DNA from: a virus
Length of the DNA stretch: 64,000 bases
IMG/VR virus record: IMGVR_UViG_3300025096_003363
Coordinates: 1 to 64,000 of that record
Direction: 5' to 3' (one strand)
Position 1 is the first letter of the stretch, and every line of letters begins with the position of its first letter. The notes under the pieces were generated by a model. It was not told the DNA's origin, did no database searches, and saw only the letters and a list, made by a program, of their open reading frames with translations. The translations under genes and the position numbers were made by a program. This document shows positions 1 through 64,000 of the stretch, piece after piece.

Positions 1-1
1 G

Positions 2-1684
2 ACTGAGACCTTTACAGGTTCTGATGAAATTGTAGTATTAGATGGTTCGTCGCAAAAGAGAAAAGCTGCTAGCGAGATTGGTAATAGTGTATTCAATAAT
101 GATAGTGGTTGGACAGATTGTACAGGTACCACAACAGCGAGTAACTCGCAGACCTTTACAAACAAAGCCGGTAACATATCACAATGGACAAATGATAGTG
201 GTTATACAACTTGTACGGGTACTACGACAAATAGTAACTCGCAGACCTTTACAAACAAAGCCGGTAACATATCACAATGGACAAATGATAGTGGCTTTAC
301 CGATTGTACAGGAACCACAACAGCGAGTAACTCGCAGACGTTTACAAACAAAGCCGGTAACATATCACAATGGACAAATGATAGTGGCTTTACCGATTGT
401 ACAGGAACCACAACAGCGAGTAACTCGCAGACGTTTACAAACAAAGCTGGTAACATATCACAATGGACAAATGATAGTGGCTTTACCGATTGTACAGGAA
501 CCACAACAGCGAGTAACTCGCAGACCTTTACAAACAAAGGCGGTAATATATCACAATGGACAAATGATAGTGGCTTCGGAACCGGTGATATTACAGCTGT
601 GGTTGCAGGCACATTGTTAGATGGAGGAGCTACGAGTGGTAGTGCAACTTTAAATGTTGATCTTTCAGAGCTTTCTACATCAACTTCTGACGGTGACGGT
701 GATTATTTTGTTGTAACAGATGCATCAGACGCACAGAGAAAACTTACCAAAGGTAATATTAATAACAGCGGGTTTAATAATGATAGCGGGTTTACTGATT
801 GCGCAGGTACGGTTACAAGTGTCGCTGGTGGTGATGGTATGTCCGGTACCGTAACATCTTCCGGTTCGTTGGCAGTTGACAGCACAGTTATAAGAACGAC
901 AGGTACCCAAACCATAGGAGGATCAAAGACATTTTCTAGTGCGATCTGTACAGATTGTGTCCGGGCGACTGATGGAGACGGTCTTAAATTATATGATGAC
1001 GGTGGTAATGGTATATTTGTTGAAGATGGTGGTAATGTTGGTATAGGCTCCACCAACCCTGCTAACCTTCTCGATGTATGTAGCGGTAACTTAAACATAA
1101 ACAACGGGGGGTATTGCTTAAAATTTGGAGGAGCTTCTTCATGCTCTAGCATGTTCTTTTATGGTGATATGTATTGGTGTAATGAAACCGGTGATGTCAG
1201 GATCGATCAAGCGGCAGAAAATAAGGATATTATTTTCAAGACATGTGATGGGTCTATGAAAGAGACCATGAGGATTGATGGTAGTTCTCAACAAGTGGGC
1301 ATAGGTACTACAGCACCAAATGAACTTCTTACTGTTAAGGGTAGTATAAGTGCTAGTGGCGCGTTACAGGGACAACTTGATATTAATGCACAGACCGGTA
1401 CAACATATACTTTAGTAATAGGTGATAAAGGTAAATTAATTACTCTTAGCAATGGGAGTGCTATTACTCTTACAATACCTCCTAACAGCGATGTCGCCTT
1501 TCCTATAGGTACGGAAATTACAGTTACTCAATTAGGAGCAGGTCAGTTAACAATCGCTGAAGGAAGTGGCGTGACGGCTTCTGCTGCTGACGATGAATTA
1601 AAAACACGGGTACAATATAGTGCAGCTGTTTTAACCAAAATAGCTTCTGATACTTGGTTAGTAGCAGGAGACTTAACAGCATAA
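2..1684 (+). CDS. Tail fibre / receptor-binding structural protein, 5'-truncated by the window
   Basis: The frame of ORF 599..1684 reads open from base 2 (TETFTGSDEIVVLDGSSQKRK...). It is Thr/Ser/Gly-rich with 31-aa repeats, GNVGIG and QVGIGTTAP fibre motifs, and a C-terminal 'TYTLVIGDKGKLITL...WLVAGDL' module common in phage fibres. Confidence 0.8.
   Translation, partial: TETFTGSDEIVVLDGSSQKRKAASEIGNSVFNNDSGWTDCTGTTTASNSQTFTNKAGNISQWTNDSGYTTCTGTTTNSNSQTFTNKAGNISQWTNDSGFTDCTGTTTASNSQTFTNKAGNISQWTNDSGFTDCTGTTTASNSQTFTNKAGNISQWTNDSGFTDCTGTTTASNSQTFTNKGGNISQWTNDSGFGTGDITAVVAGTLLDGGATSGSATLNVDLSELSTSTSDGDGDYFVVTDASDAQRKLTKGNINNSGFNNDSGFTDCAGTVTSVAGGDGMSGTVTSSGSLAVDSTVIRTTGTQTIGGSKTFSSAICTDCVRATDGDGLKLYDDGGNGIFVEDGGNVGIGSTNPANLLDVCSGNLNINNGGYCLKFGGASSCSSMFFYGDMYWCNETGDVRIDQAAENKDIIFKTCDGSMKETMRIDGSSQQVGIGTTAPNELLTVKGSISASGALQGQLDINAQTGTTYTLVIGDKGKLITLSNGSAITLTIPPNSDVAFPIGTEITVTQLGAGQLTIAEGSGVTASAADDELKTRVQYSAAVLTKIASDTWLVAGDLTA
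100..575 (+). repeat. Five in-frame 93-bp tandem repeats (31 aa: NDSGFTDCTGTTTASNSQTFTNKAGNISQWT)
   Basis: ACAATGGACAAATGATAGTGG recurs at 181, 274, 367, 460 and 553, an exact 93-nt period. Confidence 0.97.
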
Positions 1685-1686
1685 AC

Positions 1687-2547
1687 ATGAAAGGCAAAAC
1701 AGGTATAATATCATCTAGACGAGATCTTTTAATGGACCTAGGGACTCCAGGGGATTATGACTTTGCAGTCTATGGAATGTATAGCCTTAGATATTTAAAT
1801 AGAGAATATAACGGTGATGTTATTCTAGGTTATAAGGATAGTTCTGGTGTAACACAGGGATTTACTCCTACGGAAATAATTGATGGAACATTAACAACGT
1901 TTGCAAACGGTGACCATGTAAGAGTTAAAACATTCTACGATCAAAGCGGAAATGGAAATGATGCTACTCAAACTGGTCGGTATAATATGCCGCCTATAGT
2001 TATATCTGGTACTTTAATGAAGCTAGATGGTACAGATTTGCCAGCAATAGACTTTGATGGTACAAATGATTTTATGCCTTTAAATAGCGCCCTTCCAGAT
2101 ATTCGAATAGGCCATTGTAGCTCATTTACTGTAGGTGAGTACGACAACACAACCACAAATCCTTTGGAAATGATGCTATCTTTAGGTTGGACTAATGCAT
2201 CAGCTAGATGGTTTGCACCAGCCGGTTATCAAGGTGACTGGCTTTTTGGTTATGCTAGTGTCTGGAACGAGCAAGTAATAACCGGTTTGGATCTAGATCC
2301 ACATCTCTATACTGCTATAGCCGGGTCTGACCAAGGAGATTGGAGATGTTTTATTGACGGTGACGAGGAAGGTACAGCTACTCGACAAGTTAGAAGCAGC
2401 GCTGGAGTTTATGGGATTGGTGGTGCTAGTAGTGTTACTAGCTATGCTTTAGACGGAAGGGTTGCTGAAGTATTAGTCTTCGACGGTGATTGTAGTACTA
2501 CGCGGGCGGCTATAGAAAAAAATATAATGGATTATTATGGTTTATAA
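1687..2547 (+). CDS. ConA/LamG-like lectin-fold virion protein (tail-associated)
   Basis: Motifs YSLRYL, YDQSGNGNDATQ, IDFDGTNDF and LDGRVAEVLVF. ATG at 1687 lies just after the fibre stop codon. Confidence 0.65.
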   Translation: MKGKTGIISSRRDLLMDLGTPGDYDFAVYGMYSLRYLNREYNGDVILGYKDSSGVTQGFTPTEIIDGTLTTFANGDHVRVKTFYDQSGNGNDATQTGRYNMPPIVISGTLMKLDGTDLPAIDFDGTNDFMPLNSALPDIRIGHCSSFTVGEYDNTTTNPLEMMLSLGWTNASARWFAPAGYQGDWLFGYASVWNEQVITGLDLDPHLYTAIAGSDQGDWRCFIDGDEEGTATRQVRSSAGVYGIGGASSVTSYALDGRVAEVLVFDGDCSTTRAAIEKNIMDYYGL

Positions 2548-2564
2548 TATACAATAAATTACTT

Positions 2565-2810
2565 ATGAAAGAATACGACTGGAATATAGCAGAATGTGAT
2601 CCGCTAAGAGAGCCCATGAGTGGCTATTACGTAGACTTAGTAGAATATACATTAGACGATGCCGGCATTCGAATATCTGATAACTATTTACAAGAACATC
2701 ATTTTAGTAATTATGCTACAGCATCAGCATATTGGGATAGTAATAAGCAAGATGGTTACATTCTCTACAATGAAGTAGAAGAAGGTATAGCAGGTAGGCA
2801 AGAGTTTTAA
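2565..2810 (+). CDS. Hypothetical protein
   Basis: 81-aa ORF co-oriented with the tail genes. Confidence 0.6.
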   Translation: MKEYDWNIAECDPLREPMSGYYVDLVEYTLDDAGIRISDNYLQEHHFSNYATASAYWDSNKQDGYILYNEVEEGIAGRQEF

Positions 2811-2915
2811 AACTACTAGGCGTACCCTGTGTATCCCGTGGGAGAAGCAATGACACGAGTAGAATACTACTCTTATTACTTTTAACTAAGTAAGGCGCTC
2901 TCCTAGGTTCTCTAG

Positions 2916-3530
2916 TTAGCGATAACCTAAAGCAACTAATCGACGGATATTAGGTCCAACATTTGTTTCAACGTTGTATGCATTACCTGTCGCGCTTAAT
3001 CCACCATAGCCGGTGTACCCATTACCTTTAGCGTTAAAATTAGTGTTACCTGCAGATAAAGTATAAGTAGCTGTAAACCCGTTTCTATATACTACAGCAA
3101 GGTCAATAGCTGCTGAAATAAATGTACAAATTGTAGTGTTTCTATGATTTGTATGAGGGGTTGCTCGGTTAGGCGTACTTAAGTGAATAACTCTTGTAGT
3201 ACGTGAAAGCCCAGAACTAGCATCATCTGCTTGTAGGGATGCATCTGTTTTCCACAAAACTCCCACTGCAGATAATCCGGGTCCTCCGGTAGTGTGTTGT
3301 GTACCCCACTGGTTGCCATATGAAGCTGTGCTGTGTATACCTATAAGAGCTGAACCTGTATCGTTGGGATTTGATCCAGAAGATAAAATATCAAACCCAG
3401 ATGTTCTTGCTATATTCTTACCGATCGCGTTACTTACAAAAGGTACCTCGTCTAAGAGCTGTGGAGGATCGATAACATCGTTAGCAAAAAAGCCATTAGT
3501 GTATGAAGTGATTGGAATATTCTGTGCCAT
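2916..3530 (-). CDS. Hypothetical late (likely virion) protein downstream of the major capsid gene
   Basis: 204 aa, Gly/Thr/Asn-rich. TAAATA late-promoter core lies 5 nt upstream of the ATG. Confidence 0.65.
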   Translation of the reverse strand: MAQNIPITSYTNGFFANDVIDPPQLLDEVPFVSNAIGKNIARTSGFDILSSGSNPNDTGSALIGIHSTASYGNQWGTQHTTGGPGLSAVGVLWKTDASLQADDASSGLSRTTRVIHLSTPNRATPHTNHRNTTICTFISAAIDLAVVYRNGFTATYTLSAGNTNFNAKGNGYTGYGGLSATGNAYNVETNVGPNIRRLVALGYR

Positions 3531-3573
3531 ATTAATATTTATTGAAATGTGTTTGAATTTACGTAACTAAAGC

Positions 3574-3610
3574 AAAAAAAAACGATGGAACTTTCGTTCC
3601 ACCGTTTTTG
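3574..3610 (-). terminator. Rho-independent terminator after the major capsid gene
   Basis: Minus strand reads AAAACGGTGGAAC-GAAA-GTTCCATCG followed by a T9 tract. Confidence 0.9.
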
Positions 3611-3653
3611 TGATTTGTCTCTCGACTGCTGCTTAATCAGCGACGTTCTAAGA

Positions 3654-5192
3654 TTAGAAGTACACTGACTGAGAAGCCGGAGTAAACGCAGTACCGAGTC
3701 CCTGAACAATAACTACATGGTAGTAGAGATCAGCCCCGAAGATGTTGTCAACAACACCATAACGAGTAAGCAAGCCAACACGTGGCGCGAAGTCGTTAGG
3801 ACCAATAGTTCTCTGAACCATGACAGGAATGTAAGGACAATAAATGATACCAGTGTCGTAGAACTCAGGACCTTTGTAACCAAGCAACGCATACTCGATG
3901 TTAGCAGTACCATTTGAGTCATACTGATTAACATTAGGATTGTTGTAGTAACTAGAGTTCTGAACCTCTGTTCTGGTATCACGGTAAACGTTGAATCTCC
4001 CACCGAGTGAACCAACCTTTGCAATACCAACAGGCTGCGTGTTAACATCACCCTGCACAGGCACCCACTGAAATTCAGGGAGCATCTCGAGGATGGCGCA
4101 AACACGAGGAGTAGCAACAACAAAGTTAGCTGCTCCACGTCTGTTACGTACGGCGATACGATTGGCTTCGATGATAAGACGTTGATAGAAGTCCCTATTA
4201 CGCTCGACCATCCAACGACCATCTGCAGAAGCAGGTGACCAGAGGGAGTAGCCTTTGTTCAGTCCAGCTCCGAGAGCCGACTGGATCATTCTCATGAGCA
4301 TTTCACGGTCGATCTCAGCCTGAATCTCATACGACATAGCGTTTGTGATCTCGGCGTCAATATCGATACCATTCATGTTCTTAAGATCTTGCTCAAGTTC
4401 GACAGACCAACGTGCGCCAAGACGGCGTGTGCCGGCCTCAACTGCTGTTTTCTCGAACTTAACCTCGACCTGAGGAATGTTACCAGTAATCTCGAAAGCG
4501 GAAAGAATCTGAGCGACACCTTTATCTTGCGCAGTGAAGGCCCAAGTTGAACCATCAGGAGTACCACTCAACCGTGTCGAAGACGTACCGGTGAAGCGGG
4601 TATCAAGAAGTTGGTATCCAAGTTCATCACCCGGAAGACCGGCAGCGCCATCATATATCTTGTTATCTCCTGCAATCGTTGGATGCGAACCAGGCGTAAA
4701 TCCTGGACCTGTAGTACCAGATCCAATAGGATTGGTAGTAGCATCACCAGTACCATCAGTACCGGCTCCAAGATAAGTAGACTCGTAAGCATAACGAAGA
4801 GCAAAAGCAAGTCCAACAGGACCTGACATAGGCTGGACACCAACGATTTCGTTAGTGATAAGCTCAGGGAACGTACGACGAATCATCGGGATAAGCACTT
4901 TAGGAAGACGAGCGTCACCAGGAGCATAATTATCATTCGACCCGGTAGTACCAGGCGGAGAGAATATGTTCGAAGTAGAAGCACCGCTACCGAAGGCTCC
5001 ACCGTGACCGGCGGAGTTTGCTTCTTCAATACACCACTTTTCCTGGTTCTCAAGAAGAATGGCGGTATTTAAACGGGTATGATCGTCTTCAATGGGCTTA
5101 ACACTATCAGAAGAATATTCAAGAACAGGTGCCCACTTCTCAAGAAGTGTATCTGCTCTATCTCTATCTATAAATGACTGTGGTTTGTTCAT
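3654..5192 (-). CDS. gp23: Major capsid protein (T4 gp23-like)
   Basis: LLEKWAPVL, ILLENQ, GVQPMSGPVGLAFALR, ELEQDLKNMNGIDIDAE, YCPYIP and TRYG motifs; putative maturation site IEE/A at residue 57. Confidence 0.97.
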   Translation of the reverse strand: MNKPQSFIDRDRADTLLEKWAPVLEYSSDSVKPIEDDHTRLNTAILLENQEKWCIEEANSAGHGGAFGSGASTSNIFSPPGTTGSNDNYAPGDARLPKVLIPMIRRTFPELITNEIVGVQPMSGPVGLAFALRYAYESTYLGAGTDGTGDATTNPIGSGTTGPGFTPGSHPTIAGDNKIYDGAAGLPGDELGYQLLDTRFTGTSSTRLSGTPDGSTWAFTAQDKGVAQILSAFEITGNIPQVEVKFEKTAVEAGTRRLGARWSVELEQDLKNMNGIDIDAEITNAMSYEIQAEIDREMLMRMIQSALGAGLNKGYSLWSPASADGRWMVERNRDFYQRLIIEANRIAVRNRRGAANFVVATPRVCAILEMLPEFQWVPVQGDVNTQPVGIAKVGSLGGRFNVYRDTRTEVQNSSYYNNPNVNQYDSNGTANIEYALLGYKGPEFYDTGIIYCPYIPVMVQRTIGPNDFAPRVGLLTRYGVVDNIFGADLYYHVVIVQGLGTAFTPASQSVYF

Positions 5193-5275
5193 ATAAAACG
5201 TTTCCTTTCATTTTACCTCATGGGATCTAGTCCCAAGATACTCAGGTGACAAATGCACCTCATTGTTCAGGGTTG
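5193..5275 (-). promoter_or_regulatory. Structured gp22-gp23 intergenic leader with a Shine-Dalgarno-like AAAGGAA
   Basis: Minus strand has hairpins AGGTG..CACCT and TATCTTGGGA-CTAGA-TCCCATGAGGTA, then AAAGGAA about 9 nt before the ATG. Confidence 0.55.
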
Positions 5276-5278
5276 AAA

Positions 5279-6133
5279 TTATTTGTGAGTTCTTTTAAGT
5301 TCCTCCAAGTATGGATTAGATGAGTTCTCTTTTTTCTTCTCTGAAATCTTTGGTCGTGGGGCATCAGTTTTGACCTTTCGCTGTGTAAATGCCTCCTCTT
5401 TAATAACACTAAGTCTTTCTTTTTCCTTTTTATCAAAAAGCCTTTCTGTGTAATCAAAATTTTCTTCAATAAATTTTGGTGACTTATCATGAAGAATCTT
5501 TATCATATACTCTTTCTTTTTACCTGTTAAATGTGCAGTTTTAGACTCTAATACAAGATCTGCTTTTGTTTTAGTATATGCTTCTTTAAGAAGGTTATTT
5601 TCTTTTTTAAGCGCTGTAACTGTTTGTGACAACTCATCAATCTGTGTCTTACCGTCGACAACCGCCTCTTTAACAGACTCTGCCATAAGAGAAGAATCAA
5701 CAGCAAGAACCTTTCTTAAATTAGCAAGAACTTCACGTGATGTTCTGTTTTTGGTTGCTTCTTCAATAGCCTGTGTAGGTACAGCTTCATTAATATACTC
5801 TTCTAGGTAATCTGAAATACTTTCAACTAAAGTCGACTTGAACTTACTAGCTCTACCATTAAGCTCGCTTTCATAACGCTTTACAACAGTAATAAGCTTA
5901 TTGGCGTTGTTATGATCAACAGCTTCAACCACTCTTTTAAGTTTATTTGTATGATCTTTATCAATTGCGCCTACTAACTCCTCAAGTTTTTCAGCATAGA
6001 GCTCATCTTGATTCGTTAAAGCAGCTTCAACTGATAATTGAATTTTTTCTTCAATAGCAGTTTCAATTTCCTTAACAGACTCTTCTGTTAATACCTCTGC
6101 TGCTTGTTCTGGTAATGCTTTTTCGTTCTTCAT
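5279..6133 (-). CDS. gp22: Prohead core scaffold protein (gp22-like)
   Basis: Glu/Lys-rich coiled coil with the 'ISDYLEEYI' motif, located between the protease and capsid genes. Confidence 0.88.
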   Translation of the reverse strand: MKNEKALPEQAAEVLTEESVKEIETAIEEKIQLSVEAALTNQDELYAEKLEELVGAIDKDHTNKLKRVVEAVDHNNANKLITVVKRYESELNGRASKFKSTLVESISDYLEEYINEAVPTQAIEEATKNRTSREVLANLRKVLAVDSSLMAESVKEAVVDGKTQIDELSQTVTALKKENNLLKEAYTKTKADLVLESKTAHLTGKKKEYMIKILHDKSPKFIEENFDYTERLFDKKEKERLSVIKEEAFTQRKVKTDAPRPKISEKKKENSSNPYLEELKRTHK

Positions 6134-6135
6134 GT

Positions 6136-6282
6136 TTAAAAGAGTGGTTTTTCAGTTGCGCGATTGATTCTTCTTGTAATCTTATCTTCAATTACGCTCT
6201 TTAAATATTTATGTGCCTGGGCATAATTTTTCTTAGAAATATGCTCAATGACCTTAATAATCTTTAATTTTTCTTTAGCCAT
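6136..6282 (-). CDS. Small basic 48-aa prohead-associated protein (below the ORF-track cut-off)
   Basis: MAKEKLKIIKVIEHISKKNYAQAHKYLKSVIEDKITRRINRATEKPLF*. It fills the gp21-gp22 gap and has TAAATA 5 nt upstream. Confidence 0.75.
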   Translation of the reverse strand: MAKEKLKIIKVIEHISKKNYAQAHKYLKSVIEDKITRRINRATEKPLF

Positions 6283-6293
6283 AATATTATTTA

Positions 6294-6959
6294 TTATATA
6301 GATTTAATAAAGCTAAGGATTCTGTCACGTAAAAAGGTATCAATCTCCTTTTTAGGGAGCTTTTCTAGTGATTTTTCGAAATTTTCGTATACTTCGGTGT
6401 ATTTATCATTACCAACAAGCACCCATTGCTTTGATTCTAAGATTCCATTTACAAATGCCTTGGGGTAGGATGGGTCTGCAACACAGTCAATAGCTACAAG
6501 TTTCATATTTTTTACAGTACTATGATCGCTACTCTCTTCAAGGGTTCCTAATGCGCGTGAAGACATACCAACTTTTACACCGTCGTTAATAAGAGATCTA
6601 ACTATTTGACCGCAGGGTGTAGATAAAACTTTTGATTTACCATAAAACACATTCCCGTCTTGCTTTAATTCGGTTACCATGTGGCAGGCTCTTTCTAGAT
6701 CAACATCTGCTGTAGTTGGGTGATTTAGCTCTCCCATTGCGCGACCAGGCTTGATCATCTCTTCAACATATCGTGTTGCTTCTCTCTCTAACTCGTCTAA
6801 TGGATAAAGCCGGTTGTTTTTGTTTACACCCTCAGCCATCATATAAGGGCCTTTTATATATAAATTGGAAGGGGAGTTTCTATCTACTTCTTCTTCAATG
6901 TATTCGAACTCATCGTTCACATCGGGTTTTTCCACAACCAAGTTAAGTTTTAACGCCAT
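6294..6959 (-). CDS. gp21: Prohead protease (gp21-like)
   Basis: NKNNRLYP, GELNHP, GMSSRALG and DCVADPS motifs. Confidence 0.95.
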   Translation of the reverse strand: MALKLNLVVEKPDVNDEFEYIEEEVDRNSPSNLYIKGPYMMAEGVNKNNRLYPLDELEREATRYVEEMIKPGRAMGELNHPTTADVDLERACHMVTELKQDGNVFYGKSKVLSTPCGQIVRSLINDGVKVGMSSRALGTLEESSDHSTVKNMKLVAIDCVADPSYPKAFVNGILESKQWVLVGNDKYTEVYENFEKSLEKLPKKEIDTFLRDRILSFIKSI

Positions 6960-6971
6960 ACTATTATTTAG

Positions 6972-7412
6972 TCACCCCTTTGGATAAAGCTCCTTTTCTG
7001 TAATAATAATGAAAGTGAAGCCGCGCTTTTTACAATATTCTCGAGCAGCTTTCCATTTTGCTTGATTAGTTACATACGCTTTTTGCTCGTAAATTAAATG
7101 CTGCTTTTTTCTATATTTTGTTTGAGGTGGTTTAGTTTGTTTTGATGGTTTAATTTCAACAAGATAGCTAATAGTGTCTTTACCTTCTTTTATAGTTACA
7201 AAATTATCAACATAATATTTATGTACTCTATTGTCCAATGGACTTTTATACGGTACAACTACATTTTCACTTCCCCATTTAATTACATTAGGATTATTAT
7301 CACAAAATCTAAAAAATATTAACTCTAATCCAGACCGATAAATAGCTTTCGACCCAATAAATTTTTCAGAATTTTTAGGTGTAAAAACGCCTTGACGCCA
7401 CTTTTTCCTCAT
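6972..7412 (-). CDS. gp4: Head completion nuclease (gp4-like, TnsA-type)
   Basis: YRSGLE, WGSENVVVPY, HKYYVD, VEIKP and NQAKWKAA motifs. Confidence 0.9.
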   Translation of the reverse strand: MRKKWRQGVFTPKNSEKFIGSKAIYRSGLELIFFRFCDNNPNVIKWGSENVVVPYKSPLDNRVHKYYVDNFVTIKEGKDTISYLVEIKPSKQTKPPQTKYRKKQHLIYEQKAYVTNQAKWKAAREYCKKRGFTFIIITEKELYPKG

Positions 7413-8641
7413 CCCACAAAGAACATTGGCGGTTCTGTGTCCCCAAATCCAGGTGAAGCTCCCTCCAATAGTTTACCTTCGAGTTCAGCTTTTTTCTCTA
7501 AACCTTCTGTTAACATATCATAATTTAACGCGCCTCCACCTAATAATTGAACATTACCAAATTTACCTCTAACTCGCCCGATTGTTATTTGTGTTAGCGC
7601 TAGCGCATATTCATAAACCCATTGCTCCATAATAACATCTCGTATTGCGCGCTCTAAATAACACCCAATAACGCCATAAAATTTATCGTTATTAGGTTGC
7701 GGGTACATTTGCAAATATTGGGTTCTTGAATCGAATTTTATATCTCTTCGGATTGCTAATAATTTTTCCCTTGTATCAATCCACTCTTTAAGTGAGTACC
7801 AAGACACAAGATCAAACCCGTAATTACCCAGTGCATAACTAAAATAAGTCTGCTGCGCTAGTGTTTGTTCGAGTGTAAATAGTGTATTAATACCGGTAGA
7901 TGAACCTTCTTCAAAGTCTATTACATCAACAACTTTTCTATATTCCATTACATCATAGTCAAATACATTTTGATAATAGAGTGCTGACGAATCTTGACCT
8001 TCAAACGGTACAGTTTGTGGTGGTGTTGCTTTAAAATAAGCGCTAAGACCTGGTGTAAAAGCTGTTATGTCCTTGTAAAGTGTTTCATTAAATACTTCAA
8101 ATGCAGCAATCCCTGGGCCAGTAGATCCGCCCCCTTCTCCAGATTGACTTGCAAAGAGAGATGAAAGACTGTATGAAGTAACAAAATTAGATGCACTTAA
8201 TGTTGAAGTAGCAACATATACAGAGGCGATAGATCTTTCAGAATTACCTTTTCCGGCTGCACTTAATGTAGTAGGTGCATATGAGCCATACCACTCTGGA
8301 CCTGGGCCAAGAGGATTTGTACCATCTACTTGTTTTTGTTTGGTATTTAGATCGGTATTTGCTAGTGTATAAAGGAAATCTAATCGAATTCCTTTATTCT
8401 GTTCATACATATCTGAATCAAATATTAAAAATTCTCTTGTATATCCAGCGTATTTAGTAAAATATTCAACTGCTATTTGAATGCTTTGTCTAAGCTGGTC
8501 TGTATGTATTTCTAAACTAACTAATGGATATCCTAAAGATCTCTTAATTCTATCCCCTAAATTATCATAAGTTTTAATTTTACTATTTAAATTTGTTGAT
8601 AAGAAAGCGGAAAGTGGTGTAATGTTGCATGCAAGTGCCAT
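7409..8641 (-). CDS. gp13: Neck protein (gp13-like) with an internal Ser/Gly-rich insertion
   Basis: IKRSLGYPLVSLEIHTDQL, WVYEYALAL, GRVRGKF..QLLGGGALN and C-terminal PPMFFVG. Confidence 0.85.
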   Translation of the reverse strand: MALACNITPLSAFLSTNLNSKIKTYDNLGDRIKRSLGYPLVSLEIHTDQLRQSIQIAVEYFTKYAGYTREFLIFDSDMYEQNKGIRLDFLYTLANTDLNTKQKQVDGTNPLGPGPEWYGSYAPTTLSAAGKGNSERSIASVYVATSTLSASNFVTSYSLSSLFASQSGEGGGSTGPGIAAFEVFNETLYKDITAFTPGLSAYFKATPPQTVPFEGQDSSALYYQNVFDYDVMEYRKVVDVIDFEEGSSTGINTLFTLEQTLAQQTYFSYALGNYGFDLVSWYSLKEWIDTREKLLAIRRDIKFDSRTQYLQMYPQPNNDKFYGVIGCYLERAIRDVIMEQWVYEYALALTQITIGRVRGKFGNVQLLGGGALNYDMLTEGLEKKAELEGKLLEGASPGFGDTEPPMFFVG

Positions 8642-8670
8642 AAAATTATTTATTCAGCATAAATAAATAT

Positions 8671-9024
8671 ATGGCTATAACACCAACAACTAATTACGGT
8701 AGCACTTATTATAATATAAATCAGTGTAGAACATTCAGCATGCGTCTTGCCGCTACTACCTTAACGTGTCTGTCAAGTGTCGACGTTGGAGGCTACGGGG
8801 TTGGGCAACCTTGTTCTGAAGTTATTATAGAGAATAAGACGGGTGGTATTGTTACTATATATGACAACAATAACGCTAGTGGTGCGCACGGGTTTGCGCT
8901 CGACGATAATGACTCTTTTACTTTTAGAGGTTTAACTAACGTTAACGATGTATCCGCGTATGCTGCTAGCACCGGAGCTATTTATTACAGAACTCAGTTC
9001 TTTAGCAGCAACCCAGCGCGTTAA
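8671..9024 (+). CDS. Hypothetical late small beta-rich protein (possible virion accessory)
   Basis: 117 aa on the strand opposite the head genes, with TAAATA immediately upstream. Confidence 0.65.
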   Translation: MAITPTTNYGSTYYNINQCRTFSMRLAATTLTCLSSVDVGGYGVGQPCSEVIIENKTGGIVTIYDNNNASGAHGFALDDNDSFTFRGLTNVNDVSAYAASTGAIYYRTQFFSSNPAR

Positions 9025-10829
9025 ACTACGGGCTCTTCTACTTCGACTTCAGTCTCGGCGACTTCCTCTGTATCGGCTTCACCAACGTCGGCTTCACCGC
9101 CGCCAAACTCTGGGATGCCGCCTTCACCGCCTCCTACACCAGCACCTTCACCACCAACAGCTGCTTCACCTTCTGCTAGCTCGCCGGCTAGAGCAGCTTC
9201 CTTCCAAGCAGGGCCAGCTGCTATAATATTAGCCAGCTCCCATTGCAATTCAGCATCTTTTCTTAAGAATTCTCTGTTAGCTAAGATATCTTTATCTTTC
9301 CACCCAAGATACTTTTTCTGGGCGTAAGTTGCAGAAACGAACTCATTACCTGCTAAATTGGTATAGTTACCGGCTTTAAGCTCGAGTCTCTGATTCTCTC
9401 TTAATTCATAGAAATTAGTAGGTACATTAAACTCGACTTCAATATTCTGTTCAGTAAGTTCTAATTTCTCAAATGTACCCATTAAGGTTAAATGAGTGAT
9501 AAATCCTTTTTTAAGGCCAGCAGCAAATCTTTGCTGTTGTCTCATTACAAACCTCGCAAATTTAAGTTCTTCTCTTAAAATTGTCGACCCGTCAACAGAA
9601 GCTTGGTCTTGAGGATCTAATCTAGCAGCAGGTACTTTAAGCGCTCTATACAGCTTTTTAATAAAGTACATTAGGTCAGATAATTCGCCTAAATTAGCAC
9701 CACCTGCTAATTGATCGACCGTTGTACCGTCTGATCCCTGACGTTTAGCAAACCAAAACGCATCAAGCATTGATTGTGGATTAAATTTCTTTACGATATC
9801 GTCTTGATCAATATCGAATGTCTTTCTCGACCAATAATTTTGAATAAGCTTTTTAAGATATGCTTCAGCTTTTGGTGGAGGCATATTACCAACATCAACA
9901 TTAAAGACCAATCTTTCTGGCGCTCTCACTAGGCGATAGATAACAATAGCATCCTCAATTAAAGATAATTGTCTATACGGGCGTCTAGCATTTTCTAAGA
10001 AAGGTATAATAAAATTCTTTGTTTCGTTGTACACACCAGAATTAACATACATAATCTGGTTTTGATCCATGGGAATAAATTCAACCTTTTCGACTTTATT
10101 TGGCTGAGTAGGACTAAAAATTGGCTTTTTATAAATATACCCTTTAACAAGCATATTTTGTATATTATTATATACCGGGTCAATAATCTCTGAAGGCAAG
10201 TTAATAACACCTAATACACCGTCCTTAACAAACCCTTCGTGAATTATTTGCTCAAAAAATACTTCTCCTTCAACCAATAATTGCCTAAAGTATTGCCATC
10301 CTTTGTTTTTAAGGTCATAATATTCTACATATCTATGAAATTGGGTTTCTAATTCACCTTTTTCATCTAAGGTTAGATCAACCTCTTTTAATTGTAGATT
10401 AGTGATCCACCCTGTTTCATCCGGATTAATGGTCTCGTCACAGATCTCGTCTAACGCATCAGATATCTCTGAATAAGCAGCCATTATCCTATAATCTCTT
10501 AACCTACCAACTTTATCATCGGATATGTTTGCATACATAACGTCACCGAAAGATGAGTCTTTAGCGAAATCACCTATAGGAATGTTGTTGTATGGGTTAG
10601 AAGAAGATACGGAAGCTTTAGCTAAGGCTTCTGCCCTTCTCATACCAGCTTTTTGAAAGAACTTGTACTTAGGATTTAATGCGTCGTTTTCTTCGCGTGC
10701 GTCTGTCGAATAGGGTAGCCTATTCTGGATGTATTGCATTAAATTTCTTCCAAAAGTGGCTGCACGACCGTCATTCGTTACATAGGAGCGGTTTTGACTT
10801 GAACTTGTTGTTGATCCGGATCCAGGCAT
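9021..10829 (-). CDS. gp20: Portal protein (gp20-like) with an acidic Gly/Glu tail
   Basis: EDAIVIYRLVRAPERLVFNVDVGNMPPPKAEAY, LYRALKVP and REELKFARF motifs. Confidence 0.96.
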   Translation of the reverse strand: MPGSGSTTSSSQNRSYVTNDGRAATFGRNLMQYIQNRLPYSTDAREENDALNPKYKFFQKAGMRRAEALAKASVSSSNPYNNIPIGDFAKDSSFGDVMYANISDDKVGRLRDYRIMAAYSEISDALDEICDETINPDETGWITNLQLKEVDLTLDEKGELETQFHRYVEYYDLKNKGWQYFRQLLVEGEVFFEQIIHEGFVKDGVLGVINLPSEIIDPVYNNIQNMLVKGYIYKKPIFSPTQPNKVEKVEFIPMDQNQIMYVNSGVYNETKNFIIPFLENARRPYRQLSLIEDAIVIYRLVRAPERLVFNVDVGNMPPPKAEAYLKKLIQNYWSRKTFDIDQDDIVKKFNPQSMLDAFWFAKRQGSDGTTVDQLAGGANLGELSDLMYFIKKLYRALKVPAARLDPQDQASVDGSTILREELKFARFVMRQQQRFAAGLKKGFITHLTLMGTFEKLELTEQNIEVEFNVPTNFYELRENQRLELKAGNYTNLAGNEFVSATYAQKKYLGWKDKDILANREFLRKDAELQWELANIIAAGPAWKEAALAGELAEGEAAVGGEGAGVGGGEGGIPEFGGGEADVGEADTEEVAETEVEVEEPVV

Positions 10830-10835
10830 TATATA

Positions 10836-10843
10836 TATTTATA
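10836..10843 (-). promoter_or_regulatory. gp55-type late promoter TATAAATA (portal); representative of ~16 TAAATA sites
   Basis: Exact T4 late consensus 6 nt before the ATG. Confidence 0.8.
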
Positions 10844-12059
10844 CTAATTTAAGGATAGAGCTACTGGCTTGATAGGAAGTTGCCCAGCCAGCCTCGTTTC
10901 CAGTTACAATTGTAAATTCACCAGCTTTGGCAGCACTGAGCGAAGATGCGGGGAAGAAGAAGTTAACTACATTATCGTTAACAACTTTATAAAAATTATT
11001 ACCAAGCTCGTAACCACTAATTGTTGAGTTTTTAGCTGAAGTTATCGCTGTGTAGTTGGTATAGAAACTAGTAACATATGAACTTAAATAAAACTTATTA
11101 TCTGCGTCAAATCTTTTTCCGTATAAAATAAAGTTATTAGCGTCACCGCTGGTGATTTGTGTTAATGTTCCTAGAGGAAAATCATTAATTGCTTGATATG
11201 TACCGGTTGTCGCGTAAAAAATATTAGTAAATTCAGGTATACCTGATACAGTAATTGTCTCTGTGTAGTTTGTGTTTACTGTCGACTGTTGTGCTGAAAC
11301 GCCCGTGTGATAACTAGATAATCGTGCGTAGCCTAATTCTTGATACGTATTATCTTGAACGGGTAATGTAGGATCAAGTGGTGAGTAAATTTTGTTAGCT
11401 AGATCAACGGCTATAAAATTATTATCTATCTTGAAAATATTACCTGATGTATCTTTCTGCTCAGGAAACAACCATCCTTTAATAGTAAATGATGTATCAA
11501 CTGTTACTCTAAATTTATCATTATATGTAGTATCTGTAGGCGTATCATAAGTTAGTTCACCATTCCACAAAACTTCACTTCTTATTTCTTGTGGGTATTG
11601 AGCTCCAAAATCATCCGGTACCTGCCAGGTTAGGATAATATACGGGTTGTTATACGGTACAAAGTTTGAAACGATCTGATCAACATCTTGCATATATCTT
11701 GCAAGAATTGTCATATTGACTTCCAGGTTAACTGGAACGGGCATTAAAAACTTCGAAGAAGCTTTTGGGTTATCTATTTTTTGAACTGGTACGTATGACG
11801 GAGCTAATTTATTAAACACTCTATCATTATCACGTGTCACTGAAGCTAAATTAACTGCCACGACCGGGAGAGTTAAGTTTTGAGCTTTATTTAATATATC
11901 ATACATTACTCTTTGCTTAGGAGCAAAGACATATCGGACCTCAATATTTGATTCAGGATTTCTATTTTTATTGTATCTACTAATAACAGTATTATCAAAC
12001 GCGGCGATAAACTGCGTTAGAAGATCTTTTATTTCAAAATGAAATGCTCGGTTCTTCAT
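10839..12059 (-). CDS. gp15: Tail sheath stabiliser / tail terminator (gp15-like) with a C-terminal extension
   Basis: FIAAFDNTVISR, VFAPKQR, TLPVVAV, MPVPVNL, QIVSNFVPY and FTIKGWLF motifs. Confidence 0.8.
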   Translation of the reverse strand: MKNRAFHFEIKDLLTQFIAAFDNTVISRYNKNRNPESNIEVRYVFAPKQRVMYDILNKAQNLTLPVVAVNLASVTRDNDRVFNKLAPSYVPVQKIDNPKASSKFLMPVPVNLEVNMTILARYMQDVDQIVSNFVPYNNPYIILTWQVPDDFGAQYPQEIRSEVLWNGELTYDTPTDTTYNDKFRVTVDTSFTIKGWLFPEQKDTSGNIFKIDNNFIAVDLANKIYSPLDPTLPVQDNTYQELGYARLSSYHTGVSAQQSTVNTNYTETITVSGIPEFTNIFYATTGTYQAINDFPLGTLTQITSGDANNFILYGKRFDADNKFYLSSYVTSFYTNYTAITSAKNSTISGYELGNNFYKVVNDNVVNFFFPASSLSAAKAGEFTIVTGNEAGWATSYQASSSILKLV

Positions 12060-12076
12060 GCGTACTTATATATTTA

Positions 12077-13714
12077 TTACAGAAACCTGTCGATGAAATA
12101 TTTCGGTAACTTATGCTTATTATTTACAACACTTTCTACAACAGCTCCATCTAGTATATAGGTTGTACAATAGTCTTTTTTAGATCTAACACCCCGACCA
12201 CATGACTGAATCACCGAACATAGCATTTTATTCGAATACCAGTTAAAGTCATCTTTCATTAATCTTTCAATCCTCTTATCTTTTGTTGGTAAATAAGGCG
12301 CTTTAACAATAATTTGAAATCTAGCCAAATTATCTTTTAAATCTACACCACGAGACAAAGAGGGAGACACTAGCACTGTTGGCGCGGGGTTGGCTAAATG
12401 CTGCTCTATTATCATTTCGTTATTTACACCCGGCTCTCTAGCTAGAAATCTCTCATCAGTTAATTGATTTGATAAAAACGACGTTATAGTATTATTATGT
12501 GTGTGTATAATACCTTTATCATTTTTATGAAATTCACAAATTTGCTTTATTTGTTTTACTATCTTAGGTAAGCTTCGCTTTAAATTATGATAGTTTAATT
12601 TAACTTTTGTTGTGCAGTATATTGGAGCGTTTTTTGCATCAAAAGATGACTCAGCTTCCACATACTTAAATTTATCTATACCTAAGCTCTTACAAAAATT
12701 TGAAGGGTCAATAATTGTAGCTGACATTAATACTACCTTATCAGCATATTTAAATAAGTGGTTAGAAAGCTTGTTTACTTTCAACGGCATAAATGTAATA
12801 CCATCTTTACTAGTTTCAAAAAGATATTCGCTATCATTCCACGTATCAATAATTAATGAAAGCTTTGAGTGGAGGTTCCGTATACCCACTATTTGTCGTC
12901 TTGTTTCAATTAGAAATTTTTTATTATTAGTATTACCACTACTAATAATATCGCGGAGTTGATCTATCTTATCGCTCAGATCTAATAATAAATTGTTAAT
13001 CCACTTTATAACATTAGCACTGTTTTTAGAATAGAATGGCCTTACTAATATATCCATTCTTTTTAACATTTCAAAATTAATGTCGCAAGAAAATTCTTTA
13101 ACTAATTGATCTTCTAGTTCAGCGGCTTCATCACAAATTAAGAACTGTCTCTTTTTTATATGATTAGGCAACGAAAAGAACATGTTATAATTTAACGCTG
13201 CAAATTTGTTTATTAGAGCATCTCTACGGTCGTTATGATAGGTGCACTTATGCCTTCTTCTATGATCCTCTAATATATTCTTAGGCATAATCAATGATTC
13301 TAACTCAACATCAATATTTGAATCAATTGTACTAATGTAGTTACTCTTACCTTTAAGTATAGTTGTATCTTTAAATAGATCTCTATATTGATCTTGTAGA
13401 GCTTTTGTTATAGTAAGTGCAAACGCGCCGGGTGGATCTTCTTCTTCGCACTCTTCTTCGTGTATATATGAACCTGTTTGGTCTATTTTAAATGCTGTGT
13501 AGGATGTTATTAGATCCTTAAAATTGGAAGACGATTCTGTTGAGGCGTTCGCGAGAGTTTTTGATATAAAGCTTTTGCCCGACCCGGTAGGCGCATTGCA
13601 TACTACAAATTTGTAACCGTCGTCGAAAGCTTGATCGATATTTTTTAGTAGCTTTACTTGCGCGGAGTTGGGAGTATACCCTTCTGGAAAAACTTTTAAT
13701 AAACCACCTAACAC
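12077..13714 (-). CDS. DinG/XPD-family SF2 helicase
   Basis: APTGSGKS, DEAAELE, MSAT, GVDL and QSCGRGVR motifs. Confidence 0.88.
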   Translation of the reverse strand: MLGGLLKVFPEGYTPNSAQVKLLKNIDQAFDDGYKFVVCNAPTGSGKSFISKTLANASTESSSNFKDLITSYTAFKIDQTGSYIHEEECEEEDPPGAFALTITKALQDQYRDLFKDTTILKGKSNYISTIDSNIDVELESLIMPKNILEDHRRRHKCTYHNDRRDALINKFAALNYNMFFSLPNHIKKRQFLICDEAAELEDQLVKEFSCDINFEMLKRMDILVRPFYSKNSANVIKWINNLLLDLSDKIDQLRDIISSGNTNNKKFLIETRRQIVGIRNLHSKLSLIIDTWNDSEYLFETSKDGITFMPLKVNKLSNHLFKYADKVVLMSATIIDPSNFCKSLGIDKFKYVEAESSFDAKNAPIYCTTKVKLNYHNLKRSLPKIVKQIKQICEFHKNDKGIIHTHNNTITSFLSNQLTDERFLAREPGVNNEMIIEQHLANPAPTVLVSPSLSRGVDLKDNLARFQIIVKAPYLPTKDKRIERLMKDDFNWYSNKMLCSVIQSCGRGVRSKKDYCTTYILDGAVVESVVNNKHKLPKYFIDRFL

Positions 13715-13720
13715 ACTTTA

Positions 13721-14071
13721 TTATATTGTGGATTCTTCAGATGGCAATATATAGACGAGATTATCGTACAGTTTAGATTTTAAGGAACTATCTAGAAACT
13801 TAACCATAGTCATTTGTGGCCTTGGAATAAATGAACTTAGTTGGTAGTTTAATACACCCTTACCTTCTTCATGATGCATTTTAAACGGGTAGGGTATTTC
13901 GTATGACTTTATAGAGTCGTTAAACTCTAAAGTTAAATTTATATAATATTGTTTTATTTGAAAAATTTTAAGCTTTCCTCGCTTTAGAACTTTTTTATCT
14001 GTTCTTATTACTATTTCTTGTAACAAGAATGGTTTTAAAAAATCTGTTACTTTCTCTAAGCTTAGGTTCAT
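13721..14071 (-). CDS. Hypothetical protein
   Basis: 116-aa ORF overlapping its upstream neighbour by 4 nt. Confidence 0.7.
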   Translation of the reverse strand: MNLSLEKVTDFLKPFLLQEIVIRTDKKVLKRGKLKIFQIKQYYINLTLEFNDSIKSYEIPYPFKMHHEEGKGVLNYQLSSFIPRPQMTMVKFLDSSLKSKLYDNLVYILPSEESTI

Positions 14072-14445
14072 GAATTCATAAAATTAAATTTTTGTTTTGC
14101 TGACATTGGATATATATTTTCATTAAAATATACCCAAAAATCATCATTAGCGGGGATCTCTTGTATTAAATCGCATTGATTCATATTAATATTTCTATAA
14201 TCTTGCATTAATATGTCCCATGCAACGGCTAAGTGATCCGGACCTAAATATGCCTTAGGTGGGCCTTTAGGCGGAAAATAGTTAAGCGAAATTCTACCAT
14301 TAATAGAGTTTAGTAAGGATAATGATTTTGTACAAAGCATTCTTCTCGTAGTAGCTTGTCCAGTTTTAATTATTCTACGAGCGAATCTTATTTCACAAAC
14401 ATTATCCAACAAGAGAGAATCAAGAGCTGCTTTTTGTATTATCAT
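14068..14445 (-). CDS. WYL_2/DUF2693-like Sm-fold phage protein
   Basis: 'CEIRF..RRMLCT...VAWDILMQDYRNI' pattern; start placed at MIIQK. Confidence 0.55.
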   Translation of the reverse strand: MIIQKAALDSLLLDNVCEIRFARRIIKTGQATTRRMLCTKSLSLLNSINGRISLNYFPPKGPPKAYLGPDHLAVAWDILMQDYRNINMNQCDLIQEIPANDDFWVYFNENIYPMSAKQKFNFMNS

Positions 14446-14851
14446 CTTTCTCTTTACAGATTCCAAACATTCTTTCTTCGTTTAAAAAGATGCCCTTCTC
14501 TACTGTCCCTTTACCTAGTACTGTGGCGCCTGTGATTGTAACACCCATGTTATTTGGGAAGAGAACAATGTCGCCTTCTTTAGCGTACTTTGCTTTAGGT
14601 CCAGCTAGAATAACCCTACCTTTACGCCAGGCCATTGTTATTTGATTAGTGGGAATTAATATTCCGTTTCTTTCAATCGCATCAGTACCGTTATTAAAAT
14701 CTTCTGCTAGATCAACATACTCAATTAATAAAATATCATCAAAAAGGAAAGTTAAATCATAGTCTTGCAGTCCAAAGTCCCCTTTATCGGATTTTGTTAA
14801 GTCGATTAAACTTCTTGTTGGAGCTAAATTATCTATAGATGCCATTGCCAT
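14420..14851 (-). CDS. GroES-like co-chaperonin (functional analogue of T4 gp31)
   Basis: DDILLIE, NGILIP, GRVILAGP..KEGDIVLF and FLNEERMFG match the GroES pattern. Confidence 0.8.
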   Translation of the reverse strand: MAMASIDNLAPTRSLIDLTKSDKGDFGLQDYDLTFLFDDILLIEYVDLAEDFNNGTDAIERNGILIPTNQITMAWRKGRVILAGPKAKYAKEGDIVLFPNNMGVTITGATVLGKGTVEKGIFLNEERMFGICKEKDDNTKSSS

Positions 14852-14869
14852 GACTCTATTTAACAAGCT

Positions 14870-15769
14870 CTATGATTTAATCCAACCTTCTAGATCAACA
14901 CTAGGCTTATAATTAAGAAGCTTATTACTTTTTGTTAAATCAGCTAACGTCTCACGTGCCTCACCTGGTCGGTTAGGAATGTACTCTGTCTCGCCGCCAA
15001 TAATATCTGCAACATCTAACACGCTGTAATTTTTACCACAACCAACATTAAATACTTCACCTAAAATATCCGGATTGTCGCTGGTGGCTGCTAATATATT
15101 AGCATTAACTACATCTCCAACATATGTAAAGTCTCTTGCCTGTTTACCGTCACCCACGATAGTCAGAGGCACTCCTTGTTCTTTTTGTTTCTGAAAAATA
15201 CCAATAAGAGGTGCGTATTGACCCTTTAAAGGCTGTCGCTCCCCGTAAACATTAAAGTATCTAAAAATAACAGTTTCTACATCGAAGAGATTAAAATACA
15301 TCTTACATAAGTCTTCTGCAGCAGCTTTCGAAACAGAATATGGATTAAGACAGTCTCTTGGCATATCTTCTTTTAAGGGGCACTTGTTACTAAGACCGTA
15401 TACAGAAGATGTTGAAGAAAACATAAATCTTTTAACACCATACTCCCTACTTTGTTGCAACATATTACATGTGCCTACAACATTAACGTCACAGGATTCG
15501 ATAGGGTTCTTAATAGCAATTGGAATTCGTGAATGAGCTGCTAAATGAAAAACATAATCAGGTTTAAAATCCGCAAATACCTTACTACACTCTCTTTGAT
15601 CTGTAATGTTTATTAAGTGATTTTGTGCTTTTTCGTTCCAGTAAAATTGTGCGTTTACTTGTGAACTTTCATTATCAATTACTGCCACTTCGTATCCATC
15701 AGATAGAAGTTGATCGACTAAATTAGACCCGATAAACCCGGCTCCCCCTGTTACTAGTGCTCTATTCAT
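14870..15769 (-). CDS. NAD-dependent nucleotide-sugar epimerase/dehydratase (GalE/WcaG-like)
   Basis: TGGAGFIG, YSVSK (YxxxK), RYFNVYG and RDFTYV motifs. Confidence 0.93.
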   Translation of the reverse strand: MNRALVTGGAGFIGSNLVDQLLSDGYEVAVIDNESSQVNAQFYWNEKAQNHLINITDQRECSKVFADFKPDYVFHLAAHSRIPIAIKNPIESCDVNVVGTCNMLQQSREYGVKRFMFSSTSSVYGLSNKCPLKEDMPRDCLNPYSVSKAAAEDLCKMYFNLFDVETVIFRYFNVYGERQPLKGQYAPLIGIFQKQKEQGVPLTIVGDGKQARDFTYVGDVVNANILAATSDNPDILGEVFNVGCGKNYSVLDVADIIGGETEYIPNRPGEARETLADLTKSNKLLNYKPSVDLEGWIKS

Positions 15770-16121
15770 ATTCTTTTATATAGTGTTTGAGTTCTCTAAC
15801 GGAAATATTTTTATTTTTTGCAAAAGCAGATAAATCTATTTCTTCTTCCTGTTTCTTTTTTTTCTTAATGTACGTTATTTTTTTCCATTTAAGCCGTGGT
15901 ATAAGATGGTAATAGAGTCGATAAGATTGTTGCTTATCATCAAAAATAACGCTAAATTTATTAACTGTTTCGTTTGTAAAAACAGACATATCATTATTGT
16001 AAAAAGAAAGCCATCTATTAAACAGAAATGGAACAAATGCATCCTCACCTTCCGTGTCTAATTCCCCCGCTTTATCTTTTTTTGAATAAAATAGTTTATT
16101 TTGTAGTTGAAAGAAGTTCAT
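15762..16121 (-). CDS. gp62: Clamp loader small subunit (gp62-like)
   Basis: FVPFLFNRWLS..D..VFTNETVN, QQSYRLYYHLIP and a Lys-rich stretch resemble gp62 of T4-like phages. Confidence 0.7.
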   Translation of the reverse strand: MNFFQLQNKLFYSKKDKAGELDTEGEDAFVPFLFNRWLSFYNNDMSVFTNETVNKFSVIFDDKQQSYRLYYHLIPRLKWKKITYIKKKKKQEEEIDLSAFAKNKNISVRELKHYIKEYE

Positions 16122-17098
16122 AGTTTTTTGTCCCAATATTCAATCATCTCATCAATCATTTGCTCGAAAGTACACTCTGGCGTCCACCCTAAAGTCTTTT
16201 TTATTTTCGAACTATCGCCTTTAAGATTGCATAATTCTTCTGGTCGTAAAAATTTTTGATCTGTTTTTACACAATCTTTATTTAATTTAAGCCTGGAAAA
16301 TGTGTAATCAACTAGATCTCTTACTGAATGTGATATACCTGTAGCGCATACGAAATCATCCGGCTTGTCGTGTTGTAAAATCATCCACATTGCCTTAACA
16401 TAATCCCTAGCATGGCCCCAATCTCTCGTCGCGTCTAAATTTCCTAACGCTAATTCATCCTTAATTCCTCTTTTAATTTGAACAGCTGTTTTTACAACCT
16501 TTGAAGTTACAAAGTTGCTTCCCCTTCTAGGAGACTCATGATTAAAAAGGATGCCGTTTGCGGCAAATAGGTTATATGACTTACGATAATTCTTACATAT
16601 GTTATATGAAAAAACTTTAGAGCAACCATATGGAGATACCGGGTTCATAGGTGTAGTTTCTCGTTGATACCCGTCGCTGTCTACACTATTACCGAACATC
16701 TCTGAAGAAGATGCTTGATACATTTTTATTGTAGGATCAATTATCCGGATCGCTTCCAATAAATTTAAAGTACCAACTCCTGTGCTTAATGTAGTATATA
16801 TTGGTTGATCGAAGCTAATCCTAACATGGGATTGAGCAGCTAGATTATATACTTCAGTTGGTCTGCTTTTATGAATTGCGGATATTAGCGAAGATAGATC
16901 ACATAAATCTGCATAAAACAAATTGTTCCTTATCTCTTTATATACGTTATCTAACCTAGCAGTCTGATTTTCTGAAACTGAATTACGTTTAATGGTACCA
17001 AATACTTCATACCCTTTATCTAATAAAAATTCCGCTAAGTATGAGCCATCCTGCCCGTTAATACCCGTAATTAATGCTCTATGTCCGTGCGTCTTCAT
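16118..17098 (-). CDS. gmd: GDP-mannose 4,6-dehydratase
   Basis: ALITGINGQDGSYLAE, LAAQSHV, YQASSSEMFG, NHESPRRG and RDWGHARDY motifs. Confidence 0.96.
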   Translation of the reverse strand: MKTHGHRALITGINGQDGSYLAEFLLDKGYEVFGTIKRNSVSENQTARLDNVYKEIRNNLFYADLCDLSSLISAIHKSRPTEVYNLAAQSHVRISFDQPIYTTLSTGVGTLNLLEAIRIIDPTIKMYQASSSEMFGNSVDSDGYQRETTPMNPVSPYGCSKVFSYNICKNYRKSYNLFAANGILFNHESPRRGSNFVTSKVVKTAVQIKRGIKDELALGNLDATRDWGHARDYVKAMWMILQHDKPDDFVCATGISHSVRDLVDYTFSRLKLNKDCVKTDQKFLRPEELCNLKGDSSKIKKTLGWTPECTFEQMIDEMIEYWDKKL

Positions 17099-17984
17099 AG
17101 TTCTTATTAAACCATTCAACTGTTTCTTCTAGACCTTCTCTTAAACCTGTAAATTTAAAATCAGTAAATAACTCTCTTACTTTAGAATTATCTGTTGGCT
17201 TTTTATACTGACCATCAGGCTTGTCTGTATTCCAAACAACCTTACCTTCGAATTTAAACACATCTACTAAAATATCAACAACTTCCTTAATAGAGATTTC
17301 TTCACTTGTTGATAGTATTACCGGAGCTGTTCCTTTATATTCATCAAGCAACCTTTCAGTTAATACAGCTACATCTTTAGCAAAAATAAACTCCCTCAAG
17401 GGCTTACCAGTTCCCCATACTTCAAAATCTGTATTATGCTTTTTTGACAAATACATTTTATGTACAAGCATAGGAATTACATGTCCATGTTGTAAAGAAA
17501 AATTATCACCGGGTCCGTAAATGTTTGTTGGAATGACACAAAAATACTCTTTACCGTACTGCTCGTTGATAGTTCTTATTTGAACTTCAGACATTCTTTT
17601 GGCGTATGCATATCCAAAATTTGATTCATGTGGAGGCCCATCGTGAAGGTACTCTGGCCTTATAGGATATTTTACTACACTAGGAAAAATACATGTGGTT
17701 AAAAAGCAAGCTAACCTCTTAACATTATTTTTACGACTCTGTTCAATAACGTTAGTGTTAATACTGATATTTTCATAAAAATAATCAGCCTTGTAGGTCA
17801 TATTCGAGCCTAAACCACCGACCCTAGCTGCTGTGTGAATAACTCGGTCTGGTTTTACCTTTTCAAAAAGATCTGTTGTTTGACTATTGGATATAAGATC
17901 GTAATCCTTGGAAGATACTTTAATAAAATCTTTATTAAAATGACTCCCAACTAATCCAGTTCCTCCGGTTACTAGTGTACTCAT
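17079..17984 (-). CDS. fcl: GDP-L-fucose synthase
   Basis: TGGTGLVG, AARVGGLGSN, YAYAKR, PTNIYGPGDNF, WGTGKPLREF and KPDGQ motifs. Confidence 0.94.
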   Translation of the reverse strand: MSTLVTGGTGLVGSHFNKDFIKVSSKDYDLISNSQTTDLFEKVKPDRVIHTAARVGGLGSNMTYKADYFYENISINTNVIEQSRKNNVKRLACFLTTCIFPSVVKYPIRPEYLHDGPPHESNFGYAYAKRMSEVQIRTINEQYGKEYFCVIPTNIYGPGDNFSLQHGHVIPMLVHKMYLSKKHNTDFEVWGTGKPLREFIFAKDVAVLTERLLDEYKGTAPVILSTSEEISIKEVVDILVDVFKFEGKVVWNTDKPDGQYKKPTDNSKVRELFTDFKFTGLREGLEETVEWFNKNYEDART

Positions 17985-18562
17985 ACAATTACTTTTGTAG
18001 TCGCAGTAAATTGATCTCTAACTTCATTATTGAAATAATCTATTACTGCTTCCATAAATTCTTTAGTCGCTTTTTTTGTTAATCCTGAGGAGTAAGCGAA
18101 AGCCGGGGCTTTCTCACCGGCGACAATATTAATACCGGTATGGCCAACAGCGATATTATCTTTTGAGTAGGTAATAGAAACACTTACCTTACCAGATTGT
18201 CTCACTTTATCATCAGCGCCTACAAACTCATCTTGTACAAGGAGATCGTCGCCATCTATTACAATCGGTTTTTGAATAATATTAGATAAAATATTAGCTA
18301 TAGCTGTATTTAACAGCCGTTGAAAGGAAACAGCTCCAAACGGACATAAGTTTGGGATCTCCCAACAGAAATTTATTGCATCCTGACTGTGAATAAAATC
18401 ATTACTTAATGAATCCTCTAAATCAATTAGAGCGTCAGATACATACATTGGGGATCTAAACGCAACAATATTACCGCATGGCGACACTTCTTTTCGAAAA
18501 AACTTATAAGCAAATCTTTCATGAATTAACTTACCGTCATATACGCTTTGTGTAACTATCAT
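17981..18562 (-). CDS. DUF366-like protein (biotin/lipoate ligase-like fold)
   Basis: YDG..I, IVAFR.P, IDLED, FQRLL, GDDL, KVSVSI and HTGINI match my recollection of DUF366. Confidence 0.7.
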   Translation of the reverse strand: MIVTQSVYDGKLIHERFAYKFFRKEVSPCGNIVAFRSPMYVSDALIDLEDSLSNDFIHSQDAINFCWEIPNLCPFGAVSFQRLLNTAIANILSNIIQKPIVIDGDDLLVQDEFVGADDKVRQSGKVSVSITYSKDNIAVGHTGINIVAGEKAPAFAYSSGLTKKATKEFMEAVIDYFNNEVRDQFTATTKVIV

Positions 18563-18569
18563 ATTTAAT

Positions 18570-18597
18570 ATTATATTATAAATATGTTGAGGTTCAA
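18570..18597 (-). promoter_or_regulatory. Sigma70-type promoter of the DUF366-fcl-gmd-gp62 operon
   Basis: TTGAAC-N16-TATAAT, 7 nt before the ATG. Confidence 0.7.
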
Positions 18598-19452
18598 CTA
18601 TGCGGAATAATTTAAATATTCCTCAAATCGCCACTTTTGCCCGCCAGCAAAGTGCCTTAAGATAGTTTTATCTCTAGTAGAATGACAAATATCATACCCA
18701 TCTCTTAATCCGTTTTGAATATTCCAGTCGCCACCTGACTCACCAAGCAAATGGGTAGTGTTCCAGGTTACCGGGAGTATATCTACATTATCTACGAGTT
18801 CATCTAAACCAAAAACAACATATGGGGTAACATAAGAATGGAATCCATAATTAGGCATTAGATAAAAGGGCAACCAGCTATGACATTTTATACCAGCTGC
18901 AATATAATACGCTTGCTGATCCCCCCAATAATAGAATACTTCCCCGCCGTCATTTTCTTTATAAAATTTCTTTGTTGTTAATAAGTCAAATCTTTCTTTT
19001 GATAGCATTGTATCAATAAGTTTGTTAGCGAAATCACTTACTTTTAAATTAAATGCTCCAAAGCAATGTGTATTACCGGAGTCAATTGCATAAGTAAAAT
19101 TTTTATCATATGGTAACTCTTTTTCCATATCGCAAATAAACACATCTGCATCATGATGCCTAATAACATCTCCCTCTTTAAGATCGCCATTATCGATAAA
19201 ATTTTTAAACAACTGCCATCTAGCAAAATGGTTGTTATTTTTTACTTCAAATTCAGGCATAGAAGGTATAGAGAATAAATGTGGTATTTTAAATACCTCT
19301 TCATCAGCCTCTATATACTCAAAATTATGCTTTAAACAATAATCTTTATTTCGTTTAGAATTATGTTTTTTAAAGAGCTGATATCTCTCCATGTCCTCTT
19401 CACTGTTATAGTCGCTACTATAATTTACAAATGTTACAAAATATTTTTTCAT
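18598..19452 (-). CDS. GT-A fold glycosyltransferase (GT34-like)
   Basis: YCLKHNFEY, HDAD (DxD), GDQQA, WNTT and LRHFAG motifs. Confidence 0.7.
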   Translation of the reverse strand: MKKYFVTFVNYSSDYNSEEDMERYQLFKKHNSKRNKDYCLKHNFEYIEADEEVFKIPHLFSIPSMPEFEVKNNNHFARWQLFKNFIDNGDLKEGDVIRHHDADVFICDMEKELPYDKNFTYAIDSGNTHCFGAFNLKVSDFANKLIDTMLSKERFDLLTTKKFYKENDGGEVFYYWGDQQAYYIAAGIKCHSWLPFYLMPNYGFHSYVTPYVVFGLDELVDNVDILPVTWNTTHLLGESGGDWNIQNGLRDGYDICHSTRDKTILRHFAGGQKWRFEEYLNYSA

Positions 19453-19497
19453 TGATGTCGGTGTGTGATATTTAATGTGATAAAGTTTTCATTCAAC

Positions 19498-20172
19498 TTA
19501 ACAATATAGCGACTCAATAGGTAGAGTTGGCATTAATTCAGTCAATCGACTTTCTTTATTAGCAGTAAAGAACGTGGCATCATTATTAGACACTATGTCT
19601 TTCCAATTATCAAATGATAGATCTAAAGTATCCATTTCTGAAACATGCCCTCTCCAATCTACATCTTCTTGATATACTTTTGAATCGCAATATATCTCAC
19701 CATCAGTATGTTGTAAGTCGACACCAGCTAAAATTATTTCACTGCAACCAGTAATATAAGCTAGATGCACGGCACATTGCACAGAATCTATTCCTTGAAT
19801 AAATTTATCTCTTTTAGTAAGATCATATAGGTTGGAATGATCTCTCTCAAAGAAATATATTTTATCTTTTAATTGCATATGCAAATTTTTAATATGTTCA
19901 TGGTCATAAAAATTTCCCCATGTAGCAACTTTAGATGTTATGTTAACACCATATTCAAAAAAACTATTCTTTGGTACTGCAAAATCAGTCATACAAAAAT
20001 AATCACACTTAGACATAACTGTAACCGATTGGTTACACGCAAAGATGACGTTATCATCTGATACACGACTAAAATCTATATTGTTTAACGAAGGGGCACT
20101 ACCACACACTATTGCACGTCTGCCTTTATGTATGTCTTCAATTTCCGATGGATGATTTGGGTGTTTAAACAT
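19498..20172 (-). CDS. DUF115/Maf-like (MptE-like fold) protein, possible ulosonic-acid transferase
   Basis: IVCGSAPSL, IFACN and HLAYITGCSEIILAGVDL motifs. Confidence 0.7.
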   Translation of the reverse strand: MFKHPNHPSEIEDIHKGRRAIVCGSAPSLNNIDFSRVSDDNVIFACNQSVTVMSKCDYFCMTDFAVPKNSFFEYGVNITSKVATWGNFYDHEHIKNLHMQLKDKIYFFERDHSNLYDLTKRDKFIQGIDSVQCAVHLAYITGCSEIILAGVDLQHTDGEIYCDSKVYQEDVDWRGHVSEMDTLDLSFDNWKDIVSNNDATFFTANKESRLTELMPTLPIESLYC

Positions 20173-20178
20173 TTTATA

Positions 20179-21114
20179 TTACCATTTGTCTGCGTGATTT
20201 TTTCCAAATAACATTCCGTTAGCGTCACAATTAGAACAAGGAGATAGGCATCGCTTACCATCTTTAAGTTTATCTCTAAAATCTTTTAAACGTTTATCAC
20301 GCCAGATATCAAAGATAGGTTTTTCTGCTACATTTCCGAATTTTACTGTTCTATTATACATATCTTGACAACATAATAGAACGTCACCGTTCCAGTCTAT
20401 ATACATGGCATAATGTGGATAGTAGCACGGTCTTGTTGTAGCCTTTTTAAGTTCCTTTTGTGCACCGGTTCGGTTAGTATAAATTAAACCAAAATCTTCA
20501 TCTTCACTATACCACCGATCACGTAGCGTATACTTAGACTTAACAATTTGACATTCTGTAAATAGGTTATTAAAGTAATCTATTTGTTCTGGTCCGTCGT
20601 ACATACTCACTACAAACTGTGAAAGGCCAATAGAGTATAAATCTTTTATAAGCCCGGGTTCTAATTTATCTCCATTTGTTACAATTTCAATATTAATTTG
20701 TCTATCACAAAAGCATTTTATAATTTCGAGGAGATTTCTTGTTAAAAGGGGCTCACCTGTACCACTAATATTTATTATACCAGAAAAATCTAACTCATCT
20801 AATTGAAATGCTATAGCTGCAGCTAACCCCGGATCCATATGAAGGTTTTGATTAGGATAATCGCCGCTTCTTGGACAGAATGGACATGTACGATTACAAA
20901 GTTCGTTAAGATTTAACTCCACCCAGCTAAACAACGGTATGTCGCGTACTATCTGTACGTGATCAATTGAAGTTCTCTTTCTATCTATATTTCTCTTAAC
21001 ACTGTGTGTAATTTGTTTAGAAGAAAAGTCTCTAGGTAACCACTTACGAGTTTCTTCGTCAGCTACACCTGATGGTTTATAGAAAAACCCACTATGTTCA
21101 CACTCGCCGTCCAT
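20179..21114 (-). CDS. Radical SAM enzyme with a SPASM/twitch domain
   Basis: CNRTCPFC (CxxxCxxC), GTGEPL, and C-terminal PC..GDVLLCC..GNV..PCSNC. Confidence 0.9.
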   Translation of the reverse strand: MDGECEHSGFFYKPSGVADEETRKWLPRDFSSKQITHSVKRNIDRKRTSIDHVQIVRDIPLFSWVELNLNELCNRTCPFCPRSGDYPNQNLHMDPGLAAAIAFQLDELDFSGIINISGTGEPLLTRNLLEIIKCFCDRQINIEIVTNGDKLEPGLIKDLYSIGLSQFVVSMYDGPEQIDYFNNLFTECQIVKSKYTLRDRWYSEDEDFGLIYTNRTGAQKELKKATTRPCYYPHYAMYIDWNGDVLLCCQDMYNRTVKFGNVAEKPIFDIWRDKRLKDFRDKLKDGKRCLSPCSNCDANGMLFGKNHADKW

Positions 21115-21442
21115 TTGATTCCCGGTTTATATCATTATGATCAAACTCGGCCCAATATAACTCAAAGGCTACACCATCTTTTATACCTTCAAATTGATGA
21201 TATAATCCGGGTTTAACTTGCATAAAATCACCAGCGTTTAAAATTGTCTCATCAACTAGTTCATAGTCGTCATGCCACACCCGAACAACCATTTGACCAC
21301 TTTCAACAAAAAACCCATTCCATTTAAATTGATGCTTATGCTTCGAGCACTGTACCTTGGCTTTATATTCAATACGATGAAATTCCAAAACACCGTTACT
21401 GTGAATTAATTCAGTTTGACCCCATATTTTACCGGCTTTCAT
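21098..21442 (-). CDS. Cupin-domain protein (sugar isomerase-like)
   Basis: KIWG, SKHKH..K and PGLYHQF cupin motifs. Confidence 0.75.
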   Translation of the reverse strand: MKAGKIWGQTELIHSNGVLEFHRIEYKAKVQCSKHKHQFKWNGFFVESGQMVVRVWHDDYELVDETILNAGDFMQVKPGLYHQFEGIKDGVAFELYWAEFDHNDINRESNGRRV

Positions 21443-22458
21443 AAATTTATTTCTTGTAAGATGATATCTCTTACTTTATCGTTTTGTGTTACACTAAAAA
21501 CTAAATTATTATTATCAACTATACTCGTTATAATTTTTTTAGCGTATAAATTATTATAAGCTTGCTTTATTTTTTTGCTATCGTCTGAATAAAGTCTCAA
21601 GTTAAAGCCCTTTGAATCATAAGCAGTGAATATTTTATTACAAGATAATTCTTTTAACCACTGTTGTTTTTTATCAATAATATTTTCTTTTAAACATTTA
21701 AAATATTTTTGATGAAGGATTAAAAATTCCAAAGCTTTACAAGAAAAATAATCCAACTCATATGATAATCTTGTTGTTTCAAGCTTTGTTTTAAGCTTAT
21801 TATTTGTTGCTAGCCAACCTGTCTTTATTCCTGGAAATCCAATTTTTGAAAAACTTGAAGATATAATTAAATTATTATATTTTTCGAGGTTAGGTAAAAA
21901 GCTTTTATATTCCCACCCTGCATATATTTCATCTAAAAATACTATTACGTTATGTATCCGACTATGTTCAAGTATGGTATGCAATTCTTCATGTGTGAAG
22001 CAATTTGGTAAGTGCATTTTTGGATTATCTAAAAACAACACTTTGATATCAGGGAGTATTTTTATAATATCTTGTATATTAATGTTATAATTAGGAGATT
22101 CACCTTTTACATTAATAACACGAGCACCATACACTTTTGCATAGACATTATACATTGCAAAGGTAGGGGTTAATAACCCTACATTACAATTTTGTAAGTT
22201 TAAAGTTTCAAATACTTGTTTTATTGCACCTTCAACACCTCTTGTTATTAATAAACAATCTTCATCTACGTTAAGATAATCGCTTAAAGCCTTGTATGAT
22301 GTTGACATATCTGGGTATTGAAAGAGACCGTCTCCTGAACACGTTTCTAATAAATTATTATATATATAATCTGGATGCTTGTCCATTATCATATTTCTAT
22401 TAAGGTAAGTATAACCGCCCTTAAACTCTTTTCTAACTCTATCAATATTATATACCAT
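21439..22458 (-). CDS. PLP-dependent class I/II aminotransferase (HisC-like)
   Basis: YPD, TRGVEGAI, PTFAMY, DNP, LDEIY and SFSK..PGIKTG motifs. Confidence 0.85.
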   Translation of the reverse strand: MVYNIDRVRKEFKGGYTYLNRNMIMDKHPDYIYNNLLETCSGDGLFQYPDMSTSYKALSDYLNVDEDCLLITRGVEGAIKQVFETLNLQNCNVGLLTPTFAMYNVYAKVYGARVINVKGESPNYNINIQDIIKILPDIKVLFLDNPKMHLPNCFTHEELHTILEHSRIHNVIVFLDEIYAGWEYKSFLPNLEKYNNLIISSSFSKIGFPGIKTGWLATNNKLKTKLETTRLSYELDYFSCKALEFLILHQKYFKCLKENIIDKKQQWLKELSCNKIFTAYDSKGFNLRLYSDDSKKIKQAYNNLYAKKIITSIVDNNNLVFSVTQNDKVRDIILQEINL

Positions 22459-22460
22459 TG

Positions 22461-24017
22461 TTATTTTTTAATAACACTTTTAAAGTAATTAATTTTAAGC
22501 ATGTCGTGCTTTTCGTCTAACTTGGTTATAAGTGATAATTTGGTTTTTAAAAATTTAGTAGTAACATCATTCCAGTCCTCGATAAAAAGGATTGGTAGAT
22601 CTTTAAATTGTTCAAAGGCGTGGTGATATTTAACTATCGGTATGCATTTAAGATAAAGACATTCCCATATTCTATGACAATCAATACCGTTTCCAGGTGG
22701 AGAGATACAAAAGACAGATCGTGAAATATAATTTAGGTAATCTTCTTGTAATGTACACGGGGACATTTTAATACCATTTTTTGTAGTAATTTCATCTACT
22801 TTTAATCTGTCTTCTGCATTTGTATCAATAGAGAAATTTTTATAAACCAAAATATCTTTAAAGGAATTTTCAGATAACTTGCTTAGTAACTTTGTGTTTC
22901 CGTGATCATATTTTTTTCTAGCAATTCCAATAGGTAACGTTACTGCATTATTGCCTATATGATTATTTTGACCATACCAATTTTTAATTTTTTTACTATA
23001 TGGAAAATGTTTTTTATCTATCCCTATATCTGAATTATGAGTAATAAGATCAAACTTAAAATTAATCTTCTCAACATACTCTAAGAATATATCAATGTCA
23101 TGACCGTATACATATATTACACGCGGATGTTGCTCATTAATTTCATTTATGTATTTGAGTGCAAGTTCGGTTTTTGTAGTTTGTAATTTAGGTCTTCCGT
23201 GATCACCGGTTATAAAGTTATCTACATCAAATACATAATCACCTAACTGCTTTATATTATCCCCGGTTATTATTTCATCTTCGTCCCATCTATATTTTAA
23301 ATGATCTTGGCAAAATGTCTTTATGTTAAAGTATGACATAGGAATATCTGTTACAGTACTAGCGCAATCTTTAACATACTCTCTATCATGTATGAACCAT
23401 TTATGTTCTTCGTAAGGCCACCAGTTGTTCATTTTTAGGTTTAACGCTACAACTGACATAGCCACCTGATCATGTCGATGGCCATGAACTCTGCTGTCTA
23501 CAGAAGCAATATTATTTTCATTTGTATACGGTCCCGGAAATGTTATACCGTCATTAGCTAGCTCTATAACTTCATCTAGGAAGTCTTTACTTCTTTTAAA
23601 ATTAAGATTAAGGCCAAATTGTGTTCCTTGCAGACAGGGTGTATTAAATGATTGCTCTCTAGTTATATTAAGAGTATCTAAAGCCCGGTCGTGACAATAA
23701 TCACCTACAGAGTGATGATTTCTTATAAAAAAATATCCCTGCTTTTCTAATGCATCAAATATATCCTCTAAATTATTTTTAATAATTACTGATGAGTCGG
23801 CCCAAAAGATTATATCATATCCGTTCTTTCGACATTCTTCGATGCAGTAAAATTTAAAGGCGAATGGGGACTCTTCATGTGTAGGGCACCCTTCCGGGTA
23901 TTCAGTAAACGCAAAAAAAGGTATACCGAGAATATTCTTTACATTTTTTTCAAGACGTTCTAATCCTTTTTTAAAATTATGTCCCTTACCGAAACTTACT
24001 ATACATTTTTTTGACAT
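22461..24017 (-). CDS. Two-domain glycosyltransferase (N-terminal GT-A-like plus C-terminal exostosin/GT47-like)
   Basis: N-half has FWADSS and HRHDQ. C-half has FCISPPGNGIDCHRIWECLYLKCIPIV. Start placed at MSKKC. Confidence 0.75.
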   Translation of the reverse strand: MSKKCIVSFGKGHNFKKGLERLEKNVKNILGIPFFAFTEYPEGCPTHEESPFAFKFYCIEECRKNGYDIIFWADSSVIIKNNLEDIFDALEKQGYFFIRNHHSVGDYCHDRALDTLNITREQSFNTPCLQGTQFGLNLNFKRSKDFLDEVIELANDGITFPGPYTNENNIASVDSRVHGHRHDQVAMSVVALNLKMNNWWPYEEHKWFIHDREYVKDCASTVTDIPMSYFNIKTFCQDHLKYRWDEDEIITGDNIKQLGDYVFDVDNFITGDHGRPKLQTTKTELALKYINEINEQHPRVIYVYGHDIDIFLEYVEKINFKFDLITHNSDIGIDKKHFPYSKKIKNWYGQNNHIGNNAVTLPIGIARKKYDHGNTKLLSKLSENSFKDILVYKNFSIDTNAEDRLKVDEITTKNGIKMSPCTLQEDYLNYISRSVFCISPPGNGIDCHRIWECLYLKCIPIVKYHHAFEQFKDLPILFIEDWNDVTTKFLKTKLSLITKLDEKHDMLKINYFKSVIKK

Positions 24018-24018
24018 T

Positions 24019-24807
24019 CTACATCCAACCTCTCTTTCCGTATTCATTATCAACTTCCAGTCCTGGGTACCACTCTTCAAACTGACTTATTTTTTTTCCA
24101 TCCGGATCATATTCGTAAGTTGCCATACCAGTATTATCAGTTTTACAAAAACCTACTATAGGATTTGCTGTCTCTAAAACTGTAATACCATTATTGTGTA
24201 AAAATTCTTTATAGTAATTATTTGGTTTTAAGTCAGTATACAGGTCACTATCTGCTAGTTCTAAAATTCTATTATGAAATTCTATATTTACTGTTGTTAA
24301 GTATTTGTATGCACCTGTATCCATGAGTTGATCTAATACCGGGTACTCAGCACCTTCTATATCCATTTTCATAAAAATATTATCATCATGATGAAAGTTA
24401 TTTTTTAAAAACTTAGAAAAATTTATCGTCTCTACTTCCACTTCCTTCCACGACTCTACATTTGAGTCTACATCATGTTTATGCATAATATTACTAGCTT
24501 GTTGCTTAGATGGTAAAAAACCTATCGTGGTGTGAGCTACATTAAATGTTTTAGTTGTATTTTCTGTCCAAATAGCTTTATTATAAACTTTAGCTACCGA
24601 ATCATATTTATTTGCAAGAAATTTATAAGCATCTGGAATAGGCTCAAACATATATACTTCTGCATCTTGAGGTACATATGATTGTTGTCGCACAATTACC
24701 GACCCACTTTGGTCCCTGTTATTATAATAGGCGCGATAATAATGTCGCCGGATTCTTTCATATCCCTGCCCTATGTTTGACCCTAGATCTAGAAATATAT
24801 TTCTCAT
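24019..24807 (-). CDS. FkbM-family SAM-dependent methyltransferase
   Basis: FLDLGSNIG, FEPIP, KMDIEGAEY and IEFH motifs. Confidence 0.85.
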   Translation of the reverse strand: MRNIFLDLGSNIGQGYERIRRHYYRAYYNNRDQSGSVIVRQQSYVPQDAEVYMFEPIPDAYKFLANKYDSVAKVYNKAIWTENTTKTFNVAHTTIGFLPSKQQASNIMHKHDVDSNVESWKEVEVETINFSKFLKNNFHHDDNIFMKMDIEGAEYPVLDQLMDTGAYKYLTTVNIEFHNRILELADSDLYTDLKPNNYYKEFLHNNGITVLETANPIVGFCKTDNTGMATYEYDPDGKKISQFEEWYPGLEVDNEYGKRGWM

Positions 24808-24815
24808 TTTATATA

Positions 24816-25688
24816 CTAATACGATATAAATTTATCTAAATTTTTTCCATGTACGTGGAGATTACTTAGTTTAAATTCCCCGTGTTTGTTTTTTGCGAAA
24901 GGAACTTTAAGATCAAAGTCAAACCAACAAGATAGTTCGTTACGTTTTAATTGTTTACCAATAAAATGCTTTTTATCAATAAAGGGTTCTCCTGTTCCTC
25001 CTGCTTGTGATGATAGTCCGGATATGTATTGACCATAGGAAATAGGATCAAAAATAAGACCGGTGTCTGAATCAGGAATTGAAGGGAAGACATAATACTT
25101 AATAGGGCGCTTCTGGAAGATAAGATATATTATGCCCATTTCATTAGGATGCTTACCTTTTAAATCTAATAAACCATTTAGCTCTTCTTCTGTATATCTA
25201 AATATTGACTTAAAGTCGCCGGCGATTTCTACTAGGTCGTCCGGGGATCTAAAATACGTCATGGCGCAAATAAGCTCATCCTCTAAGGCTTGTGTGATCG
25301 CGATGTTTTTATCATCAGGAATACACTTAACAACGTCTTGTAAGTTATCATAAATTAATACGTCGTTATCAAACGTAAATATATTTTTTAAATTAAGCTT
25401 TCTTGCTAATTCCTCGATGTATAGGAACCTAACTGCACTCGAAAAGAATAGTTCCTTATGTTCCTTTACAGGATTATTTTGAAAATATTTAACATCTTCT
25501 TGTTGTAGTAACGGTGTCGTTAAAAATTGATTTATATGATATACATTAACACCTTCGGCTCCTTTAACATCCTTATCTGATATTAAGTGAATAGTAGTTT
25601 CAGGAGAATGATGCTTAATTTGTGTAATACAGTCTTTTAAATATTTTGGAAAATCATATAGACTAAATAAAATAACGTTTGTTTCCAT
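24816..25688 (-). CDS. Putative glycosyltransferase-like protein
   Basis: RFLYI, FDNDVLIY (DxD), FDP..YGQY and NLHVH motifs; lies within the glycan island. Confidence 0.55.
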   Translation of the reverse strand: METNVILFSLYDFPKYLKDCITQIKHHSPETTIHLISDKDVKGAEGVNVYHINQFLTTPLLQQEDVKYFQNNPVKEHKELFFSSAVRFLYIEELARKLNLKNIFTFDNDVLIYDNLQDVVKCIPDDKNIAITQALEDELICAMTYFRSPDDLVEIAGDFKSIFRYTEEELNGLLDLKGKHPNEMGIIYLIFQKRPIKYYVFPSIPDSDTGLIFDPISYGQYISGLSSQAGGTGEPFIDKKHFIGKQLKRNELSCWFDFDLKVPFAKNKHGEFKLSNLHVHGKNLDKFISY

Positions 25689-25693
25689 GGCTT

Positions 25694-26503
25694 TTATGAA
25701 ATATATTTAACGCTAGTATTGTTAAAGTCAAAAAATAAATCTTGATCATCCGGAAGTGGTTTTTCCGGCCACATTGCTTTATCACTTGTTGTGGTGTATG
25801 GAAAAATGATTTTTTTATGATAGCCTAAAAATGCCGGCCACCAAGAAAAAGAAGATTGTGATGTCGCTATATTTTCACTATATAGAAGTGTTTTAAAGTC
25901 ATCAAGCGCGCTTCTATCTCCACTAACACTAAATTTTGAGACACCGGATGTTACTAATTCACAACCGTCCTCTACTAACCTGCTAACTGTTTCGCTAGCA
26001 GGATCATCAGTTACAATTTTTATTTTTGTAAATCCTGAATCCTGTATTAGGTTTTTGTAAAATTCATAACCTAGAAAAAAGCCTAGGGTATTATAATCTG
26101 TACCTCTAATATGTAGTACTAGGGAATCTTCATTAATTGGTTCAAGCTTTTTAATGCCAAAAATCTCTCTTAAAAAGTCTTGGTGATCTATATAATATTC
26201 AGATTTTTGAACCCAAGAATCAATAACAATATCACCGTCAAAGTCTTCTACGGCACTAAAGTCAAAATATTGCTCGCCCATATCTCTAGACATAATTGCA
26301 TTCTTTGAAATTCTAAATACACCCTCTGGAAGTCCAACTCGAAACTTTTCTTCCGGAAGCTTTGGAGCAATACCAAAGTTAGGTAACCCTTCATTGCAAC
26401 ATAGCTCACAATTATATTTTTTTGCTAATATAACTCCAAAAGCATATTGAAACATTCTATTACCTAGCCTATTATACGGATCATATTTAATTATTATTCT
26501 CAT
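25694..26503 (-). CDS. GT11 alpha-1,2-fucosyltransferase-like protein
   Basis: RLGNRMFQYA, LHIRGTDY and SSFSWW are the GT11 motifs. Confidence 0.85.
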   Translation of the reverse strand: MRIIIKYDPYNRLGNRMFQYAFGVILAKKYNCELCCNEGLPNFGIAPKLPEEKFRVGLPEGVFRISKNAIMSRDMGEQYFDFSAVEDFDGDIVIDSWVQKSEYYIDHQDFLREIFGIKKLEPINEDSLVLHIRGTDYNTLGFFLGYEFYKNLIQDSGFTKIKIVTDDPASETVSRLVEDGCELVTSGVSKFSVSGDRSALDDFKTLLYSENIATSQSSFSWWPAFLGYHKKIIFPYTTTSDKAMWPEKPLPDDQDLFFDFNNTSVKYIS

Positions 26504-27813
26504 GATATTTTTAAATCAAACCCTCTTTTCGCTTCAACGAACGGAAAATTACATTTCGTAAGCATTGAATGAAGAGGAGCTTTATAGTTTTTATTTTTTA
26601 GGTCCACTGTTAGATTAATAAAACTTTGAACTACGTGTTTATCTAAAAAGGGGTACCTAGTTTCTATTCCTACGCTGCCGGCAATGCATTCTTCTTTGTT
26701 TAAATAACTCCAATTAGCACCATAATAAAAATTACCCCACGGAAAGACGTCTAATAAATTATCAGGCCATATATATGGATTAGGTGTATTAAATCCATAT
26801 GTTTGTATGTTACTCATAACCTCGTCTGCACCTTGACCAGACAACTGTACTTTAACCCCGTGTTTTTCTCTACATTCTTTAAGTAGATGTAAGAGACCTG
26901 TACCGCCTTTATCCTCAAAGCCCTCGTGTGTTTTGTTATTGGGAGTCGGGCCATAGAAAAACGGCTCGACAAAGTCACGTTTAAAGTTGTTAATATCGAT
27001 ATTTTCTTGAGGTGTAATACCTTCTTTAAGAATTTTCTTACTTATATGATGTACTCTTTTTTCAATTATATCTGGTTCCTCGTTAGCAGTAAAAGAGTAC
27101 GTCATAAAGTCAGTTATATTCAGTTCTTTTAAACCGCAGACTATACCACCACTATCATGCCCACTACTTACCGGGACCAGAAAGTCATCTTTAATACCTG
27201 TTACTCTTTTTTTAAGTGCTTTTAAAAAATTTTCTTCCCACAATTCATATGTATCGATGTGTTGATCTAGATTCCATTCATATGTCTGTCTTTTTTGTGC
27301 TTTAAACGTCTTTAAATCAATAATATAAAATGAATTAGGCTCTGCTCGGATTATTTTATCAAAGCCTAGTGACGTAATAGCAGATTTATATGATGATATA
27401 CAAATATTACTCCCATCTTTACCGATATAAAGAGGCTTTGTTAAAAATAAATCCCCACCAAATATTAACTTATTATTATTAAGGTCTAATAAAGCTACAG
27501 CAAATTCACCATCAAGGTGCTTAAGGAAATCATCACCATGCTGTTCGTATGCATCTAAAATATAATAACCATCGCTTTTATATTCTTTTGTCTCGTTTTG
27601 AATATTGTAAATCTCACCATTGTATATTAAATGTACATTATTTTTAGACAATGGTTGCGGTGTAAAATCACCGGTAATTGATAACAGATTATGGATTAAT
27701 GTCCAGTTGTCTATTTCTGTCACTGTAGTTTCATCAGGCCCTCGACGCTGTAAATAGAAGTTAGTTTCTTCTACATCAGACACCTTTTTATTTGTCATTA
27801 ATATACTACACAT
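26500..27813 (-). CDS. Asparagine synthetase (AsnB)-like glutamine amidotransferase
   Basis: N-terminal Cys2, RRGPD, YNGEIYN, SSGHDS, SGQGADE and ETRYPFLD motifs. Confidence 0.88.
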   Translation of the reverse strand: MCSILMTNKKVSDVEETNFYLQRRGPDETTVTEIDNWTLIHNLLSITGDFTPQPLSKNNVHLIYNGEIYNIQNETKEYKSDGYYILDAYEQHGDDFLKHLDGEFAVALLDLNNNKLIFGGDLFLTKPLYIGKDGSNICISSYKSAITSLGFDKIIRAEPNSFYIIDLKTFKAQKRQTYEWNLDQHIDTYELWEENFLKALKKRVTGIKDDFLVPVSSGHDSGGIVCGLKELNITDFMTYSFTANEEPDIIEKRVHHISKKILKEGITPQENIDINNFKRDFVEPFFYGPTPNNKTHEGFEDKGGTGLLHLLKECREKHGVKVQLSGQGADEVMSNIQTYGFNTPNPYIWPDNLLDVFPWGNFYYGANWSYLNKEECIAGSVGIETRYPFLDKHVVQSFINLTVDLKNKNYKAPLHSMLTKCNFPFVEAKRGFDLKIS

Positions 27814-28618
27814 AATTTAATAATATTTTGTATACGTTATAGTTAGATATATTATTCCAGTAATCAATATGTAGTGATTCACTTTGATCAATATATGTCT
27901 CGGGGTTAATATCATAAACTTCATTAACCGTCTTAAGCCTAATTATATGTTTTTCAAACCCATATGGAACTTTTACATCATTAAAAATAATTGGCATGCT
28001 GCCTACAGCCATTGATTCATATAATCTTATAGTTGACGGGCCAGTTCCTTGCGGACATAAGCTAAGCTTACTGTTAAGTAAAAACTCTTTAAATTTATCT
28101 GAATATTTCTCCCTATCTGTAGATTCCTTTTCGTAAAACCAATTACCGGTGTCTCTGATAATAATATCTTTATCGTTGTTTAAATCAAATAACTCTTTAC
28201 GAATATTATGTGTTGAAGAGCTACCTATAAAACTAGCTTTATATTTTCGTGTACTGTAGTCGATTGCATCTTCTTTGTTAAAGAAACTATTATAATGTGG
28301 AATACATATCCAATCATCTGAAGAAACTGCATGTGGTGTAAAAACTGTATTATTATAAAAGTTAAGCTTATTAACTAGAATATGTTGACATACAAATTTC
28401 TTTTTACATTTATATTTTGCTTCAATATCATTAATTGCTCTCTGCGCTGCAGGTACACCATACTTATTAATAGTTTGAGCTATTGGTATATTAACGTAGT
28501 TAAAATCATCGGGTAGGTCTTCAAGATGGTTAAACAAACTCTCTTGAATATTTTGCTCTGTTTTTACAGGGTCGCAATATTCTTCTTTAGATAATATATC
28601 ATGATTTATTATTTTCAT
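27806..28618 (-). CDS. Exostosin/GT47-like glycosyltransferase
   Basis: ASFIG and LCPQGTGPSTIRLYESMAVGSMPII motifs. Confidence 0.8.
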   Translation of the reverse strand: MKIINHDILSKEEYCDPVKTEQNIQESLFNHLEDLPDDFNYVNIPIAQTINKYGVPAAQRAINDIEAKYKCKKKFVCQHILVNKLNFYNNTVFTPHAVSSDDWICIPHYNSFFNKEDAIDYSTRKYKASFIGSSSTHNIRKELFDLNNDKDIIIRDTGNWFYEKESTDREKYSDKFKEFLLNSKLSLCPQGTGPSTIRLYESMAVGSMPIIFNDVKVPYGFEKHIIRLKTVNEVYDINPETYIDQSESLHIDYWNNISNYNVYKILLNYV

Positions 28619-29517
28619 CTCTTTAAGAATGTACCGGTAGATAGATAATAAGCAAATCCTGAAGGACTTAGATAGACATCGTAGACATGTCGACTGTATT
28701 GCTGCTGAGTTGTGTACGAATCTGTATTATGACTATCCCACCAACTGTTAATATCATCGTTTATTGTTTCCGGTGTCGTAATAATAAATTTATCCCATTT
28801 AACTTTATCCGAGCATGGTAATGATATATCCGTATCCACTATAATGGGTATTTTACCACATGATAATGTCTCATAGAGCCTATATGAAAAATTACCCGCT
28901 CCACGACAGCATAATACCATGTCACTATTTTTTATATTTTGTATATATTCATGTCGTAAGGTAGGATTATGTGGATCACCTCCCCAAAATGCACTTCTAA
29001 TAATAAAATCCGTCTCTAATTTAGGGTTATTTTTTAACTGATGAATGCATCTTTCTCTAACTGGGTCTGTTATTGCCCCGCAAAAACTAACAACAGGCTT
29101 AGAGGTAAATGATGCGGAAGAGCCAGAAATCTTAAAATCACGACTCCATGCCGGCATTGCAAATTCGTTTTGTTTTTGCTTAGATTTATTAATTGATGTT
29201 CTAAACACATATATATTACTAGGTAGCTTATCGCTAATAGGCTTGCAGTTATCGTCATTAAAGAAAGCTAATATTGGCTTATCGTTATACTGCGAGTAGT
29301 GAATAATATCTTGATTAAATTTATCATGGTAAACTATATAATCAGCATCTTCTATGGATGTGTATTCAACAATACTTTCTATTTCATCTGACCAACTATT
29401 ATTACCGAAATCATTATTTTCATCTATTACCTCTTTACTATATAAAGGTAAAAATAAAAACTTTTCAGATTTAAATTCATTTAAATTTAATTTACCCTTA
29501 TCATACCAAATCTTCAT
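28615..29517 (-). CDS. Exostosin/GT47-like glycosyltransferase
   Basis: VSFCG and LCCRGAGNFSYRLYETLSCGKIPII motifs. Confidence 0.82.
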   Translation of the reverse strand: MKIWYDKGKLNLNEFKSEKFLFLPLYSKEVIDENNDFGNNSWSDEIESIVEYTSIEDADYIVYHDKFNQDIIHYSQYNDKPILAFFNDDNCKPISDKLPSNIYVFRTSINKSKQKQNEFAMPAWSRDFKISGSSASFTSKPVVSFCGAITDPVRERCIHQLKNNPKLETDFIIRSAFWGGDPHNPTLRHEYIQNIKNSDMVLCCRGAGNFSYRLYETLSCGKIPIIVDTDISLPCSDKVKWDKFIITTPETINDDINSWWDSHNTDSYTTQQQYSRHVYDVYLSPSGFAYYLSTGTFLKR

Positions 29518-30160
29518 AATTTTTCTTTATTAAATTAATCAATTTGACTTTATCAGAGACACCTACCACATAATTAGCATGATGCATTTTCATTTCTTTT
29601 GGAGGTATTATATTGCTTACCCCATCCCACCTATGAGTACCGTCATTATTGTCAAAGAAATTGCCTATTGTATAGTATTTTTTCTTATTAAGAAGTTTAT
29701 ACTTAACCATATCTTTAAATTGGTTTAAAGCTACCTGATCATTTACCATCTGTGTAAAGTTATTATATATCTCTGTAAATAGTTTTTTATTAGCATCATT
29801 ACCACGGGCTATAAAGAACCCCGCGCATAAAGAATTACAATCTTCTTGGCATGCTATATCATAACCTTTAACTTCTTCTAGTAAATCTTCAATAAATGGC
29901 TGGTAAAATATAATATCTGTATCAGCAAAAATAAAATAATCGTCTTTATTTTCATCTATAGCTTGCAGTATAACTTGTAGCTTATATTTCATGCTCTCAA
30001 GCCAGCCGGCTTCCATAAACTTACCCTCAACTGTGGTTTGCTTGTGATATGCAGCCCGGATAGATACTTCATCTTTAGGATATAATTTTCTTAAAGATGA
30101 TTTAAAGTAATTATCATATAGCTCTTTATGAGAATCACTATAATGAGTATATATTATCAC
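29501..30160 (-). CDS. Nucleotide-diphospho-sugar transferase (GT77-like)
   Basis: FADTDII, CAGFF, NDQVALN and HHANY motifs. Confidence 0.78.
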   Translation of the reverse strand: MIIYTHYSDSHKELYDNYFKSSLRKLYPKDEVSIRAAYHKQTTVEGKFMEAGWLESMKYKLQVILQAIDENKDDYFIFADTDIIFYQPFIEDLLEEVKGYDIACQEDCNSLCAGFFIARGNDANKKLFTEIYNNFTQMVNDQVALNQFKDMVKYKLLNKKKYYTIGNFFDNNDGTHRWDGVSNIIPPKEMKMHHANYVVGVSDKVKLINLIKKNYEDLV

Positions 30161-30885
30161 GAAATTTTTGCTTTTATAATTTCTACCTCTTTTAGGATCT
30201 CTGGCATTAATTTTTCTTCGAAGAGGTTATTATTGTCCCATACACCTTCTCTTTGTTTTTCAAGATCTATAGATGCTTGATCCTTACCGCCATATTCTGA
30301 AAAATGTAAATGTCTTATTACAATGTCGTGAAAATATATCTTTCGATTTAAAGTCTCAAATAATTTATCTAGATACGTATCATGGAATGTATTTATTTCG
30401 ATTTCTTCTACATAATGACCAATTGTTTCAACATAGTCTCGGTGTATAAAGGAGTTAACTGCCAAAGGCGCAACATTGGCGTACTTATTACCCGATCCTC
30501 TCATCCCGTCATTGCAATGAATAAGATAAAAATTATCTTGCTTGTTGGAAAACTCCTTAATTATTTTTTCATCCCAATCCGGAGTCTCAAACTTCATATC
30601 ATCGCCTACCATAGCAATAATACTATTAGTTGTTTCTTCAGCCATTCTATTCCATAGACCAGATAAACCTTTTTCCTTAAACATGTTAGCTGGAAATTCC
30701 ACTAATTGTATAAAGCTAAAATTTTGAGCGATCTTTAAATAAATATCACGCTTTGGATCATCATCATCAACACCTAAAACAAAATTAATGTTATTAATAT
30801 CTTTAGCGGTTGTAGCTATGCTGCAAATAAAGGTTAATACCTTATTAATTCTTTCTCTACTTGGACAAAACAGGTCTATTTTCAT
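30157..30885 (-). CDS. GT2-like glycosyltransferase
   Basis: CPSRER, VDDDD, GDDM...WD and HLH motifs; start placed at MKIDL. Confidence 0.72.
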   Translation of the reverse strand: MKIDLFCPSRERINKVLTFICSIATTAKDINNINFVLGVDDDDPKRDIYLKIAQNFSFIQLVEFPANMFKEKGLSGLWNRMAEETTNSIIAMVGDDMKFETPDWDEKIIKEFSNKQDNFYLIHCNDGMRGSGNKYANVAPLAVNSFIHRDYVETIGHYVEEIEINTFHDTYLDKLFETLNRKIYFHDIVIRHLHFSEYGGKDQASIDLEKQREGVWDNNNLFEEKLMPEILKEVEIIKAKIS

Positions 30886-31654
30886 TTTTAATGTTTTTAA
30901 GTTTAGCAATTACTTCTTCTACCGGTGTATCGGCAACTTCTACGGGTGATACACCATGCTTCTCTGAAAACCTTATAGCAGACTTCTGTATATTTGATTG
31001 CCAGTCTGATCTTGGTCGTATGGCGGAGTTATCTTCTGAACATGCTTGCTCTACCACATAATCTAAACTGTTTTCAATATCTGCCCACCACCAATACGGT
31101 GGACTAAAATTTGATTTAGCTAATTCATAGCTATGATCTACGTGCTCAAATGCATTAGTATACGATTCATCGTATAGCCCTACTTTATCTAAACATTCCC
31201 GTGTATAAAAACAAACAGCTCCAACGCAATGCTGATTTAAGGCAATTTTAACGTCGTTATAATCAATAATCTTACGTGGTACTGGCCTACCTCTGCTTAT
31301 TCCTGCTTTATTTGCTGGTCCGTGATAAGCAAACATGAAGTGGTGTATACCTGTTGCTTTATGAGCTTTAATATACTGCTCAAAAAGGTTATCTTTAAAC
31401 AACATATCGTCTTCTACCAAAATAATATAATCACAACCCTTCTTTAATAGGTGCTTAAAGGCCATATTCTTGGCGCGACCCACACCCTCCATTCCGGATG
31501 TTGCAATTACCGGTGATCGCGCGTCAAATATTGGCCCTTTACCATCATTAACTACAACGATATGATTATACCACTCTGTTTTAATAGACTCTCTACACTT
31601 TTTAAAGAAGTCAGGCCTATTACACGTAATAATACCAATACCTATTTGACTCAT
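30857..31654 (-). CDS. GT2-family glycosyltransferase
   Basis: IITCNR, VVNDG, GVGRAKN, LVEDD and VGLYDE..EHVD motifs. Confidence 0.88.
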   Translation of the reverse strand: MSQIGIGIITCNRPDFFKKCRESIKTEWYNHIVVVNDGKGPIFDARSPVIATSGMEGVGRAKNMAFKHLLKKGCDYIILVEDDMLFKDNLFEQYIKAHKATGIHHFMFAYHGPANKAGISRGRPVPRKIIDYNDVKIALNQHCVGAVCFYTRECLDKVGLYDESYTNAFEHVDHSYELAKSNFSPPYWWWADIENSLDYVVEQACSEDNSAIRPRSDWQSNIQKSAIRFSEKHGVSPVEVADTPVEEVIAKLKNIKNENRPVLSK

Positions 31655-32409
31655 AATGTTACTTGGGGATAATCACCGTCAGATATTCCAAACTTTTTCT
31701 TAAGCTCTTTTTCTTTTTCTTCAGATTCATGAGCACCCTGCTGTTGCTTTACTAACTCCTCTAACTGATCGATGTTTTGTTGATTGAATATAGAGCTATC
31801 ATCGCCATACATATTGCCTTCTGGTGTTATATACTCACCTATTAAGTCAATTCTTTCTTGACCCTTATCTGGAAGCAGAATTATACACGGAGAGTCGCTT
31901 TTTGGAAAGAAAATATCAGCTTCCGGGTGTTCAGTATATTGTCTGTAAAGGGAATAAAAAATATTATCTACTTCTACAATAAAATCCTTATCTGTATCAC
32001 GGAACCCGTCGTCTTGGATAGCTTGTGTAGGATCAAAGCGACATAAAAAGACAATATCAAGAGATCTCATAGACTCTCTCATTAATTTAATTTGCTTAGT
32101 TACAAATTCTTTAGTAAAGCCTTCTACTTCTTTACCATGCGCCCACATTGAATAAGCGATAGCATCCAATGAACATCTATCAAACGCAATATTGTCATCT
32201 TTGCCTGTTGATTGAACATCATCAACCATAAAGTTAAGTATCGACTCTTGTGTTGCCGTTGTTAATTTTGAAGAATGAGGTAATCCTTCTTCTTCCAGCA
32301 CATTTCTATACGTTTTTTTTGGTGTCGTATAATTTGACCACGTAAAAAGAAAGCTCTTTAAAAGTGTGGTCTTACCACTGTTCCCTGTCCCTGAAAATGC
32401 GATTCTCAT
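31651..32409 (-). CDS. P-loop nucleotide/nucleoside kinase-like protein (AAA_28/NadR-type)
   Basis: GTGNSGKTT Walker A, FDRCSLD and DDGFR motifs. Confidence 0.75.
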   Translation of the reverse strand: MRIAFSGTGNSGKTTLLKSFLFTWSNYTTPKKTYRNVLEEEGLPHSSKLTTATQESILNFMVDDVQSTGKDDNIAFDRCSLDAIAYSMWAHGKEVEGFTKEFVTKQIKLMRESMRSLDIVFLCRFDPTQAIQDDGFRDTDKDFIVEVDNIFYSLYRQYTEHPEADIFFPKSDSPCIILLPDKGQERIDLIGEYITPEGNMYGDDSSIFNQQNIDQLEELVKQQQGAHESEEKEKELKKKFGISDGDYPQVTL

Positions 32410-32424
32410 ACTATATATATTAGG

Positions 32425-33180
32425 TTATACCTTTAATGCCATATCCCAGATTAAGAGATGCAACCTAGGTGAAAAATTTACATCCATAGCTTTTGCATAT
32501 TCTGCTACAGCTGGTGCGTTTTCGATATGTTCTTTTCTGCTACCTGAACAAGGCATAAACCATATTCTATTTTTTGGAACCCGGACAGTTTTATCGTCAA
32601 CATATTTACGCCATATTTCGTTAATATCTTCATCAGACGTAATAACAAACTTAAAGCCGGATCCAACCTCTCTATGCCATTTTAACACTTCCGGTTTATA
32701 TGAACGCTCTTCGGGATCCCCGTTGGATATAAGTTTAGGTGAAGTTGTAAACGAGGCAAAAAATTCATCTAACCACCTTTCATCGGGTTTAATTGTAGCA
32801 TTGGTTTCAAAATCTATTACAGGGTGGTAATTATATTTTTTAATAAATGCTGTCATAAACTTAAGAAGCTGCTTTTGCTGGACTAGAGGCTCACCACCGG
32901 TAATTTTGAGAATAGCTCCGTTACGTAATTTGTCTACTAATTTATGCTCTTCAAAATATTTAAATATTTCATTAAATGTCATTTTGTTTTTTACAGACCA
33001 AGAGATATATGAGTCACAGCCATGCGGTGAGTCCTCTGAAGCAAAGCCTTTGCATGTTAGGTTACACATCGAAAGTCTAAAAAACACCGATGGCATGCCA
33101 ACATATTCACCCTCACCTTCAAGTGTATAAAATGCCTTATCATCAGATACAAGGAGAGTTTCTTTATTACAATCAATCAT
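32425..33180 (-). CDS. queE: 7-carboxy-7-deazaguanine synthase (radical SAM)
   Basis: FYTLEGEG, FFRLSMCNLTC..GCDS, TGGEP, ETN, SPKL and PRLH motifs. Start moved to the ATG at 33180, 7 nt after a TATAAT. Confidence 0.9.
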   Translation of the reverse strand: MIDCNKETLLVSDDKAFYTLEGEGEYVGMPSVFFRLSMCNLTCKGFASEDSPHGCDSYISWSVKNKMTFNEIFKYFEEHKLVDKLRNGAILKITGGEPLVQQKQLLKFMTAFIKKYNYHPVIDFETNATIKPDERWLDEFFASFTTSPKLISNGDPEERSYKPEVLKWHREVGSGFKFVITSDEDINEIWRKYVDDKTVRVPKNRIWFMPCSGSRKEHIENAPAVAEYAKAMDVNFSPRLHLLIWDMALKV

Positions 33181-33230
33181 TTCTTTAATTATATTAACAA
33201 CCTGGTGTGAATTCAACTAAATAATAATAC

Positions 33231-33962
33231 ATGAGTGTTAAATCTGCGCGGCTGCGTCGGGTAAGCTCTTCTGATACTGAGCTTACAGAATCCCTTGAAC
33301 ATAATTGGTTGTTTAATTTTAAAATTAAGAGGCCTTTTTACTTTAACCCCAAACATCGCGAGTTCTATAACTGTGTTAAGAACCCTAAAACAAAAATGGG
33401 GTTTGTTGATGGGCCTGCAGGTAGTATGAAGACATATATTGCTGTATACGCCGGTTTAGAATTAATAAGAGAGGAGAAGTTCCAGCGACTGGTTTACATT
33501 AGATCTGTTACAGAATCCGCAGAGAGAAGCTTAGGGTCACTTCCGGGTGAAATTGATGATAAGTTTTCACCGTATTCAATTCCTCTTGAAGAAAAGATAA
33601 CTGAAATTGCTGATCGTGGTACATATGGTATGCTTAAGCAAAAGGGTGTTGTTGAGGCTATACCTGTTAACTTTGTTAGAGGTTTAACGTTTAACAAAGC
33701 TTTAGTTATTGTTGATGAAGCACAAAATTTATCTCGTAAAGAACTAACAACAATCCTAACTAGATTTGGAAGAGATACAAAATATATTGTAATTGGTGAC
33801 TGTAATCAAGCTGATGTAAATAAATCTGGGTATAAAGAAATATTTAACATGTTTAATAATAAACAATGTACGGATAATGATATATATTCCTTTAAGTTCG
33901 GGATCTCAGAAATAGCTAGAAGTAAGATACTTCGTTTTATTTGCTCTGTATTAGGAACTTAA
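33231..33962 (+). CDS. phoH: PhoH-family ATPase
   Basis: GPAGSMKT, LGSLPG, RGLTF, DEAQN, TRFG and GDCNQAD motifs. Confidence 0.92.
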   Translation: MSVKSARLRRVSSSDTELTESLEHNWLFNFKIKRPFYFNPKHREFYNCVKNPKTKMGFVDGPAGSMKTYIAVYAGLELIREEKFQRLVYIRSVTESAERSLGSLPGEIDDKFSPYSIPLEEKITEIADRGTYGMLKQKGVVEAIPVNFVRGLTFNKALVIVDEAQNLSRKELTTILTRFGRDTKYIVIGDCNQADVNKSGYKEIFNMFNNKQCTDNDIYSFKFGISEIARSKILRFICSVLGT

Positions 33963-34663
33963 TTACCCCAAGAAGTACCTTTAAAGGGATCACTAAAATT
34001 AGTGTCTCGATCTACATCACCACCTACACGAGCTGCTTTTGGATTTTCATTGGATGAATCATCCTTTGGCTGTATAGTAGTTGTTACCGGTCCTTCCTGA
34101 TCCACATCTGCAGAAGATTCCCTTTGTTGTTGCCAATCTTTCCAAGTTTTTTCGAATTCTTCATGTGTGACATATAGTTTACCACCTTCCTCATCAACAT
34201 ATGTTGTATTCTCAGTTAAGGGCTTTGTATAACTTGCCCAATTATCCCCATGCTCTGTTACAGTAACGTTTACAACAAAACATCTCCCTTCAGTAACTTC
34301 ATCAATCCACGTATCTGCAGTTTTAAAGACCCATTCTGCAAATCTTTCAACACCTACGCCACCATCCATAATTCTAAGTTGAATTATATTCTTTTCATGA
34401 AGTGTTTTAAAAGTATCTAATTCCGGATCATCACCTGCAACTACAGTAGTATGATCAAATTGATCTCGTAAAGCTTGTTTAAGATCATCTAACCCTCCAA
34501 AGTCAACACACCAGTTTTTATCATCTAATGATTTACAGCCAAAGGTAAATTTAGCTTTAAGTTGATATCCATGCAAATATTTACAGTGGCTATGTGATGC
34601 TCTCCATTGACGAAATGCTGCAGAGCCTAATTCAATTAGTTTTGACGATGTATAAACGCTCAT
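33959..34663 (-). CDS. queD: 6-carboxy-tetrahydropterin synthase-like protein with an acidic C-terminal extension
   Basis: FRQWRA..HCKYLHGY, VDFGGL, FDHT and E..AEW; about 90 extra C-terminal residues. Confidence 0.82.
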   Translation of the reverse strand: MSVYTSSKLIELGSAAFRQWRASHSHCKYLHGYQLKAKFTFGCKSLDDKNWCVDFGGLDDLKQALRDQFDHTTVVAGDDPELDTFKTLHEKNIIQLRIMDGGVGVERFAEWVFKTADTWIDEVTEGRCFVVNVTVTEHGDNWASYTKPLTENTTYVDEEGGKLYVTHEEFEKTWKDWQQQRESSADVDQEGPVTTTIQPKDDSSNENPKAARVGGDVDRDTNFSDPFKGTSWGN

Positions 34664-34669
34664 ATTAAT

Positions 34670-34697
34670 ATTATATTATATACTGGAACGATGTCAA
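34670..34697 (-). promoter_or_regulatory. Consensus sigma70-type promoter of queD
   Basis: TTGACA-N16-TATAAT, 6 nt before the ATG. Confidence 0.8.
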
Positions 34698-34750
34698 CTA
34701 TATAGGGAAGAACTTTAAAGAGTCTCCCTCGTCCAGTCTCGGTTAATTAA

Positions 34751-35956
34751 TTAACTGGAAAGCAGAGTCAACTGTCTTAGCAGATCTTTTTGATTAGTTC
34801 CTTCTTTAATGACCCCTTGCTTAATTAATCCCGCTTTAAGCTTATCAATTTCATCATCTTGTAACTTAACACTTTCATCTCTACCGGTAATCTTTACAAT
34901 TGTTTCTGTATTAATCTTTAGCGCAGGTGCTAATGTAGCCGCGGTAATAGGTGAATTTTTGTCTTTAAAAGTTTTTATAGTCACATCAAACGGAGACAGT
35001 TTAGGTTTACTTTCTTTCTTAGGTTGCTTTGCACCTCTTATAATAGCCGTTGGATCTCCCTCCCGGTATATATCACCAAGCTTTAAGCCATCTTTTGTTC
35101 GAAATATTTCTGCTACAAACATTCCCTCGTCGTAGTCTGATGGTGTATCTTCTTTCTTTTCTTTTGTTTCTGTAAACTCTATCTCATACCCCGGTTGAGC
35201 TTCTTGTAAAGTCTTTAACAACTCTATAATAACCTCATCATCTAAACTTTCTAAAAATTTTACTCGACCCATTTTCATGTAGTCAGAAAATTCCTCTTGC
35301 TCTTCATCAGGTAAATCAACAACCCCGAGTTCAGGCTTTCCTTTATATGTAAACTCCGGAATATTTGGACGCGCCTCTGTTATATACTTGAGAAAACCTT
35401 TCATGTTTTTACTGATATACTCAGTTACGTCCCTTGCGGAATCCTCCTTAACACCAGACTTAACTAAAGAACCAATGATTTGTTTCTTCACCGACCCCTT
35501 CTTACTAACAGGGTTATATTTTCCCTCTTTACTTCTAGACCCGGGACCATGCCCCATCGCCGCTCGAGCTTCCTTTATAGTACCGGCGTCAGCACCTTCA
35601 TATTCTCTTGTACCTTTATCATATAAGACACCCTGAAACGGAATTAGGGTTACAGTTTTTGGGCCGACAATTCTACCGAGGTAACCCTTTTTACCACTAG
35701 CTTGCTGCTTTGTAATACCCTTCTTATTAATTTTAACTATTTCTATGCTCGGGTCATTAGCTAGTTCCTTTTTAAGAACCGCGATCGGTTGTTCACCCTT
35801 ATAAGATTTCGTCATTCCCTTTACAAGCTTACCGGTATCAAGATTTATACCCTGTTGAGCGGCTTGCTTTACACCCGCTGCCGCGGCTTTCGCTATTCCA
35901 CGTATCTTATCTGAAAATCCCTCTTCAAGCAGCTCCTTTTGTGACAGTTTTGCCAT
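34751..35956 (-). CDS. Hypothetical late Lys/Glu-rich protein, putative internal head protein
   Basis: TAAATA lies 6 nt upstream of MAKLSQKELLEE; several I/L-x-E sites. Confidence 0.6.
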   Translation of the reverse strand: MAKLSQKELLEEGFSDKIRGIAKAAAAGVKQAAQQGINLDTGKLVKGMTKSYKGEQPIAVLKKELANDPSIEIVKINKKGITKQQASGKKGYLGRIVGPKTVTLIPFQGVLYDKGTREYEGADAGTIKEARAAMGHGPGSRSKEGKYNPVSKKGSVKKQIIGSLVKSGVKEDSARDVTEYISKNMKGFLKYITEARPNIPEFTYKGKPELGVVDLPDEEQEEFSDYMKMGRVKFLESLDDEVIIELLKTLQEAQPGYEIEFTETKEKKEDTPSDYDEGMFVAEIFRTKDGLKLGDIYREGDPTAIIRGAKQPKKESKPKLSPFDVTIKTFKDKNSPITAATLAPALKINTETIVKITGRDESVKLQDDEIDKLKAGLIKQGVIKEGTNQKDLLRQLTLLSS

Positions 35957-36005
35957 ATACAATATTTAGTCTTGAAAACAAAAATTAATATATATAATAT
36001 AAGAT

Positions 36006-36662
36006 ATGGATCGAACTAAAGTTACTAAATTACCGACGGCTAATGGTAATATGCCTCTAACAGGTGTAGAAAAGGAAGAAATTATTGAAGATGCAGCAAA
36101 GGCTTATGAGAAGTACCTAGATGCGCTTAGAATTGACTGGCGAAACGATCCTAATAGCGATAATACACCTAAAAGAGTAGCAAAAGCTTTTGTAACTGAC
36201 TTAGCTGCTGGTTGTTATAACGAACTTCCAAATGTTACAGCATTTCCATCAGATGGATACGATGGAATGGTGTTTCAAGGTGGTATTCCTGTTAAGTCAT
36301 TTTGTTCACACCACCATTTACCGTTTTCAGGTAGAGCTCATGTAGCTTATATACCGTCTCCGAGCGGAAAGGTCATTGGATTGAGTAAATTAAACAGAAT
36401 TGTTGAGCATTATGCAAGAAGACCGCAGATTCAAGAAGGTTTAACCATGCAGATTCATAAAGCTATTGATGAAATTTGTGAAGGTAATAAAGGAGTTGCT
36501 GTTATGATTTCTGCTACTCATACATGTGCTTGTCTAAGGGGAATTAAGCACGATGGGTGTGAAATGAAGACTAGTCGACTTAGTAGTGACTTTTTAGATG
36601 ATATTGCTACTAGAAATGAGTTTTATCAGTTTGTGTCTGACTGGAGAGGTCAATGTATCTAA
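36006..36662 (+). CDS. folE: GTP cyclohydrolase I
   Basis: [32 protein letters not shown] and HTCACLRG motifs. Confidence 0.96.
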
Positions 36663-37099
36663 TAAGATGCCTCTATTTCTTCATCAGCGATGTTTTCTTG
36701 ACTAACATCAATAAGAGCACCTAGCTCTTTTTCAATAAAATCCTTACTTACTAAGATTTTAAATAGGTTTGTAGATCTATCGCCTACTGAAAAGGGTATA
36801 TCTTTAAATTCCTTGTTGCCGATTTTAAGATCGAAGTTAACTACAGGTCTTTCTTCAGTATTACCAGCACCGACATTAATAACAATAGTATCTACCTTAT
36901 CCTTTATAAGATGTTTGTTGTTAACTGTCTTAAAAAGCACTTTATTACCCTGCACTTGTATATCTTCCCCATGAATAACGTTAAATGCACCGTTACCAGA
37001 GTCGAGTTTTGATGGAATTTTACCAATACCATCTACATCAAAGAACTCGATGAGTCCTAAGACTTGTTTTTCTAAAAAGAACCGGTTAAAATTTTTCAT
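36659..37099 (-). CDS. Retropepsin-like protease (RimK-associated 'ATP-dependent Zn protease'/RimB-like)
   Basis: KLDSG catalytic motif, EERPVV and GDRS..FKILV. Confidence 0.75.
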
Positions 37100-37123
37100 A
37101 GCAACTGCTATTTATGATTATGG

Positions 37124-37471
37124 TCAAGTGTTTTCAATATCCTCGTACCCTACATTAAATTGATCCACTACTTCAACTTCATCAACTACCTCTTCACCTA
37201 TATCTACCGCTACAGAGATAGTAGCACCAGCAGCTGTAGCTAATTCAGCTATAGCACCAATTGCCTGAGCGGCTATAACCGCTATATCTGGTGTCACGTT
37301 ACCACACTCTTCCGATTCAACCTCAGGGACCGGCATTTCATCACCCGTAATAAGAGGTCCCACGGCTCCAATAGAAGCAGTTTGTGCACCATGACCTAGA
37401 CCTATACTCTCCTGTACCTTATGGTAGGCGTGTTCTAGAAGTTGTTTCTCTTTACGCTTCTCATCTCTCAT
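37124..37471 (-). CDS. Hypothetical acidic late protein
   Basis: 115 aa; TAAATA 5 nt upstream. Confidence 0.65.
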   Translation of the reverse strand: MRDEKRKEKQLLEHAYHKVQESIGLGHGAQTASIGAVGPLITGDEMPVPEVESEECGNVTPDIAVIAAQAIGAIAELATAAGATISVAVDIGEEVVDEVEVVDQFNVGYEDIENT

Positions 37472-37479
37472 ACTATTAT

Positions 37480-38019
37480 TTATGCTAGTATGGCCTTTAT
37501 TTGATCTCTATCCTCAATGGATATTTCCTCGGGTACAAAATAATCTAACGCTTCGTCAATATCTTGCTGTATTATTTGTCTTGTCTCACTACCAGATATA
37601 CCTTCCTCCTGCATTGGTATCTTTACCACATTCACATAAGGGTACTTTTCAACATTATCCTGAAAATACTTGTATCGTTTAACATCCGCATCCTTTTCAC
37701 CCGCACCAACTAACAATGTTTTATCTAAATTTGCATCAGCGAAGTCGTAAACAGCCTTTACAGGGTTAGGTACATACACAACCTCTACATTCTTATCAAA
37801 ATATCTTGAGTATATCTTCCATATTTGTTCAGACTGCTCAGGTGTAATACCTTCACGCTCCTTACCACCAATAAATACGACACCTCTATCAGCATCATCA
37901 AGCAAATACCTTAAAGCATTAAAGTGACCCTTTGTAGGCGGTTTAAATCCACCGGGAAGCAGAGCGATTCGCTCAACTCTTGTCTCCATATCTTCAAAAT
38001 ATTCTATAAATGTCCTCAT
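37480..38019 (-). CDS. HxGH nucleotidyltransferase (cytidylyltransferase/NadD/CoaD-like)
   Basis: PGGFKPPTKGH and ISGSETR motifs. Confidence 0.85.
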   Translation of the reverse strand: MRTFIEYFEDMETRVERIALLPGGFKPPTKGHFNALRYLLDDADRGVVFIGGKEREGITPEQSEQIWKIYSRYFDKNVEVVYVPNPVKAVYDFADANLDKTLLVGAGEKDADVKRYKYFQDNVEKYPYVNVVKIPMQEEGISGSETRQIIQQDIDEALDYFVPEEISIEDRDQIKAILA

Positions 38020-39224
38020 GACCCGGGTTTATCTTTTTGAAAGTTAGCTGAACTAAAATCTAATCTGTTAACAAGCTTAACAGCATTACCATCTCTATCA
38101 ACCGCTACATATCCCTCTGGAGAAGTAACTCTCAACTTACCTTCACCCTCGTCGATAAAGTGTTTAGTGTTATAAACAGCATTATTGTACTTGTTAATAA
38201 AGATTTGCTTAGCCTGTGATAATAAACTACTAACCTTAAACAGATTAACTATGTCATCCTTTTGAGCTTGGAACTGAGCTGTTTTTTGCTTAAGAGTTTC
38301 TTCTAATCTTTGCTTTCCACGCTTAGATTTTCTCTTATCAACCTCTTTATTAATTCTAGTAGTATACCATTCAATAAAGTTTCTATAAGACTCTTCTGGA
38401 TCATTTAAGAACTTACCTTCTCGAATCTCCGTATTAATATAAGGGTTGAGAAGATCAGAAGGTAAGTCCTTGTAATCTATTTTGATTGAATCAGCGGTTT
38501 TTATTAAGTCTCTAACCTGCTTTACTTCATCTTTTGTTAAATTTACAACGCCTGTATCGTCTTTAAAGTAGGCATCATCAAACCAAACACCTGGAACCTG
38601 CTTCAACCGGTTAACTTTAGCACCAAACGCCGCCGGGCTGTCTAAATCGTTATATTCTGTATGGAATATGATACCAAACACGGAGTTAGCTATCTTTTTA
38701 CCTAGATCTGAATTAGCCTCTACTGCATATTTGATCGTATTAGGTTGAAATGTGTAATGAACTACACCATCTATGTTCTCTTTCTTAACCGATGAAGAAT
38801 CAAACATAAAATCACCCTGCATTATGTTCTTAATACCTAACTTAGGTAGATATTTTAAAGCCTTCTTAAGTTTATCCGCTAAACCAGGGGCATGCCCGTG
38901 ATTAACTTCAACATCTTGGTCATTATAGTTAATTTTAGGCTCTTTATTAAAGACAGCCTTAGTACCAACAAAGAATTTACCGGTATCAGGGTGCTTTCCA
39001 GCAAAGATAGCAGGGGCTCCATCCCATTTTACCGTAGTACCGATCTTTCTTTTACTCTTTCCTTGTAAATGGCCGAGTAAATTAGTTAAAAAGCCCCTAG
39101 CCTGGTCATAACCACCCTTACCTCTTGTAAGGATCAGTTCTTCTAAGTGTGTAAGGTGTGTATTAGCCTTAGCTTCCTCGATTAACTCTAAGTAATGTTC
39201 GAAATATAGTTTAAAGTTTTTCAT
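38016..39224 (-). CDS. ATP-dependent ligase-superfamily protein (covalent nucleotidyltransferase motifs)
   Basis: Motif I TVKWDG, motif III MQGDF, motif IV PEGYV and motif V VKLV. Confidence 0.65.
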   Translation of the reverse strand: MKNFKLYFEHYLELIEEAKANTHLTHLEELILTRGKGGYDQARGFLTNLLGHLQGKSKRKIGTTVKWDGAPAIFAGKHPDTGKFFVGTKAVFNKEPKINYNDQDVEVNHGHAPGLADKLKKALKYLPKLGIKNIMQGDFMFDSSSVKKENIDGVVHYTFQPNTIKYAVEANSDLGKKIANSVFGIIFHTEYNDLDSPAAFGAKVNRLKQVPGVWFDDAYFKDDTGVVNLTKDEVKQVRDLIKTADSIKIDYKDLPSDLLNPYINTEIREGKFLNDPEESYRNFIEWYTTRINKEVDKRKSKRGKQRLEETLKQKTAQFQAQKDDIVNLFKVSSLLSQAKQIFINKYNNAVYNTKHFIDEGEGKLRVTSPEGYVAVDRDGNAVKLVNRLDFSSANFQKDKPGS

Positions 39225-40592
39225 TTATTTTATTGTTAAGTTATAACCTCCGCGTCCCCCACCTGTATTAGGTGAAATAGTAATACTGTCACCTAATTCG
39301 AATAATTTCTGTATAGAGCTGGTTGCATATTCCCTGTAACCCTTTCCCTTAAAGGGGCCTATTGTTACCATGTTAAAGTTATCCTTATTAAAGAATAAAA
39401 AGTAATTAAAGCCTTGACCCTTTTCTTCTTCTTCTTTAAAATATTCTGCTATTTGAAACCCAGCAGCTATTTTACGGCCCTTTAACTCCGGATCACCAGC
39501 CGCATCTAAAAAGGAATCAATAATACTAACTGCACTATCTGGTTCAGATGAAAATTCCGACAAACCAGCTACTAATTTTTCACGTGGTGCTTTAGCAAAA
39601 AAACTATTTGTAATTATAGCCTCACCAGCATCTCTCATTTTAAGTTCTTCTCTTTGATCAGCTAAATATTTTGTTACATCAATACCTTTACTATCTTTTA
39701 TATTCTCAAAATAATCTCTACGCCGTACATCCTTTTCAACCAACTTTAACTTAGTCTCTAAATCGTAACTACTATTATCAATAACACTAATTACCCGGTC
39801 AACAACGCGTTGTTGTGCTGGAGCTACATTAAATTCGTAATCTTTTATAGCACTAAACACAGTCTGAATTATATTTTCATCTATATTGGCTTCTTTTAAT
39901 TGAAGTTTTGCAAATTTATTAAAGTTACGTATTAAACCTAACGTTTTTCCCTTACCCGGTCTACCTGCACCTGACTTGACCTCAACCAACGATCCATCTG
40001 GTAGTGTTATATCACCCTCTTTTGGATTTTTACCCTCTGAAAACAATGTTAAAACCGCCTCCCCGGGCCCAACTCCAACTGCCCCCTCTTCAAAAGTTAT
40101 CTGTGACATTAATTCGACAGCCTTTCTATTTGTTACATGCTTAAGATCGTATTTAGCTCCTAGTTTTTCAATTACACGTAAAAAATTAGCTGTTCCCTTA
40201 TTTAGCGCTTGTTGTAAATCTGATAATCTGTTTGAATTTTTTAAACGAGTTAATCTTTCTACTTCATCATAAAATTCTTCCCTAATACCCACGTTATCTA
40301 ATTGTATAGACTTAGCATATATGTCATTTATTCGAACACTTAAATTATAGATAGCCGAAGGGCTATCCCAACCCCCTGATTCAACCCAGTCGTTAATTAC
40401 ACCAATTGATGTATTCTGTTTACCTAATCTTAATAACTTTCTAGCTTCGTCTTGATCTATTTCAACCTCTTTAATATTACCATCGTCAAACTCTATAGTT
40501 ACTTTTGCTTCATCTAGTACATGAAGATGTTCACGAGGTGGAATATTACCACGTACCCGCTTTTTATAAACGTCTTCTAATGACCATTGCAT
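39225..40592 (-). CDS. Putative PD-(D/E)xK nuclease-fold protein
   Basis: GPGE...GDI..PDGSLVEVK motif. Confidence 0.55.
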   Translation of the reverse strand: MQWSLEDVYKKRVRGNIPPREHLHVLDEAKVTIEFDDGNIKEVEIDQDEARKLLRLGKQNTSIGVINDWVESGGWDSPSAIYNLSVRINDIYAKSIQLDNVGIREEFYDEVERLTRLKNSNRLSDLQQALNKGTANFLRVIEKLGAKYDLKHVTNRKAVELMSQITFEEGAVGVGPGEAVLTLFSEGKNPKEGDITLPDGSLVEVKSGAGRPGKGKTLGLIRNFNKFAKLQLKEANIDENIIQTVFSAIKDYEFNVAPAQQRVVDRVISVIDNSSYDLETKLKLVEKDVRRRDYFENIKDSKGIDVTKYLADQREELKMRDAGEAIITNSFFAKAPREKLVAGLSEFSSEPDSAVSIIDSFLDAAGDPELKGRKIAAGFQIAEYFKEEEEKGQGFNYFLFFNKDNFNMVTIGPFKGKGYREYATSSIQKLFELGDSITISPNTGGGRGGYNLTIK

Positions 40593-40594
40593 GA

Positions 40595-40939
40595 TTAGTG
40601 TGCGTCTACAGTTTCAAGCTCTTGTTCAACGGTCTCGTCAGAAAATTCAACTAACCTTTCTATTGTTTCAATAACCTTTCTAGGCTGTGTCCTCCCAAAC
40701 TCTTTGTTGACCTGTGCAGCAATGTTTATATCTTGCATATTAGGTGCATATATAAAGGCATTAGTCAACAGCTCAGCAACATATATTTCACCTTCTGGAG
40801 AAATGCCTGTTGGCGCTGGGGGAATATCTGCAACATCAGTAGCATCCGCTTCGACATCGACGTTAACGTCAACCTCCTCTACTTCATCCTGCTCAGAATA
40901 AAGCTCTTTATATTGTTCAAATAGTTTTAATGTTTTCAT
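40595..40939 (-). CDS. Hypothetical acidic protein, putative internal head protein
   Basis: MKTLKLFEQY N-terminus; Glu/Asp-rich. Confidence 0.6.
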   Translation of the reverse strand: MKTLKLFEQYKELYSEQDEVEEVDVNVDVEADATDVADIPPAPTGISPEGEIYVAELLTNAFIYAPNMQDINIAAQVNKEFGRTQPRKVIETIERLVEFSDETVEQELETVDAH

Positions 40940-40941
40940 AA

Positions 40942-41349
40942 TTATTGTTCTGTGGGTTCTGTGGCTTTATCTCTTATTGCTTGTTTTAACTCTTCTGTCT
41001 TCTTTTGAAAAACTGATACAGCGTCTTTTGCTACTCTCTGTCTTTCCTTTACAGCTTTTTTAGCGCCTCTAGCACCGGAAAACATACCACCTTGATTTGC
41101 TAATCTGTTAACCTCTCTATCAACATCATATTTCTCAGGCCCGGTTTGAATTTCTTGATCTTCCACAGGAATAAGCGGAACCTCTATACCACCAACACTA
41201 TCCTCAAAAGCTAAAAAATTCTCAAAAGGCGATCCAACACCAGATATTGCAAAACGTCTCATTACTTTACCATTAACATCCTTCAACTCTACAGTATATT
41301 TGTCCTCACCTGGTCGATTCTCTTCTAACAGTTTAAGAAACTTATTCAT
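40942..41349 (-). CDS. Hypothetical late protein, putative internal head protein
   Basis: MNKFLKLLEE N-terminus; TAAATA 5 nt upstream. Confidence 0.6.
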   Translation of the reverse strand: MNKFLKLLEENRPGEDKYTVELKDVNGKVMRRFAISGVGSPFENFLAFEDSVGGIEVPLIPVEDQEIQTGPEKYDVDREVNRLANQGGMFSGARGAKKAVKERQRVAKDAVSVFQKKTEELKQAIRDKATEPTEQ

Positions 41350-41357
41350 GTATATAT

Positions 41358-41870
41358 TTATGGAAGTAGTGAGAGTTTTATATTCACATTAGCAAGAAAC
41401 TCTTTCTCTAAGTGCTTTAGATCATATCTTTTAAGAAAGTTCCGAAAGTTTCTAAAAGACAATTGAGCCTCAGTAGGGCTTTTCCATACTTCATAGTCCT
41501 GTCCTTCAATAAATTCCCTAAATCCTACCTCATCATACTTAATTATACTCGGCAGCGTGTTAAAAATACGCCTTACAAGCTGATGTTCAATGACTTTTTT
41601 ATCCACCTTGTAATAAAACAGCTTTTTATGCTCTTTATCTATTTTAACAGCATGTATTATCTGCTTTAGTATAAAATGAATACCAAGCTTGTTTTTATCA
41701 TGTCGATTTAACCTTAAATCGTTTTCAACGAGGTGATAATTATACTCATTAAAGGATTTAGTTAAGAAATAATTAAGATTCATTATAGTCTTATGAATCT
41801 TCGGTACATAGAGATGGCTACTTTCGTCGTTTACCGATTCTAAGGTTGATGATTCCATTATAGTAGTCAT
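41358..41870 (-). CDS. Hypothetical protein (start uncertain)
   Basis: Up to 170 aa; fills the gap between its neighbours. Confidence 0.6.
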   Translation of the reverse strand: MTTIMESSTLESVNDESSHLYVPKIHKTIMNLNYFLTKSFNEYNYHLVENDLRLNRHDKNKLGIHFILKQIIHAVKIDKEHKKLFYYKVDKKVIEHQLVRRIFNTLPSIIKYDEVGFREFIEGQDYEVWKSPTEAQLSFRNFRNFLKRYDLKHLEKEFLANVNIKLSLLP

Positions 41871-42228
41871 CTCTTAACAATACTTCTTCTTTAAATTGTA
41901 ATCTAGCTTCGTAATAACTCAACTCCCACTTAGAATCACACCATCTAAGGATTTCGAACTTAAAATTACCTTTACCGAGTACACTTATATGCTCATTAAG
42001 CTGATTTGACGAAGAAGTGTACCCCTTCCAGTCAGTTTCGACTTCATACCGTCGTTTATTCTTCTTTCCCTTTAAAGGCGGTCGCTTTCTAATACACTTA
42101 CACTGCTTTTTACCAATATACTTCTTATCATTAGTAAGATTTGTTATCTTATAAATGAAACCGTAAGGTAAGTCCGTCCCTTCCTCGAGGATCCCCTCCC
42201 AATGTCCTAAATCACTCACTCTATCCAA
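41818..42228 (-). CDS. Stand-alone GIY-YIG endonuclease-like protein (Seg-like)
   Basis: GFIYKITN...KYIGKK, FKFEIL, YYE and YYN motifs. Confidence 0.8.
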   Translation of the reverse strand: MDRVSDLGHWEGILEEGTDLPYGFIYKITNLTNDKKYIGKKQCKCIRKRPPLKGKKNKRRYEVETDWKGYTSSSNQLNEHISVLGKGNFKFEILRWCDSKWELSYYEARLQFKEEVLLRDDYYNGIINLRIGKRRK

Positions 42229-42889
42229 ATACGCTTAACCACTCATCCGGTACTTTTGATAAATCTAATACCTTAGCCTGTATATTATCGTCTCCTAGTT
42301 CAACAGCTTTATGTAATCTATGATTACCATCTAATATCATATCATATTTACCACTATTCTTTGTAATAATAATAGGATACTTCAAATCAGCTTTCATAGC
42401 CCTATCATATGTAGACTTTACTTGCTCCGGAGTCTTATTAGGCTTGTGTCGTGTATGTATGTCTAAATGAGCGACACCCTCTACTGGGATAGAGATAACA
42501 GGCGATTCTAATTCCGCTAGCTTACTCTCTACATCCTGCATCGTGATGGTAAGCTTACCATCAGACCATGTGGTATCTTCGTACCCCGGGTGAGTATCCT
42601 CTTCTCCCTCTTCGCCAGTTAAAAACACCCCATCTATACCATCAGTTTCTTTCTTTTTCTTCTTTTTCTTACCAGTAGAACCTTTACGTGTTTGAACCTT
42701 ACCCTTACCCAACACTTTAGGCACTCTTGCATCACCTGGTGCGTATGTATCGCCGGAGTCAATAGTATCAGGTGGACTATAGACTGCATGTCCAGATGGG
42801 CCGTCACCAAATACACCACCAGCACCAGCTGTCATCGACTCTTTTAACATCTTAAAAAATAACTGTTCAAATCTACCACTTGATTCCAT
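42221..42889 (-). CDS. ParB/Srx-like domain protein with an N-terminal capsid-arm-like segment and a poly-Lys tract
   Basis: ADLKYPIII...ILDGNHRLHKA is ParB-like. Residues 18-60 match gp23 residues 58-100. TATAAATA lies upstream. Confidence 0.8.
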   Translation of the reverse strand: MESSGRFEQLFFKMLKESMTAGAGGVFGDGPSGHAVYSPPDTIDSGDTYAPGDARVPKVLGKGKVQTRKGSTGKKKKKKKETDGIDGVFLTGEEGEEDTHPGYEDTTWSDGKLTITMQDVESKLAELESPVISIPVEGVAHLDIHTRHKPNKTPEQVKSTYDRAMKADLKYPIIITKNSGKYDMILDGNHRLHKAVELGDDNIQAKVLDLSKVPDEWLSVFG

Positions 42890-42913
42890 TGTAACTATAT
42901 TTATAATAGTATT

Positions 42914-43309
42914 GTGGAATTGCTAAAGAAGTATATGGAAGACATTGGGCAAGATCTTGTACTAAATGATCTCAACCTTAAAGAACAACAGCAAAGACTA
43001 CCTGCTCGTAAGCATTTTTGGGTAGGAAGACTAATAGAAGCTAAGATTAAACGCAATAAGTTTTTTGCGCAAAAGAGTAAGCTTAAAAAAGACCTAGTTA
43101 AAAAGGTAATTACCGATTCGCCTGTACGCATCAATCAAGCTTCCGCGGAATCCGCTGCTGAAAAGTATGAATCTGTGGTTAAGCTTAATAATAGCATAAA
43201 AGAACAAGATACTATTATAGAATATCTCGAAAAGGTGGAAAAGATTCTTGGTAACATGCATTGGGAAATTAAAAATGTTATCGATATGAATAAAATGGAG
43301 CAGTATTAA
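42914..43309 (+). CDS. uvsY: Recombination mediator (UvsY-like)
   Basis: Size, helical character, the 'IIEYLEKVEK..WEIKNVID' motif and position directly before uvsW. Confidence 0.75.
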   Translation: MELLKKYMEDIGQDLVLNDLNLKEQQQRLPARKHFWVGRLIEAKIKRNKFFAQKSKLKKDLVKKVITDSPVRINQASAESAAEKYESVVKLNNSIKEQDTIIEYLEKVEKILGNMHWEIKNVIDMNKMEQY

Positions 43310-44730
43310 TGCTAACTTTTGACTATAACCCGGGGACGCGCAAGCTTTTACTAAAAACAGAAGATCTAGATCTGTTTAATCGTATAAGAAAACATTTTAG
43401 CATTATTAATGATGCAGCTCGATTCGGTAGACGGTATGGTCGTTACATACCTCAAAGAAAATACGCTATTACTACAGCAGGCGCGTGTGAAATAGGTTTG
43501 TATTGGGAGATTAAGAAGTTTTTAGGTAAAGAAGAAACAACAATAACCGATAAATTACAAAAAGTATTAAAAGTCGGTAGAGATATAGATCTTTATAAGG
43601 ATTTTGCGTTTGATTTAAGAGAGTATCAAGAGGATGTTGTTAAAAAGGCACTTAAGCTTGGTAGAGGTACATGTGTCTTAGGTACAGGAGCAGGTAAAAC
43701 CTTTGCAACGGCCGCCTTAGTTGAAAACTACTTTAGAAGTAGTAAAGATAAAGACACATTTAAATGTATTGTGCTTGTACCTGACTTAGGCCTAGTGACA
43801 CAAACATACGACGAGTTCTTAAATTGCGGTACAACCTTTAAAATAACTAAATGGACAGGTAAAACTAAACCTGACCTTACTGCTAATGTTATTATTTGTA
43901 ATATTGGCATTGTTCAGAGCCGGTTTGAGCAGAATGATTGGTTAAAACATATTGATCTACTTATTGTTGATGAGTGTCATAAGATAAAAGCATCAAATAA
44001 GATTAGCAAAATAGTATCTAGGATAAGAACACCTAACAAATATGGGTTTACTGGTACATTACCGGAAAATAATTTAGATAAATGGTCGATTATAGGTAAA
44101 TTAGGACCAGTTATATATGAAAAAACGAGTTATGAGTTAAGATTGGAGGATTATCTCGCAAATGTTAACGTAAAGATACTAAACTTAGAGTATAATACAC
44201 CTCCGAGATACCTTTCCGATAACGCCTATAGGGAAGAGTTAGATTTTATATATGAAAACCACTTTAGAAGTGACCTTATTACTAAATTATGTGAAAAGCT
44301 CGAAAATAATACACTTATATTAGTAAATCACCTTAAACATGGCCATTACTTAACAGATTACCTCTGTACTATACCCGATAAGCGCATTTACTTTATTAGA
44401 GGTGAGGTAGATGTTGAAGAACGTGATGAAATTAAGAAAATAATGGAAAACAACACAAATGTAATATGTGTTGCTATGAGCTCAATTTTTTCGACCGGAA
44501 TTAACATTAAAAACCTGCATAACATTATTTTGGCATCCGGAGGCAAGTCTTTTGTACGGACCGTACAGTCGATTGGGAGAGGGTTACGAAAACATAGCCT
44601 AAAGTCAAAGCTAATTATATTTGATATTTGTGATAGATTGAGATACGGTATAAGACACTGCGAAAAGCGTAAAGAAATTTATGATATTGAGAAGATAAAG
44701 TATAGTGAAACTAATATTGTTGAAAAATAG
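43309..44730 (+). CDS. uvsW: DNA helicase UvsW
   Basis: LREYQ, GTGAGKT, DECH, GFTGT, FSTGINI and QSIGRGLR motifs. Confidence 0.93.
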   Translation: MLTFDYNPGTRKLLLKTEDLDLFNRIRKHFSIINDAARFGRRYGRYIPQRKYAITTAGACEIGLYWEIKKFLGKEETTITDKLQKVLKVGRDIDLYKDFAFDLREYQEDVVKKALKLGRGTCVLGTGAGKTFATAALVENYFRSSKDKDTFKCIVLVPDLGLVTQTYDEFLNCGTTFKITKWTGKTKPDLTANVIICNIGIVQSRFEQNDWLKHIDLLIVDECHKIKASNKISKIVSRIRTPNKYGFTGTLPENNLDKWSIIGKLGPVIYEKTSYELRLEDYLANVNVKILNLEYNTPPRYLSDNAYREELDFIYENHFRSDLITKLCEKLENNTLILVNHLKHGHYLTDYLCTIPDKRIYFIRGEVDVEERDEIKKIMENNTNVICVAMSSIFSTGINIKNLHNIILASGGKSFVRTVQSIGRGLRKHSLKSKLIIFDICDRLRYGIRHCEKRKEIYDIEKIKYSETNIVEK

Positions 44731-44747
44731 CAATATTATATTATAAT
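44720..44747 (+). promoter_or_regulatory. Sigma70-type promoter of gp55
   Basis: TTGAAA-N16-TATAAT, 7 nt before the ATG. Confidence 0.7.
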
Positions 44748-44754
44748 AAAACAA

Positions 44755-45201
44755 ATGGCCGCAAAAGAGAAAAAAGAGAAAAAACCATATTATATTGAAC
44801 CTAAAGTCTTTAAAGCATCGTTACAAAAGTACTATGACACTGATATTCTTACTGACGACTTAGCAGAAAACATTAAAAAAATTGCTTATGGTCTAAGTTA
44901 CAACGCATCATTTATCAACTATACCTATAAAGACGATATGATTGGTGATGCTCTTATTAAAATGTATTCTGCACTAAAATATAAAAAATTTGACTTTTCA
45001 AAAGCTACAAATCCCTTTTCCTACTTTACAACTATTGCATATCATGCGTTTATTAACAGAATTAAGAAAGAGAAAAAGCATCATGAAGCCGTTACAAAGT
45101 ATAGAGAGCGTGTATATGAAGATTATATGTCCAACCCGGATAATACACATGGACATGTTTACGTAAAACCAGCAGACGAAGAAAATTCTTTTGAAGATTA
45201 G
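44755..45201 (+). CDS. gp55: Late-transcription sigma factor
   Basis: FINYTYKDDMIGDA and NPFSYFTTIAYHAFINRIKKEKK motifs. Confidence 0.93.
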   Translation: MAAKEKKEKKPYYIEPKVFKASLQKYYDTDILTDDLAENIKKIAYGLSYNASFINYTYKDDMIGDALIKMYSALKYKKFDFSKATNPFSYFTTIAYHAFINRIKKEKKHHEAVTKYRERVYEDYMSNPDNTHGHVYVKPADEENSFED

Positions 45202-46240
45202 TAAACCCAGAGTTGCTATTTTTTCAGATCTTCACCTAGGAGTCCATACAAACAGTTCTAATTGGCATAATTATGCTGTAGAGTGGGCTCACTGGTTTAA
45301 AGAAGAGTGTAAACGGAAAAATATCAAAGATCTTATTTTTTGTGGTGATTGGCATCATAACAGAAGTGAGATATCAGTTAACACACTACAAATATCTGCA
45401 GATATATTAGATATTTTGTGTGATTTTAATATTATTGCTATTACCGGTAATCATGATATTTACTATAAACATAGAACTGATGTTAATTCATTATCAATAT
45501 TTAAGAAACGCAAAAATGTCACTATATTAGACACTTTTGACACGATCGAAGCCTTTGATCGTACTATTACCTTCTGCCCCTGGAACACAAACATAAAAGA
45601 AGTACCTGAAAGCGATGTTATCTTTGGCCATTTTGAGATAGAAACTTTCAAAATGAACTCTTATAGGGTTTGTGAGGAGGGGTTTAAGGTTAAGGACCTA
45701 CTTAAAAAGAGCCCACTAATAATATCTGGTCACTTTCATACAAGACACGAAAAAAAGTTTGGGAGAGGTACAATACTGTATGTAGGTAACCCGTTTCAGA
45801 TGGATTTTGGTGATACAGACAATCAAAAAGGGTATTACATCTTAGATTTTGATACTCTAGAGTATAACTTTACACCCAACAACATCTCACCTTCATATAA
45901 AAAGATCTCGCTTGGTGAGTTAGTAAGGGAAGGCTCTATTACTAAAAATATTATAGATAGTTTTGCTGGTAACATTACACGCTTAAAGGTTGATATGAAT
46001 ATTTCACAAGTAGATATGGACCTACTACTTAAAAAATTAACCTTACTTAAGCCTGAAGCCCTAACCATTGATTACGACATAAATTTTAATCGATTACTTG
46101 ATGATACAGAAAATAAAGAAGACTTATCAGGTATAGATATACCTCAAGCGATAGAAGAATTTGTAAATCTTCTTGAAATTAAGAATAAAAAAGAGATAAT
46201 AAAATACACTCTTGGTTTATATGAAAAAAGTAAACTTTAA
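45191..46240 (+). CDS. gp47: Recombination nuclease subunit (Mre11/SbcD-like)
   Basis: SDLHLG, GDWHH, GNHD, GHFE and SGHFH motifs. Confidence 0.93.
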   Translation: MKISKPRVAIFSDLHLGVHTNSSNWHNYAVEWAHWFKEECKRKNIKDLIFCGDWHHNRSEISVNTLQISADILDILCDFNIIAITGNHDIYYKHRTDVNSLSIFKKRKNVTILDTFDTIEAFDRTITFCPWNTNIKEVPESDVIFGHFEIETFKMNSYRVCEEGFKVKDLLKKSPLIISGHFHTRHEKKFGRGTILYVGNPFQMDFGDTDNQKGYYILDFDTLEYNFTPNNISPSYKKISLGELVREGSITKNIIDSFAGNITRLKVDMNISQVDMDLLLKKLTLLKPEALTIDYDINFNRLLDDTENKEDLSGIDIPQAIEEFVNLLEIKNKKEIIKYTLGLYEKSKL

Positions 46241-48026
46241 GAAACTCAGCATAATAAATTTTTTATCTGTAGGTGAAGATCCTGTTACAATAGAGTTCAG
46301 TAAGGGTCTTCATGTTATTACGGGTAAAAATAAAGATAAACCTGACCGTAGAAACGCTATTGGTAAAAGTACCATAGCTGATGCTTTGTATTTTGCTATA
46401 TTTGGTGAGACATTACGTGAGCTCAAAAAAGATCTTATACCTAATAATCTTACAAACGGTAAAACACATATTGAGTTAGATTTTGAGCTCGATTCCTCCA
46501 AAGGTAAGAACAACTATAAAATAATTCGCACACTGTCACCGTCAAAGGTTCTTATTTTTAAGGATGGTGTTGATAGAACAAGAGATAGTATTAAGAATAC
46601 CACCGCGTATATTAATCGTGTATTAAGTGCCTCACCATCAATTTTTCAAAACTGTGTTATTATGACAGTTAACAATGCTGTTCCTTTTATGGCTAAAAAT
46701 AAAATCGAAAAACGAAAGTTTATTGAAGATATTTTTGGTATGGAAATCTTCAGTATAATGCTTACATCTTTACGTAATGAATATAATGAGATATCACGCG
46801 ATCATGACACGCAGTTAACTAAATTGGAAGAAATAGAAAAGGCCTATAAGAACTATGAAGACCAAAAACAAAGGATCCTCCAAACAAGAAAAGAAAAGAA
46901 AGAAAAATATCTCACGCGTCAAGAAAATAATACCAAAGAAAAAGAAGATCTTAAAAAGGAACTTACATGCATACAAGAAGTAAATATCAATAAGGTTCAA
47001 ACGCAGATAGTTGCTTTAGAAGAGGCTGCTCAAGATCAAGATGTAAGGATTGAAACAAATTTAGAGGCAGTGGCTCGTAATAAAGCATTAGCATCTACAA
47101 GAAAAGAAAATTATAAGAAAATGGGTACGGATGAAGAGAAATGCCCGGTATGTCTTCGTAGTGTGGAAGAGCATGACGCTGATCATATAGCTAAAGAAAA
47201 AGAAAAGCTTAAAGAAAGTATTCATGAAGCAATAGAAGATATTAAGAATTATTCTGATGGTCTAAAGGAATTAAAAATAAGAAAGGAAAGATTTTTAAAA
47301 GCAATAAATGAATGTCAAAATAAATTATCTGAAGCTAGACTACAAGAGCAAAATAAAAAGAATATTACACGACGTATAGCTCAACTAGATGAGTGGCAAA
47401 AGGAACTTAAAGACGATTTAGAGGTTATTGAATCTACTGAAACTGATTTTGATTCGTTAATAATTGAGACAAAACAACGCGTTGATAACCTAGAAAAGAA
47501 AGTAAAGAAGTTTAGAGATGAATTAGCTAGGTTAGATATTGTAAAGTATGTTGTTTCAGAAGAAGGTGTAAAGTCTTATATTGTAAACAAGTTATTGGAC
47601 CTTTTAAATAGTAAATTGCTACATTATCTTAAACGCTTAGACTCTAACTCAATTTGTATCTTTAATGAATATTTTGAAGAAGAAATTTTAAACGAAAAAA
47701 ATAAAGTTTGTTCCTATTTTAACTTTTCTGGAGCAGAGCGTAAATCGATCGATTTAGCATGCCTGTTTACGTTTTCTGACATAAGAAGACTACAAGGCGG
47801 GGTACAATATAATATCGCAATTTATGATGAGCTGTTTGATTCATCTTTTGATGAAAAGGGAATTGAGCTTATTACGCGAATTTTACAAGACAGGGTTGAA
47901 GAGCTAGATGAGTGTTCAATTGTGATATCTCATAGAAAAGAATCCGTTAAAGCCGTCACAGGAGATGTCATTTACCTAGAAAAAGAAAATGGTATAACAC
48001 ACCGGGTAGATTATAAGGAACTTTAA
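46221..48026 (+). CDS. gp46: Recombination ATPase subunit (Rad50/SbcC-like)
   Basis: NFLSVG, NAIGKST, CPVC zinc hook, FSGAE and DELFDSSFD motifs. Confidence 0.95.
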   Translation: MKKVNFKKLSIINFLSVGEDPVTIEFSKGLHVITGKNKDKPDRRNAIGKSTIADALYFAIFGETLRELKKDLIPNNLTNGKTHIELDFELDSSKGKNNYKIIRTLSPSKVLIFKDGVDRTRDSIKNTTAYINRVLSASPSIFQNCVIMTVNNAVPFMAKNKIEKRKFIEDIFGMEIFSIMLTSLRNEYNEISRDHDTQLTKLEEIEKAYKNYEDQKQRILQTRKEKKEKYLTRQENNTKEKEDLKKELTCIQEVNINKVQTQIVALEEAAQDQDVRIETNLEAVARNKALASTRKENYKKMGTDEEKCPVCLRSVEEHDADHIAKEKEKLKESIHEAIEDIKNYSDGLKELKIRKERFLKAINECQNKLSEARLQEQNKKNITRRIAQLDEWQKELKDDLEVIESTETDFDSLIIETKQRVDNLEKKVKKFRDELARLDIVKYVVSEEGVKSYIVNKLLDLLNSKLLHYLKRLDSNSICIFNEYFEEEILNEKNKVCSYFNFSGAERKSIDLACLFTFSDIRRLQGGVQYNIAIYDELFDSSFDEKGIELITRILQDRVEELDECSIVISHRKESVKAVTGDVIYLEKENGITHRVDYKEL

Positions 48027-48040
48027 ACTATATAAATAGC

Positions 48041-49282
48041 ATGATATCACCGTCACCGTACCCACAGCCACATGTCGCTCCATTAACTCCACCCGGTGGT
48101 AGCTCTAGTTCTATACCTGGTCAAATGCCAGGCGTTCCTTTAAACAAACAAGAGGAGACGCCTCATGAAGCAAACCTTCCACGGTATGTAAATTACCTAG
48201 CAGATTACTCAGGTTGTGGTCATTGGAGAATTCTTTGGCCGGAGGCAACTATTAACGCTAGAGGTGACGGCATGTCACAATCAACAACTGCTATGGTTGC
48301 TGATCCAAGATGGTATCAAAATGTAACGGCTGTAAAGTTACAGCGACAAGCGTCTTCAGCACAAGTAGAATTCGTTAAGTACTTAAAACAAATTCAACAG
48401 GAACATGGATTTAAACTAATGTATGAAGTTGATGATGTTGTGTTTAAGGAAGTAATTCCAGATTATAATAAGTTTAAATTTGCATTTGATACGGAAGAAA
48501 TTCGAGAAAATTGTATCGAAATTATTAACTTAGTTGATGAAGTAACAGTCACATGTGACTTTATGAGAAGGCTTTATCAAGAAAAAACCGATCAGAAAAA
48601 TATTACAGTTATTCCAAACTTTATTCCAAATGGTTGGATGGGTCAACTTTTCAATCCTAGAGATATAGAAAGAAATTACGAGGCAAATAAAAGAAAGCCA
48701 CGTATTCTATATACAGGCTCCGGAGCACACTACGATGTAGAAAATAAAACAGGCGGTAAGGACGATATGTATGAAGTGCGCGATTTTATAAGAAAGACTG
48801 TCGATAAATATCAGTGGATTTTTGTTGGGGCCTTTCCTCCACAACTTGCTGATTTAGTTGAGCAACAAAAGATTGAATTTTACCAGTGGCAAACATTATT
48901 AAAATATCCATACTTTGTTAGCAGCTTAAGAGCTCAATTAATGGTTGCGCCACTTCAAGTTAACGATTTTAATAGAGCTAAATCTGATATCAAATATATT
49001 GAAGGATGTATACTCGGTATACCATGCCTGTGTCAGGATATGGATACGTATGCTGCAGCGCCTGATAACCTCAAATTTAGTTCTGTAGAAGAGTTTGAAG
49101 ATAAAATTAATCGCATCCTAAACCCGAAAAAGAAGAACAAATATTTTCAAAATGTTCATAAGCTTAGAAGAATAGGTGAACAGCGAATTCTTGAACTAGA
49201 TGAAAATATTGGCGCGCATCTTGAAGCGCTAAATACACCGTACGGTAGTTCTGAAAGACGGTTCCTTAGAGAGTGGAATTAG
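48041..49282 (+). CDS. GT-B fold glycosyltransferase within the replication module
   Basis: SGCGHWRI..P, QRQ, YEVDD, VTVT, VIPN and APLQVNDFNRAKSDIKYIE motifs. Confidence 0.8.
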   Translation: MISPSPYPQPHVAPLTPPGGSSSSIPGQMPGVPLNKQEETPHEANLPRYVNYLADYSGCGHWRILWPEATINARGDGMSQSTTAMVADPRWYQNVTAVKLQRQASSAQVEFVKYLKQIQQEHGFKLMYEVDDVVFKEVIPDYNKFKFAFDTEEIRENCIEIINLVDEVTVTCDFMRRLYQEKTDQKNITVIPNFIPNGWMGQLFNPRDIERNYEANKRKPRILYTGSGAHYDVENKTGGKDDMYEVRDFIRKTVDKYQWIFVGAFPPQLADLVEQQKIEFYQWQTLLKYPYFVSSLRAQLMVAPLQVNDFNRAKSDIKYIEGCILGIPCLCQDMDTYAAAPDNLKFSSVEEFEDKINRILNPKKKNKYFQNVHKLRRIGEQRILELDENIGAHLEALNTPYGSSERRFLREWN

Positions 49283-49308
49283 GAACTATACTACTATAAT
49301 AGTAGTAG

Positions 49309-51882
49309 ATGTCATATCGTAATGTTGTTTACAACGGTAGAAACCGTTGTGTTAATTTATTTACCTGGGATAAAGATGGTAAGCGTGTAATGAATGAGTG
49401 CTCGTTCGAACCTTATCTCTATATTGAAAGTGCTGTAGGTGATAAGACATCTATTTACGGTACAAAAGTTAAGAAGCGTAAATTTAATACAAGCTTTGAT
49501 CGATCTAGATTTGTTCGCGACTCAAACATAAAGCGAGTGTTTGAAAATATGCCTCCAGCGCAACAATTTTTACTCGATATGTATTGGCAGGAAAATGAGA
49601 CTCCTGAATTTAGCACGCACCCATTAAAGACATGTTTGTTAGATATTGAGACATACTCTCCGGACTCCTTTCCGGATACAGAAGACCCTACACATGTTGT
49701 AAACGTCATAACATGCTATGATAACTTTACAGAACAGTTTCACACCTTCGGTATTAAGCCCTATAACGGTAAAGGTAGATCAGACCTGAATTATGTTTAC
49801 TGTAAAGATGAGCGAGAGATGTTTATTAAATTTATTGAATATCTTGAAAACGATTATCCTGACATTTTAAGTGGTTGGAATTCAGAGTTTTTTGATATAC
49901 CTTACATTATTAATAGAATTGAGCGAATACTCGGTCAAGATTATGTAGATAGACTATCACCGCTAGGTAGAGTACATTTTCGAGCTGTTAAAGGTAAGTT
50001 TGGTAGAGATCTCAAAAGGTATTATCTTGATGGTATTGCGTGTTTAGATTATCTAGATGTATACAGGAGGTTTTGTTTAAAGCTTCGTGAGTCATATAAA
50101 CTTGATGCAATTGGTGAGGTTGAATTAGGCGAACGAAAGATTGATTACGGGGATACAAATCTTGCAACCCTATCTGATGAAGACTGGGACACATTTATTG
50201 ACTACAACATTCAGGACGTTAATCTTCTTGTTAGGTTAGAACAAAAGCTACAATATGTCCCGTTATTGAGAATGCTCTCATATGTTGGACTGACTACTCT
50301 AGAAGGGGCAATGGGTACCATTCAAGGGATTAATGGAGCTCTCTGTATTAAGGCTAGGCACCGAGGTGAGATTATTTCAACATTTGTACGAAATGCTGAT
50401 ACAGGTAAAAATCCTGGTGCTTATGTTGCAGAACCTAAACAAGGATTTAAAAATCATGTTGTTTCGTTTGACGCTAATTCACTATATCCAAATGTAATGA
50501 TATCTCTTAACACTTCACCTGAAACAAAAGTAGGTAAAGTGGAAACAACTGATAATAAAATTATTATTCGACATGTCACTGGTAAAGTGTTTGAACTCGA
50601 TAGACCGGCTTTTGCGAAGTTCCTTAAAGATGAGGAATGCGCCTTATCAAAAGCCGGGATTTTATTTACGCAAAAGAAAAAAGGTATTATACCGGAGTTC
50701 TTAGAGTACTACTACAATCAACGCGTAAAAATTAAGAAAGATCTCTTTAAAGCTAAAACCAAGCTTAAAAAGCTTAAAAAAGATACTCCGGAGTATACAG
50801 ATGCTAAGTACGAGGTCGAACGACTTAATACATCTCAGATGGTTATCAAGATTCTTATTAACTCGTGTTATGGTTATATGGGTAATAAAAACGCTCCTAT
50901 TGGAGATGATGATATCGCATCATCGGTGACATTAACAGGTCAAGCAGTAATTAAGTTTTCGAATGAGCTTATTAAAGAGTTTATTAAAAAGGAAATACCC
51001 ACAATTACCGACCATGAATTAGAACAATGCATTGTATACAATGATACCGATTCATCATATGTTTCTATTACACCGCTTGTAGATAAAGGTCTAAAGTTTT
51101 TAGATGGTGATGATATACATCAAGATACACATGACAAAATTCAAGAGATTGAAAATTATCTAAATACCGGTGTTGAGAGCTGGGCTAAAAAATCTCTACT
51201 GTCAAAGGATAGCCGGTTTGTGTTTAAGCGAGAGTGTATTGCAGATGTAGGTGTATTTTTACAAAAGAAAAGATATGTAATGCATATTCTCGATGATGAA
51301 GGTATTAAGGAAAATAAATTTAAATATACAGGTGTTGAGGTGGTACGTACAACAATGCCTAATGCTATTAAGCCATATGCAAAAAAGATTATTGAAACAA
51401 TGTTAAGTACACAGTCTTTAACTAAGACAAATAAAGTGCTTAATAAAACATATGATATTTTTAAGGAACTAAGTCCAGAAGAACTTGCGTTTGTTATGGG
51501 TGTTAAAGGATATGAAAAATATGCGGTTGCTTGTAATGAATTTAATACAGTTAAAAGTATGCCTATTCATGTTAAGTCTGCATATTTTTATAACTTACTT
51601 TTAGATAAACTTAATACTGGCAACAAGTACGAATCATTAGGTTCTGGTGATAAGGTTCGTTATATGTACGTGGAGACACCAAATAAGTATGGGCTAAATA
51701 GTATTGGATTTAAATATAATTACCCTTCCGAGTTTAAAGATACTTTTAAAATTGATTATGACAAAATGTTTGAAAAGATTTTATTTCAAGGCATTCAGAG
51801 ATTTTATGATTGTGTGGGTTGGAATATTCGTAAGCCGGCTGAGAATGTTACAGTAGAACTTTTTGACTTGTTTAGTAAATAA
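49309..51882 (+). CDS. gp43: Family B DNA polymerase
   Basis: DIET, GWNSEFFDIPY, YNIQDV, SFDANSLYP, KILINSCYG, YNDTDS and KKRY motifs; no intein or intron seen. Confidence 0.97.
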   Translation: MSYRNVVYNGRNRCVNLFTWDKDGKRVMNECSFEPYLYIESAVGDKTSIYGTKVKKRKFNTSFDRSRFVRDSNIKRVFENMPPAQQFLLDMYWQENETPEFSTHPLKTCLLDIETYSPDSFPDTEDPTHVVNVITCYDNFTEQFHTFGIKPYNGKGRSDLNYVYCKDEREMFIKFIEYLENDYPDILSGWNSEFFDIPYIINRIERILGQDYVDRLSPLGRVHFRAVKGKFGRDLKRYYLDGIACLDYLDVYRRFCLKLRESYKLDAIGEVELGERKIDYGDTNLATLSDEDWDTFIDYNIQDVNLLVRLEQKLQYVPLLRMLSYVGLTTLEGAMGTIQGINGALCIKARHRGEIISTFVRNADTGKNPGAYVAEPKQGFKNHVVSFDANSLYPNVMISLNTSPETKVGKVETTDNKIIIRHVTGKVFELDRPAFAKFLKDEECALSKAGILFTQKKKGIIPEFLEYYYNQRVKIKKDLFKAKTKLKKLKKDTPEYTDAKYEVERLNTSQMVIKILINSCYGYMGNKNAPIGDDDIASSVTLTGQAVIKFSNELIKEFIKKEIPTITDHELEQCIVYNDTDSSYVSITPLVDKGLKFLDGDDIHQDTHDKIQEIENYLNTGVESWAKKSLLSKDSRFVFKRECIADVGVFLQKKRYVMHILDDEGIKENKFKYTGVEVVRTTMPNAIKPYAKKIIETMLSTQSLTKTNKVLNKTYDIFKELSPEELAFVMGVKGYEKYAVACNEFNTVKSMPIHVKSAYFYNLLLDKLNTGNKYESLGSGDKVRYMYVETPNKYGLNSIGFKYNYPSEFKDTFKIDYDKMFEKILFQGIQRFYDCVGWNIRKPAENVTVELFDLFSK

Positions 51883-51889
51883 GATTACT

Positions 51890-52207
51890 ATGGCAGTACA
51901 ACCCGGCGGATATTTAGATAGACCAGAAGACGATAATACTCATAACGCACACCCGGCGTGGAAGAGAGGAAAGATCGCTGGTATTTTAGAAACTTTAGCT
52001 ATTCTAAAGGAGATTATTACAGGAGCAGATAATGGCACCGGAACTATTAACTCCACGGAGATTGAAAAAATTAGAAGATCAGTTTTTATAATGAGAGATG
52101 CTCTTACTCATGCATCTGATAAATCAACATATCTCTCGAAACAAGCGAAAGAAGCGCTTGACGAGGCAATTAAGGTGGCAAGTACTTTAGTTTATCAAAA
52201 AAAATAG
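51890..52207 (+). CDS. Hypothetical protein
   Basis: ATG at 51890, 8 nt after TAAATA. Confidence 0.65.
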   Translation: MAVQPGGYLDRPEDDNTHNAHPAWKRGKIAGILETLAILKEIITGADNGTGTINSTEIEKIRRSVFIMRDALTHASDKSTYLSKQAKEALDEAIKVASTLVYQKK

Positions 52208-52241
52208 TGGACTATTACCAAATTTAATTTAATATATTATT

Positions 52242-52598
52242 ATGGCAGACAAAAAACCAATTAAGACAATTATTGATCACATCGGCCGGACTGTCGTAGG
52301 TTCAGTCACAAAAGAGGATACTAAGAACATTACTCTTTTTAACCCTGTGATTATTCACGTACAACCAGACTCCCAATCCGGTCAATTACAAGTACAATCG
52401 TTTCCGTATATCTTTATGGAGTTCCTAAAGGATAAGGACAAGAACAACTGGACCTTTAATAAGGCAGCCATTAGTACGTCTGATGTTGAGCTAGACGAGA
52501 GAATCATTACTCAGTACGAAAATATCAATAATCCTCAGCCGCCTATTCAAGAAACTTCAGCAGAAGAGCCAGAAGTAATTAAGCTCTTTGATGATTAA
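52242..52598 (+). CDS. Hypothetical protein (Sm-like beta pattern)
   Basis: 118-aa ORF directly before hsp20. Confidence 0.65.
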   Translation: MADKKPIKTIIDHIGRTVVGSVTKEDTKNITLFNPVIIHVQPDSQSGQLQVQSFPYIFMEFLKDKDKNNWTFNKAAISTSDVELDERIITQYENINNPQPPIQETSAEEPEVIKLFDD

Positions 52599-52635
52599 TT
52601 GCTAAAATACGCATTGTGTAATAAATAATTTTACT

Positions 52636-53046
52636 ATGAAACTAACTAAGTACACACACAACCCAATCGCAGAAATCGAAAGAGCCTTTGATGGTTTTTT
52701 CAATCTGACACCAGTCTTCCACCAGTTGGAAGAAGTATATAAAACAGGAGATCAAGTTCGATTTGCATCGGATGAAGATGCACTAAGCGTGCAAATTGAT
52801 CTGCCAGGAGTCACAAAAGAGAATTTAGATCTTTCTACTGACACCGATCAACGCGAGGTCTATATTAAGGCAAAGCGTCAAGTAAAAGCCCATGACGGGG
52901 AAAAGGAACAAACCTATAATAGGTCGTTCTCAGTTGGAAGAGAGTTTGATCTTAACAAGATTGATTTCACTTATGTCAATGGAGTCCTTGAGGTCGATGT
53001 ACCTCGTAGGAAGAAAGAAGAATATATTAAAACATATAAAGTTTAA
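52636..53046 (+). CDS. Small heat-shock protein Hsp20
   Basis: IDLPGVTKE, YNRSF and YVNGVLEVDVP alpha-crystallin motifs. Confidence 0.9.
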   Translation: MKLTKYTHNPIAEIERAFDGFFNLTPVFHQLEEVYKTGDQVRFASDEDALSVQIDLPGVTKENLDLSTDTDQREVYIKAKRQVKAHDGEKEQTYNRSFSVGREFDLNKIDFTYVNGVLEVDVPRRKKEEYIKTYKV

Positions 53047-53075
53047 CAATTAAATGGGCTTAGCTAGCCCAACCC

Positions 53076-53242
53076 GGGTGTGCCTGAATAAACATTTTAA
53101 GCAAGAGTGTTAAGGGGGCTGCAACTTACATGGAGGGTCAACTGACTATTATGTGTAAGGGAACGGAGTACAAGTAGGGAAAAAGATGAAACTGCATCTT
53201 GCCCACCCGAAAGTTGGAGGTAACCAGAAAATCCTCTCACCC
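53076..53242 (+). ncRNA. Candidate structured non-coding RNA (multi-stem)
   Basis: Closing stem GGGTG/CACCC encloses four hairpins. G-U pairs favour the + strand. No plausible ORF; followed by a terminator. Confidence 0.6.
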
Positions 53243-53251
53243 ACCTTTTTT

Positions 53252-53277
53252 AAAAGCCCCGAAAGGGGCTTTTTTTA
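53252..53277 (+). terminator. Rho-independent terminator
   Basis: AAAAGCCCC-GAAA-GGGGCTTTTTTT. Confidence 0.93.
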
Positions 53278-53305
53278 TTGAATTTAAGGACGTATATTAT
53301 ATAAT
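53278..53305 (+). promoter_or_regulatory. Sigma70-type promoter of uvsX
   Basis: TTGAAT-N16-TATAAT, 7 nt before the ATG at 53313. Confidence 0.7.
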
Positions 53306-53312
53306 ACTTTAT

Positions 53313-54449
53313 ATGGATAAAGATATTACTAGTGCATTGGATGCTATTGATAAAGTAAACCCCTTCGCAACTTATTTAGATAACAATTCACTCAGTCACG
53401 TTGGATCATGGATTGATACAGGATCTTATGTGCTAAACGCAATTATTTCCGGTTCAATTCACGGCGGAATACCTAAAGGTAGAGTAACAGTACTTGCCGG
53501 TGAGTCGATGACAGGTAAGTCGCTTTTTGTCCAAAAAATTCTAGCCAAGGCCCAGGAGGACGGGCTCGTCCCTGTTATCTTTGATACTGAAAATGCTATT
53601 GACCCGGAAGGAGCTGCAAGATTAGGGCTAGATATTAGCAAAGTTAAATATGTTCCTTGTACTAGTATTGAACAAACTCGTAATTCACTGTATAAGTTTC
53701 TTATGGTGGTAAAAGAAAAGGGACTAGAGGGTAAGTTTATTGTAGCTATTGACTCACTAGCTAATCTTCAATCAGAGCTTGAACTGTCGCGGATGAGTAA
53801 AGACAGTGTTAGTTCAGATATGGGTACAAAAGCGCGCGCAATGAAGACATTAATGCAAACTTGTACAAATTTAGGGTCAGTTACACAAACCACTATCCTA
53901 TGTACTAATCATGTCTATGATGACCCAACAGCTCTGTTTCCTTCTATTGAAAAAAATATGCCAGGTGGTAAATCATGCATTTATCTTCCATCAGTAACAG
54001 TTCAACTAGCACGCAAGCCAATGAAATCAGATGGCGGTAAGACTGTTGATGGGGAATTGGCAGTTGGTCAGAAAAAATACGCTGGAATTATTATTAGAGC
54101 CCTTACGCGTAAAAATAGATTTATTAAACAGTACCTTGAAGGTGAAATATACCTTTCATTTGCTTCTGGACTTGATCGCTACTATGGATTAGTTGATCTG
54201 GCCGTTGGTGTTGGTGCAGTAGTTCAAACTGGAGCAACTTATCAGCTTGAAGATGGTACTAAGCTAGGCTATTATAAGAATTGGAGGAAGGATGTTAAAC
54301 TTTGGGAAGAGACTATTCTTCCAAAACTTGAAGAACGAATTAAAGATGAGTGGTCTTATAGTAATAAAGAAGAAGAGCCACCTGATGAATTAGGTTTAGA
54401 TGGTTTAGATGATTTAATTAATGAAAAAGAAACTAGTACTGACTCTTAG
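53313..54449 (+). CDS. uvsX: RecA-like recombinase UvsX
   Basis: IDTGSYVLN, AGESMTGKS, FDTENA, IDSL, NHVY and GG motifs. Start corrected to 53313 because the longer ORF runs through the terminator. Confidence 0.93.
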   Translation: MDKDITSALDAIDKVNPFATYLDNNSLSHVGSWIDTGSYVLNAIISGSIHGGIPKGRVTVLAGESMTGKSLFVQKILAKAQEDGLVPVIFDTENAIDPEGAARLGLDISKVKYVPCTSIEQTRNSLYKFLMVVKEKGLEGKFIVAIDSLANLQSELELSRMSKDSVSSDMGTKARAMKTLMQTCTNLGSVTQTTILCTNHVYDDPTALFPSIEKNMPGGKSCIYLPSVTVQLARKPMKSDGGKTVDGELAVGQKKYAGIIIRALTRKNRFIKQYLEGEIYLSFASGLDRYYGLVDLAVGVGAVVQTGATYQLEDGTKLGYYKNWRKDVKLWEETILPKLEERIKDEWSYSNKEEEPPDELGLDGLDDLINEKETSTDS

Positions 54450-55179
54450 TGGGGGAATGGACTCATCTGTGCTGTTGTATATGGCACAAGATAGAGGCTA
54501 TGATCATATACATACCATAACCTTTGACTATGGTCAAAGGCATAAACAAGAACTCGCTTGTGTTAAAAAACAAATTAATAATTTTAATAACATGTTTAGC
54601 GGGTGGTTTAATTTAAAGATTACTAATAAGGTCTTAGATGTAAAGTATATTAAAGACATTGCGCCTACCTCATCTTTAACTAATAAAGATATTGATAATC
54701 CTAATATTAGCGAGATGGCAGGTGATGCACAGCCTGTCTCATACGTACCGTTTCGGAATTTAATGTTTCTATCTATTTGCTCGTCATATGCTGAAAGTGT
54801 AGGTGCAGATACAGTATGGTATGGTGCTGCACAGGTTGATTCACTAGCTGGGTATTGGGACGGTAGTGAAGAGTTTGTTAATGTAGTTAATGAAGTAACA
54901 GATCTTAATAGAGAGAACAGAATTAACATTGAAGCACCGCTTCTTGACATGTCGAAGGCTGCAATTGTTAAAGAAGGAATTAGACTAGGAGTTACATATG
55001 GTGATACATGGACATGCTATTCGAATAGAGAAGATGGGCTAGCTGATGCCACAACTCCGTCAAGTAGTATGCGAATAACGGGGTTTATTGATGCTGGGTA
55101 TGAAGACCCTATTCAATATGTCCAACAGGAAAAGTTGGATGACCTATACAAAGAAAATAACTGCAAGGAGTGTGCTTAG
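54421..55179 (+). CDS. queC: 7-cyano-7-deazaguanine synthase, variant lacking the CxxCxxC motif
   Basis: LSGGMDS, FDYGQRH..EL, YVPFRN and TWTCY motifs. Confidence 0.9.
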   Translation: MKKKLVLTLSGGMDSSVLLYMAQDRGYDHIHTITFDYGQRHKQELACVKKQINNFNNMFSGWFNLKITNKVLDVKYIKDIAPTSSLTNKDIDNPNISEMAGDAQPVSYVPFRNLMFLSICSSYAESVGADTVWYGAAQVDSLAGYWDGSEEFVNVVNEVTDLNRENRINIEAPLLDMSKAAIVKEGIRLGVTYGDTWTCYSNREDGLADATTPSSSMRITGFIDAGYEDPIQYVQQEKLDDLYKENNCKECA

Positions 55180-56591
55180 AGACCGTAGCGTCTAAGCTCT
55201 TCTAGCTGCCAGTGTGTCTTAGGCTTGTATTTTTCCTTAAATGACTGACTTTTAACTTCAGTCAGTTTATTACGTTTGTCAGAAGCTACTTGCTCGTTAA
55301 TATAACGGGAAGTATCGGTTTGATGTGAGTCGAGCATTGGACTGTAACTAAAGTCCTCTTCTAGTGTCTCTTCATTCTCTCCATTTAATTTCTTTTTTGC
55401 ATGCTCTCTTTTATCATCATCGACAAGAGCATCTAAAACATCTTCGTAATCGGTTGAAGGGATATAATCCTCCGGCTGCTCTTTAGTTAAGAAATGATCA
55501 AGCTCTAAGCCACCAAATTCATCATCCTCTTCATCACTGACATTTGCTCTAAACTGACATCTTTTTTTAGCTAACTTTGATGGAGGCGATGCACAATACT
55601 GACTCATTGACTCACCAGCTGCTTTTGCGGCTCTAGTTAAAGCGCCTTCTGTCCCCTTCTTCTTCATACCCTTAACTGCACCCTGAATCCAATCTTCATT
55701 ATCTTCTGGTGTAGTAAGACCACCTCCCTCTTCACCCATTGAATACTCATCAGGCATACCCTCCGGTTCGTCTATTCCATAACCCACTTGCTCATCTTCG
55801 TCTGGAGCCATAACAACAACTACACTATCACTAATTTTATCAACGTCTCTCTTTAGCGCTGCTTCAATCTTATCAATACCGTGTGCTATAACTGCTTTAG
55901 CAAGCGGCGTTCCAGGGTCAACTGAAAACTGTACAGTATCATTACTAATATCTAAACCATCCTCATTAGCATACTTAGAAACGATATTACCGACATCTTC
56001 AACACGCTCAGCATCTCTAATTTTAATCTCAATAAAGGTAGTTGGATCTGCTTTTGAATCTTCTAAGCTTTGCGCTAATTCTTGTTCTGCGTCATCCAAC
56101 TGACCAACTGTATCTTCAACCGCGTCCCCTACATCTGCACCTGCTTTAATATCCTTTGCGAGCTCTATAGCAGCTTTTTGCGCCGCGTATTTTTCTTCTC
56201 TTCCTCTATTAGTAGTAGCTCTATTAATATACGTCGCGAGACCGTCTTTTATTGCATCAGCAATCTCATCTTTACTTTTTTCAATTTCTCTTTCCTTAGA
56301 ATCTAATAAAGCTAATAAGTTATTCTTTTTAGCAGAAAACCCTGTACCCCTTTTCGCAGCATTCAATTCTTCATCACTAATTACCTCGAGATCATATAAT
56401 ACCGTTCTAATAAAGTTAATTGTATCTAATGGTGCAGAACTAAACCCCGCAGATCTTAGCTCTCTTGTAACAGGACCGAAAGAAGGGTGATATTTTTCAT
56501 AAGGAGATTTTTTAGCTTCCTCGAGAAACTCTGACCTGTTGAATAAATCATTAAAGCCACTAAAATTGTCGGTGTAGTTAAAGGAACTCAT
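55176..56591 (-). CDS. Hypothetical acidic late protein, putative internal head protein
   Basis: 471 aa; TATAAATA 6 nt upstream; FLEE/A site near the N-terminus. Confidence 0.65.
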   Translation of the reverse strand: MSSFNYTDNFSGFNDLFNRSEFLEEAKKSPYEKYHPSFGPVTRELRSAGFSSAPLDTINFIRTVLYDLEVISDEELNAAKRGTGFSAKKNNLLALLDSKEREIEKSKDEIADAIKDGLATYINRATTNRGREEKYAAQKAAIELAKDIKAGADVGDAVEDTVGQLDDAEQELAQSLEDSKADPTTFIEIKIRDAERVEDVGNIVSKYANEDGLDISNDTVQFSVDPGTPLAKAVIAHGIDKIEAALKRDVDKISDSVVVVMAPDEDEQVGYGIDEPEGMPDEYSMGEEGGGLTTPEDNEDWIQGAVKGMKKKGTEGALTRAAKAAGESMSQYCASPPSKLAKKRCQFRANVSDEEDDEFGGLELDHFLTKEQPEDYIPSTDYEDVLDALVDDDKREHAKKKLNGENEETLEEDFSYSPMLDSHQTDTSRYINEQVASDKRNKLTEVKSQSFKEKYKPKTHWQLEELRRYGL

Positions 56592-56608
56592 TTAATATAT
56601 TTATATCT

Positions 56609-57061
56609 ATGAAGCTGAATTATAAGGATTTTAACAAAATGACTGAAAAAGAGCTGTGTAAACTACCAGGAGTAGGAAGAACCACAGCTAGACGTATTGT
56701 TGGATTTAGACCTTTTCGTCATAATGACGATTTATTTAAAGTAAAGGGACTAGGGAAAAAGACACTTAAAAATTTGGGAATTCAAAAAACCAAAAAGAAA
56801 AAGAAAAAATGGTATACCATCGATGGTGTCGATTACCCAGATTGTGCACTGGCTAGAGATACGAGATACGGTCACATTGATCTGTTTTGGAGAGTACCTA
56901 AAGAACACCGGGAAAGTATAGGTCCCCCATCCCCGTGGATACTCAGAAATCGTCGTATAGATGAAAAGACAAGGGCAGAAGGGCCTGATGGGCTTATGAG
57001 TAGGTACGTCGACAACTCTTTTATGTGGGAACCAGGGTTTAAATTTCCATGGGAAGATTGA
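56609..57061 (+). CDS. Helix-hairpin-helix (ComEA-like) DNA-binding protein
   Basis: LCKLPGVGRTTARRI and LFKVKGLGKKT tandem HhH motifs. Confidence 0.82.
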   Translation: MKLNYKDFNKMTEKELCKLPGVGRTTARRIVGFRPFRHNDDLFKVKGLGKKTLKNLGIQKTKKKKKKWYTIDGVDYPDCALARDTRYGHIDLFWRVPKEHRESIGPPSPWILRNRRIDEKTRAEGPDGLMSRYVDNSFMWEPGFKFPWED

Positions 57062-57090
57062 TTACCTCGTAAAATATATTAACATATGTT

Positions 57091-57753
57091 ATGTGCGCTA
57101 TTTTTGGATCGTTCGACAAAACAATGTTAGAGATTTTATACCAAGCTAATAAGGAGCGTGGTAATTTTGCTAGCAGCGTTGTATGCATATCAGATGATGA
57201 TCAATATATCTCTAAACATGAAGGTGATATAAATTTTGATAAGTTTAATTATGCTGGTAGGGAAAATATAGAATATCTTCTTGGGCATGTACAGGCACCT
57301 ACTTCCGCTAAAAGAACCTGGAACTACAACACATCTCACCCATTCGAATCTCTGACATGGCTGGTTAGTCATAATGGTGTTTTAACAAATGAGAAAAAAC
57401 TAAGAAGAAAACATACAAGATTTTTAGAAAATCCCGTTGATACAGCGGTAATAGTTGAACTATTAGAAAAATTTACTCAGGTAAATAAAAACCCAGTTAA
57501 TACCATAAAGCAAGTATTATCAATGTTAGAGGGGTCGTATGCTTTAAGTATGGTGCATTCTAATACTAACGATATCTATATAGCGAGAGTAGGGTCACTT
57601 CTTCACTATAATAATAAGGGCAACTACTCTACAATGATGGGATCCGGTTATAAAATATTACCTGAAGGAATTATAATGAAGTTAAATAAAAAAACAAAAC
57701 GATGGAATAAAGTAGGCACTTTTGAATCCAAGTCACCGTTTACATTTGTATGA
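57091..57753 (+). CDS. Class II (Ntn) glutamine amidotransferase domain, stand-alone
   Basis: MCAIFG (Cys2), RG, GH..APT, HPF, HNGVL and VDT motifs. Confidence 0.85.
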   Translation: MCAIFGSFDKTMLEILYQANKERGNFASSVVCISDDDQYISKHEGDINFDKFNYAGRENIEYLLGHVQAPTSAKRTWNYNTSHPFESLTWLVSHNGVLTNEKKLRRKHTRFLENPVDTAVIVELLEKFTQVNKNPVNTIKQVLSMLEGSYALSMVHSNTNDIYIARVGSLLHYNNKGNYSTMMGSGYKILPEGIIMKLNKKTKRWNKVGTFESKSPFTFV

Positions 57754-58409
57754 GTAAAACATTTATATTTTCTGCTACAGCAGGTAAAAAAGAAGACTCA
57801 ATGCTTTACAATACGTGTAAAGATGAAAATATCGACATCTTTATAAAAGAGTATAATAAAGAGTCTATACAAAAAACCTACAACAAGGCGATTGATTTTT
57901 CAATTAGGGAAGGAGTTAAAAACTTAGTATTAGTTCATGACGATGTAATACTCGAAGCTTTTTCTGAAAGAAGAATTGAAAGAAATTTTAAAAATTTTGA
58001 TCTAATTGGTGTAGCTGGCTGCAATCAGGTCAAGCTCGAAAAGCCAGTTCTCTGGCATTTAATGGGCGGTGGCTTCGACTCCGGTAATTTAGTAGGCGCA
58101 GTTGCCCACGGTACTGAAAATCAAAAAAATATGGGAGGGTTTGGATTTTATCCAAATAGAGCTATTTTAGTAGACGGAGTTTTTCTCGTAATTAAAAGAA
58201 AAGTATTTAAAAAAATTAGATTTGATGAAACCTGTCCTTCTAAATGGCATTTTTATGATCTTGATTACTCTATGCAGTGTCATAAAGCCGGCTTTAAAGT
58301 TGGAGTCGGCGACTTTATTGTAACTCATAAATCCCCCGGTCTTACTTCTTTTACTGAAGAATTTCAGAAGGGCGAAGATTGGTTTTTAGATAAGTGGAAA
58401 ACCGAATAA
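57750..58409 (+). CDS. GT2-like glycosyltransferase
   Basis: YNKAI, VHDDV, IGVAG, VDGVFL and FDE..WHFYDLDYS motifs. Confidence 0.82.
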   Translation: MSKTFIFSATAGKKEDSMLYNTCKDENIDIFIKEYNKESIQKTYNKAIDFSIREGVKNLVLVHDDVILEAFSERRIERNFKNFDLIGVAGCNQVKLEKPVLWHLMGGGFDSGNLVGAVAHGTENQKNMGGFGFYPNRAILVDGVFLVIKRKVFKKIRFDETCPSKWHFYDLDYSMQCHKAGFKVGVGDFIVTHKSPGLTSFTEEFQKGEDWFLDKWKTE

Positions 58410-58427
58410 CATATAATACCATAAGGC

Positions 58428-59735
58428 GTGAGTAAGTTAGACTTAGACTATTTTGAAAATGTTCTTATATATAAGTCCCTTACAGATAGTGGGTATTTGG
58501 CTTCTATTGCTGATTTTGTAAAGCCTGAATATTTTAAAGATAAAGCGATCGCTAGTATCTTTAATATTATTAAAGACTTTACAGAAAAAAGAAATAAGCT
58601 TCCAACAACGACAGAGATTAAGTCTTACTTAGTATCAGATGAACAAAAGAACTCTTTTAAAGAGCTCGTTAAGACGTTTAGTGATATTGATAAGACTCTA
58701 GATAAAGAAGAACTATATGATAATACGGAACAGTTTCTTAAAGAGAAGGCCGTATATCATACAATGCTTAATGTAGCAGAAGATGTATCAAAAGGTAAAG
58801 TTGATACATCAGTCGTTTTAGATAAATTTGAAAAATCATGCAACATTAATTTAGTAACTGATTTAGGACTAGAACTGTATGGTGATGTTGATAAGCTTAT
58901 TGATGATCTTAACTGTGTTGAAAGATATGTTCCAAGTAAATGGGAGTGGTTAGACAATTGTCTCGGAGGCGGTTTTTTAGAAGCTGGAAAAGCTTTATAT
59001 GTGTTTGCTGGTGAGACAAATATTGGTAAGTCAATATTTTTGGGTAATATTGCCAGTAATATGGCTGAAGATGGTAAAAACGTTTTGTTAGTTACTTTAG
59101 AAATGTCTGAGCTGTTATATGCTAGACGAATTTGTAGTAACGTTACAAAAATTCCAATGAAGCAGTTAGCTGAAAATGCACCTAGTATTAAACAGGCTAT
59201 GAATGATCAAGGTGGTAAAATTTTTATTAAAGAGTTTCCACCTGCCACTATTACGGCTAATCAATTAAAAGCGTTTGTTAAGAAGTTTCAAGAACAAGGC
59301 ATTAAGCTAGATGCTATTGTATTAGATTACCTAAACTTGATGCACTCACCTGTAGGTAATAACTCTTATGAGCGCATTAAACATGTAACTGAACAGGTAC
59401 GTGCAATGAGCTATTTGTTTAACTGTCCTATTATTTCAGCCACACAGTTAAACCGAGCTGGGTTTGATACAGATAACCCTGATCTAGCAACAATTTCTGA
59501 ATCTATCGGGTTGGCGGCCACTGCTGATGCTATTATATCTATCTTTCAAAATGAAGAAGATAGAGGAATTGGAGTCATACGCTTAGGTATGATGAAAAAC
59601 CGGTATGGTCCGCGTGGTATTACACAAGCTATGAGAATCGATTATAATACGCTAACAATCGAACAAGCTGATGATATCGAAATAGATGAAGATATGGATA
59701 ATACTCTTAATGTATTAGCTGGGCTTGCATCATAA
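58428..59735 (+). CDS. gp41: Replicative DnaB-like helicase
   Basis: AGETNIGKS, TLEMSE, LDYLNL, SATQLNR, SESIGL and KNRYG motifs. Confidence 0.95.
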   Translation: MSKLDLDYFENVLIYKSLTDSGYLASIADFVKPEYFKDKAIASIFNIIKDFTEKRNKLPTTTEIKSYLVSDEQKNSFKELVKTFSDIDKTLDKEELYDNTEQFLKEKAVYHTMLNVAEDVSKGKVDTSVVLDKFEKSCNINLVTDLGLELYGDVDKLIDDLNCVERYVPSKWEWLDNCLGGGFLEAGKALYVFAGETNIGKSIFLGNIASNMAEDGKNVLLVTLEMSELLYARRICSNVTKIPMKQLAENAPSIKQAMNDQGGKIFIKEFPPATITANQLKAFVKKFQEQGIKLDAIVLDYLNLMHSPVGNNSYERIKHVTEQVRAMSYLFNCPIISATQLNRAGFDTDNPDLATISESIGLAATADAIISIFQNEEDRGIGVIRLGMMKNRYGPRGITQAMRIDYNTLTIEQADDIEIDEDMDNTLNVLAGLAS

Positions 59736-59759
59736 GGAACCTTTAGTAAATAATCAAAA

Positions 59760-60635
59760 GTGAATATCCAAATATGGACAGATACTGATTTACATGGAGC
59801 TGGTTCTGCTCTTGTTTTAAAGTGGTTATATAAAGATGCTAAAACATTTAGTATTAATGATGTTTCAGAATATACTTTTTCTGGTAGATTTAAGGGATCG
59901 CTACAAGCATTAGATCATTATGATAGAGTCTACATTGTTGATTTGGATTTATCACCAGAACAAATTCAATTAGCTGATAGAGATAATGTTGTTGTTATTG
60001 ATACACATAAAGGACATGTCAGCCATAAGCATTTATACAAAAAAGCTAAAACCATATTAGACAGCAGTCAGTATGCTTGTTTAGATCTAATTTTTAATAA
60101 ATTTAAAAGTCACCTAACACATTTAACTGACAAGCAACTACAATTAATCAAATACATCAGCAAGTACGATTGGTATAATACACAGCACAAAGAGTCCTTA
60201 AAATTAAACGCTATATATTACAATTTAAATTCTCCAAAAACAGAAAAGTTTATTTCGGCATTTTCAGACGGGTTTAGAGATTTTACAATTCATGAAAAAA
60301 ATGCTATTAAGCTGTATTTTAAAAAATTTAAAGATCAGATAGATAGTGGGCAGGTATTTACAGGGATGATAAAAAACTATAGTGTTGTAGCGACGTTCGC
60401 GAACTATGCTGTAAATGAGCTAACTCATTTTTTAATTAAAAAATATAATACTGATATTGGTATGGTTATTAATACTGGAGCTAAGACTGTATCATTTAGA
60501 CGATCTAGACAAAGTGATGTTGACTTAAGCATATTAGCTACAAAACTTTGTGATGGTGGCGGTCACGCAGCATCCGCCGGCGGTAAATTAACTGAACAAT
60601 TCGCGAATTTAACCAAAACATTTGTACCGTGTTAA
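59760..60635 (+). CDS. DHH/DHHA1 phosphoesterase-fold protein with degenerate motifs
   Basis: DTDLHG, IVDL, IDTH, VSFR and GGGHAASAG motifs. Confidence 0.75.
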   Translation: MNIQIWTDTDLHGAGSALVLKWLYKDAKTFSINDVSEYTFSGRFKGSLQALDHYDRVYIVDLDLSPEQIQLADRDNVVVIDTHKGHVSHKHLYKKAKTILDSSQYACLDLIFNKFKSHLTHLTDKQLQLIKYISKYDWYNTQHKESLKLNAIYYNLNSPKTEKFISAFSDGFRDFTIHEKNAIKLYFKKFKDQIDSGQVFTGMIKNYSVVATFANYAVNELTHFLIKKYNTDIGMVINTGAKTVSFRRSRQSDVDLSILATKLCDGGGHAASAGGKLTEQFANLTKTFVPC

Positions 60636-60928
60636 CAACCAGTAATATATCTCCAAACCCCTCAAAGACTTTAATACATGATGAAACAGAACATCTGTTA
60701 CTTTGCTTTTGTACGTTCTGCTCCCTACTAAAAGGTAAAAAACTTTCACTACAAAATATTTTTATATTAGTTTTACAGGAGGAGAGATTGAGAAATATAT
60801 TAAAGGACCTTCTAACAATCGAAACTAATTTTGATATAGTAAAGCTATTCATAGATTTTGAGCCGGCAATAACAAAGTCAAAATATATCACCAAGTTCCT
60901 TAATTCGAACTCTAAAATACAGTTATAA
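60629..60928 (+). CDS. Hypothetical protein
   Basis: 99-aa ORF between the DHH gene and gp32. Confidence 0.6.
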   Translation: MLTTSNISPNPSKTLIHDETEHLLLCFCTFCSLLKGKKLSLQNIFILVLQEERLRNILKDLLTIETNFDIVKLFIDFEPAITKSKYITKFLNSNSKIQL

Positions 60929-60935
60929 AAACCGG

Positions 60936-60963
60936 TTGAAGTTTTCCTTTTTGTGGTTATAAT
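60936..60963 (+). promoter_or_regulatory. Sigma70-type promoter of gp32
   Basis: TTGAAG-N16-TATAAT, 6 nt before the ATG. Confidence 0.7.
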
Positions 60964-60969
60964 TATGGC

Positions 60970-61800
60970 ATGAGTACTTTTAATACTTCAATGTTCCAAT
61001 CAATTAAAGACGCGTTAGCAAGCTCCGAAAGTAAGGGGTCCGCTACATTTAACGAAATTATGCCTACTAAAGTAGGTAATACGTATACGGTAAGACTTTT
61101 ACCTTATGCTAAAGATCCTAGTAAAACATTTTTCCATTATTATAACCATGGATGGAATTCTTTTGCTACCGGCCAGTATGTTCAGACATTAAGTCCGCAA
61201 ACATTTGGTGAGCGAGATCCTATTGCAGAAGAACGCTTTAAGGTCCTTAGAACTGGCAGTGAGGAAGAAAAAGAAAAGATGCTAGCAGTCCGCCGTCTCG
61301 AAAAGTGGCTGGTTAATATTTACGTTGTTGATGATCCTGCAAATCCGGATAATAACGGCAAAGTAAAAATTCTTCGATATGGTAAACAACTTCAAAAAAT
61401 TATTACTGAAGCTATTGAAGGTGAAGATGCAGAAGAGTTCGGACCTCGTATTTTTGATCTTGGTGATGGTGGTGTAAACTTTAAGATTAAGGTTGAACAG
61501 CAAGGTGATTATCCAACATATGTCTCTTCGAGATTTACAACTGCTGGTAAAATTAATCTTTCCGAAGATAAACAAAAAGATGTTTATGAAGGGTGTTTTG
61601 ATCTTGGTGAAGTGTTTACACAAAAGACATATGATGAACTTAAGGATATGTTAAGAGAGCATTATTATTGCAGGGCTGATGAGCCTGAGGCTCCAACATC
61701 AGCACCAGAACCGGATACTACTCCAGCCGAGCCGGAACCAGTCGCTGCTGGAAAAGATACGGTTGAAGAGGACATTGATGATTTGTTAAAAGATCTCTAA
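60970..61800 (+). CDS. gp32: Single-stranded DNA-binding protein
   Basis: VRLLP, NIYVVDDPANPDNNGKVKI..YGK, G.NFKIK and an acidic C-terminal tail. Confidence 0.92.
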   Translation: MSTFNTSMFQSIKDALASSESKGSATFNEIMPTKVGNTYTVRLLPYAKDPSKTFFHYYNHGWNSFATGQYVQTLSPQTFGERDPIAEERFKVLRTGSEEEKEKMLAVRRLEKWLVNIYVVDDPANPDNNGKVKILRYGKQLQKIITEAIEGEDAEEFGPRIFDLGDGGVNFKIKVEQQGDYPTYVSSRFTTAGKINLSEDKQKDVYEGCFDLGEVFTQKTYDELKDMLREHYYCRADEPEAPTSAPEPDTTPAEPEPVAAGKDTVEEDIDDLLKDL

Positions 61801-61804
61801 TAAA

Positions 61805-62296
61805 ATGAGCCAAGGAATCACTCCAGAAGAAAAGGCGGCAGTTATGCAGTTGATGGGGCAGACCTACGGCCAGGTAAACCAACAAGATCAAATGATTGTT
61901 GGTCAATCTGGTAATCTCCGCCCGGATGCCCATAAAATGAAACAGGCATTTGAACAAACTGCACATATGCCGACTGTCGATGCTAATCCACAGCATGCAC
62001 AACAACCACCGCCACCAGAGCGACCTCAGCAAGTTGCACCAGTAACTCCGGAGCAAGCTGCACAGGAGCTAGCTGAATCAGCTTCACCACCAACACCGGT
62101 CCCAGTACCAGTTTTTGATGATGAGGACCGTGTGCAAGAAGATAAAAATACTAACCAAATGGAGTTAGATTTATCCGAGCCTAAGTTTGCTGATAAGTTG
62201 CTTGATTTAATGAAAGAGCAAAATTTGATATTAAAAGAAATTAGCTTAAAATTAGATAATGGAAAAAAGACAACTAGAGGTCGCAAACAAGGGTGA
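61805..62296 (+). CDS. Hypothetical Pro/Gln-rich protein
   Basis: 163-aa ORF in the operon. Confidence 0.65.
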   Translation: MSQGITPEEKAAVMQLMGQTYGQVNQQDQMIVGQSGNLRPDAHKMKQAFEQTAHMPTVDANPQHAQQPPPPERPQQVAPVTPEQAAQELAESASPPTPVPVPVFDDEDRVQEDKNTNQMELDLSEPKFADKLLDLMKEQNLILKEISLKLDNGKKTTRGRKQG

Positions 62297-62984
62297 ATTT
62301 TTAAGATTATTAGACGCTATATCAAAAATAAATGACAGTGGCGTTATTCTTGATCTTAAAAAAGATAAAGTATCAAGCTTAGTTTCTAGTATAGATAGCA
62401 CCTTAATACTACATTCAGAGTATAAAACTAACTCAGAGTTTGAGAATACATTAAACATCCCGGATGTAAAAAAATTAAGGAATGTATTAGACACAATTGA
62501 AGATAAAAATATATCTTTAGAAATAAATTCTAACAATATTCAATATAACGGTAATGGTGTTAAATTTAAGTACCATCTCTTTGAAGAAGGCTTTATAACT
62601 AGACCAAATATTAATTTAGATAAAATTAATAAATTTACCTTTGATGTTGAATTTACTCTCGACAAGCCCACTTTGCAAAGATTGTTTAAAGGAAGTACCT
62701 TTGCGTCAGAAACAAATAAAATTTATTTTTATACTGAAAATAATAATTTAATGGCTGAGCTTACAGATAGGTCTCGTCATAATACTGATAACTTTACTTT
62801 AAATTTAGGAAAAGCTGACTTTAGTCTTAATCCAATTCCAGTGAATTTAGATAATATTAGATTACTCTCTATTATTAATAACGAATTTAATGTAAAAGTA
62901 AATACTGAGTATGGTGTTGTTGTATTTGATATTGAAGATAAAGATATTAAATTAAAGTATATAATTTCAGCTTTAACTCAATGA
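62259..62984 (+). CDS. gp45: Sliding clamp (gp45/PCNA-like)
   Basis: 241 aa with a two-domain clamp-like alpha/beta pattern, LNIPDVKKL and C-terminal LKYII. Confidence 0.72.
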   Translation: MEKRQLEVANKGEFLRLLDAISKINDSGVILDLKKDKVSSLVSSIDSTLILHSEYKTNSEFENTLNIPDVKKLRNVLDTIEDKNISLEINSNNIQYNGNGVKFKYHLFEEGFITRPNINLDKINKFTFDVEFTLDKPTLQRLFKGSTFASETNKIYFYTENNNLMAELTDRSRHNTDNFTLNLGKADFSLNPIPVNLDNIRLLSIINNEFNVKVNTEYGVVVFDIEDKDIKLKYIISALTQ

Positions 62985-63319
62985 CATCACAACATAAAAA
63001 GAACAAATTAAGAACCCCGGGATACTTTATAAAGAGATTAAAAGATAATAATTTTGTAACATTGCGAATGTTTCATAAGTATAGTCCAACTGATCCTCGG
63101 AGATGGACAGTGTTAGTCGATCCGGGTGGATCCTCTGTATTTGTTACATGCTTCGAGAATACGCCGTTTGTAGGGGAATATTTGTTTAGTTTTAATGACG
63201 GTAATCAAAATTTTAATAATAACTTTAGCTTAAAAACTGACTCGATCGAGGTTGTTGTTAGTAAACTGCTAAAAACCGGAGTGCGACAAAATGATAAGAG
63301 CGATTTTTTAGATAAATAA
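62981..63319 (+). CDS. Hypothetical protein
   Basis: 112-aa ORF coupled to the clamp gene. Confidence 0.65.
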   Translation: MTSQHKKNKLRTPGYFIKRLKDNNFVTLRMFHKYSPTDPRRWTVLVDPGGSSVFVTCFENTPFVGEYLFSFNDGNQNFNNNFSLKTDSIEVVVSKLLKTGVRQNDKSDFLDK

Positions 63320-63323
63320 TAAT

Positions 63324-63659
63324 ATGAGCGACGAAGTTAACCAAAACTCTGAAAATTTCGATAATGATGAAGAGTTAAGAGAAATGGTTGAAAAGGCTCT
63401 AAAGCAAAGTCTTGTTGAGAGGAAGACATTTAAAAGAAGACAAGACTTAGCGCTAAGATTGAGTAATATTATTAGTGAATATTTAGATTGTTATATTTTA
63501 TTGGGTTATGACTTTCAAGGAAGACATCTAGATATAAAATCGTCCAAAACACCACAACAAACTGAAGCGCTACATTCATTCCTATTAAAATATTTTGCCT
63601 CTGAAATGCATCATATAAAAGGGTTAGATCATGGCATGGGTCCAGATGAAATACTGTAA
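63324..63659 (+). CDS. Hypothetical protein
   Basis: 111-aa ORF; TAAATA 5 nt upstream. Confidence 0.65.
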   Translation: MSDEVNQNSENFDNDEELREMVEKALKQSLVERKTFKRRQDLALRLSNIISEYLDCYILLGYDFQGRHLDIKSSKTPQQTEALHSFLLKYFASEMHHIKGLDHGMGPDEIL

Positions 63660-63960
63660 AAGAGATATATATGCTGTTGAAACAGGCGACTACGTAGGGC
63701 AGATGTTTGCTATAGTCGACCTTAAAGATGATACTATCGGCTGTCTTTCGCTTCCACGAATGGAAAATATTGATGTTCCAAAAGAATCATTTGATACCGG
63801 AAGGAACGGTGATATAATTAAATTTGTAGAGAAGCTTCCAGAAGACGTTTTTTCGGTTGTAGAGGCACAATATATAAAGAATGAAAACTCTAATAATAGA
63901 CGGGAACAACTTAATACACCGAACGTTTTATACGGCGAAAGCACAGTCAAAAAAGACTGA
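63646..63960 (+). CDS. Hypothetical protein
   Basis: ORF with probable start at MKYCK. Confidence 0.55.
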   Translation: MKYCKRDIYAVETGDYVGQMFAIVDLKDDTIGCLSLPRMENIDVPKESFDTGRNGDIIKFVEKLPEDVFSVVEAQYIKNENSNNRREQLNTPNVLYGESTVKKD

Positions 63961-64000
63961 AGCACACACAGATTATCAAGTAAGCAACTTTCATATATAC
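63881..64000 (+). CDS. rnh: RNase H / 5'-3' exonuclease (T4 rnh-like), 3'-truncated
   Basis: Translated by hand: MKTLIIDGNNLIHRTFY..., the FEN/5'-exonuclease N-terminal motif. Confidence 0.8.
   Translation, partial: MKTLIIDGNNLIHRTFYTAKAQSKKTEAHTDYQVSNFHIY

Follow-up and report, generated by a model that had tools for sequence, protein, structure and literature searches.

T4-type leaders on late proteins of a marine T4-like phage: a candidate set of enzymes and small acidic proteins loaded into the prohead

A cluster of late genes at 36.6-42.9 kb in the genome of a marine T4-like phage appears, on balance, to encode prohead-loaded proteins, with the enzymes among them then probably ejected. 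Four proteins of this cluster start with leaders whose likeness to those of the T4 internal proteins goes beyond chance, a fifth, of 135 amino acids (aa), joins them by a relaxed pattern, and we take the resemblance of these N-termini to be largely real. The window, i.e. the whole stretch of 64,000 nucleotides that was analyzed (IMG/VR record IMGVR_UViG_3300025096_003363, positions 1 to 64,000), is DNA of a marine T4-like myophage, judging from its genes for gp23 (the major capsid protein, MCP), a gp21-type protease and the portal. The protease is presumed to be the enzyme that removes the leaders, and the MCP carries a putative maturation site, ..CIEE/ANSAG (the slash marks the cleavage point).

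Table 1. Genes of the late cluster and related features of the window
Feature	Coordinates	Strand	N-terminus	Other characters
MCP	3654-5192	-		phrog_138 match (E 1.6e-82); aligned to T4 gp23
gp22-like scaffold	5279-6133	-		
gp21-type prohead protease	6294..6959	-		phrog_207 match (E 2.8e-55); GELNHP motif common to T4 gp21
403-aa (401 aa from ATG) Lys-rich protein	34751..35962	-	MAKLSQKELLEE/G	behind CTAAATA motif
146-aa retropepsin-like protein	36659..37099	-	10-residue leader/K	PF05618-like domain with DSG motif
115-aa acidic protein	37124..37471	-	MRDEKRKE..LLEHAY (conserved, 22 aa)	pI 4.1; own late promoter
179-aa HxGH (TKGH) nucleotidyltransferase	37480..38019	-	MRTFIEYFEDME...	
402-aa DUF6267 protein	38016..39224	-	MKNFKLYFEHYLELIEE/AKANTHL	
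455-aa nuclease-like protein	39225..40592	-	MQWSLE...HLHVLDE/A (conserved 28-aa module ending L-x-E/A)	module differs from T4 type
114-aa strongly acidic protein	40595..40939	-	MKTLKLFEQYKELYSE/Q	pI 4.1
135-aa protein	40942..41349	-	MNKFLKLLEE/N	first gene of late operon reaching 179-aa gene
170-aa protein and 136-aa SegE-type GIY-YIG homing endonuclease	41358..42228	-		leaderless passenger genes
222-aa protein	42221..42889	-	...FFKMLKE/S	MCP N-terminal arm copy, Lys-rich linker, ParB/Srx-like domain (DGNHR)
471-aa late protein	55176..56591	-	FLEE/A	late promoter

All reading frames and N-termini quoted in a first-pass annotation of this DNA are present where it placed them, and its proposal that these genes are expressed late, from TAAATA promoters directly or through operons, holds. 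The motif ATAAATA occurs in 44 copies in the 98.8-kb contig, 20 of which end 5-11 nt ahead of a start codon (0.44 expected by density). Genes with this motif at their starts include those for the portal, gp3 and tail fibres as well as the 146-aa (motif ending 9 nt upstream), 115-aa, 135-aa (5 nt upstream), 222-aa and 471-aa genes; TATAAATA lies at 42898-42905, by the 222-aa gene. Next after the 135-aa gene come the 114-, 455-, 402- and 179-aa genes, at gaps or overlaps of only 0-4 nt, which indicates that the five form one operon; the start of the 179-aa gene overlaps the upstream stop codon (ATGA), so that the two are coupled.

For the comparison with T4, residues 1-7 of all 109 N-termini of the contig were scored with BLOSUM62 against the IPIII and IPI leaders from NC_000866 (MKTYQEFIAE/A for IPII/IPIII and MKTFKEF...ITE/A for IPI). 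The 179- and 114-aa proteins score 23, the 146-aa protein 22 and the 402-aa protein 21; the next-best N-terminus among the 109 genes reaches 13, and the four top scorers all lie inside six consecutive late genes. Taking the N-termini of the remaining 99 genes as compositional background, one expects 0.28 genes at 21 or above, and four are seen (P(>=4) ~2e-4); a coarser control, in which columns were shuffled with the cluster genes included, gives only marginal significance (P = 0.066). The first-pass annotation had suggested comparing early with late genes, and contig-wide, among the 109 N-termini, no early or replication gene exceeds 13. Its likening of the leaders to the T4 capsid-targeting sequence is borne out (they match MKTYQEFIAE/A and MKTFKEF...), and its list of similar leaders stands for the 146-, 179-, 402- and 114-aa proteins and, under the relaxed pattern only, for the 135-aa protein. 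The 403-, 222- and 471-aa proteins were rejected as bearers of T4-type leaders, having in common with them only a generic hydrophobic-x-Glu triplet of a kind frequent by chance. A single motif does not account for the proposed nine or so proteins: four or five leaders are of the T4 type, and two to four proteins have other conserved ones. Glu occurs exactly at position 10 only in the 146- and 135-aa leaders, and Phe or Tyr is frequent at P3 here, where Leu or Ile is typical for T4 gp21.

Among orthologs, the leaders are nearly invariant at positions 4, 7 and 8 and in the Glu (residue 9 or 10) but freely variable at 3, 5 and 6, a pattern that fits selection at the peptide rather than the codon level. 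In 23 orthologs of the 146-aa protein, F4 and F/Y7 are each present in 23, and F8 and E10 in 22; in 14 orthologs of the 135-aa protein, F4, L5 and L7 are found in all and E10 in 13. The conserved positions coincide with those implicated in targeting and cleavage by genetic work on T4 (in IPIII, positions 4 and 7 for targeting, 8 and 10 for processing; review PMC9026906), and some ortholog leaders equal T4 at six or seven of seven residues (MKTFKEYFE versus MKTFKEF of IPI). The leader is more conserved than the body in the 135-aa (mean pairwise identity 0.80 versus 0.41), 455-aa (0.67 versus 0.17), 114-aa (0.59 versus 0.43) and 222-aa families. In 80 related loci, 101 of 1006 genes, in 12 families, have such leaders, including small basic proteins resembling internal proteins, e.g. 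MKSFKYYFFE/AKEAPKGK.

The leaders precede the recognizable domains and, as far as sequence comparison goes, appear to be add-ons to them. In the 146-aa protein the alignment with PDB 9g58 starts at residue 10, as does the PF05618-like region (E 9.6e-05, 22.8 bits, under the cut-off of 27). The 179-aa protein, which matches the cytidyltransferase family phrog_3041, aligns with PPAT (3nd5) from residue 16 (E 0.005); its distant homologs devoid of the leader begin directly at IALLPGG. In the 402-aa protein the PF19782 (DUF6267) match (E 2.3e-98) starts at residue 21 and the AF2 model has low confidence for residues 1-24. The invariant KWDG motif (KxDG) of this family and weak matches to RNA ligases (5cot, Z 5.8; 2hvq, Z 5.3) make it a candidate ligase-like covalent nucleotidyltransferase. 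The 114-aa protein may be either a cargo protein or, like T4 gp67/gp68, part of the prohead core.

Other members of the neighborhood have different N-termini. The 115-aa protein may belong to the prohead core; its N-terminus is not of the T4 type, and mean pairwise identity drops from 0.69 within the leader to 0.39 over the 40 residues that follow. The body of the 455-aa protein contains a PD-(D/E)xK-like motif with invariant E178, D194, E204 and K206; among named atlas clusters the closest to it are restriction endonucleases, but at 0.77-0.78 they give no more than a lead. In the 222-aa protein, which matches phrog_17560 and a ParB-like phrog, residues 14-60 are 55% identical to MCP residues 54-100 (E 3e-14). 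T4-derived scoring detects no leader-like N-terminus on either passenger gene, and the pair, with a PF19835 match (E 2.1e-30), is probably a mobile insertion into the late operon. The 403-aa protein, for which only three orthologs and an HK97-gp10-like match under threshold were found, is a weak candidate. The 471-aa protein, also counted as a member in the first-pass annotation, drops out: its T4-derived score is low and no Pfam match, phage homolog or atlas lead was found for it.

As we read them, published proteomics data on cyanophages support head loading of leader-bearing proteins. Purified virions of S-SM1 yielded 25 counts for the 'cytidylyltransferase' T4-GC190 and 7 for its neighbor GC1455 (Sullivan et al. 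2010, PMC3037559). T4-GC190 is the syntenic counterpart of the 179-aa HxGH gene, and its count is higher than that of the portal protein (18). The N-termini of these two (MKKFSAFLNE/A and MLSFKELQE) are the only ones annotated in S-SM1 that score at least 20; with just two proteins, the association between leader and virion has P ~0.03. Six genes of the syntenic S-SM1 cluster are virion-detected, and GC426, itself detected in virions, contains a copy of the S-SM1 MCP arm, just as the 222-aa protein does of the MCP arm here. The S-CREM2 virion also holds a cytidylyltransferase, for which the authors propose carriage into the host, noting that highly expressed proteins may carry over into virion preparations (PMC10665884). 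The 41 proteins identified in S-SM1 virions do not include the DUF6267 protein T4-GC71, and the DUF6267 and HxGH homologs of P-HM2 lack leaders; hence, across the family, the leader is neither necessary nor sufficient.

The closest known parallel is the capsid targeting sequence (CTS; Mullaney and Black 1996, reviewed in PMC9026906) borne by IPI, IPII and IPIII, the internal proteins of T4. Both comprise N-terminal propeptides of 10-19 residues with an M-K-T-F/Y start, hydrophobic or aromatic residues at 4 and 7, and hydrophobic-x-Glu at 8-10 before Ala, Ser or Gly, on late genes with conserved leaders and interchangeable, fast-evolving bodies, in a genome with a gp21-type protease. Unlike the small basic DNA-associated CTS cargo of T4, the bodies here include acidic and enzyme-sized ones (the latter nucleotidyltransferase, ligase-like, protease-like), Glu is often at position 9, and P3 is often aromatic. 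The proposed route, in which the prohead protease trims a head-carried enzyme that then enters the host together with the DNA and acts before phage transcription, resembles that of T4 Alt, a packaged and injected ADP-ribosyltransferase processed by gp21, from which N-terminus (MELITE/L in Alt) and fold differ; no ADP-ribosyltransferase was found in this cluster. The virion-associated T4-GC190 is of the same HxGH family and directly follows a DUF6267 gene, whereas the window protein is shorter and is known here from sequence; the papers on T4-GC190 did not tie its packaging to an N-terminal leader (PMC3037559, PMC10665884). A further parallel is offered by the ejection proteins of the giant phages phiKZ and SPN3US, in which a gp21-related protease cuts many head proteins after Glu, among them host-delivered enzymes (virion RNA polymerase), although propeptides there mostly exceed 100 residues, are unrelated in sequence and use an S/A-x-E motif with a small P3 (PMC5694885).

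The leader-bearing proteins could instead help to build the head as accessories of the prohead core or scaffold, like T4 gp67, gp68 and gp22; gp21 would then degrade them, and they would be lost without serving as effectors. Core proteins follow the same logic of leader and cleavage. The small size and strong acidity of the 114- and 115-aa proteins recall T4 gp67 with its acidic tail, and the interval from the portal gene to that for gp21 has only a 48-aa ORF and no clear gp67/gp68 homolog. We regard this as unlikely for the set as a whole, given that the HxGH, KxDG and retropepsin-like domains of three members are of enzyme type, unexpected in a scaffold, and that the HxGH ortholog stays in mature S-SM1 virions at counts above those of the portal. 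Two or three of the members that the first-pass annotation counted as payload are nevertheless small acidic proteins with more the look of core components than of effectors.

A shared N-terminus need not be a targeting signal: it might be a scar of recombination or duplication, a bias of translation initiation toward A/T-rich codons after the ATG, or a generic amphipathic helix, on enzymes that act late in the cytoplasm, e.g. on DNA or RNA ends during packaging, and contaminate virions. The genome favors Lys, Asn and Phe codons at 35% GC, and the marginal shuffle, the P-HM2 homologs that work without a leader and the carry-over raised for S-CREM2 are in line with this. It is nevertheless distinctly unlikely in view of the fixed hydrophobic positions and Glu amid freely varying neighbors, the low scores (at most 13) of the rest of the contig, the near-identity of some ortholog leaders to T4 and the virion detection of both leader-bearing S-SM1 proteins. 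More improbable still is that the proteins are packaged but retained in the capsid or at the portal, processing DNA ends or protecting or condensing 7-deazaguanine-modified DNA. The nuclease-like, ligase-like and ParB/Srx-like domains are all DNA-directed, and anchoring by the capsid-arm copy would suggest that the ParB-like protein stays on the shell; however, CTS-tagged T4 proteins reach the host (PMC9026906), and no sequence feature argues for retention.

Under the head-loading model that we favor, four or five proteins would carry a propeptide like those of the T4 internal proteins, ~9-19 residues long and of the form M-K/R-x-F-x-x-F/Y-F/L-(x)-E, which would bind the scaffolding core through hydrophobic positions 4 and 7. 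The gp21-type protease would cut at hydrophobic-x-Glu (8-10) or a later L/I-x-E/A, releasing the retropepsin-like, HxGH nucleotidyltransferase, DUF6267 ligase-like and small acidic or other proteins within the head. The PD-(D/E)xK-like protein would enter by its own 28-residue module and the ParB/Srx-like protein by its copy of the MCP arm. The enzymes would probably leave with the DNA and act ahead of phage transcription, and the small acidic members would more likely be core components that are degraded. The first-pass observation is thus partly confirmed and its interpretation partly supported: we infer core binding, cleavage, packaging and ejection, as well as a role in host takeover or anti-defence, for this phage. 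A T4-type tag on late enzymes would explain the presence of such enzymes in purified cyanophage particles.

The window belongs to the genome of a marine T4-like myophage, a single contig of 98.8 kb. Its nearest isolates, by protein similarity, are Pelagibacter phage HTVC008M, the Methylophilales phage Melnitz group and T4-like cyanophages; a megablast search of the late cluster against 50,697 phage records retrieved no DNA-level match, and its relatives are detectable only as proteins. Loading of proteins into the head by a capsid targeting sequence (CTS) of the T4 type requires a prohead protease and a scaffolding core, and this phage encodes both, namely a gp21-type protease and, adjacent to each other, a gp22-like scaffold and a gp23-type major capsid protein. 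Other window genes encode a gp4-like head-closure protein, the portal, gp3 and UvsW, and the surroundings of the cluster include genes for UvsY, a helicase and UvsX as well as queuosine-type folE, queD and queC. Sigma-70-like promoters precede queD and folE, which alternate with genes of the late cluster. Modification of the phage's DNA with 7-deazaguanine is probable and bears on any packaged nuclease.

Coordinates of the features discussed (cluster proteins are named by size)
Feature	Coordinates	Strand	Remarks
gp23-type major capsid protein	3654-5192	-	adjoined by gp22-like scaffold
gp21-type prohead protease	6294-6959	-	phrog_207, E 2.8e-55; GELNHP common to T4 gp21
queD-like PTPS	33959-34663	-	
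403 aa	34751-35962	-	Lys-rich
GTP cyclohydrolase I (folE)	36006-36662	+	
146 aa	36659-37099	-	retropepsin-like
115 aa	37124-37471	-	acidic
179 aa	37480-38019	-	HxGH
402 aa	38016-39224	-	DUF6267
455 aa	39225-40592	-	nuclease-like
114 aa	40595-40939	-	acidic
135 aa	40942-41349	-	
SegE-type homing endonuclease and 170-aa protein	41358-42228	-	no leaders
222 aa	42221-42889	-	ParB/Srx-like
queC	54421-55179	+	
471 aa	55176-56591		
ATAAATA, examples	37109-37115, 37477-37483, 41355-41361, 42898-42905, 56598-56605		contig-wide motif
145-aa acidic protein	G000:C1:65792-66229	-	same contig, beyond the window
156-aa leader-tagged family	L026, L027 ~4827		related loci
66-aa leader-tagged protein	L036 ~11169		related locus
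107-168-aa leader-tagged family	L023, L027, L034 ~9208		related loci
HTVC008M cluster	KC465899 (L001), 95890-115032		after gp41
S-SM1 GC426	NC_015282, 152805-153353		
S-SM1 major capsid protein	NC_015282, 113308-114684		

The first-pass annotation described similar N-terminal leaders across the cluster, and all the ORFs and N-termini it quoted are present. Because its motif would otherwise have been tried on its own examples, we derived the test from the T4 record (IPII and IPIII, MKTYQEFIAE|A; IPI, MKTFKEF...ITE|A; the bar denotes a putative cleavage point) and scored residues 1-7 of all 109 proteins of the contig. The 179-, 114-, 146- and 402-aa proteins scored 21-23, and the next best score was 13. 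With a null drawn, position by position, from the N-terminal composition of the 99 non-cluster genes, a score of 21 or above is expected for 0.28 genes (P ~2e-4); a column shuffle that included the cluster genes, a cruder control, gave P = 0.066, which is marginal only. The four top scorers are located within six consecutive genes, for which the chance with four random genes of 109 is below 3e-4 (union bound). The 135-aa protein (MNKFLKLLEE) fits a relaxed pattern only, and no gene outside the cluster does so. The leader has no counterpart among early or replication genes, in contrast to the equal frequency in early genes that the annotation had named as grounds for abandoning the idea.

The described similarity holds for the four top scorers and, in relaxed form, for the 135-aa protein, and does not extend to the 403-, 222- and 471-aa proteins, where the hydrophobic-x-Glu triplet corresponds to a chance expectation of about one third of N-termini; a CTS-like propeptide of ~10-19 residues is likewise lacking in the 455- and 115-aa proteins. 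The 471-aa ORF, included by the annotation for its FLEE/A, was dropped, as it lacks the leader and has no phage tblastn match, Pfam family or atlas lead; its equation with the similarly sized virion protein T4-GC15 found no sequence support. For the 403-aa ORF, the ORF caller places the start at a TTG that precedes the ATG of the annotation by two codons; from this ATG, the protein begins MAKLSQ..., which is conserved in three orthologues. Among the leader-bearing proteins, Glu occupies exactly position 10 in the 146-aa (F-L-E10) and 135-aa (L-E-E10) proteins and position 9 in the 179- and 402-aa proteins, the latter additionally containing LIEE|A at 14-17. The L/I-x-E motif of gp21 at the leader end is short and frequent by chance, and P3 is often aromatic here.

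An IMG/VR scan with the DUF6267 protein as the query returned 80 related loci, in which the leaders are kept within orthologous families: positions 4, 7 and 8 and Glu 9/10 are invariant or nearly so, and positions 3, 5 and 6 vary. Specifically, the 146-aa family retains F4 and F/Y7 in 23/23 members each and F8 and E10 in 22/23; the 402-aa family, F4 in 34/37 and Y/F7 in 37/37; the 179-aa family, F4 and Y7 in 23/25 each; and the 135-aa family, F4 and L7 in all 14. These positions coincide with those to which targeting (4 and 7) and processing (8 and 10) have been assigned in T4 IPIII (review PMC9026906). The recognizable domains start behind the leader: the PPAT-like alignment of the 179-aa protein begins at residue 16, the PF05618-like alignment of the 146-aa protein at residue 10, and DUF6267 of the 402-aa protein at residue 21, with low AF2 confidence over residues 1-24. 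Distant HxGH homologues begin at IALLPGG without a leader, and in the DUF6267 and HxGH proteins of P-HM2 the domain is at the very N-terminus, again with no leader; other DUF6267 homologues are nearer still to T4 (MKTLKQYITE|QKKANTHL, MKTFKQYLITE|A).

In several families, the N-terminus is more conserved than the body (mean pairwise identity 0.80 vs 0.41 for 135 aa, 0.67 vs 0.17 for 455 aa, 0.59 vs 0.43 for 114 aa and 0.53 vs 0.33 for 222 aa), and the hypervariable internal-protein loci of T4 follow the same pattern of leaders outlasting bodies. Altogether, T4-type leaders are present in 101 of the 1006 genes of the related loci, in 12 families. Among these, beyond the families of the window, are a highly basic, IP-like 156-aa one (MKSFKYYFFE|AKEAPKGK...), a Lys/Gly-rich, small basic IP-like protein of 66 aa and a new family of 107-168 aa (MKTFREYFEENKAV) that fills the slot after DUF6267. 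HTVC008M has the same cluster, with a 596-aa HxGH protein beginning MKTLKELL and a 137-aa protein beginning MKSFKDFQ; since the leader-bearing cluster is present, this phage is a tractable cultured isolate for the study of leaders. Methylophilales phage Melnitz is another cultivable relative with leaders on its cluster genes. Several distant relatives (L068, L067, L049, L051, L080 and others) join an N-terminal HxGH domain without a leader and a C-terminal DUF6267 in one open frame of ~1000-1400 residues, in which two L/I-x-E motifs coincide exactly with the junction of the domains (...WWKEQLTEVITE|TKANTHL); this frame may encode a polyprotein that the head protease processes. In addition, a very acidic 145-aa protein (pI 4.3; MTKFERRFFKSLNE|Q) encoded behind CTAAATA has an N-terminus like the leader of the 222-aa family ([KR]FE..FFK.L.E) and may be a further prohead-core or cargo protein.

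Two other N-terminal modules were detected. The 455-aa protein carries a 28-residue block (MQWSLE...HL.VLGE|A) that ends exactly at L-x-E and beyond which the bodies are barely alignable. The 222-aa protein contains, directly after ...MLKE|S, a 47-residue copy of the N-arm of the phage's own capsid protein (identity 55%, E 3e-14), followed by a Lys-rich linker and a ParB/Srx-like domain. The alignment begins at CIEE|A of the capsid protein; because MAFFT does not place this CIEE|A opposite LTE|A of T4 gp23, the capsid cleavage site is to be taken as putative. Similarly, GC426 of cyanophage S-SM1 (GC, T4-GC cyanophage gene cluster), which is syntenic and present in virions, copies residues 55-75 of the S-SM1 capsid protein directly after LTE|T (57% over 21 residues). 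The 222-aa protein and GC426 are not significantly similar to each other (BLAST E 0.49), so no homology is detectable between them, and the parallel consists in each copying the arm of its own phage's capsid. This correspondence between each copy and the capsid of the same phage favours a use of the arm in the capsid context, and the arm copies seem to co-evolve with the cognate capsids. When the N-terminal 45 residues of the 135-aa protein were modelled in complex with the gp22-like scaffold in two copies, the score was 0.10 (mark 0.34), which is evidence neither way.

The first-pass annotation placed the cluster behind late promoters, directly or through operons, and the in silico analysis bears this out. 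For 20 of the 44 ATAAATA copies on the contig, the distance from the motif end to a downstream start codon is 5-11 nt, vs 0.44 expected; the starts behind the motif include those of the portal, gp3, neck and tail-fibre genes along with the 146-, 115-, 135-, 222- and 471-aa genes, so that head genes and cluster units share the same predicted late signal. The 135-, 114-, 455-, 402- and 179-aa genes follow one another end to end or with overlaps, at 0-4 nt, and therefore form one late operon. Given that ATAAATA is so close to the start codon and that a Shine-Dalgarno sequence is not evident, the late mRNAs may have little or no leader. Between the 222- and 135-aa genes, the late operon also harbours genes for a SegE-type GIY-YIG homing endonuclease (136 aa; PF19835, E 2e-30) and a 170-aa protein, a passenger pair that recurs in many related loci.

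As regards the cargo, the 179-aa protein contains the motifs GGFKPPTKGH and ISGSETRQ, and matches phrog_3041 (E 1.3e-4) and, weakly, PPAT (3nd5, E 0.005) and the M. jannaschii NMNAT (1f9a, E 0.3), with no match in a Pfam search; it is predicted to be a nucleotidyltransferase. The 402-aa protein is a clear member of DUF6267 (PF19782, E 2.3e-98, 330 bits vs a cut-off of 27, residues 21-399) with K66-W-D-G69 invariant in 24 sequences. Its designation as ligase-like hinges mainly on this KWDG, because a phmmer search of PDB sequences returned only noise, the structural model (pLDDT 73) had no Foldseek hit at E <= 1e-3, with T4 Rnl1 and Trl1 among the weak rows, and VIA-align scores were within noise (5cot, Z 5.8 over 181 residues; 2hvq, Z 5.3 over 163). 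The 146-aa protein, judging by sequence, is a retropepsin-like protein with a DSG motif that scores below the PF05618 threshold (22.8 bits, cut-off 27) and aligns LDSG opposite LDTG of PDB 9g58 (E 0.024). In the 455-aa protein, E178, D194, E204 and K206 are invariant among 13 very divergent homologues, a PD-(D/E)xK-type signature; a Pfam search with the alignment members gave no relevant family, the AF2 model from this alignment is unusable (pLDDT 42), and in the atlas, the closest named clusters are type II restriction enzymes, at scores of only 0.77-0.78, which serve as no more than a lead.

Virion proteomes are available for cyanophages and bear indirectly on this phage. In P-HM2 and S-SM1, the gene for DUF6267 (T4-GC71) is followed by that for the 'cytidylyltransferase' T4-GC190, matching the order of the 402- and 179-aa genes. 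Among the 41 proteins detected in purified S-SM1 virions, GC190 accounted for 25 peptide counts vs 18 for the portal, and the syntenic cluster contributed GC190, GC1453, GC1454, GC1455, GC425 and GC426 (Sullivan et al. 2010, PMC3037559, Table S8). After reassembly of the S-SM1 record, we computed the leader score for all its ORFs with an ATG start. Among annotated N-termini, only those of GC190 (MKKFSAFLNE|AERS, perfectly of the T4 type over 10 residues) and GC1455 (MLSFKELQEKK) reach 20. The two proteins were also detected in the virions, an outcome with a chance of ~0.03 given 41/234 proteins detected. DUF6267 (GC71) is absent from that list, and the S-SM1 and P-HM2 versions have no leader. 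Virions of S-CREM2 also contain a cytidylyltransferase (PMC10665884). Neither report mentions a leader (PMC3037559, PMC10665884), and a full-text literature search for 'capsid targeting sequence' with cyanophages retrieved only a T4 review.

The best reading of these observations, which we consider reasonably probable, is a route like that of T4: the leaders attach to the scaffolding core and so bring the proteins into the prohead, the gp21 homologue cleaves the leaders off, and the enzymes would subsequently exit with the DNA. For this phage, core binding, cleavage, packaging, ejection and any host role are predictions. Alternatively, the leader proteins could be core components that are then degraded. 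This is most plausible for the acidic members, and the very acidic 114- and 115-aa proteins (pI 4.1) may be functional analogues of the T4 core proteins gp67/gp68 rather than effectors; as an account of the whole set, which includes enzyme-type proteins and has its HxGH orthologue GC190 in finished S-SM1 virions, it appears unlikely.

The authors of the S-CREM2 study suggested that the phage carries such proteins into the host and also noted that carry-over is possible (PMC10665884). Carry-over combined with an N-terminal feature that does not target would dispense with loading altogether; with the leaders constrained at the very positions used by IPIII, we regard this as distinctly improbable. 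It would be more surprising still if the proteins were packaged, as detection of their orthologues in virions suggests, yet retained, and we hold this to be very unlikely. Under the preferred reading, that of loading, cleavage and exit with the DNA, a broader scheme can be outlined for marine T4-like phages, in which a modular head-loading code (the T4-type leader, the second 28-residue leader and capsid N-arm copies) would carry into the host, with the DNA, a kit comprising a PD-(D/E)xK nuclease, a ligase-like protein, an NMNAT/PPAT-like nucleotidyltransferase and a protease-like protein. Once injected, the nuclease would hit unmodified host DNA and spare the 7-deazaguanine DNA of the phage, and the nucleotidyltransferase and ligase would counter NAD- or RNA-targeting defences before phage gene expression. 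This scheme is unlikely to be correct.

The T4 CTS is a textbook mechanism, described chiefly for the small internal proteins of coliphages. The mechanism class (T4 CTS, Alt) is already known, and virion-borne cytidylyltransferases have been published; what appears to be new in the searchable literature is the link, for marine T4-like phages, between the CTS and virion cytidylyltransferases, the occurrence of the tag on natural cargo of enzyme size, and the coexistence of three entry modules. The leader could also be a natural handle to load foreign proteins into marine phage heads. Kyanoviridae and their relatives are among the most abundant marine viruses. Should the T4-type tag indeed bring enzymes into the heads of marine T4-like phages, this would provide a mechanistic account of the 'cytidylyltransferases' and other non-structural proteins repeatedly found in cyanophage virions and unexplained so far, and a simple sequence rule to predict the injected proteome of uncultured ocean phages, and would point to a pre-transcriptional layer of host takeover or counter-defence in globally abundant virus-host systems.

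Follow-up and report, generated by a model that had tools for sequence, protein, structure and literature searches.

The question raised by this locus is why a phage gene whose product ends in a ParB/Srx-like domain should begin with a copy of the N-terminal arm of the same phage's major capsid protein, gp23. The gene lies in a window of 64,000 nucleotides (the whole stretch of DNA that was analyzed) from an uncultured marine T4-like phage, whose record measures 98.8 kb and is 47% complete. The initial annotation of the window proposed that the protein is expressed late, packaged and cleaved by the prohead protease, and that its arm then anchors the C-terminal domain in the capsid.

BLASTP aligns residues 14-60 of the ORF product with gp23 residues 54-100 without gaps (26/47 identical, E 3e-14), and the 25 of 43 identities counted by hand between residues 18-60 and gp23 residues 58-100, also ungapped, were reproduced. 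The Smith-Waterman score is 140, versus 26-35 (sd 5) in composition-matched shuffles (z ~20), and a profile-profile comparison of the ORF family with the gp23 family matches the same columns (probability 99%, E 6e-18). As had been noticed, both matches start just past an L/I-x-E site, which is L15-K-E17/S in the ORF product and I55-E-E57/A in gp23. The copied stretch runs from 4 residues upstream of the gp23 maturation cleavage site to the start of the folded body. In this protein the shared region is confined to the residues aligned by BLASTP; in relatives it extends into the IRRTFPE segment of gp23. Exactly two copies of the arm segment are present in the phage's own record, one in the ORF and one in gp23. 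Because gp23 residues 54-100 alone are shared, without the HK97-type body and without a match of the ORF to Pfam Gp23 (PF07068), the ORF product is not a capsid protein.

Table 1. Positions in the window of the gene, its parts and the head genes discussed in the text.
Feature	Position	Strand	Remark
Whole gene, 222 aa	42221..42889	-	Leader (residues 1-100) and ParB/Srx-like cargo (105-222)
Late-promoter motif, T4-type, TATAAATA	42898-42905	-	Ends 8 nt upstream of ATG
Residues 1-17, amphipathic helix similar to capsid-targeting sequences	42839..42889	-	Last residues L15-K16-E17
L15-K16-E17, predicted gp21 cleavage site	42839-42847	-	
Residues 18-60, copy of gp23 mature N-arm	42710..42838	-	Variable middle between two conserved motifs
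Residues 61-80, GK-VQTR motif and K7 tract (74-80)	42650..42709	-	
Residues 81-100, acidic linker	42590..42649	-	Conserved (F/Y)LTGEExEE
Residues 105-222, stand-alone ParB/Srx-fold domain (cargo)	42224..42577	-	DGNHR motif
uvsY-like gene	42914..43309	+	Divergent neighbor, locus marker
SegE-like GIY-YIG homing endonuclease	41818..42228	-	2e-30; overlaps 3' end of the gene
gp23 major capsid protein, 512 aa	3654..5192	-	Pfam Gp23 match 7e-88
gp23 predicted cleavage motif, I55-E56-E57	5022-5030	-	
gp23 mature N-arm, residues 58-100	4893-5021	-	
gp21-type prohead serine protease, Peptidase_S77	6294..6959	-	Peptidase_S77 match at 6297-6959, E 6.9e-32; presumed processing enzyme
Candidate gp22 scaffold	5279..6133	-	By position between gp21 and gp23 only; proposed arm partner

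The leader is ~97 residues long. It opens with an amphipathic helix that closes on an invariant L-x-E; the arm copy comes next, and behind it stand a Lys tract and an acidic linker. The helix is predicted by AF2 at residues 6-20, and the arm copy, like the leader, is predicted to be disordered. M1, E2, S3, F7, E8 and F11 are invariant in an alignment of relatives. L15 is invariant in 32 relatives, and at least 90% of the members of a second set (n = 26) retain L15 and E17; Q66, T67 and R68 are invariant in the 32, and R68 alone reaches 90% in the second set. Relatives retain IGRRTFPE or VQRRVFPNM in the region of residues 61-80, where VQTR may correspond to M-I-R-R of gp23 and the Lys run was probably inserted as a DNA-binding element. 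The Lys7 tract, the acidic linker (81-100), the domain with its DGNHR and the late-promoter motif are all present as first described. In the linker, T91, G92, E93, E94, E96 and E97 are conserved in at least 90% of relatives, in which E(N/D)EE linkers like that of the ORF also connect cargo modules. Pfam searches returned no match for the ORF (E up to 0.1), the leader or ten cargo variants.

Residues 105-222 are modeled with pLDDT >90. The best Foldseek matches in the PDB all have the ParB/Srx fold (sulfiredoxin, the ParB N-domain, Noc, SbnI and SerK; top matches at probability ~1, best E 2e-3), and PHROG gives weak ParB-like matches for the domain. Within DGNHR (187-191), D187, G188 and R191 are invariant in 56 relatives, at least 90% of which also have N189 and H190. 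The predicted fold, together with the DGxHR/GxxR motif common to the superfamily and the cargo domain, places the cargo in the ParB/Srx superfamily. It is not a canonical ParB: there is no Pfam ParBc match, no HTH and no dimerisation domain, and the cargo comprises only ~118 aa with nothing C-terminal of it. ParB/Srx-like domains of this kind are also found without the leader.

Late expression of the gene is predicted by TATAAATA, by the occurrence of [AT]ATAAATA in 60/60 related genes, where its end lies 5-8 nt upstream of the start codon, and by the gp55-like late sigma factor that the phage encodes. At the level of sequence this agrees with the initial annotation. The position of the motif implies that the mRNA is nearly leaderless. 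As in T4-type internal proteins, where a propeptide of 10-19 residues ends in (L/I)-x-E, residues 1-17 end in such a site, and the same phage has a gene for a gp21-type protease (Peptidase_S77). The family-wide L-x-E and the protease in the window are likewise consistent with the proposal of a packaged, L-x-E-processed protein. The candidate gp22 scaffold gene gave no family match. The N-termini of neighboring late genes are likewise targeting-like.

The leader is the hallmark of a family that comprises at least 219 protein clusters. Its commonest form is not a fusion at all: it is a cargo-less protein of ~84 aa with helix, L-x-E, arm and basic tail. Among the best 150 of the at least 219 clusters, 121 are stand-alone, whereas the module is N-terminal in 16 and C-terminal in 9; [LIVMF]xE occurs within the first 30 aa in 113 of the 121 stand-alone relatives. 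Cargo is interchangeable and may stand at either end, with at least seven types behind one leader, so the expectation that the arm would be found fused to different cargo domains was confirmed. In the C-terminal-module forms L-x-E stands between cargo and arm, as would suit a function in the precursor.

There is one such gene per genome in six records. In five genomes 36-39 kb separate it from gp23, and it adjoins the uvsY neighbor in the three genomes that were read (G014, G019 and G020). The locus is mosaic, and its pairing of a conserved leader with varied cargo is that of internal proteins. A GIY-YIG motif follows 27 of 48 related genes, and it is possible that the SegE-like endonuclease drives cargo exchange. 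Among cultured phages megablast detected no near relative of the gene, and tblastn gave weak ParB-like matches alone. A second copy of the gp23 arm was not found in Prochlorococcus phage P-SSM2. Thus, the feature either is not universal or has diverged past detection there.

The arm copy tracks the capsid protein of its own genome. Across 12 pairs, similarity is highest to the cognate gp23 arm (p 4.5e-5), and the 10 non-redundant pairs give p 1.3e-4, so that the co-variation proposed at the outset is found at p ~1e-4. Matching is not strict, being poor in G009, G003, G014, G015 and G017. In a set of 9 cultured T4-like phages, whose arms vary little, the preference for the cognate arm does not reach significance (p 0.13; the Asfd_1 arm was not obtained). 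Codons at identical residues agree in 92/223 cases, with 90.5 expected. The dN/dS ratio is 0.2-0.5 across the leader (0.40 for the arm copy and 0.21 for residues 61-97), and synonymous sites are saturated while the residues are retained; homologues therefore keep the arm under purifying selection. Because codon identity is at chance level and dN/dS is below 1, the match is maintained by selection rather than by recent gene conversion. Recent conversion was considered as a source of the cognate similarity and is ruled out by the chance-level codon identity. The cognate signal could nevertheless arise without a common partner, from a conversion event far enough back for purifying selection to have acted on it since.

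The reading that we favor, with a probability of roughly one half, is that the gene encodes a late, prohead-targeted and gp21-processed internal protein that enters the head via gp23's own inward-facing contacts, that its leader is a partial paralogue of the flexible N-terminal region of gp23, and that the ORF is a cargo-capturing derivative of the 84-aa form at a recombination-prone locus. Under this reading, in which packaging, cleavage, DNA binding and ejection are inferred steps, as is the choice of a partner for the arm, the leader would act as a body-less gp23 N-terminus during prohead formation. It would make the contact of gp23's inward-facing N-region, most likely with the gp22/gp21 core, and this contact would build the protein into the prohead interior. 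A helix like the T4 capsid-targeting sequence precedes the arm copy, and the probable poly-Lys insertion interrupts the copy. Cleavage by gp21 would follow L15-K-E17, as it would I55-E-E57 in gp23. The Lys tract would bind incoming DNA, and the ParB/Srx-fold cargo would remain in the head and probably exit with the DNA.

The T4 segment equivalent to the copied one, gp23 66-105, is disordered and internal in the unexpanded head, where it is thought to face the core, and it moves outside only after expansion (PMC9546572). The contact between the gp23 N-region and the scaffold in T4 has itself been inferred in the literature. In T4 a targeting sequence of 10 residues is enough for packaging, which leaves the need for an arm copy unexplained. 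In addition, the arm of the ORF product would still be joined to the cargo after cleavage, a state compatible with a role in mature heads as well.

Such a role was the initial proposal, in which the arm, its gp23*-like N-terminus exposed by cleavage, would dock at N-arm acceptor positions once the shell has expanded. These could be, for example, positions that stay empty next to the portal when a phage has no gp24 vertex paralogue, and the inserted arm would tether the Lys tract, DNA and cargo to the capsid wall. Retention of the arm on the mature product, with a gp23*-like new N-terminus, agrees with this proposal. Co-variation with the cognate gp23 is what would be expected if the arm binds the gp23 body, and a 93%-complete relative has a single gp23-family gene, so that pentons and portal-adjacent sites would be made of gp23 alone. 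The P1 proteins DarA and Hdf are also packaged proteins that bind the inner capsid surface and DNA. However, the T4 arm and N-fist finish on the outer surface between capsomers and each gp23 supplies its own, so few sites would be free, and an internal cargo would have to thread its arm outward. Moreover, most members of the family are cargo-less, and in the C-terminal-module forms L-x-E divides cargo from arm. Contrary to what had been suggested, the arm is therefore not primarily a permanent cargo anchor. Docking to the shell is an unlikely explanation.

Less probable again is that the small protein is a regulator of assembly or maturation, a decoy of the gp23 N-region to which cargo fusions were secondary. 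It could compete as a gp21 substrate or exosite ligand, or for scaffold or arm contacts, and could thereby tune cleavage timing, expansion or head size. The predominance of the cargo-less 84-aa form, conserved from T4-type phages to the marine clade, is in keeping with this idea. So are the start of the copy 4 residues before the cleavage site and the T4 head-length mutations A66D, A94V and G97S, which fall in the gp23 segment. However, a packaged protein accounts better than a pure regulator for the conservation of a poly-basic tail and for cargo having been captured repeatedly, and T4 61.1, discussed below, has no known phenotype, no paper on it having been found.

That a 5' piece of gene 23 was pasted before a ParB-like gene, promoted by an endonuclease, and persists as a functionless scar would agree with the abutting SegE-like gene and the mosaic locus, but it is already contradicted by the size of the family, the dN/dS values with residues kept at saturated synonymous sites, the family-wide L-x-E, the promoter motif in every gene examined and the co-variation with cognate gp23, and its probability is close to nil.

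The favored reading, that of a prohead-targeted internal protein, has a precedent in T4, where a conserved capsid-targeting leader is found on diverse internal proteins (PMC3012670, PMC9026906). In IPI, IPII, IPIII and Alt, as in the ORF product, a short amphipathic leader ends in L/I-x-E, the site cut by gp21 in T4. The T4 leader builds these proteins into the prohead core, and their cargo is diverse, often basic and ejected with DNA (PMC3012670, PMC9026906). The variable internal-protein locus of T-even phages also resembles the marine cargo-exchange locus. The marine leader differs in its length of ~97 residues, of which ~80 would stay on the product after the predicted cleavage, and in containing a gp23-co-varying N-arm copy and a Lys tract. 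In addition, most members of the marine family, unlike the T4 internal proteins, are cargo-less, and their packaging and cleavage are predicted. P1 DarA and Hdf are packaged proteins that attach both to DNA and to the inner face of the capsid and that leave when the DNA does (PMC12810830), but they are unrelated in sequence and use a helical-bundle anchor at penton-hexon junctions rather than a copied capsid arm. SaPI1 CpmB mimics the 80alpha scaffold, and the copied piece of a partner competes for a capsid-scaffold contact (PMC5644958). In that case a parasite copies the scaffold end and alters capsid size, whereas here a phage copies its own capsid arm.

The initial annotation knew of no described equivalent. 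This statement holds insofar as T4 gp61.1, which has the same architecture, is unstudied, but it must be qualified by the T-even internal proteins and P1 DarA and Hdf, which are partly alike. In T4-type phages gp61.1 consists of the T4 targeting sequence with [L/I/V]-x-E, a segment copied from the mature N-arm of gp23 of the same phage (BLASTP E 4e-9 between the two) and a basic tail. It differs from the marine gene in occupying another locus and in carrying no cargo. The protein is found in 1432 phage records as phrog_1823 (long form phrog_2086), is uncharacterised, and is encoded next to the primase gene in Straboviridae. The N-terminus of ime09 gp61.1, MKTYKEFI, has a sole other exact match (search with back-translated MKTY(Q/K)EFI), the annotated internal protein Ip4. 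Literature on gp61.1 is confined to mentions in gene lists, and the supplements to the T4/SPN3US head proteomics paper do not mention the protein. A separate suggestion, that T4 61.2 and 61.1 represent a split version of the KP27-type long protein, was rejected for lack of similarity. An HMM of the marine module does not match gp61.1 homologues significantly (E 0.2), and the module has no PHROG match. The likeness between the two may reflect common descent or independent copying from each gp23.

We tentatively propose that T4-like phages, T4 included, may encode a small mimic of their own capsid-protein arm that co-evolves with it via a shared lineage-specific site, in the scaffold core or the shell, and loads basic peptides and fused cargo. 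The contact between capsid protein and scaffold core in T4-type phages, the setting of head size and the trigger for maturation have been inferred and never seen. A separately encoded, conserved copy of the segment that co-evolves with gp23 offers a handle on the capsid-scaffold contact, since gene 61.1 in T4 can be deleted, swapped or tagged while the essential capsid gene is left untouched. If the proposal is true, arm mimicry would be a natural probe of the gp23-scaffold contact that sets head geometry, and a general loading route for basic DNA-binding peptides and, by fusion, arbitrary cargo. The longer natural leaders are also suggested for loading proteins into T4-type capsids. For the phages themselves, the logic of capsid-targeting sequences would extend to a large uncultured marine clade, in which one locus would exchange injected cargo, possibly including anti-defence proteins such as the ParB/Srx domain.

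One putative late gene of the window encodes a protein that carries a copy of the mature N-terminal arm of the phage's own major capsid protein, gp23, ahead of a ParB/Srx-like cargo. Residues 14-60 of this protein align without gaps to gp23 residues 54-100, with 26 of 47 identical (BLASTP E 3e-14). An L/I-x-E motif directly precedes residues 18-60 and their gp23 counterpart; both this placement and the 25 of 43 identities reported for that stretch in the initial annotation held on recount. In the shuffling check suggested there, the local alignment score (140) exceeded those of composition-matched shuffles by ~20 standard deviations, and family profiles of the two segments match with 99% probability over those columns alone. 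Within the whole record (a 98.8-kb IMG/VR contig, ~47% complete), the arm segment is found only in these two proteins.

Coordinates of features in the window and in phage ime09
Feature	Position	Strand	Remarks
Tag gene (arm-bearing leader and cargo)	42221-42889	-	222 aa
gp23	3654-5192	-	512 aa; Pfam Gp23 7e-88
Hypervariable arm of gp23	4893-5021		
SegE-like GIY-YIG homing endonuclease	41818-42228	-	overlaps tag gene 3' end
ORF of 170 aa	41358-41870	-	overlaps end of GIY-YIG gene by ~50 nt
Five consecutive late genes	36659-41349	-	
(A/T)ATAAATA copies	42898-42905 (tag gene), 10836-10843, 48031-48038, 56598-56605		
Gene 61.1 of ime09	JN202312.1 18092-18256	-	loci L182/L183

An AlphaFold2 model of the protein, built on 56 relatives, predicts a helix at residues 6-20, no confident structure at residues 19-101 (pLDDT below 50), and a well-folded domain at residues 105-222 (pLDDT above 90). 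The top PDB matches of this domain are all ParB/Srx-fold proteins (sulfiredoxin, CTP-binding ParB N-domains, Noc, SbnI and a serine kinase), and its DGNHR motif is invariant or almost so among relatives, in agreement with the original ParB/Srx-like assignment. Because a Pfam search of the protein gave no ParBc match and HTH and dimerization domains are absent from it, the cargo is, as modeled, a stand-alone ParB/Srx domain. Such domains also occur without the leader in other proteins.

Homologue comparison identifies the first ~97 residues as a self-contained module. It begins with the helix, in which M1, E2, S3, F7, E8 and F11 are invariant in both alignments. One alignment has L15 without exception, and the other retains L15 and E17 in at least 90% of its sequences; thus, L-x-E is conserved across the family. 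The arm follows, with two conserved motifs around a variable, deletable middle, and then a GK-VQTR motif, a Lys tract and an (F/Y)LTGEExEE linker. As anticipated, the arm is fused to different cargos: the 152 module-bearing proteins include at least seven types, among them two ParB/Srx subtypes, several small basic Cys-containing modules and a Cys-rich peptide, and combinations occur. In some metagenome proteins (P0014, P0017, P0020, P0021, P0025), the same small cargo modules, strung via E(N/D)EE linkers, follow other N-termini such as MPFKSE(K/E)QRR, which hints at a larger beads-on-a-string repertoire of small basic domains.

A module profile run against 1.84 billion representative proteins produced at least 219 clusters. 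Among the best 150 of the 219, 121 are stand-alone proteins (median 84 aa), with [LIVMF]xE within the first 30 residues in 113 and a K/R run in 114. Sixteen clusters place cargo behind an N-terminal module, as in the window, and nine carry the module at the C-terminal end behind another domain; the other four comprise two with the module placed internally, a 1,330-aa protein and a gp23 fragment. C-terminal-module forms end in VQRRVFPNM or similar. In G019, a complete 224-kb relative, IGRRTFPE follows the arm in the tag, which aligns to its own gp23 through PKIL..IRRTFPE. These endings indicate that the copy starts shortly before the cleavage site and extends up to where the folded body of the capsid protein begins.

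Exactly one tag gene is present in each of six records having both tag and gp23, at a distance of 36-39 kb in five of them. A uvsY-like gene adjoins the tag in the more distant relatives G014, G019 and G020. A GIY-YIG motif lies downstream of 27 of 48 related tag genes, and the SegE-like endonuclease may drive cargo exchange. The 170-aa ORF gave no family match. The late-promoter motif noted for the tag gene is a family feature: [AT]ATAAATA ends 5-8 nt before the ATG in every one of the 60 tag genes whose upstream sequence was long enough. The window holds six copies versus 14 expected by chance, and four of the six immediately precede same-strand genes. The motif stops 2-8 nt before late-gene start codons (most tag genes share a constant 8 nt), a spacing that implies late mRNAs that would be leaderless or nearly so. 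Other genes of the window encode a gp55-like late sigma factor, a gp21-type prohead protease (Peptidase_S77) and a T4-type portal. Five consecutive late genes, including those for a DUF6267 protein and a Zn-protease-like protein, have N-termini resembling the T4 capsid-targeting sequence ([36 protein letters not shown] and MNKFLKLLEE), and may form a packaged payload cluster.

A gp23 search produced 3080 matches from a large marine clade, part of them from Tara samples. In this clade the mature N-arm is hypervariable, with insertions and deletions (window and related contigs A4, P0121-P0240), and its flanks, the propeptide before it and the IPMIRRTFPEL segment after it, are nearly invariant. 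Tags and gp23 have arm variants in common, namely a nine-residue insert (GPNAAAQNI) and a GGSLGT.AQGGTIFNP type, and G020 carries a unique long variant, with GDAR changed to GD(F/Y)R, in both proteins. The expected co-variation is present: across 12 genomes with both genes, the own gp23 arm outscores other gp23 arms against the tag arm (permutation p 4.5e-5). The signal persists in 10 non-redundant pairs (p 1.3e-4), in 6 of which the cognate arm is the best match, and after row and column normalization (p 1.2e-3). Matching is not strict; it is poor in genomes G003, G014, G015 and G017. The tag of G009 (L072/L069) is of the G008 type (L074/L068) with the GPNAAAQNI insert, and its gp23 arm is of another type; thus, either a mismatched pair is tolerated or the exchange is recent. 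Identical tag/gp23 residues use the same codon in 92 of 223 cases, compared with 90.5 predicted from codon usage. This chance level excludes recent gene conversion as the source of the likeness and indicates a match kept at the protein level. Across tags, pooled dN/dS is lowest in the basic tract and linker (0.21), followed by the helix (0.30) and the arm (0.40; middle part 0.52); the values are rough because pairs are not independent.

The T4-type phage ime09 (JN202312.1), queried with its own gp23 arm, yielded gene 61.1, which encodes a 54-aa hypothetical protein matching gp23 (BLASTP E 4e-9). The protein consists of MKTYKEFIKE, a segment matching the mature gp23 N-arm, and a KKKK/acidic tail. 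Judged from its sequence, gp61.1 is a T4 capsid-targeting sequence joined to a copy of the arm and a basic tail. Back-translated MKTY(Q/K)EFI, with no mismatches, occurs at one other gene start in ime09, that of annotated internal protein Ip4. Homologues are present in 1432 phage records, labeled "major capsid domain-containing" by some pipelines. T4 and RB49 have the short form; a long form (KP27, VH7D, Konradin, 65.2, PM2, AS-yj) has a ~110-aa domain before [L/I/V]-x-E, the arm and a basic tail. Reciprocal arm matches between gp61.1 and gp23 hold across these phages. PHROGs lists both forms as "unknown function", and a literature search found no paper on the role of gp61.1. Direct similarity of gp61.1 to the marine module is not significant, so the likeness is one of architecture and not of demonstrated common ancestry. 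In cyanophage P-SSM2, no second copy of the gp23 arm was detectable.

T4 internal proteins are bound into the prohead core by capsid-targeting sequences of 10-19 residues, which gp21 removes, and in T-even phages a conserved leader precedes varied internal proteins (PMC9026906, PMC3012670). T4 gp23* residues 66-105 are disordered inside the unexpanded head, "probably" touching the scaffolding core, and after expansion have moved outside as arm and N-fist; head-length mutations A66D, A94V and G97S fall in this segment (PMC9546572). This is exactly the segment copied in the module, for which disorder is predicted. Best supported is a reading in which the leader uses the inward-facing contact of gp23 itself to get into the prohead. 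Packaging, cleavage and partner identity are inferences here: gp21 would cut the leader at L-x-E, the basic tract would bind DNA, and cargo, if present, would ride along and probably leave with the DNA.

The initial annotation proposed that the arm docks into shell sites. This is a less likely alternative. In its favor, the arm would stay on the product after cleavage, co-variation with gp23 fits, and P1 DarA/Hdf show that a packaged protein can occupy the inner capsid wall and DNA (PMC12810830). However, T4 geometry puts the arm sites outside, and each gp23 occupies them with its own arm. The module may otherwise be a regulatory decoy in cleavage timing or head sizing. A functionless recombination scar, one outcome by which the proposal was to fall, is excluded by conservation, selection and co-variation, given that homologues keep the arm at a dN/dS of 0.40.

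The view that no equivalent had been described stands in part. T4 already offers a precedent for swappable packaged cargo behind a conserved, cleavable leader, and gp61.1 shares the architecture of the module; the tag family differs from the T4 internal proteins in its co-evolving gp23-arm copy and in that most members lack cargo. This arm copy within a leader, the large family of cargo-less mini-proteins and the match of T4 gp61.1 to gp23 all appear undescribed. With regard to prohead entry through the gp23 contact, the cleavage site of C-terminal-module forms lies between cargo and arm, and most members have no cargo; these arrangements argue that the module would act at the precursor stage and have a role of its own.

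Follow-up and report, generated by a model that had tools for sequence, protein, structure and literature searches.

A divergent manA-family RNA, probably carried as the 3′ tail of a late hsp20 message, in a viral contig

Positions 53055-53247 (+ strand) of a 64,000-nt stretch of viral DNA (hereafter the window), which is part of a 98.8-kb IMG/VR virus contig, encode, as judged by covariance-model alignment, a divergent member of the manA RNA family (RF01745). In the reading that we favour, at a probability of about 0.65, this RNA is the 3′ tail of a late hsp20 message and an autonomous folded module, and not a switch for the gene downstream. The manA family is not new, having stood as an orphan 'riboswitch candidate' since 2010; the RNA of the window is an uncatalogued, remodelled variant. 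The Rfam model and its threshold miss the whole subgroup to which it belongs, with about 40 members in IMG/VR.

The genes of the window include gp43, hsp20 and uvsX. On the + strand, an ORF of 118 aa (52242-52598) is followed by hsp20 (small heat-shock protein, 136 aa; 52636-53046 in the ORF list), a gap of 266 nt, and uvsX (RecA-like recombinase; 53313-54449, ORF with ATG at 53313). The Hsp20 protein is 89-96% identical to those of the relatives, and Pfam HSP20 was matched for the homologues in manA loci, and the tblastn hits of uvsX, at about 33% identity, are cyanophage genes annotated as UvsX/RecA-like. The gap (53047-53312, counted to the uvsX ATG) is indeed the longest non-coding stretch of the window, as the preliminary description of this DNA had claimed, since the next apparent gap (6134-6293) contains a small minus-strand ORF (6134-6282), and the RNA within it is, as also noted there, richer in GC than its surroundings (47% for 53055-53247 against 35% for the window). 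A small ORF of 31 aa (53186-53281) was considered as a coding sequence and rejected, because 1-nt indels break it in relatives. The blastn search of the stretch against 50,697 phage records gave no match.

The Rfam scan of the window, with matches reported by E-value, gave manA as the sole match in 64 kb, positions 1-192 of the model aligning on 53055-53247 with 46.9 bits (E-value 5e-11 locally and 7e-9 window-wide). RF01745 is thus matched from end to end, but below its gathering threshold of 55.2 bits, and the scan of the window at the Rfam gathering thresholds gave no match. Canonical manA copies of phages, collected from viral contigs through the motif GGGNGTGNCTGAATAA, score 120-197 bits, so that the RNA of the window represents a clearly separated, divergent branch; a second variant, type 2 (loci L036, L037, where it occupies 1249-1433, L039 and L040), scores 47.4 bits. 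The relation to manA, suggested beforehand as a possibility, was strengthened by the reciprocal search: the covariance model R1, for which 23 close relatives of the window RNA served as the only input, detected type 2 at 42-45 bits, a third type at 33-41 bits and 13 canonical manA copies (E-values 1e-9 to 8e-5), and gave no match in 41 related loci without the RNA.

All parts of the manA core were found in the window, that is, the 5′ hairpin, the closing stem P1, the CUGAAUAA/UAAGG helix, the 3′ hairpin GGUA..CAG..AAUCC and the ACCUU tail. They align at high posterior probability, and the core helices are 92-100% paired across the family, with compensatory changes. The order of helices (5′ hairpin, closing stem, hairpins 2, 4 and 5) is the same, and the signatures GGGnGUGnCUGAAUAA, UAAGG, the ACUG-containing loop, GGUAnnCAGnAAUCC and CnCCCACCUU are shared. 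The carriers are likewise marine T4-like phages, although the UvsX of the phage studied here is only about 33% identical to that of cyanomyoviruses; in four cyanophage genomes chosen through UvsX matches, no manA was found. Linkage to hsp20/ibpA recurs as well, ibpA being listed among the manA-associated genes (Weinberg et al. 2010, PMC2864571).

All the stems listed in the preliminary description were found in place, and the minimum free energy fold of the + strand contains every one of them plus the terminator hairpin at 53252-53273. The multi-stem character of the RNA therefore stands; its length, previously given as about 170 nt, has to be corrected to about 193 nt (53055-53247) according to the covariance models. 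The 5′ hairpin P0 (53055-53071), a match to the manA model, consists of UGGGCU/AGCCCA, including the stem GGGCU/AGCCC at 53056-53070, with the loop UAGCU, and contains the self-complementary UAGCUA at 53061-53066. The multi-branch core (53076-53242) is closed by P1, formed by GGGUG (53076-53080) and CACCC (53238-53242). In P2 (53083-53116), which represents the manA signature GGGnGUGnCUGAAUAA ... UAAGG, outer CC/GG pairs and an internal loop, UGAAUAA/UAAG, are followed by the inner stem of AACAUUUU (53091-53098) with AGAGUGUU (53104-53111). The hairpin P4 (53175-53205; P8 of the cryo-EM preprint cited below) has the inner stem AAGAUG (53183-53188)/CAUCUU (53195-53200), flanked by GGG/CCC, and the loop AAACUG (53189-53194), while P5 (53216-53237; P9 of the preprint) has the stem GGAGG (53216-53220)/CCUCU (53233-53237) and a 12-nt loop, UAACCAGAAAAU. 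CAG in the P5 loop (53225-53227) is complementary to CUG in the P4 loop (53192-53194). The element ends with the conserved single-stranded tail ACCUU (53243-53247), equal to the last five positions of the manA model.

The largest departure from canonical manA lies between P2 and P4. The domain of three hairpins with GUGGUG, GNRA and ACCA loops and a closing stem of its own, which is retained in the canonical and type-3 copies and which the manA model skips through local ends in the window, is replaced here by one long, irregular hairpin of roughly 48 nt (53119-53166) that carries none of these loops. It is composed of the base CUG(C)/(A)CGG, the middle UACAU/GUGUA and the tip GGUC-AACU-GACU, and gives a z-score of -2.33 when folded alone. 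The stem of CUUACAU (53125-53131) with GUGUAAG (53153-53159) around GGUC/GACU, as described beforehand, is present in the window, but among the relatives only its upper 5 bp are conserved. The outer stem of hairpin 4 is also remodelled relative to manA. An alternative pairing of CAACUU with AAGUUG, put forward earlier, was rejected as a conserved helix, since it would cross the P3 base stem and meets G-A mismatches in several relatives. From a MAFFT alignment, RNAalifold proposes a pairing of AACU in the P4 loop with AGUU (53213-53216), both strands of which are invariant.

Folding energy agreed with the earlier preference for the + strand (z-score -2.18 against -1.04 for the - strand, terminator included). 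The core without the terminator gave a z-score of -1.13, and 26 of 200 shuffled sequences folded equally well. Folding energy by itself is thus weak evidence, the z-scores of the core not being significant, and the case rests on the comparison with relatives.

For this comparison, base pairs were counted on a covariance-model alignment of the family, which is fitted to the model and therefore biased towards the proposed structure; in it, 91.6% of the cells pair and 38 of the 48 pairs have changed on both sides. The covariation score on this model-fitted alignment was 0.337, against 0.109 in shuffled alignments (none of 500 reached 0.337) and 0.04-0.06 in slid controls, in favour of the fold drawn in the preliminary description. 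Both sides have changed in all six pairs of P0, which in type 2 reads GGAGGGU/GCCCUCC with the loop UGAUC. P1 and P5 are each 100% paired with three of five pairs changed on both sides; P1 appears as GUGAG/CUCAC in type 2, GGAUG/CAUCC in type 3 and GGGAG/CUCCC in canonical copies, and it is also 100% paired, with GGGUG/CACCC, GUGAG/CUCAC and GGAUG/CAUCC, in an unfitted MAFFT alignment. Type 2 carries the compensatory AUACG/CGUAU and AC/GU in P2. The inner stem and loop of P4 are invariant across 23 type-1 sequences (those of the window type), and its outer pairs are poorly supported (69% paired across the family). Within the 53119-53166 hairpin, the second base pair varies as U-G, C-G and U-A in type 1, and at the matching place type 2 has a hairpin of unrelated sequence and equal shape (z-score -2.76 folded alone). 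Since the plain MAFFT alignment fails to match the central parts of types 1 and 2, RNAalifold recovered from it no more than P1, P5 and fragments, and the covariance-model alignment was used in its place. From these compensatory changes the fold is established, with P0, P1, P2 and P5 well supported and the outer stem of P4 weak; independent changes are few in P3 and in the outer helix of P4.

Two further forms of the element were noted on other contigs. The third type (L213, 3193-3437; L232, 1126-1370, - strand) has the closing stem GGAUG/CAUCC, keeps the canonical GUGGUG and ACCA hairpins, and is followed within a few bases on the 3′ side by a tRNA-Asn gene, so that RNase P would set its 3′ end. 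On the minus strand of a 195-kb contig (L133, about 4774-4789), a much shorter manA-like element (19.9 bits) consists of a GGGUGUGACUGAAUAA start and a GUAGGUAAUCAGUAAUCCUAC hairpin with little between; it lies in a tRNA-rich region and is preceded by a hairpin with the UAGCUA loop.

The T4-type late promoter is TATAAATA. A matching box, AATAAATA (52620-52627, + strand), lies 8 nt before the ATG of hsp20 in the window, and (T/A)ATAAATA is found at a fixed distance from the hsp20 ATG in 25 hsp20-bearing relatives and the window, with one exception, L057, which carries the degenerate ACTAAATA in its place. We infer that AATAAATA is active as a promoter. The RNA starts 8 nt downstream of the hsp20 stop codon, and since it has no promoter of its own, it is best read as the 3′ tail of the hsp20 message. 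In the RNA libraries of two studies, contigs cross from the 3′ end of hsp20 into the RNA (X17, 53014-53219; X18, 53037-53232), including the last 10-33 nt of hsp20, and a contig of a third study (X16, 53098-53239) lies within the RNA. Contigs cannot show starts, ends or a single spanning molecule, and RNA libraries can hold DNA; the bridging contigs fit co-transcription of hsp20 and the RNA, which we infer, and are no proof of one molecule. In four RNA runs 53271-53565 is without coverage, and three contigs end at 53219-53239; these ends were set aside as evidence of termination, since contigs cannot show ends. One contig of RNA run X18, at a depth of 2, joins 52597, at the end of the 118-aa ORF, to 53014, skipping hsp20 up to its last 33 nt, and continues into the RNA, a hint, too thin to rely on, of a strain without hsp20 but with the RNA.

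The RNA is followed by an intrinsic terminator (53252-53277, + strand) with a 9-bp stem, AAAAGCCCC/GGGGCUUUU, a GAAA loop and a U-tract. It is kept in all the RNA-bearing relatives with compensatory variants of the stem, such as CCUCC/GGAGG in L022; it also stands after hsp20 in every arrangement, relatives without the RNA, such as L009, included. The promoter of uvsX directly behind it, likewise proposed before, was confirmed as a sigma-70-like sequence (53278-53305, + strand; TTGAAT, 16 nt, TATAAT; ATG 7 nt after the -10 box), and TTGAAn-N16/17-TATAAT is conserved in relatives with the RNA, without the RNA and without hsp20.

Put together, the late promoter AATAAATA at 52620 would start a monocistronic hsp20 message late in infection, the manA-type RNA would be transcribed as its 3′ end and closed by the terminator at 53252-53277, and uvsX would be read separately from its own early-type promoter behind this terminator. 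The RNA would then be an autonomous folded module, either attached to the hsp20 mRNA or cut from it. The preliminary description had called it a stand-alone or processed non-coding RNA rather than a uvsX leader. Its second half holds, since neither the terminator nor the uvsX promoter depends on the RNA and a switch platform is absent, as described below. The term 'stand-alone' has to be narrowed, because without a promoter of its own it would mean a 3′-UTR-borne or 3′-processed RNA of the hsp20 message. In its location between a stop codon and the gene's own terminator, its lack of an own promoter and its conservation independent of the coding sequence, the RNA resembles the structured 3′-UTR-borne RNAs of bacterial mRNAs, which act as sRNAs or stabilisers and use the terminator of the mRNA, and from which it differs in being a large multi-branch domain instead of a short Hfq-type sRNA.

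Alternatively, the RNA could be an independent small-RNA gene, with its own promoter in the end of hsp20 or in the spacer, the product being a stand-alone, terminator-ended sRNA of the manA type. Canonical manA starts at its own promoter: among 74 distinct upstream regions of canonical copies, nearly all contain TTGACA-N17-TATAAT, with its end about 5-6 nt ahead of P0. In L124, L134, L163 and L167 (not L149) a terminator-like hairpin 23-27 nt after the RNA completes a promoter-RNA-terminator unit. In some lineages the RNA may moreover have a transcription start of its own, as boxes are found just ahead of P0: TATAAATT at a distance of 4 nt in type 2, and TATAAT or TAAAAT at 5 nt in several relatives of type 1. 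In the window, however, the TTGACA-N17-TATAAT promoter is missing, P0 being preceded only by AACAAT without a -35 box; type-1 sequences do not share the motif before P0, the closest promoters predicted are inside hsp20, at a distance of more than 130 nt from the RNA, and the RNA-library contigs continue from hsp20 into the RNA. We consider an independent gene unlikely for the window. In canonical loci (L089-L205), the -35 box is often located in the loop of a GC-rich hairpin with a U-tract, about 40 nt upstream, so that a single element combines the terminator of the upstream gene with the manA promoter.

Attachment to hsp20 is also apparent from the distribution of the RNA. Among loci fetched through UvsX, it was present in 25 of the 35 with hsp20 and in none of about 37 without hsp20, and wherever upstream DNA was available, hsp20 stood directly 5′ of it. 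The gene after the terminator varies among relatives, being either uvsX or an ORF of 105 aa. These loci show five arrangements: (1) hsp20, RNA, terminator, uvsX; (2) hsp20, RNA, terminator, 105-aa ORF, uvsX; (3) hsp20, terminator, uvsX; (4) hsp20, terminator, 105-aa ORF, uvsX; and (5) neither hsp20 nor RNA. Phages that are nearly identical in other respects differ in whether the 105-aa ORF, with its own TATAAATA box (L034 and L018, both at 1175-1492), stands between terminator and uvsX, and this polymorphism is not tied to that of the RNA. Among canonical manA copies, hsp20 is located 3′ of five and 5′ of four; on the cyanophage-type contigs L124, L134, L149, L163 and L167 canonical manA precedes hsp20, the order opposite to that of the window. 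This co-travel of RNA and hsp20, recurring in other phage lineages, points to where a function might be sought.

The type-1 RNAs are on average 90% identical to that of the window, whereas hsp20 agrees at 70% of its third codon positions, a value that falls to 50% in L042 and L044 with the RNA still at 90%; this comparison with synonymous sites places the RNA under purifying selection. In the type-2 loci, by contrast, hsp20 is 90-93% identical to the window in nucleotides and the RNA 59%. Such a pair of values argues for cassette exchange and not for divergence in place, so that, on these comparisons, both the linkage to hsp20 and the behaviour as a cassette are established. In two loci without hsp20 (L029, 1440-1480, and L026), the same GCCCC-GAAA-GGGGC terminator directly follows the 118-aa ORF, and GGUCACCAGCCCAC in front of it resembles the RNA 3′ end; it may be the deletion scar of an hsp20-RNA cassette.

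Exchange of this kind would also be expected of a selfish or decaying cassette, useless to the phage and carried along with hsp20, for which one could cite the polymorphism of RNA presence among phages with flanks more than 90% identical as well as the swap of a 59%-identical version behind a near-identical hsp20. Yet the RNA is conserved at 90% next to synonymous sites at 70%, its helices are maintained by compensatory changes, and indels in relatives disrupt the small ORF at 53186-53281; we hold a useless cassette to be very unlikely.

A riboswitch-like leader, in which ligand sensing by the RNA would control termination at 53252-53277 and thereby uvsX or the 105-aa ORF, is suggested by the Rfam classification of manA as cis-regulatory and by the order of folded domain, terminator and gene, which resembles that of a transcriptional riboswitch. 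We searched the locus and its relatives for an expression platform, and found neither an overlap with the sensor nor a conserved antiterminator: the terminator stem begins 9 nt after the end of P1 with zero overlap, and the sole possible antiterminator, GGGGGCU (53114-53120), is GGGAC in most relatives. By this comparison, a switch platform is absent. Moreover, the terminator is kept behind hsp20 in RNA-less relatives, the conserved uvsX promoter lies downstream of it, and the downstream gene differs among relatives, all of which makes this explanation highly improbable. The position of the RNA at the 3′ end of a gene, before a terminator, differs from that of canonical manA as a potential 5′ UTR. 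The canonical copies are followed by genes as different as gp32, transaldolase, ThyX, a phosphomannomutase-like gene, hsp20 and PurS, and preceded by regA, DUF1825 or hsp20, and such widely different neighbours argue against a metabolite-specific switch. A terminator-like hairpin follows 15 of 84 canonical copies, and a tRNA gene starts 0-14 nt after the RNA in 6 of 84, so that in a quarter of the family, as in the window RNA, the fold is directly followed by a defined 3′ end. This quarter and the 3′-end location behind a late promoter both argue for an autonomous family and against a switch.

A tRNA-like or tmRNA-like RNA, with P5 as T-arm, P1 as acceptor stem and ACC as the end, has a negligible chance: the 3′ strand of the closing stem and ACCUU do come after a 5-bp hairpin, and some manA-family copies adjoin tRNA genes, but ARAGORN found no tRNA or tmRNA in the whole window, the Rfam tRNA and tmRNA models gave no match even at an E-value of 10, the 'T-loop' has 12 nt without the T-loop consensus, and the entire element aligns with manA from end to end.

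With regard to what an autonomous module on the hsp20 message might do, canonical manA RNAs are reported from cryo-EM to form, in vitro, decamers based on pentamers as well as a 60-mer cage (bioRxiv 10.64898/2026.07.01.735769), through the kissing loops L5-L7′ and L8-L9′ and, in some variants, a GNRA contact (same preprint). On the Rfam structure, the GUGGUG, GNRA and ACCA loops correspond to L5, L6 and L7, and the loops of P4 and P5 to L8 and L9; a contact between the loops of the two 3′ hairpins had been marked 'pseudoknot?' by Weinberg et al. 2010 (PMC2864571). Complementarity of at least 4 bp between the P4 and P5 loops is found in 66% of the family, against 9% of shuffled sequences. The window RNA retains the helices of the monomer core and the complementarity of L8 with L9, but the latter is limited to 3 bp (CUG with CAG) instead of 4-5, as in the canonical CUGU:ACAG, and type 2 has none; the other pentamer contacts L5, L6 and L7 are absent. 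With the L5-L7′ interface gone and L8-L9′ cut to 3 bp, self-assembly of the variant is doubtful. The preprint covers in vitro work only. As a natural, trimmed variant lacking one of the two described assembly interfaces, it offers a ready-made test of the contacts.

The P0 loops fall into two classes, GACG in 66 of 85 canonical copies and, in the remainder, mostly self-complementary sequences: UGAUCA and GAUC in a canonical subset, GAUC in type 2, and UAGCUA in the window, which here differs from the GACG of most canonical copies. A palindrome is found in 6 of 10 P0 loop types against 2.2 expected (P about 0.002, calculated post hoc), the loops other than GACG being enriched in palindromes across the family; GAGCUC in P0 of L153 and L200 may be stem rather than loop. 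Palindromic P0 loops could make a two-fold contact. We therefore consider, tentatively and with more doubt than belief, that the module would self-associate through loop-loop contacts, with capping of the hsp20 mRNA at its 3′ end as a by-product, a reading of self-association that draws on the in vitro work with canonical manA only. It is quite unlikely, but conceivable, that the hsp20-linked manA variants are swappable RNA 'assembly cassettes', still attached to the late hsp20 message or freed from its 3′ end, and multimerising via a symmetric kissing contact of the palindromic P0 loop together with CUG:CAG into particles that would work with or concentrate Hsp20 late in infection. If so, the same fold would be 5′-terminal in cyanophages and 3′-terminal here because its job would be architectural and not regulatory.

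Several start codons in this phage group lie only 7-9 nt behind a promoter box without a Shine-Dalgarno sequence (window positions 52620-52638, 53300-53315 and, on the - strand, 6270-6295; L034, 1160-1180). In front of uvsX this box is TATAAT, and hsp20, the ORF of 105 aa and that at 6134-6282 have AATAAATA or TATAAATA, an arrangement that suggests leaderless or near-leaderless messages.

What the first reader, a model, noticed from the sequence alone, without database searches (positions are those of the whole stretch)
54421..58409. queC + stand-alone Gat + HhH protein + glycosyltransferase beside the helicase: possible glycosylated 7-deazaguanine DNA modification
Seen in sequence: folE, queD, queE and queC are all present. 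After queC (past one opposite-strand gene) come an HhH DNA-binding protein, a class II amidotransferase, a translationally coupled GT2-like enzyme and gp41. Known: FolE-QueD-QueE-QueC make preQ0, Gat-QueC fusions convert it to archaeosine (G+), and phages insert such bases into DNA through DpdA to resist restriction. Inference: a split Gat/QueC makes dG+ or a related base, and the coupled GT may add a sugar, giving a possibly undescribed hypermodified base. No DpdA/TGT is recognisable in this window.
Basis: partly seen in the sequence, partly recalled or inferred. Interest (0 to 1): 0.75.

Follow-up and report, generated by a model that had tools for sequence, protein, structure and literature searches.

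The report
Precursor arm of phage deazaguanine DNA
This stretch of an uncultured marine T4-like phage holds the base-making half of a known kind of system that replaces guanine in phage DNA with a 7-deazaguanine, helped by a separate glutamine-splitting enzyme; the neighbouring sugar transferase is kept by sister phages that lack the system, so a sugar-bearing new base is unlikely.

Summary
QueC, an antisense ORF, an HhH protein, a class II amidotransferase (Gat), an ATGA-coupled GT-A glycosyltransferase and gp41 follow one another. FolE, QueD and QueE lie 20 kb upstream.

No TGT/DpdA is in the window or in the rest of the 98.8 kb contig. That contig is only about 47% complete.

Collinear near-complete relatives carry a DpdA3-type transglycosylase:
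- It has a TGT fold.
- It is 47% identical to the DpdA3 of Flavobacterium phage immuto_2-6A.
- A DpdN-like formyltransferase, a kinase-like gene and QueF sit beside it, as in immuto.

The lineage therefore most likely makes dPreQ1 or fdPreQ1 DNA, not dG+.

Phyletic test on five 93-100% complete genomes: Gat and DUF366 are present only where QueC, FolE, QueF and DpdA3 are present. The GT is present in all five, always just upstream of gp41, including three genomes with no deazaguanine gene at all.

The same stand-alone Gat family follows QueF-QueC in Pseudomonas phage pf16 and in Vibrio phage 6E35.1a. Its likeliest role is to supply ammonia to QueC.

Verdict: a new member of a known kind, with an undescribed split Gat helper. 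The glycosylated-base idea is not supported. This scan has already met the same module on other DNA.

The parts
54421..55179 (+). QueC (7-cyano-7-deazaguanine synthase), a variant lacking three of the four canonical Zn cysteines
   Evidence: PF06508 E 1.5e-52 and TIGR00364 154.7 bits. PDB QueC 2pg3/3bl5 at E 6e-26 and 2e-21. The CxxCxxC motif is replaced by ADATTPSSS, and a C-terminal Cys tail is conserved.
57091..57753 (+). Stand-alone class II (Ntn) glutamine amidotransferase, the proposed glutaminase partner of QueC
   Evidence: GATase_6/7. Cys2, HNG and DT motifs are invariant. It matches the Gat half of PHROG 10428, the Gat-QueC family. Same family as pf16 gp77 and Vibrio 6E35.1a p0048, both directly after QueC. 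Present only in genomes that have que genes.
36006..36662 (+). FolE, GTP cyclohydrolase I
   Evidence: PF01227 E 7.4e-47.
33959..34663 (-). QueD (6-carboxytetrahydropterin synthase), long form of 234 aa
   Evidence: PF01242 E 2.8e-17 and phrog_2389 E 8.6e-36.
32425..33216 (-). QueE, radical SAM 7-carboxy-7-deazaguanine synthase
   Evidence: phrog_2076 E 2.8e-45 and NCBIfam QueE models.
17981..18562 (-). DUF366 protein, which co-varies with the deazaguanine genes; role unknown
   Evidence: PF04017 E 2.2e-19. Present in G001 and G011, absent in the que-less G007-G009.
56609..57061 (+). Small HhH (ComEA-like) DNA-binding protein; variable accessory, link to the system uncertain
   Evidence: HHH_3 E 1.4e-11. 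Present in many QueC-bearing loci but absent in the G001 and G011 sub-lineages.
57750..58409 (+). GT-A glycosyltransferase (PF13712), a core gene upstream of gp41; judged not to be part of the deazaguanine system
   Evidence: PF13712. AF2 pLDDT 84; best PDB matches are majastridin-UDP and STIV A197. Found in 8 of 8 genomes, including three without any que gene.
55176..56591 (-). Antisense acidic, fast-evolving ORF (471 aa); not part of the system
   Evidence: No family. Identity across relatives is 27-85%. An antisense ORF of 534-546 aa holds the same position in que-less genomes.
58428..59735 (+). gp41/DnaB-type replicative helicase (context)
   Evidence: DnaB_C E 5.3e-28 and phrog_19 E 1.6e-76.

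Best explanation
The window holds the base-making arm of a DpdA3-type phage system that swaps guanine in DNA for a 7-deazaguanine. It is the kind described for Flavobacterium phage immuto_2-6A (fdPreQ1).

Proposed pathway:
1. FolE, QueD and QueE make 7-carboxy-7-deazaguanine (CDG).
2. QueC turns CDG into preQ0.
3. The stand-alone class II amidotransferase most likely hydrolyses glutamine to feed ammonia to QueC, as a split AsnB-like or Gat-QueC-like arrangement.
4. QueF (preQ0 to preQ1), a kinase-like protein, the DpdA3 transglycosylase and, in most large relatives, a DpdN-like formyltransferase finish the job.

The step 4 genes lie just beyond the left end of this truncated contig.

Shown: the gene identities, the TGT fold and DpdA3 orthology in relatives, and the phyletic patterns.

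Inferred: that this very phage carries the missing arm, the ammonia-donor role of Gat, and the final base.

The GT-A gene is a core neighbour of gp41 in the whole clade and does not belong to this system.
For: Gene identities.

Transglycosylase in relatives:
- The contig is 47% complete. It is collinear with the 93%-complete G001.
- G001:188257-189063 matches phiST DpdA3 (phmmer E 1e-8, blastp 2e-10).
- Its AF2 model (pLDDT 92) hits only TGT structures at the top (E 5e-9, probability 1).
- It is 46.8% identical (E 1e-63) to immuto DpdA3 and 46% to the CP220 protein.
- It is present in G001, G002, G003, G006 and G011.

Tailoring arm in relatives:
- G001 has formyltransferase-AAA_28-QueF.
- The formyltransferase is 44% identical (E 9e-38) to immuto DpdN.
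- Immuto shows the same order DpdA3-DpdN-kinase-QueF, as do 20 IMG/VR loci.
- QueF and the formyltransferase are in all four large QueC-bearing relatives.

Gat belongs with QueC:
- Gat and DUF366 are present in G001 and G011 and absent in G007-G009, exactly like QueC, FolE, QueF and DpdA3.
- The Gat family sits directly after QueF-QueC in pf16 and in Vibrio 6E35.1a.

GT stands apart: it is present in 8 of 8 genomes.
Against: - DpdA3, QueF and the formyltransferase are not seen in this contig. Nor are they seen in ten other partial contigs of its closest sub-lineage, all of which break in or near a hypervariable fibre-like region. Their presence here rests on collinearity.
- Immuto makes fdPreQ1 without any Gat homologue, so Gat is not required for that pathway.
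- L076 has QueC and the GT but no Gat between them.
- No biochemical datum exists for this Gat family. Fused Gat-QueC is the dG+ enzyme in coliphage 9g (PMC6884629).
- QueC here lacks three Zn ligands, so its product could differ from preQ0.
Confidence: 0.68

Rival explanations
1. One reading: split Gat and QueC make archaeosine (dG+), and the coupled GT adds a sugar, giving a glycosylated 7-deazaguanine in DNA.
For: - Gat and GT overlap by ATGA here and in the most distant relative with both, L078.
- Both lie in the replication module.
- Fused Gat-QueC gives dG+ in phage 9g (PMC6884629).
- I found no paper excluding glycosylated deazaguanines.
Against: - The GT ortholog is kept at the same site in three 96-100% complete genomes with no QueC, FolE, QueF, DpdA3 or Gat.
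- L076 keeps the GT without Gat.
- In the G011 lineage other genes separate Gat and the GT.
- The GT has no homologue in 50,697 isolated phages, including all known deazaguanine phages.
- Relatives carry QueF and DpdN.
- No long GT homologue that I checked is fused to Gat.
Confidence: 0.06
2. Gat with QueC makes G+ or stops at the amide (ADG), and that base, without sugar, is what DpdA3 inserts in this particular phage. QueF and DpdN may be absent from this sub-lineage.
For: - QueF, DpdN and DpdA3 are not visible in this contig or in its ten closest partial contigs.
- DpdA3 phages insert different bases: ADG in CP220, DG in phiST (PMC10516641).
- The remodelled QueC Zn site could alter the product.
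Against: - All four large relatives with this QueC variant have QueF and the formyltransferase.
- The same Gat family co-occurs with QueF in pf16 and in Vibrio phages.
- The partial contigs end before the expected position.
Confidence: 0.15
3. Gat works with the GT, for example on an amino-sugar or another amidation step for a glycan, and is unrelated to QueC.
For: - ATGA coupling.
- The phage carries a large glycan island, noted in an earlier finding.
- The closest NCBIfam hits of Gat are GlmS-type.
Against: - Gat is absent wherever the que genes are absent, while the GT stays.
- Gat follows QueC in pf16 and in Vibrio phages, which have no such GT.
- Gat lacks any sugar-isomerase domain.
Confidence: 0.07
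4. The que genes serve tRNA queuosine or host metabolism rather than DNA modification.
For: No transglycosylase is seen in this contig.
Against: Relatives carry a DpdA3 47% identical to that of a phage whose DNA is reported fully modified, plus DpdN (PMC10516641).
Confidence: 0.04

Closest known systems
[quoted passage not shown] 2023, PMC10516641)
   Same: - Same enzyme set in the collinear relatives.
- DpdA3 is 46.8% identical and DpdN 44% identical.
- Same micro-order DpdA3-DpdN-kinase-like-QueF.
   Different: - The genes are scattered over at least three sites of a T4-like genome.
- A stand-alone Gat and a DUF366 protein are added.
- QueC lacks the Zn cysteine triad.
- In this contig the DpdA3/QueF arm is not visible.
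- Many relatives lack DpdN, so they are predicted to make plain dPreQ1.
Gat-QueC fusion of coliphage 9g and relatives (dG+; Hutinet et al. 2019, PMC6884629)
   Same: A class II amidotransferase paired with QueC. Both halves match PHROG 10428.
   Different: - Here there are two separate genes with two genes between them.
- It is paired with a DpdA3-type, not a DpdA1-type, transglycosylase.
- It is accompanied by QueF in relatives.
- dG+ is not the predicted product.
QueF-QueC-Gat cassettes of Pseudomonas phage pf16 (gp79-gp77) and Vibrio phage 6E35.1a (p0050-p0048); Gat is annotated as hypothetical there
   Same: Same stand-alone Gat family along its full length, with invariant Cys2, GHxQAPT, HNG, D117 and the C-terminal SPF motif. 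All are T4-like phages that carry QueF.
   Different: - In those phages Gat directly follows QueC.
- The Vibrio record annotates a tgt-like gene next to the cassette. I take it to be DpdA2-type, as in Vibrio phage nt-1 (PMC6884629); I did not test this.
- Those phages have no PF13712 GT.
Campylobacter phage CP220 group (T4-like, 100% dADG, DpdA3; PMC10516641)
   Same: T4-like myoviruses. DpdA3 is 46% identical, and their gp41 is among the closest isolate hits.
   Different: Per PMC10516641, CP220 has a QueC* proposed to stop at the amide. The CP220 QueC keeps its Zn cysteines. No Gat-family match was found in Campylobacter phages.
DNA glycosyltransferases of T-even and other phages (T4 alpha/beta-GT on 5hmC; arabinosyltransferases on 5hoC, PMC13326640)
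   Same: A GT gene embedded among replication genes.
   Different: - Those enzymes need a hydroxylated pyrimidine made by a ThyA homologue. None is found in 8 genomes.
- The GT here is a minimal GT-A closest to majastridin and STIV A197.
- No acceptor is known.

Membership tests
DpdA3-type phage 7-deazaguanine DNA modification (immuto fdPreQ1 kind) | preQ0 pathway FolE, QueD, QueE and QueC encoded by the phage | tested here: met
   All four are in the window.
DpdA3-type phage 7-deazaguanine DNA modification (immuto fdPreQ1 kind) | DpdA3 DNA transglycosylase (TGT fold) | tested here: inconclusive
   - Absent from the 98.8 kb contig, which is 47% complete.
- Present in collinear relatives G001, G002, G003 and G011, with a TGT fold and 47% identity to immuto DpdA3.
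- Its expected position lies beyond the contig end.
DpdA3-type phage 7-deazaguanine DNA modification (immuto fdPreQ1 kind) | QueF (preQ0 to preQ1) and the DpdN formyltransferase | tested here: inconclusive
   Not in this contig. Present in all four large QueC-bearing relatives. DpdN is absent from many other relatives.
DpdA3-type phage 7-deazaguanine DNA modification (immuto fdPreQ1 kind) | Modified base present in virion DNA | not testable with these tools
   Uncultured phage; needs nucleoside LC-MS or raw-signal analysis.
Gat-QueC archaeosine (G+) synthase | Gat and QueC fused in one polypeptide | tested here: not met
   They are separate genes 1.9 kb apart with two genes between them.
Gat-QueC archaeosine (G+) synthase | Catalytically competent class II (Ntn) glutaminase | tested here: met
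   Cys2 and the HNG and D117-T motifs are invariant across the family.
Gat-QueC archaeosine (G+) synthase | The pathway ends at G+, with no nitrile reductase competing for preQ0 | tested here: not met
   A bimodular QueF is in all large relatives, and in pf16 and Vibrio phages that carry the same Gat family.
QueC (TIGR00364 / PF06508) | PP-loop SGGxDS motif and overall fold | tested here: met
   LSGGMDS is present. The score is above the TIGR00364 cut-off, and PDB QueC hits reach E 6e-26.
QueC (TIGR00364 / PF06508) | C-terminal four-cysteine Zn site (C...CxxCxxC) | tested here: not met
   Only the first Cys is kept and the rest read ADATTPSSS. L078, Vibrio and CP220 QueC keep the motif.
Phage DNA-base glycosyltransferase | Co-occurrence with the pathway that makes its acceptor base | tested here: not met
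   The GT is present in 8 of 8 genomes whatever their que content. No ThyA-type hydroxylase or hydroxymethylase was found.

The most novel reading that the evidence does not exclude
The PF13712 GT-A, and perhaps the second core GT at 48041-49282, is a DNA glycosyltransferase of this whole marine T4-like clade. In the QueC-bearing members it uses the aminomethyl group of dPreQ1 as acceptor, giving a glycosylated 7-deazaguanine not yet described.
Probability: 0.06. Interest if true: 0.85.

Novelty: new member of a known kind. Interest (0 to 1): 0.33.

Why it matters
- It places a DpdA3-type guanine-replacement system, known so far from a few isolates, in a very abundant uncultured marine T4-like clade. 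I recovered hundreds of IMG/VR contigs of that clade.
- Sister genomes with and without the system form a natural contrast for studying restriction evasion in the sea.
- It assigns a testable role to a stand-alone glutaminase family that is annotated as hypothetical in pf16 and in Vibrio phages.
- It removes a tempting but unsupported idea, a sugar on deazaguanine.
- It leaves one open question: what two core glycosyltransferases do inside the replication module.

Tried and rejected
- Hidden DpdA in the window. orf403 (34751-35962), between queD and folE, mirrors the place of the tgt-like gene in Vibrio 6E35.1a. It has no Cys, is K/E-rich, has no family or PDB hit, shows no similarity to that protein and is absent from G001. 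Rejected.
- Sequence-only detection of the TGT relationship failed. A profile of the DpdA3-like family against PDB gave no TGT. hhalign against the Vibrio tgt-like protein gave nothing. Pfam gave only a sub-threshold DUF6610 hit. The fold search settled it.
- Complex prediction on QueC + Gat returned no verdict. It is not used as evidence either way.
- Alignment A4 was too diverse for the search for related loci.
- Bridging the contig's left end failed. An exact-match scan of metagenome contigs found nothing. Relatives of the terminal fibre-like ORF are a noisy repeat family. Ten closest partial contigs lack QueF and DpdA3 and end in the same variable region.
- A Gat-GT fusion was sought among long GT homologues. 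P0017 is a TPR-GT fusion and the others have no Gat.
- In the Tet_JBP search nothing rang, not even in the controls, so it is uninformative.
- PADLOC added nothing.
Full report
**What is there**

The window is the first 64 kb of a 98.8 kb IMG/VR contig that CheckV rates 47% complete. It is a very divergent T4-like phage. Its gp41 is only about 30% identical to those of cyanophages and Campylobacter phages, and no isolated phage matches at the DNA level.

- UvsX 53199-54449.
- QueC 54421-55179.
- An antisense acidic ORF 55176-56591 with no family.
- An HhH protein 56609-57061.
- A class II Ntn amidotransferase 57091-57753. It starts MCAIFG and keeps the HNG and DT motifs.
- A PF13712 glycosyltransferase 57750-58409, whose ATG overlaps the Gat stop as ATGA.
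- gp41 58428-59735.
- A DHH phosphoesterase.

QueE (32425-33216), QueD (33959-34663) and FolE (36006-36662) lie 20 kb upstream. A DUF366 gene sits at 17981-18562. Neither Pfam TGT nor DUF6610 matches anywhere on the contig.

**The module is conserved**

Seventy-four IMG/VR loci found with the GT, plus 19 more found with a profile, share the order UvsX-QueC-antisense ORF-(HhH)-Gat-GT-gp41-DHH. The antisense ORF evolves fast (27-85% identity). The HhH gene is missing from some sub-lineages, G001 among them. Neither looks like a core part.

**The missing transglycosylase**

- G001, a 196.9 kb relative rated 93% complete, is collinear with this contig over about 100 kb.
- A 268-aa protein at G001:188257-189063 matches DpdA3 of Cellulophaga phage phiST (phmmer E 1e-8, blastp 2e-10).
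- Sequence profiles did not reach TGT.
- The AlphaFold model (pLDDT 92) has tRNA-guanine transglycosylases as all of its top 50 PDB matches (E 5e-9, probability 1).
- The protein is 46.8% identical (E 1e-63) to the annotated DNA guanine transglycosylase of Flavobacterium phage immuto_2-6A, and 46% identical to a protein of Campylobacter phage CP220.
- Both of those phages are DpdA3 phages with fully replaced guanine, according to Cui, Hutinet et al. 2023 (PMC10516641).
- The gene is present in G001, G002, G003, G006 and G011.

**The tailoring arm**

- Close to it, G001 encodes DUF3307, a formyltransferase, an AAA_28 kinase-like protein and a bimodular QueF.
- The formyltransferase hits only the immuto phages among 50,697 phage records (44% identity, E 9e-38). 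There it is the gene next to DpdA3, which the paper names DpdN.
- Immuto has the same order DpdA3-DpdN-kinase-QueF.
- Twenty IMG/VR loci show DpdA3-(formyltransferase)-AAA_28-QueF. Many of them lack the formyltransferase.
- QueF and the formyltransferase are in all four large QueC-bearing relatives.

**Why this contig does not show that arm**

- In G001 these genes start just past a giant fibre-like ORF. This contig begins inside a positionally equivalent ORF that is only weakly similar.
- Ten partial contigs of the closest sub-lineage also lack QueF and DpdA3. The one I inspected ends in the same variable region.
- The presence of the DpdA3/QueF arm in this very phage is therefore an inference from collinearity, not an observation.

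**The decisive phyletic test**

A more distant GT representative (P0011) led to T4-like contigs in which the GT ortholog (42-48% identity) again lies directly upstream of gp41, with no QueC or Gat nearby. I compared whole-genome searches of these three with G011 (100% complete, terminal repeats) and G001 (93%).

| Genome | Completeness | QueC, FolE, QueF, DpdA3-like, formyltransferase, Gat, DUF366 | PF13712 GT |
|---|---|---|---|
| G001 | 93% | all present | present, upstream of gp41 |
| G011 | 100%, terminal repeats | all present | present, upstream of gp41 |
| G007 | 96% | none present | present, upstream of gp41 |
| G008 | 100% | none present | present, upstream of gp41 |
| G009 | 100%, terminal repeats | none present | present, upstream of gp41 |

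- Gat and DUF366 therefore travel with the deazaguanine genes, and the GT does not.
- The three que-less genomes probably count as one loss or gain event. One event is enough to show that the GT has a function without deazaguanine.
- L076 keeps QueC and the GT without Gat between them.
- In the G011 lineage a dGTP-diphosphohydrolase-like gene and a DUF5856 gene separate Gat from the GT.
- The GT has no homologue in any isolated phage at E 1e-3, and that collection holds the known deazaguanine phages.

**What the GT is**

- Its model (pLDDT 84) is a minimal GT-A. The best matches are UDP-bound majastridin and STIV A197.
- The family is large, with 3676 representative clusters. It includes a TPR-GT fusion but no Gat fusion among those I checked.
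- Its acceptor stays unknown.

**What Gat does**

- Its closest phage relatives are pf16 gp77 and a 201-aa protein of Vibrio phage 6E35.1a.
- In both phages it directly follows QueF-QueC.
- The three align end to end with invariant catalytic motifs.
- Both halves of PHROG 10428, the fused Gat-QueC family, are matched by the window's Gat and QueC.

QueC is a PP-loop ATP pyrophosphatase that needs ammonia to turn CDG into the amide and then the nitrile. A class II glutaminase joined to a PP-loop synthetase is the design of asparagine synthetase B. Both statements are established knowledge that I did not test here.

Because this Gat family always comes with QueF, and immuto makes fdPreQ1 without it, I read Gat as an optional glutamine-dependent ammonia donor for QueC rather than a G+ synthase. 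This is an inference, at roughly 50-55%. A complex prediction gave no verdict.

**Verdict**

It is probably wrong on dG+ and not supported on the sugar.

The system is a new member of the DpdA3 (immuto) kind, with an undescribed split Gat helper. I found no paper that mentions the stand-alone Gat or a glycosylated deazaguanine.

This scan has met the same module repeatedly on other DNA. One earlier follow-up (e1-6071500) reached the same reading. I reached mine from my own searches.

Noticed in passing
window 54421-55179; alignment A7: The QueC of this clade has lost three of the four canonical Zn-binding cysteines (C...CxxCxxC reads ADATTPSSS). It keeps invariant C47 and C199 and a near-invariant Cys in a C-terminal tail (NNCKECA here). 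Only the most distant relative, L078, keeps the classical motif. The metal site may be rebuilt or lost.
   Followed up: partly
window 48041-49282 (+): A second glycosyltransferase (phrog_7162) lies between the gp46-like gene and the polymerase-sized ORF. It is also in 8 of 8 genomes (49-75% identity), with or without deazaguanine genes. That makes two core GTs inside the replication module with no known acceptor.
   Followed up: partly
L091:907-1494 (G001); L238:10472-10996 (immuto): An AAA_28 kinase-like gene always sits between DpdA3(-DpdN) and QueF in the marine clade. The matching gene in phage immuto is annotated as thymidylate kinase. It is a conserved component of DpdA3 systems with no assigned role.
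   Followed up: partly
L146:9690-10004; L003:6643-7332: A dATP/dGTP diphosphohydrolase-like gene (PF18909) lies between Gat and the GT in the G011 lineage. A MazG/PRA-PH-like gene follows Gat in pf16. These may clear dGTP. None was found in G000-G003.
   Followed up: partly
L091:3089-8087 (G001 183-188 kb): Next to the DpdA3-like gene the relative G001 carries CsgF and CsgG homologues, a FecR-like protein and a CHASE2-nucleotide cyclase. This is unusual cargo for a phage.
   Followed up: no
L117 (G001:3-359): G001 has a second, truncated DpdA3-like copy (74% identical over 119 aa) at the very start of the contig. It is either a paralogue or a sign of how the contig ends.
   Followed up: no
window 55176-56591 (-): An acidic, low-complexity antisense ORF between QueC and HhH evolves very fast (27-85% identity among close relatives). 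A positional counterpart of 534-546 aa sits in the que-less genomes.
   Followed up: partly
window 34751-35962 (-): A 403-aa K/E-rich, cysteine-free ORF is wedged between queD and folE. It has no family and is absent from the collinear relative G001.
   Followed up: partly
window 2-1684 and G004 78.7-96.6 kb (L239): The contigs of this sub-lineage all break in a hypervariable fibre-like region carrying the repeated motif VGIGTxxPxxxLTVxGxISA. This is the likely reason why assemblies miss the QueF/DpdA3 arm.
   Followed up: partly
P0017: One GT-family representative is fused to an N-terminal TPR domain. That hints that some members act on proteins.
   Followed up: no
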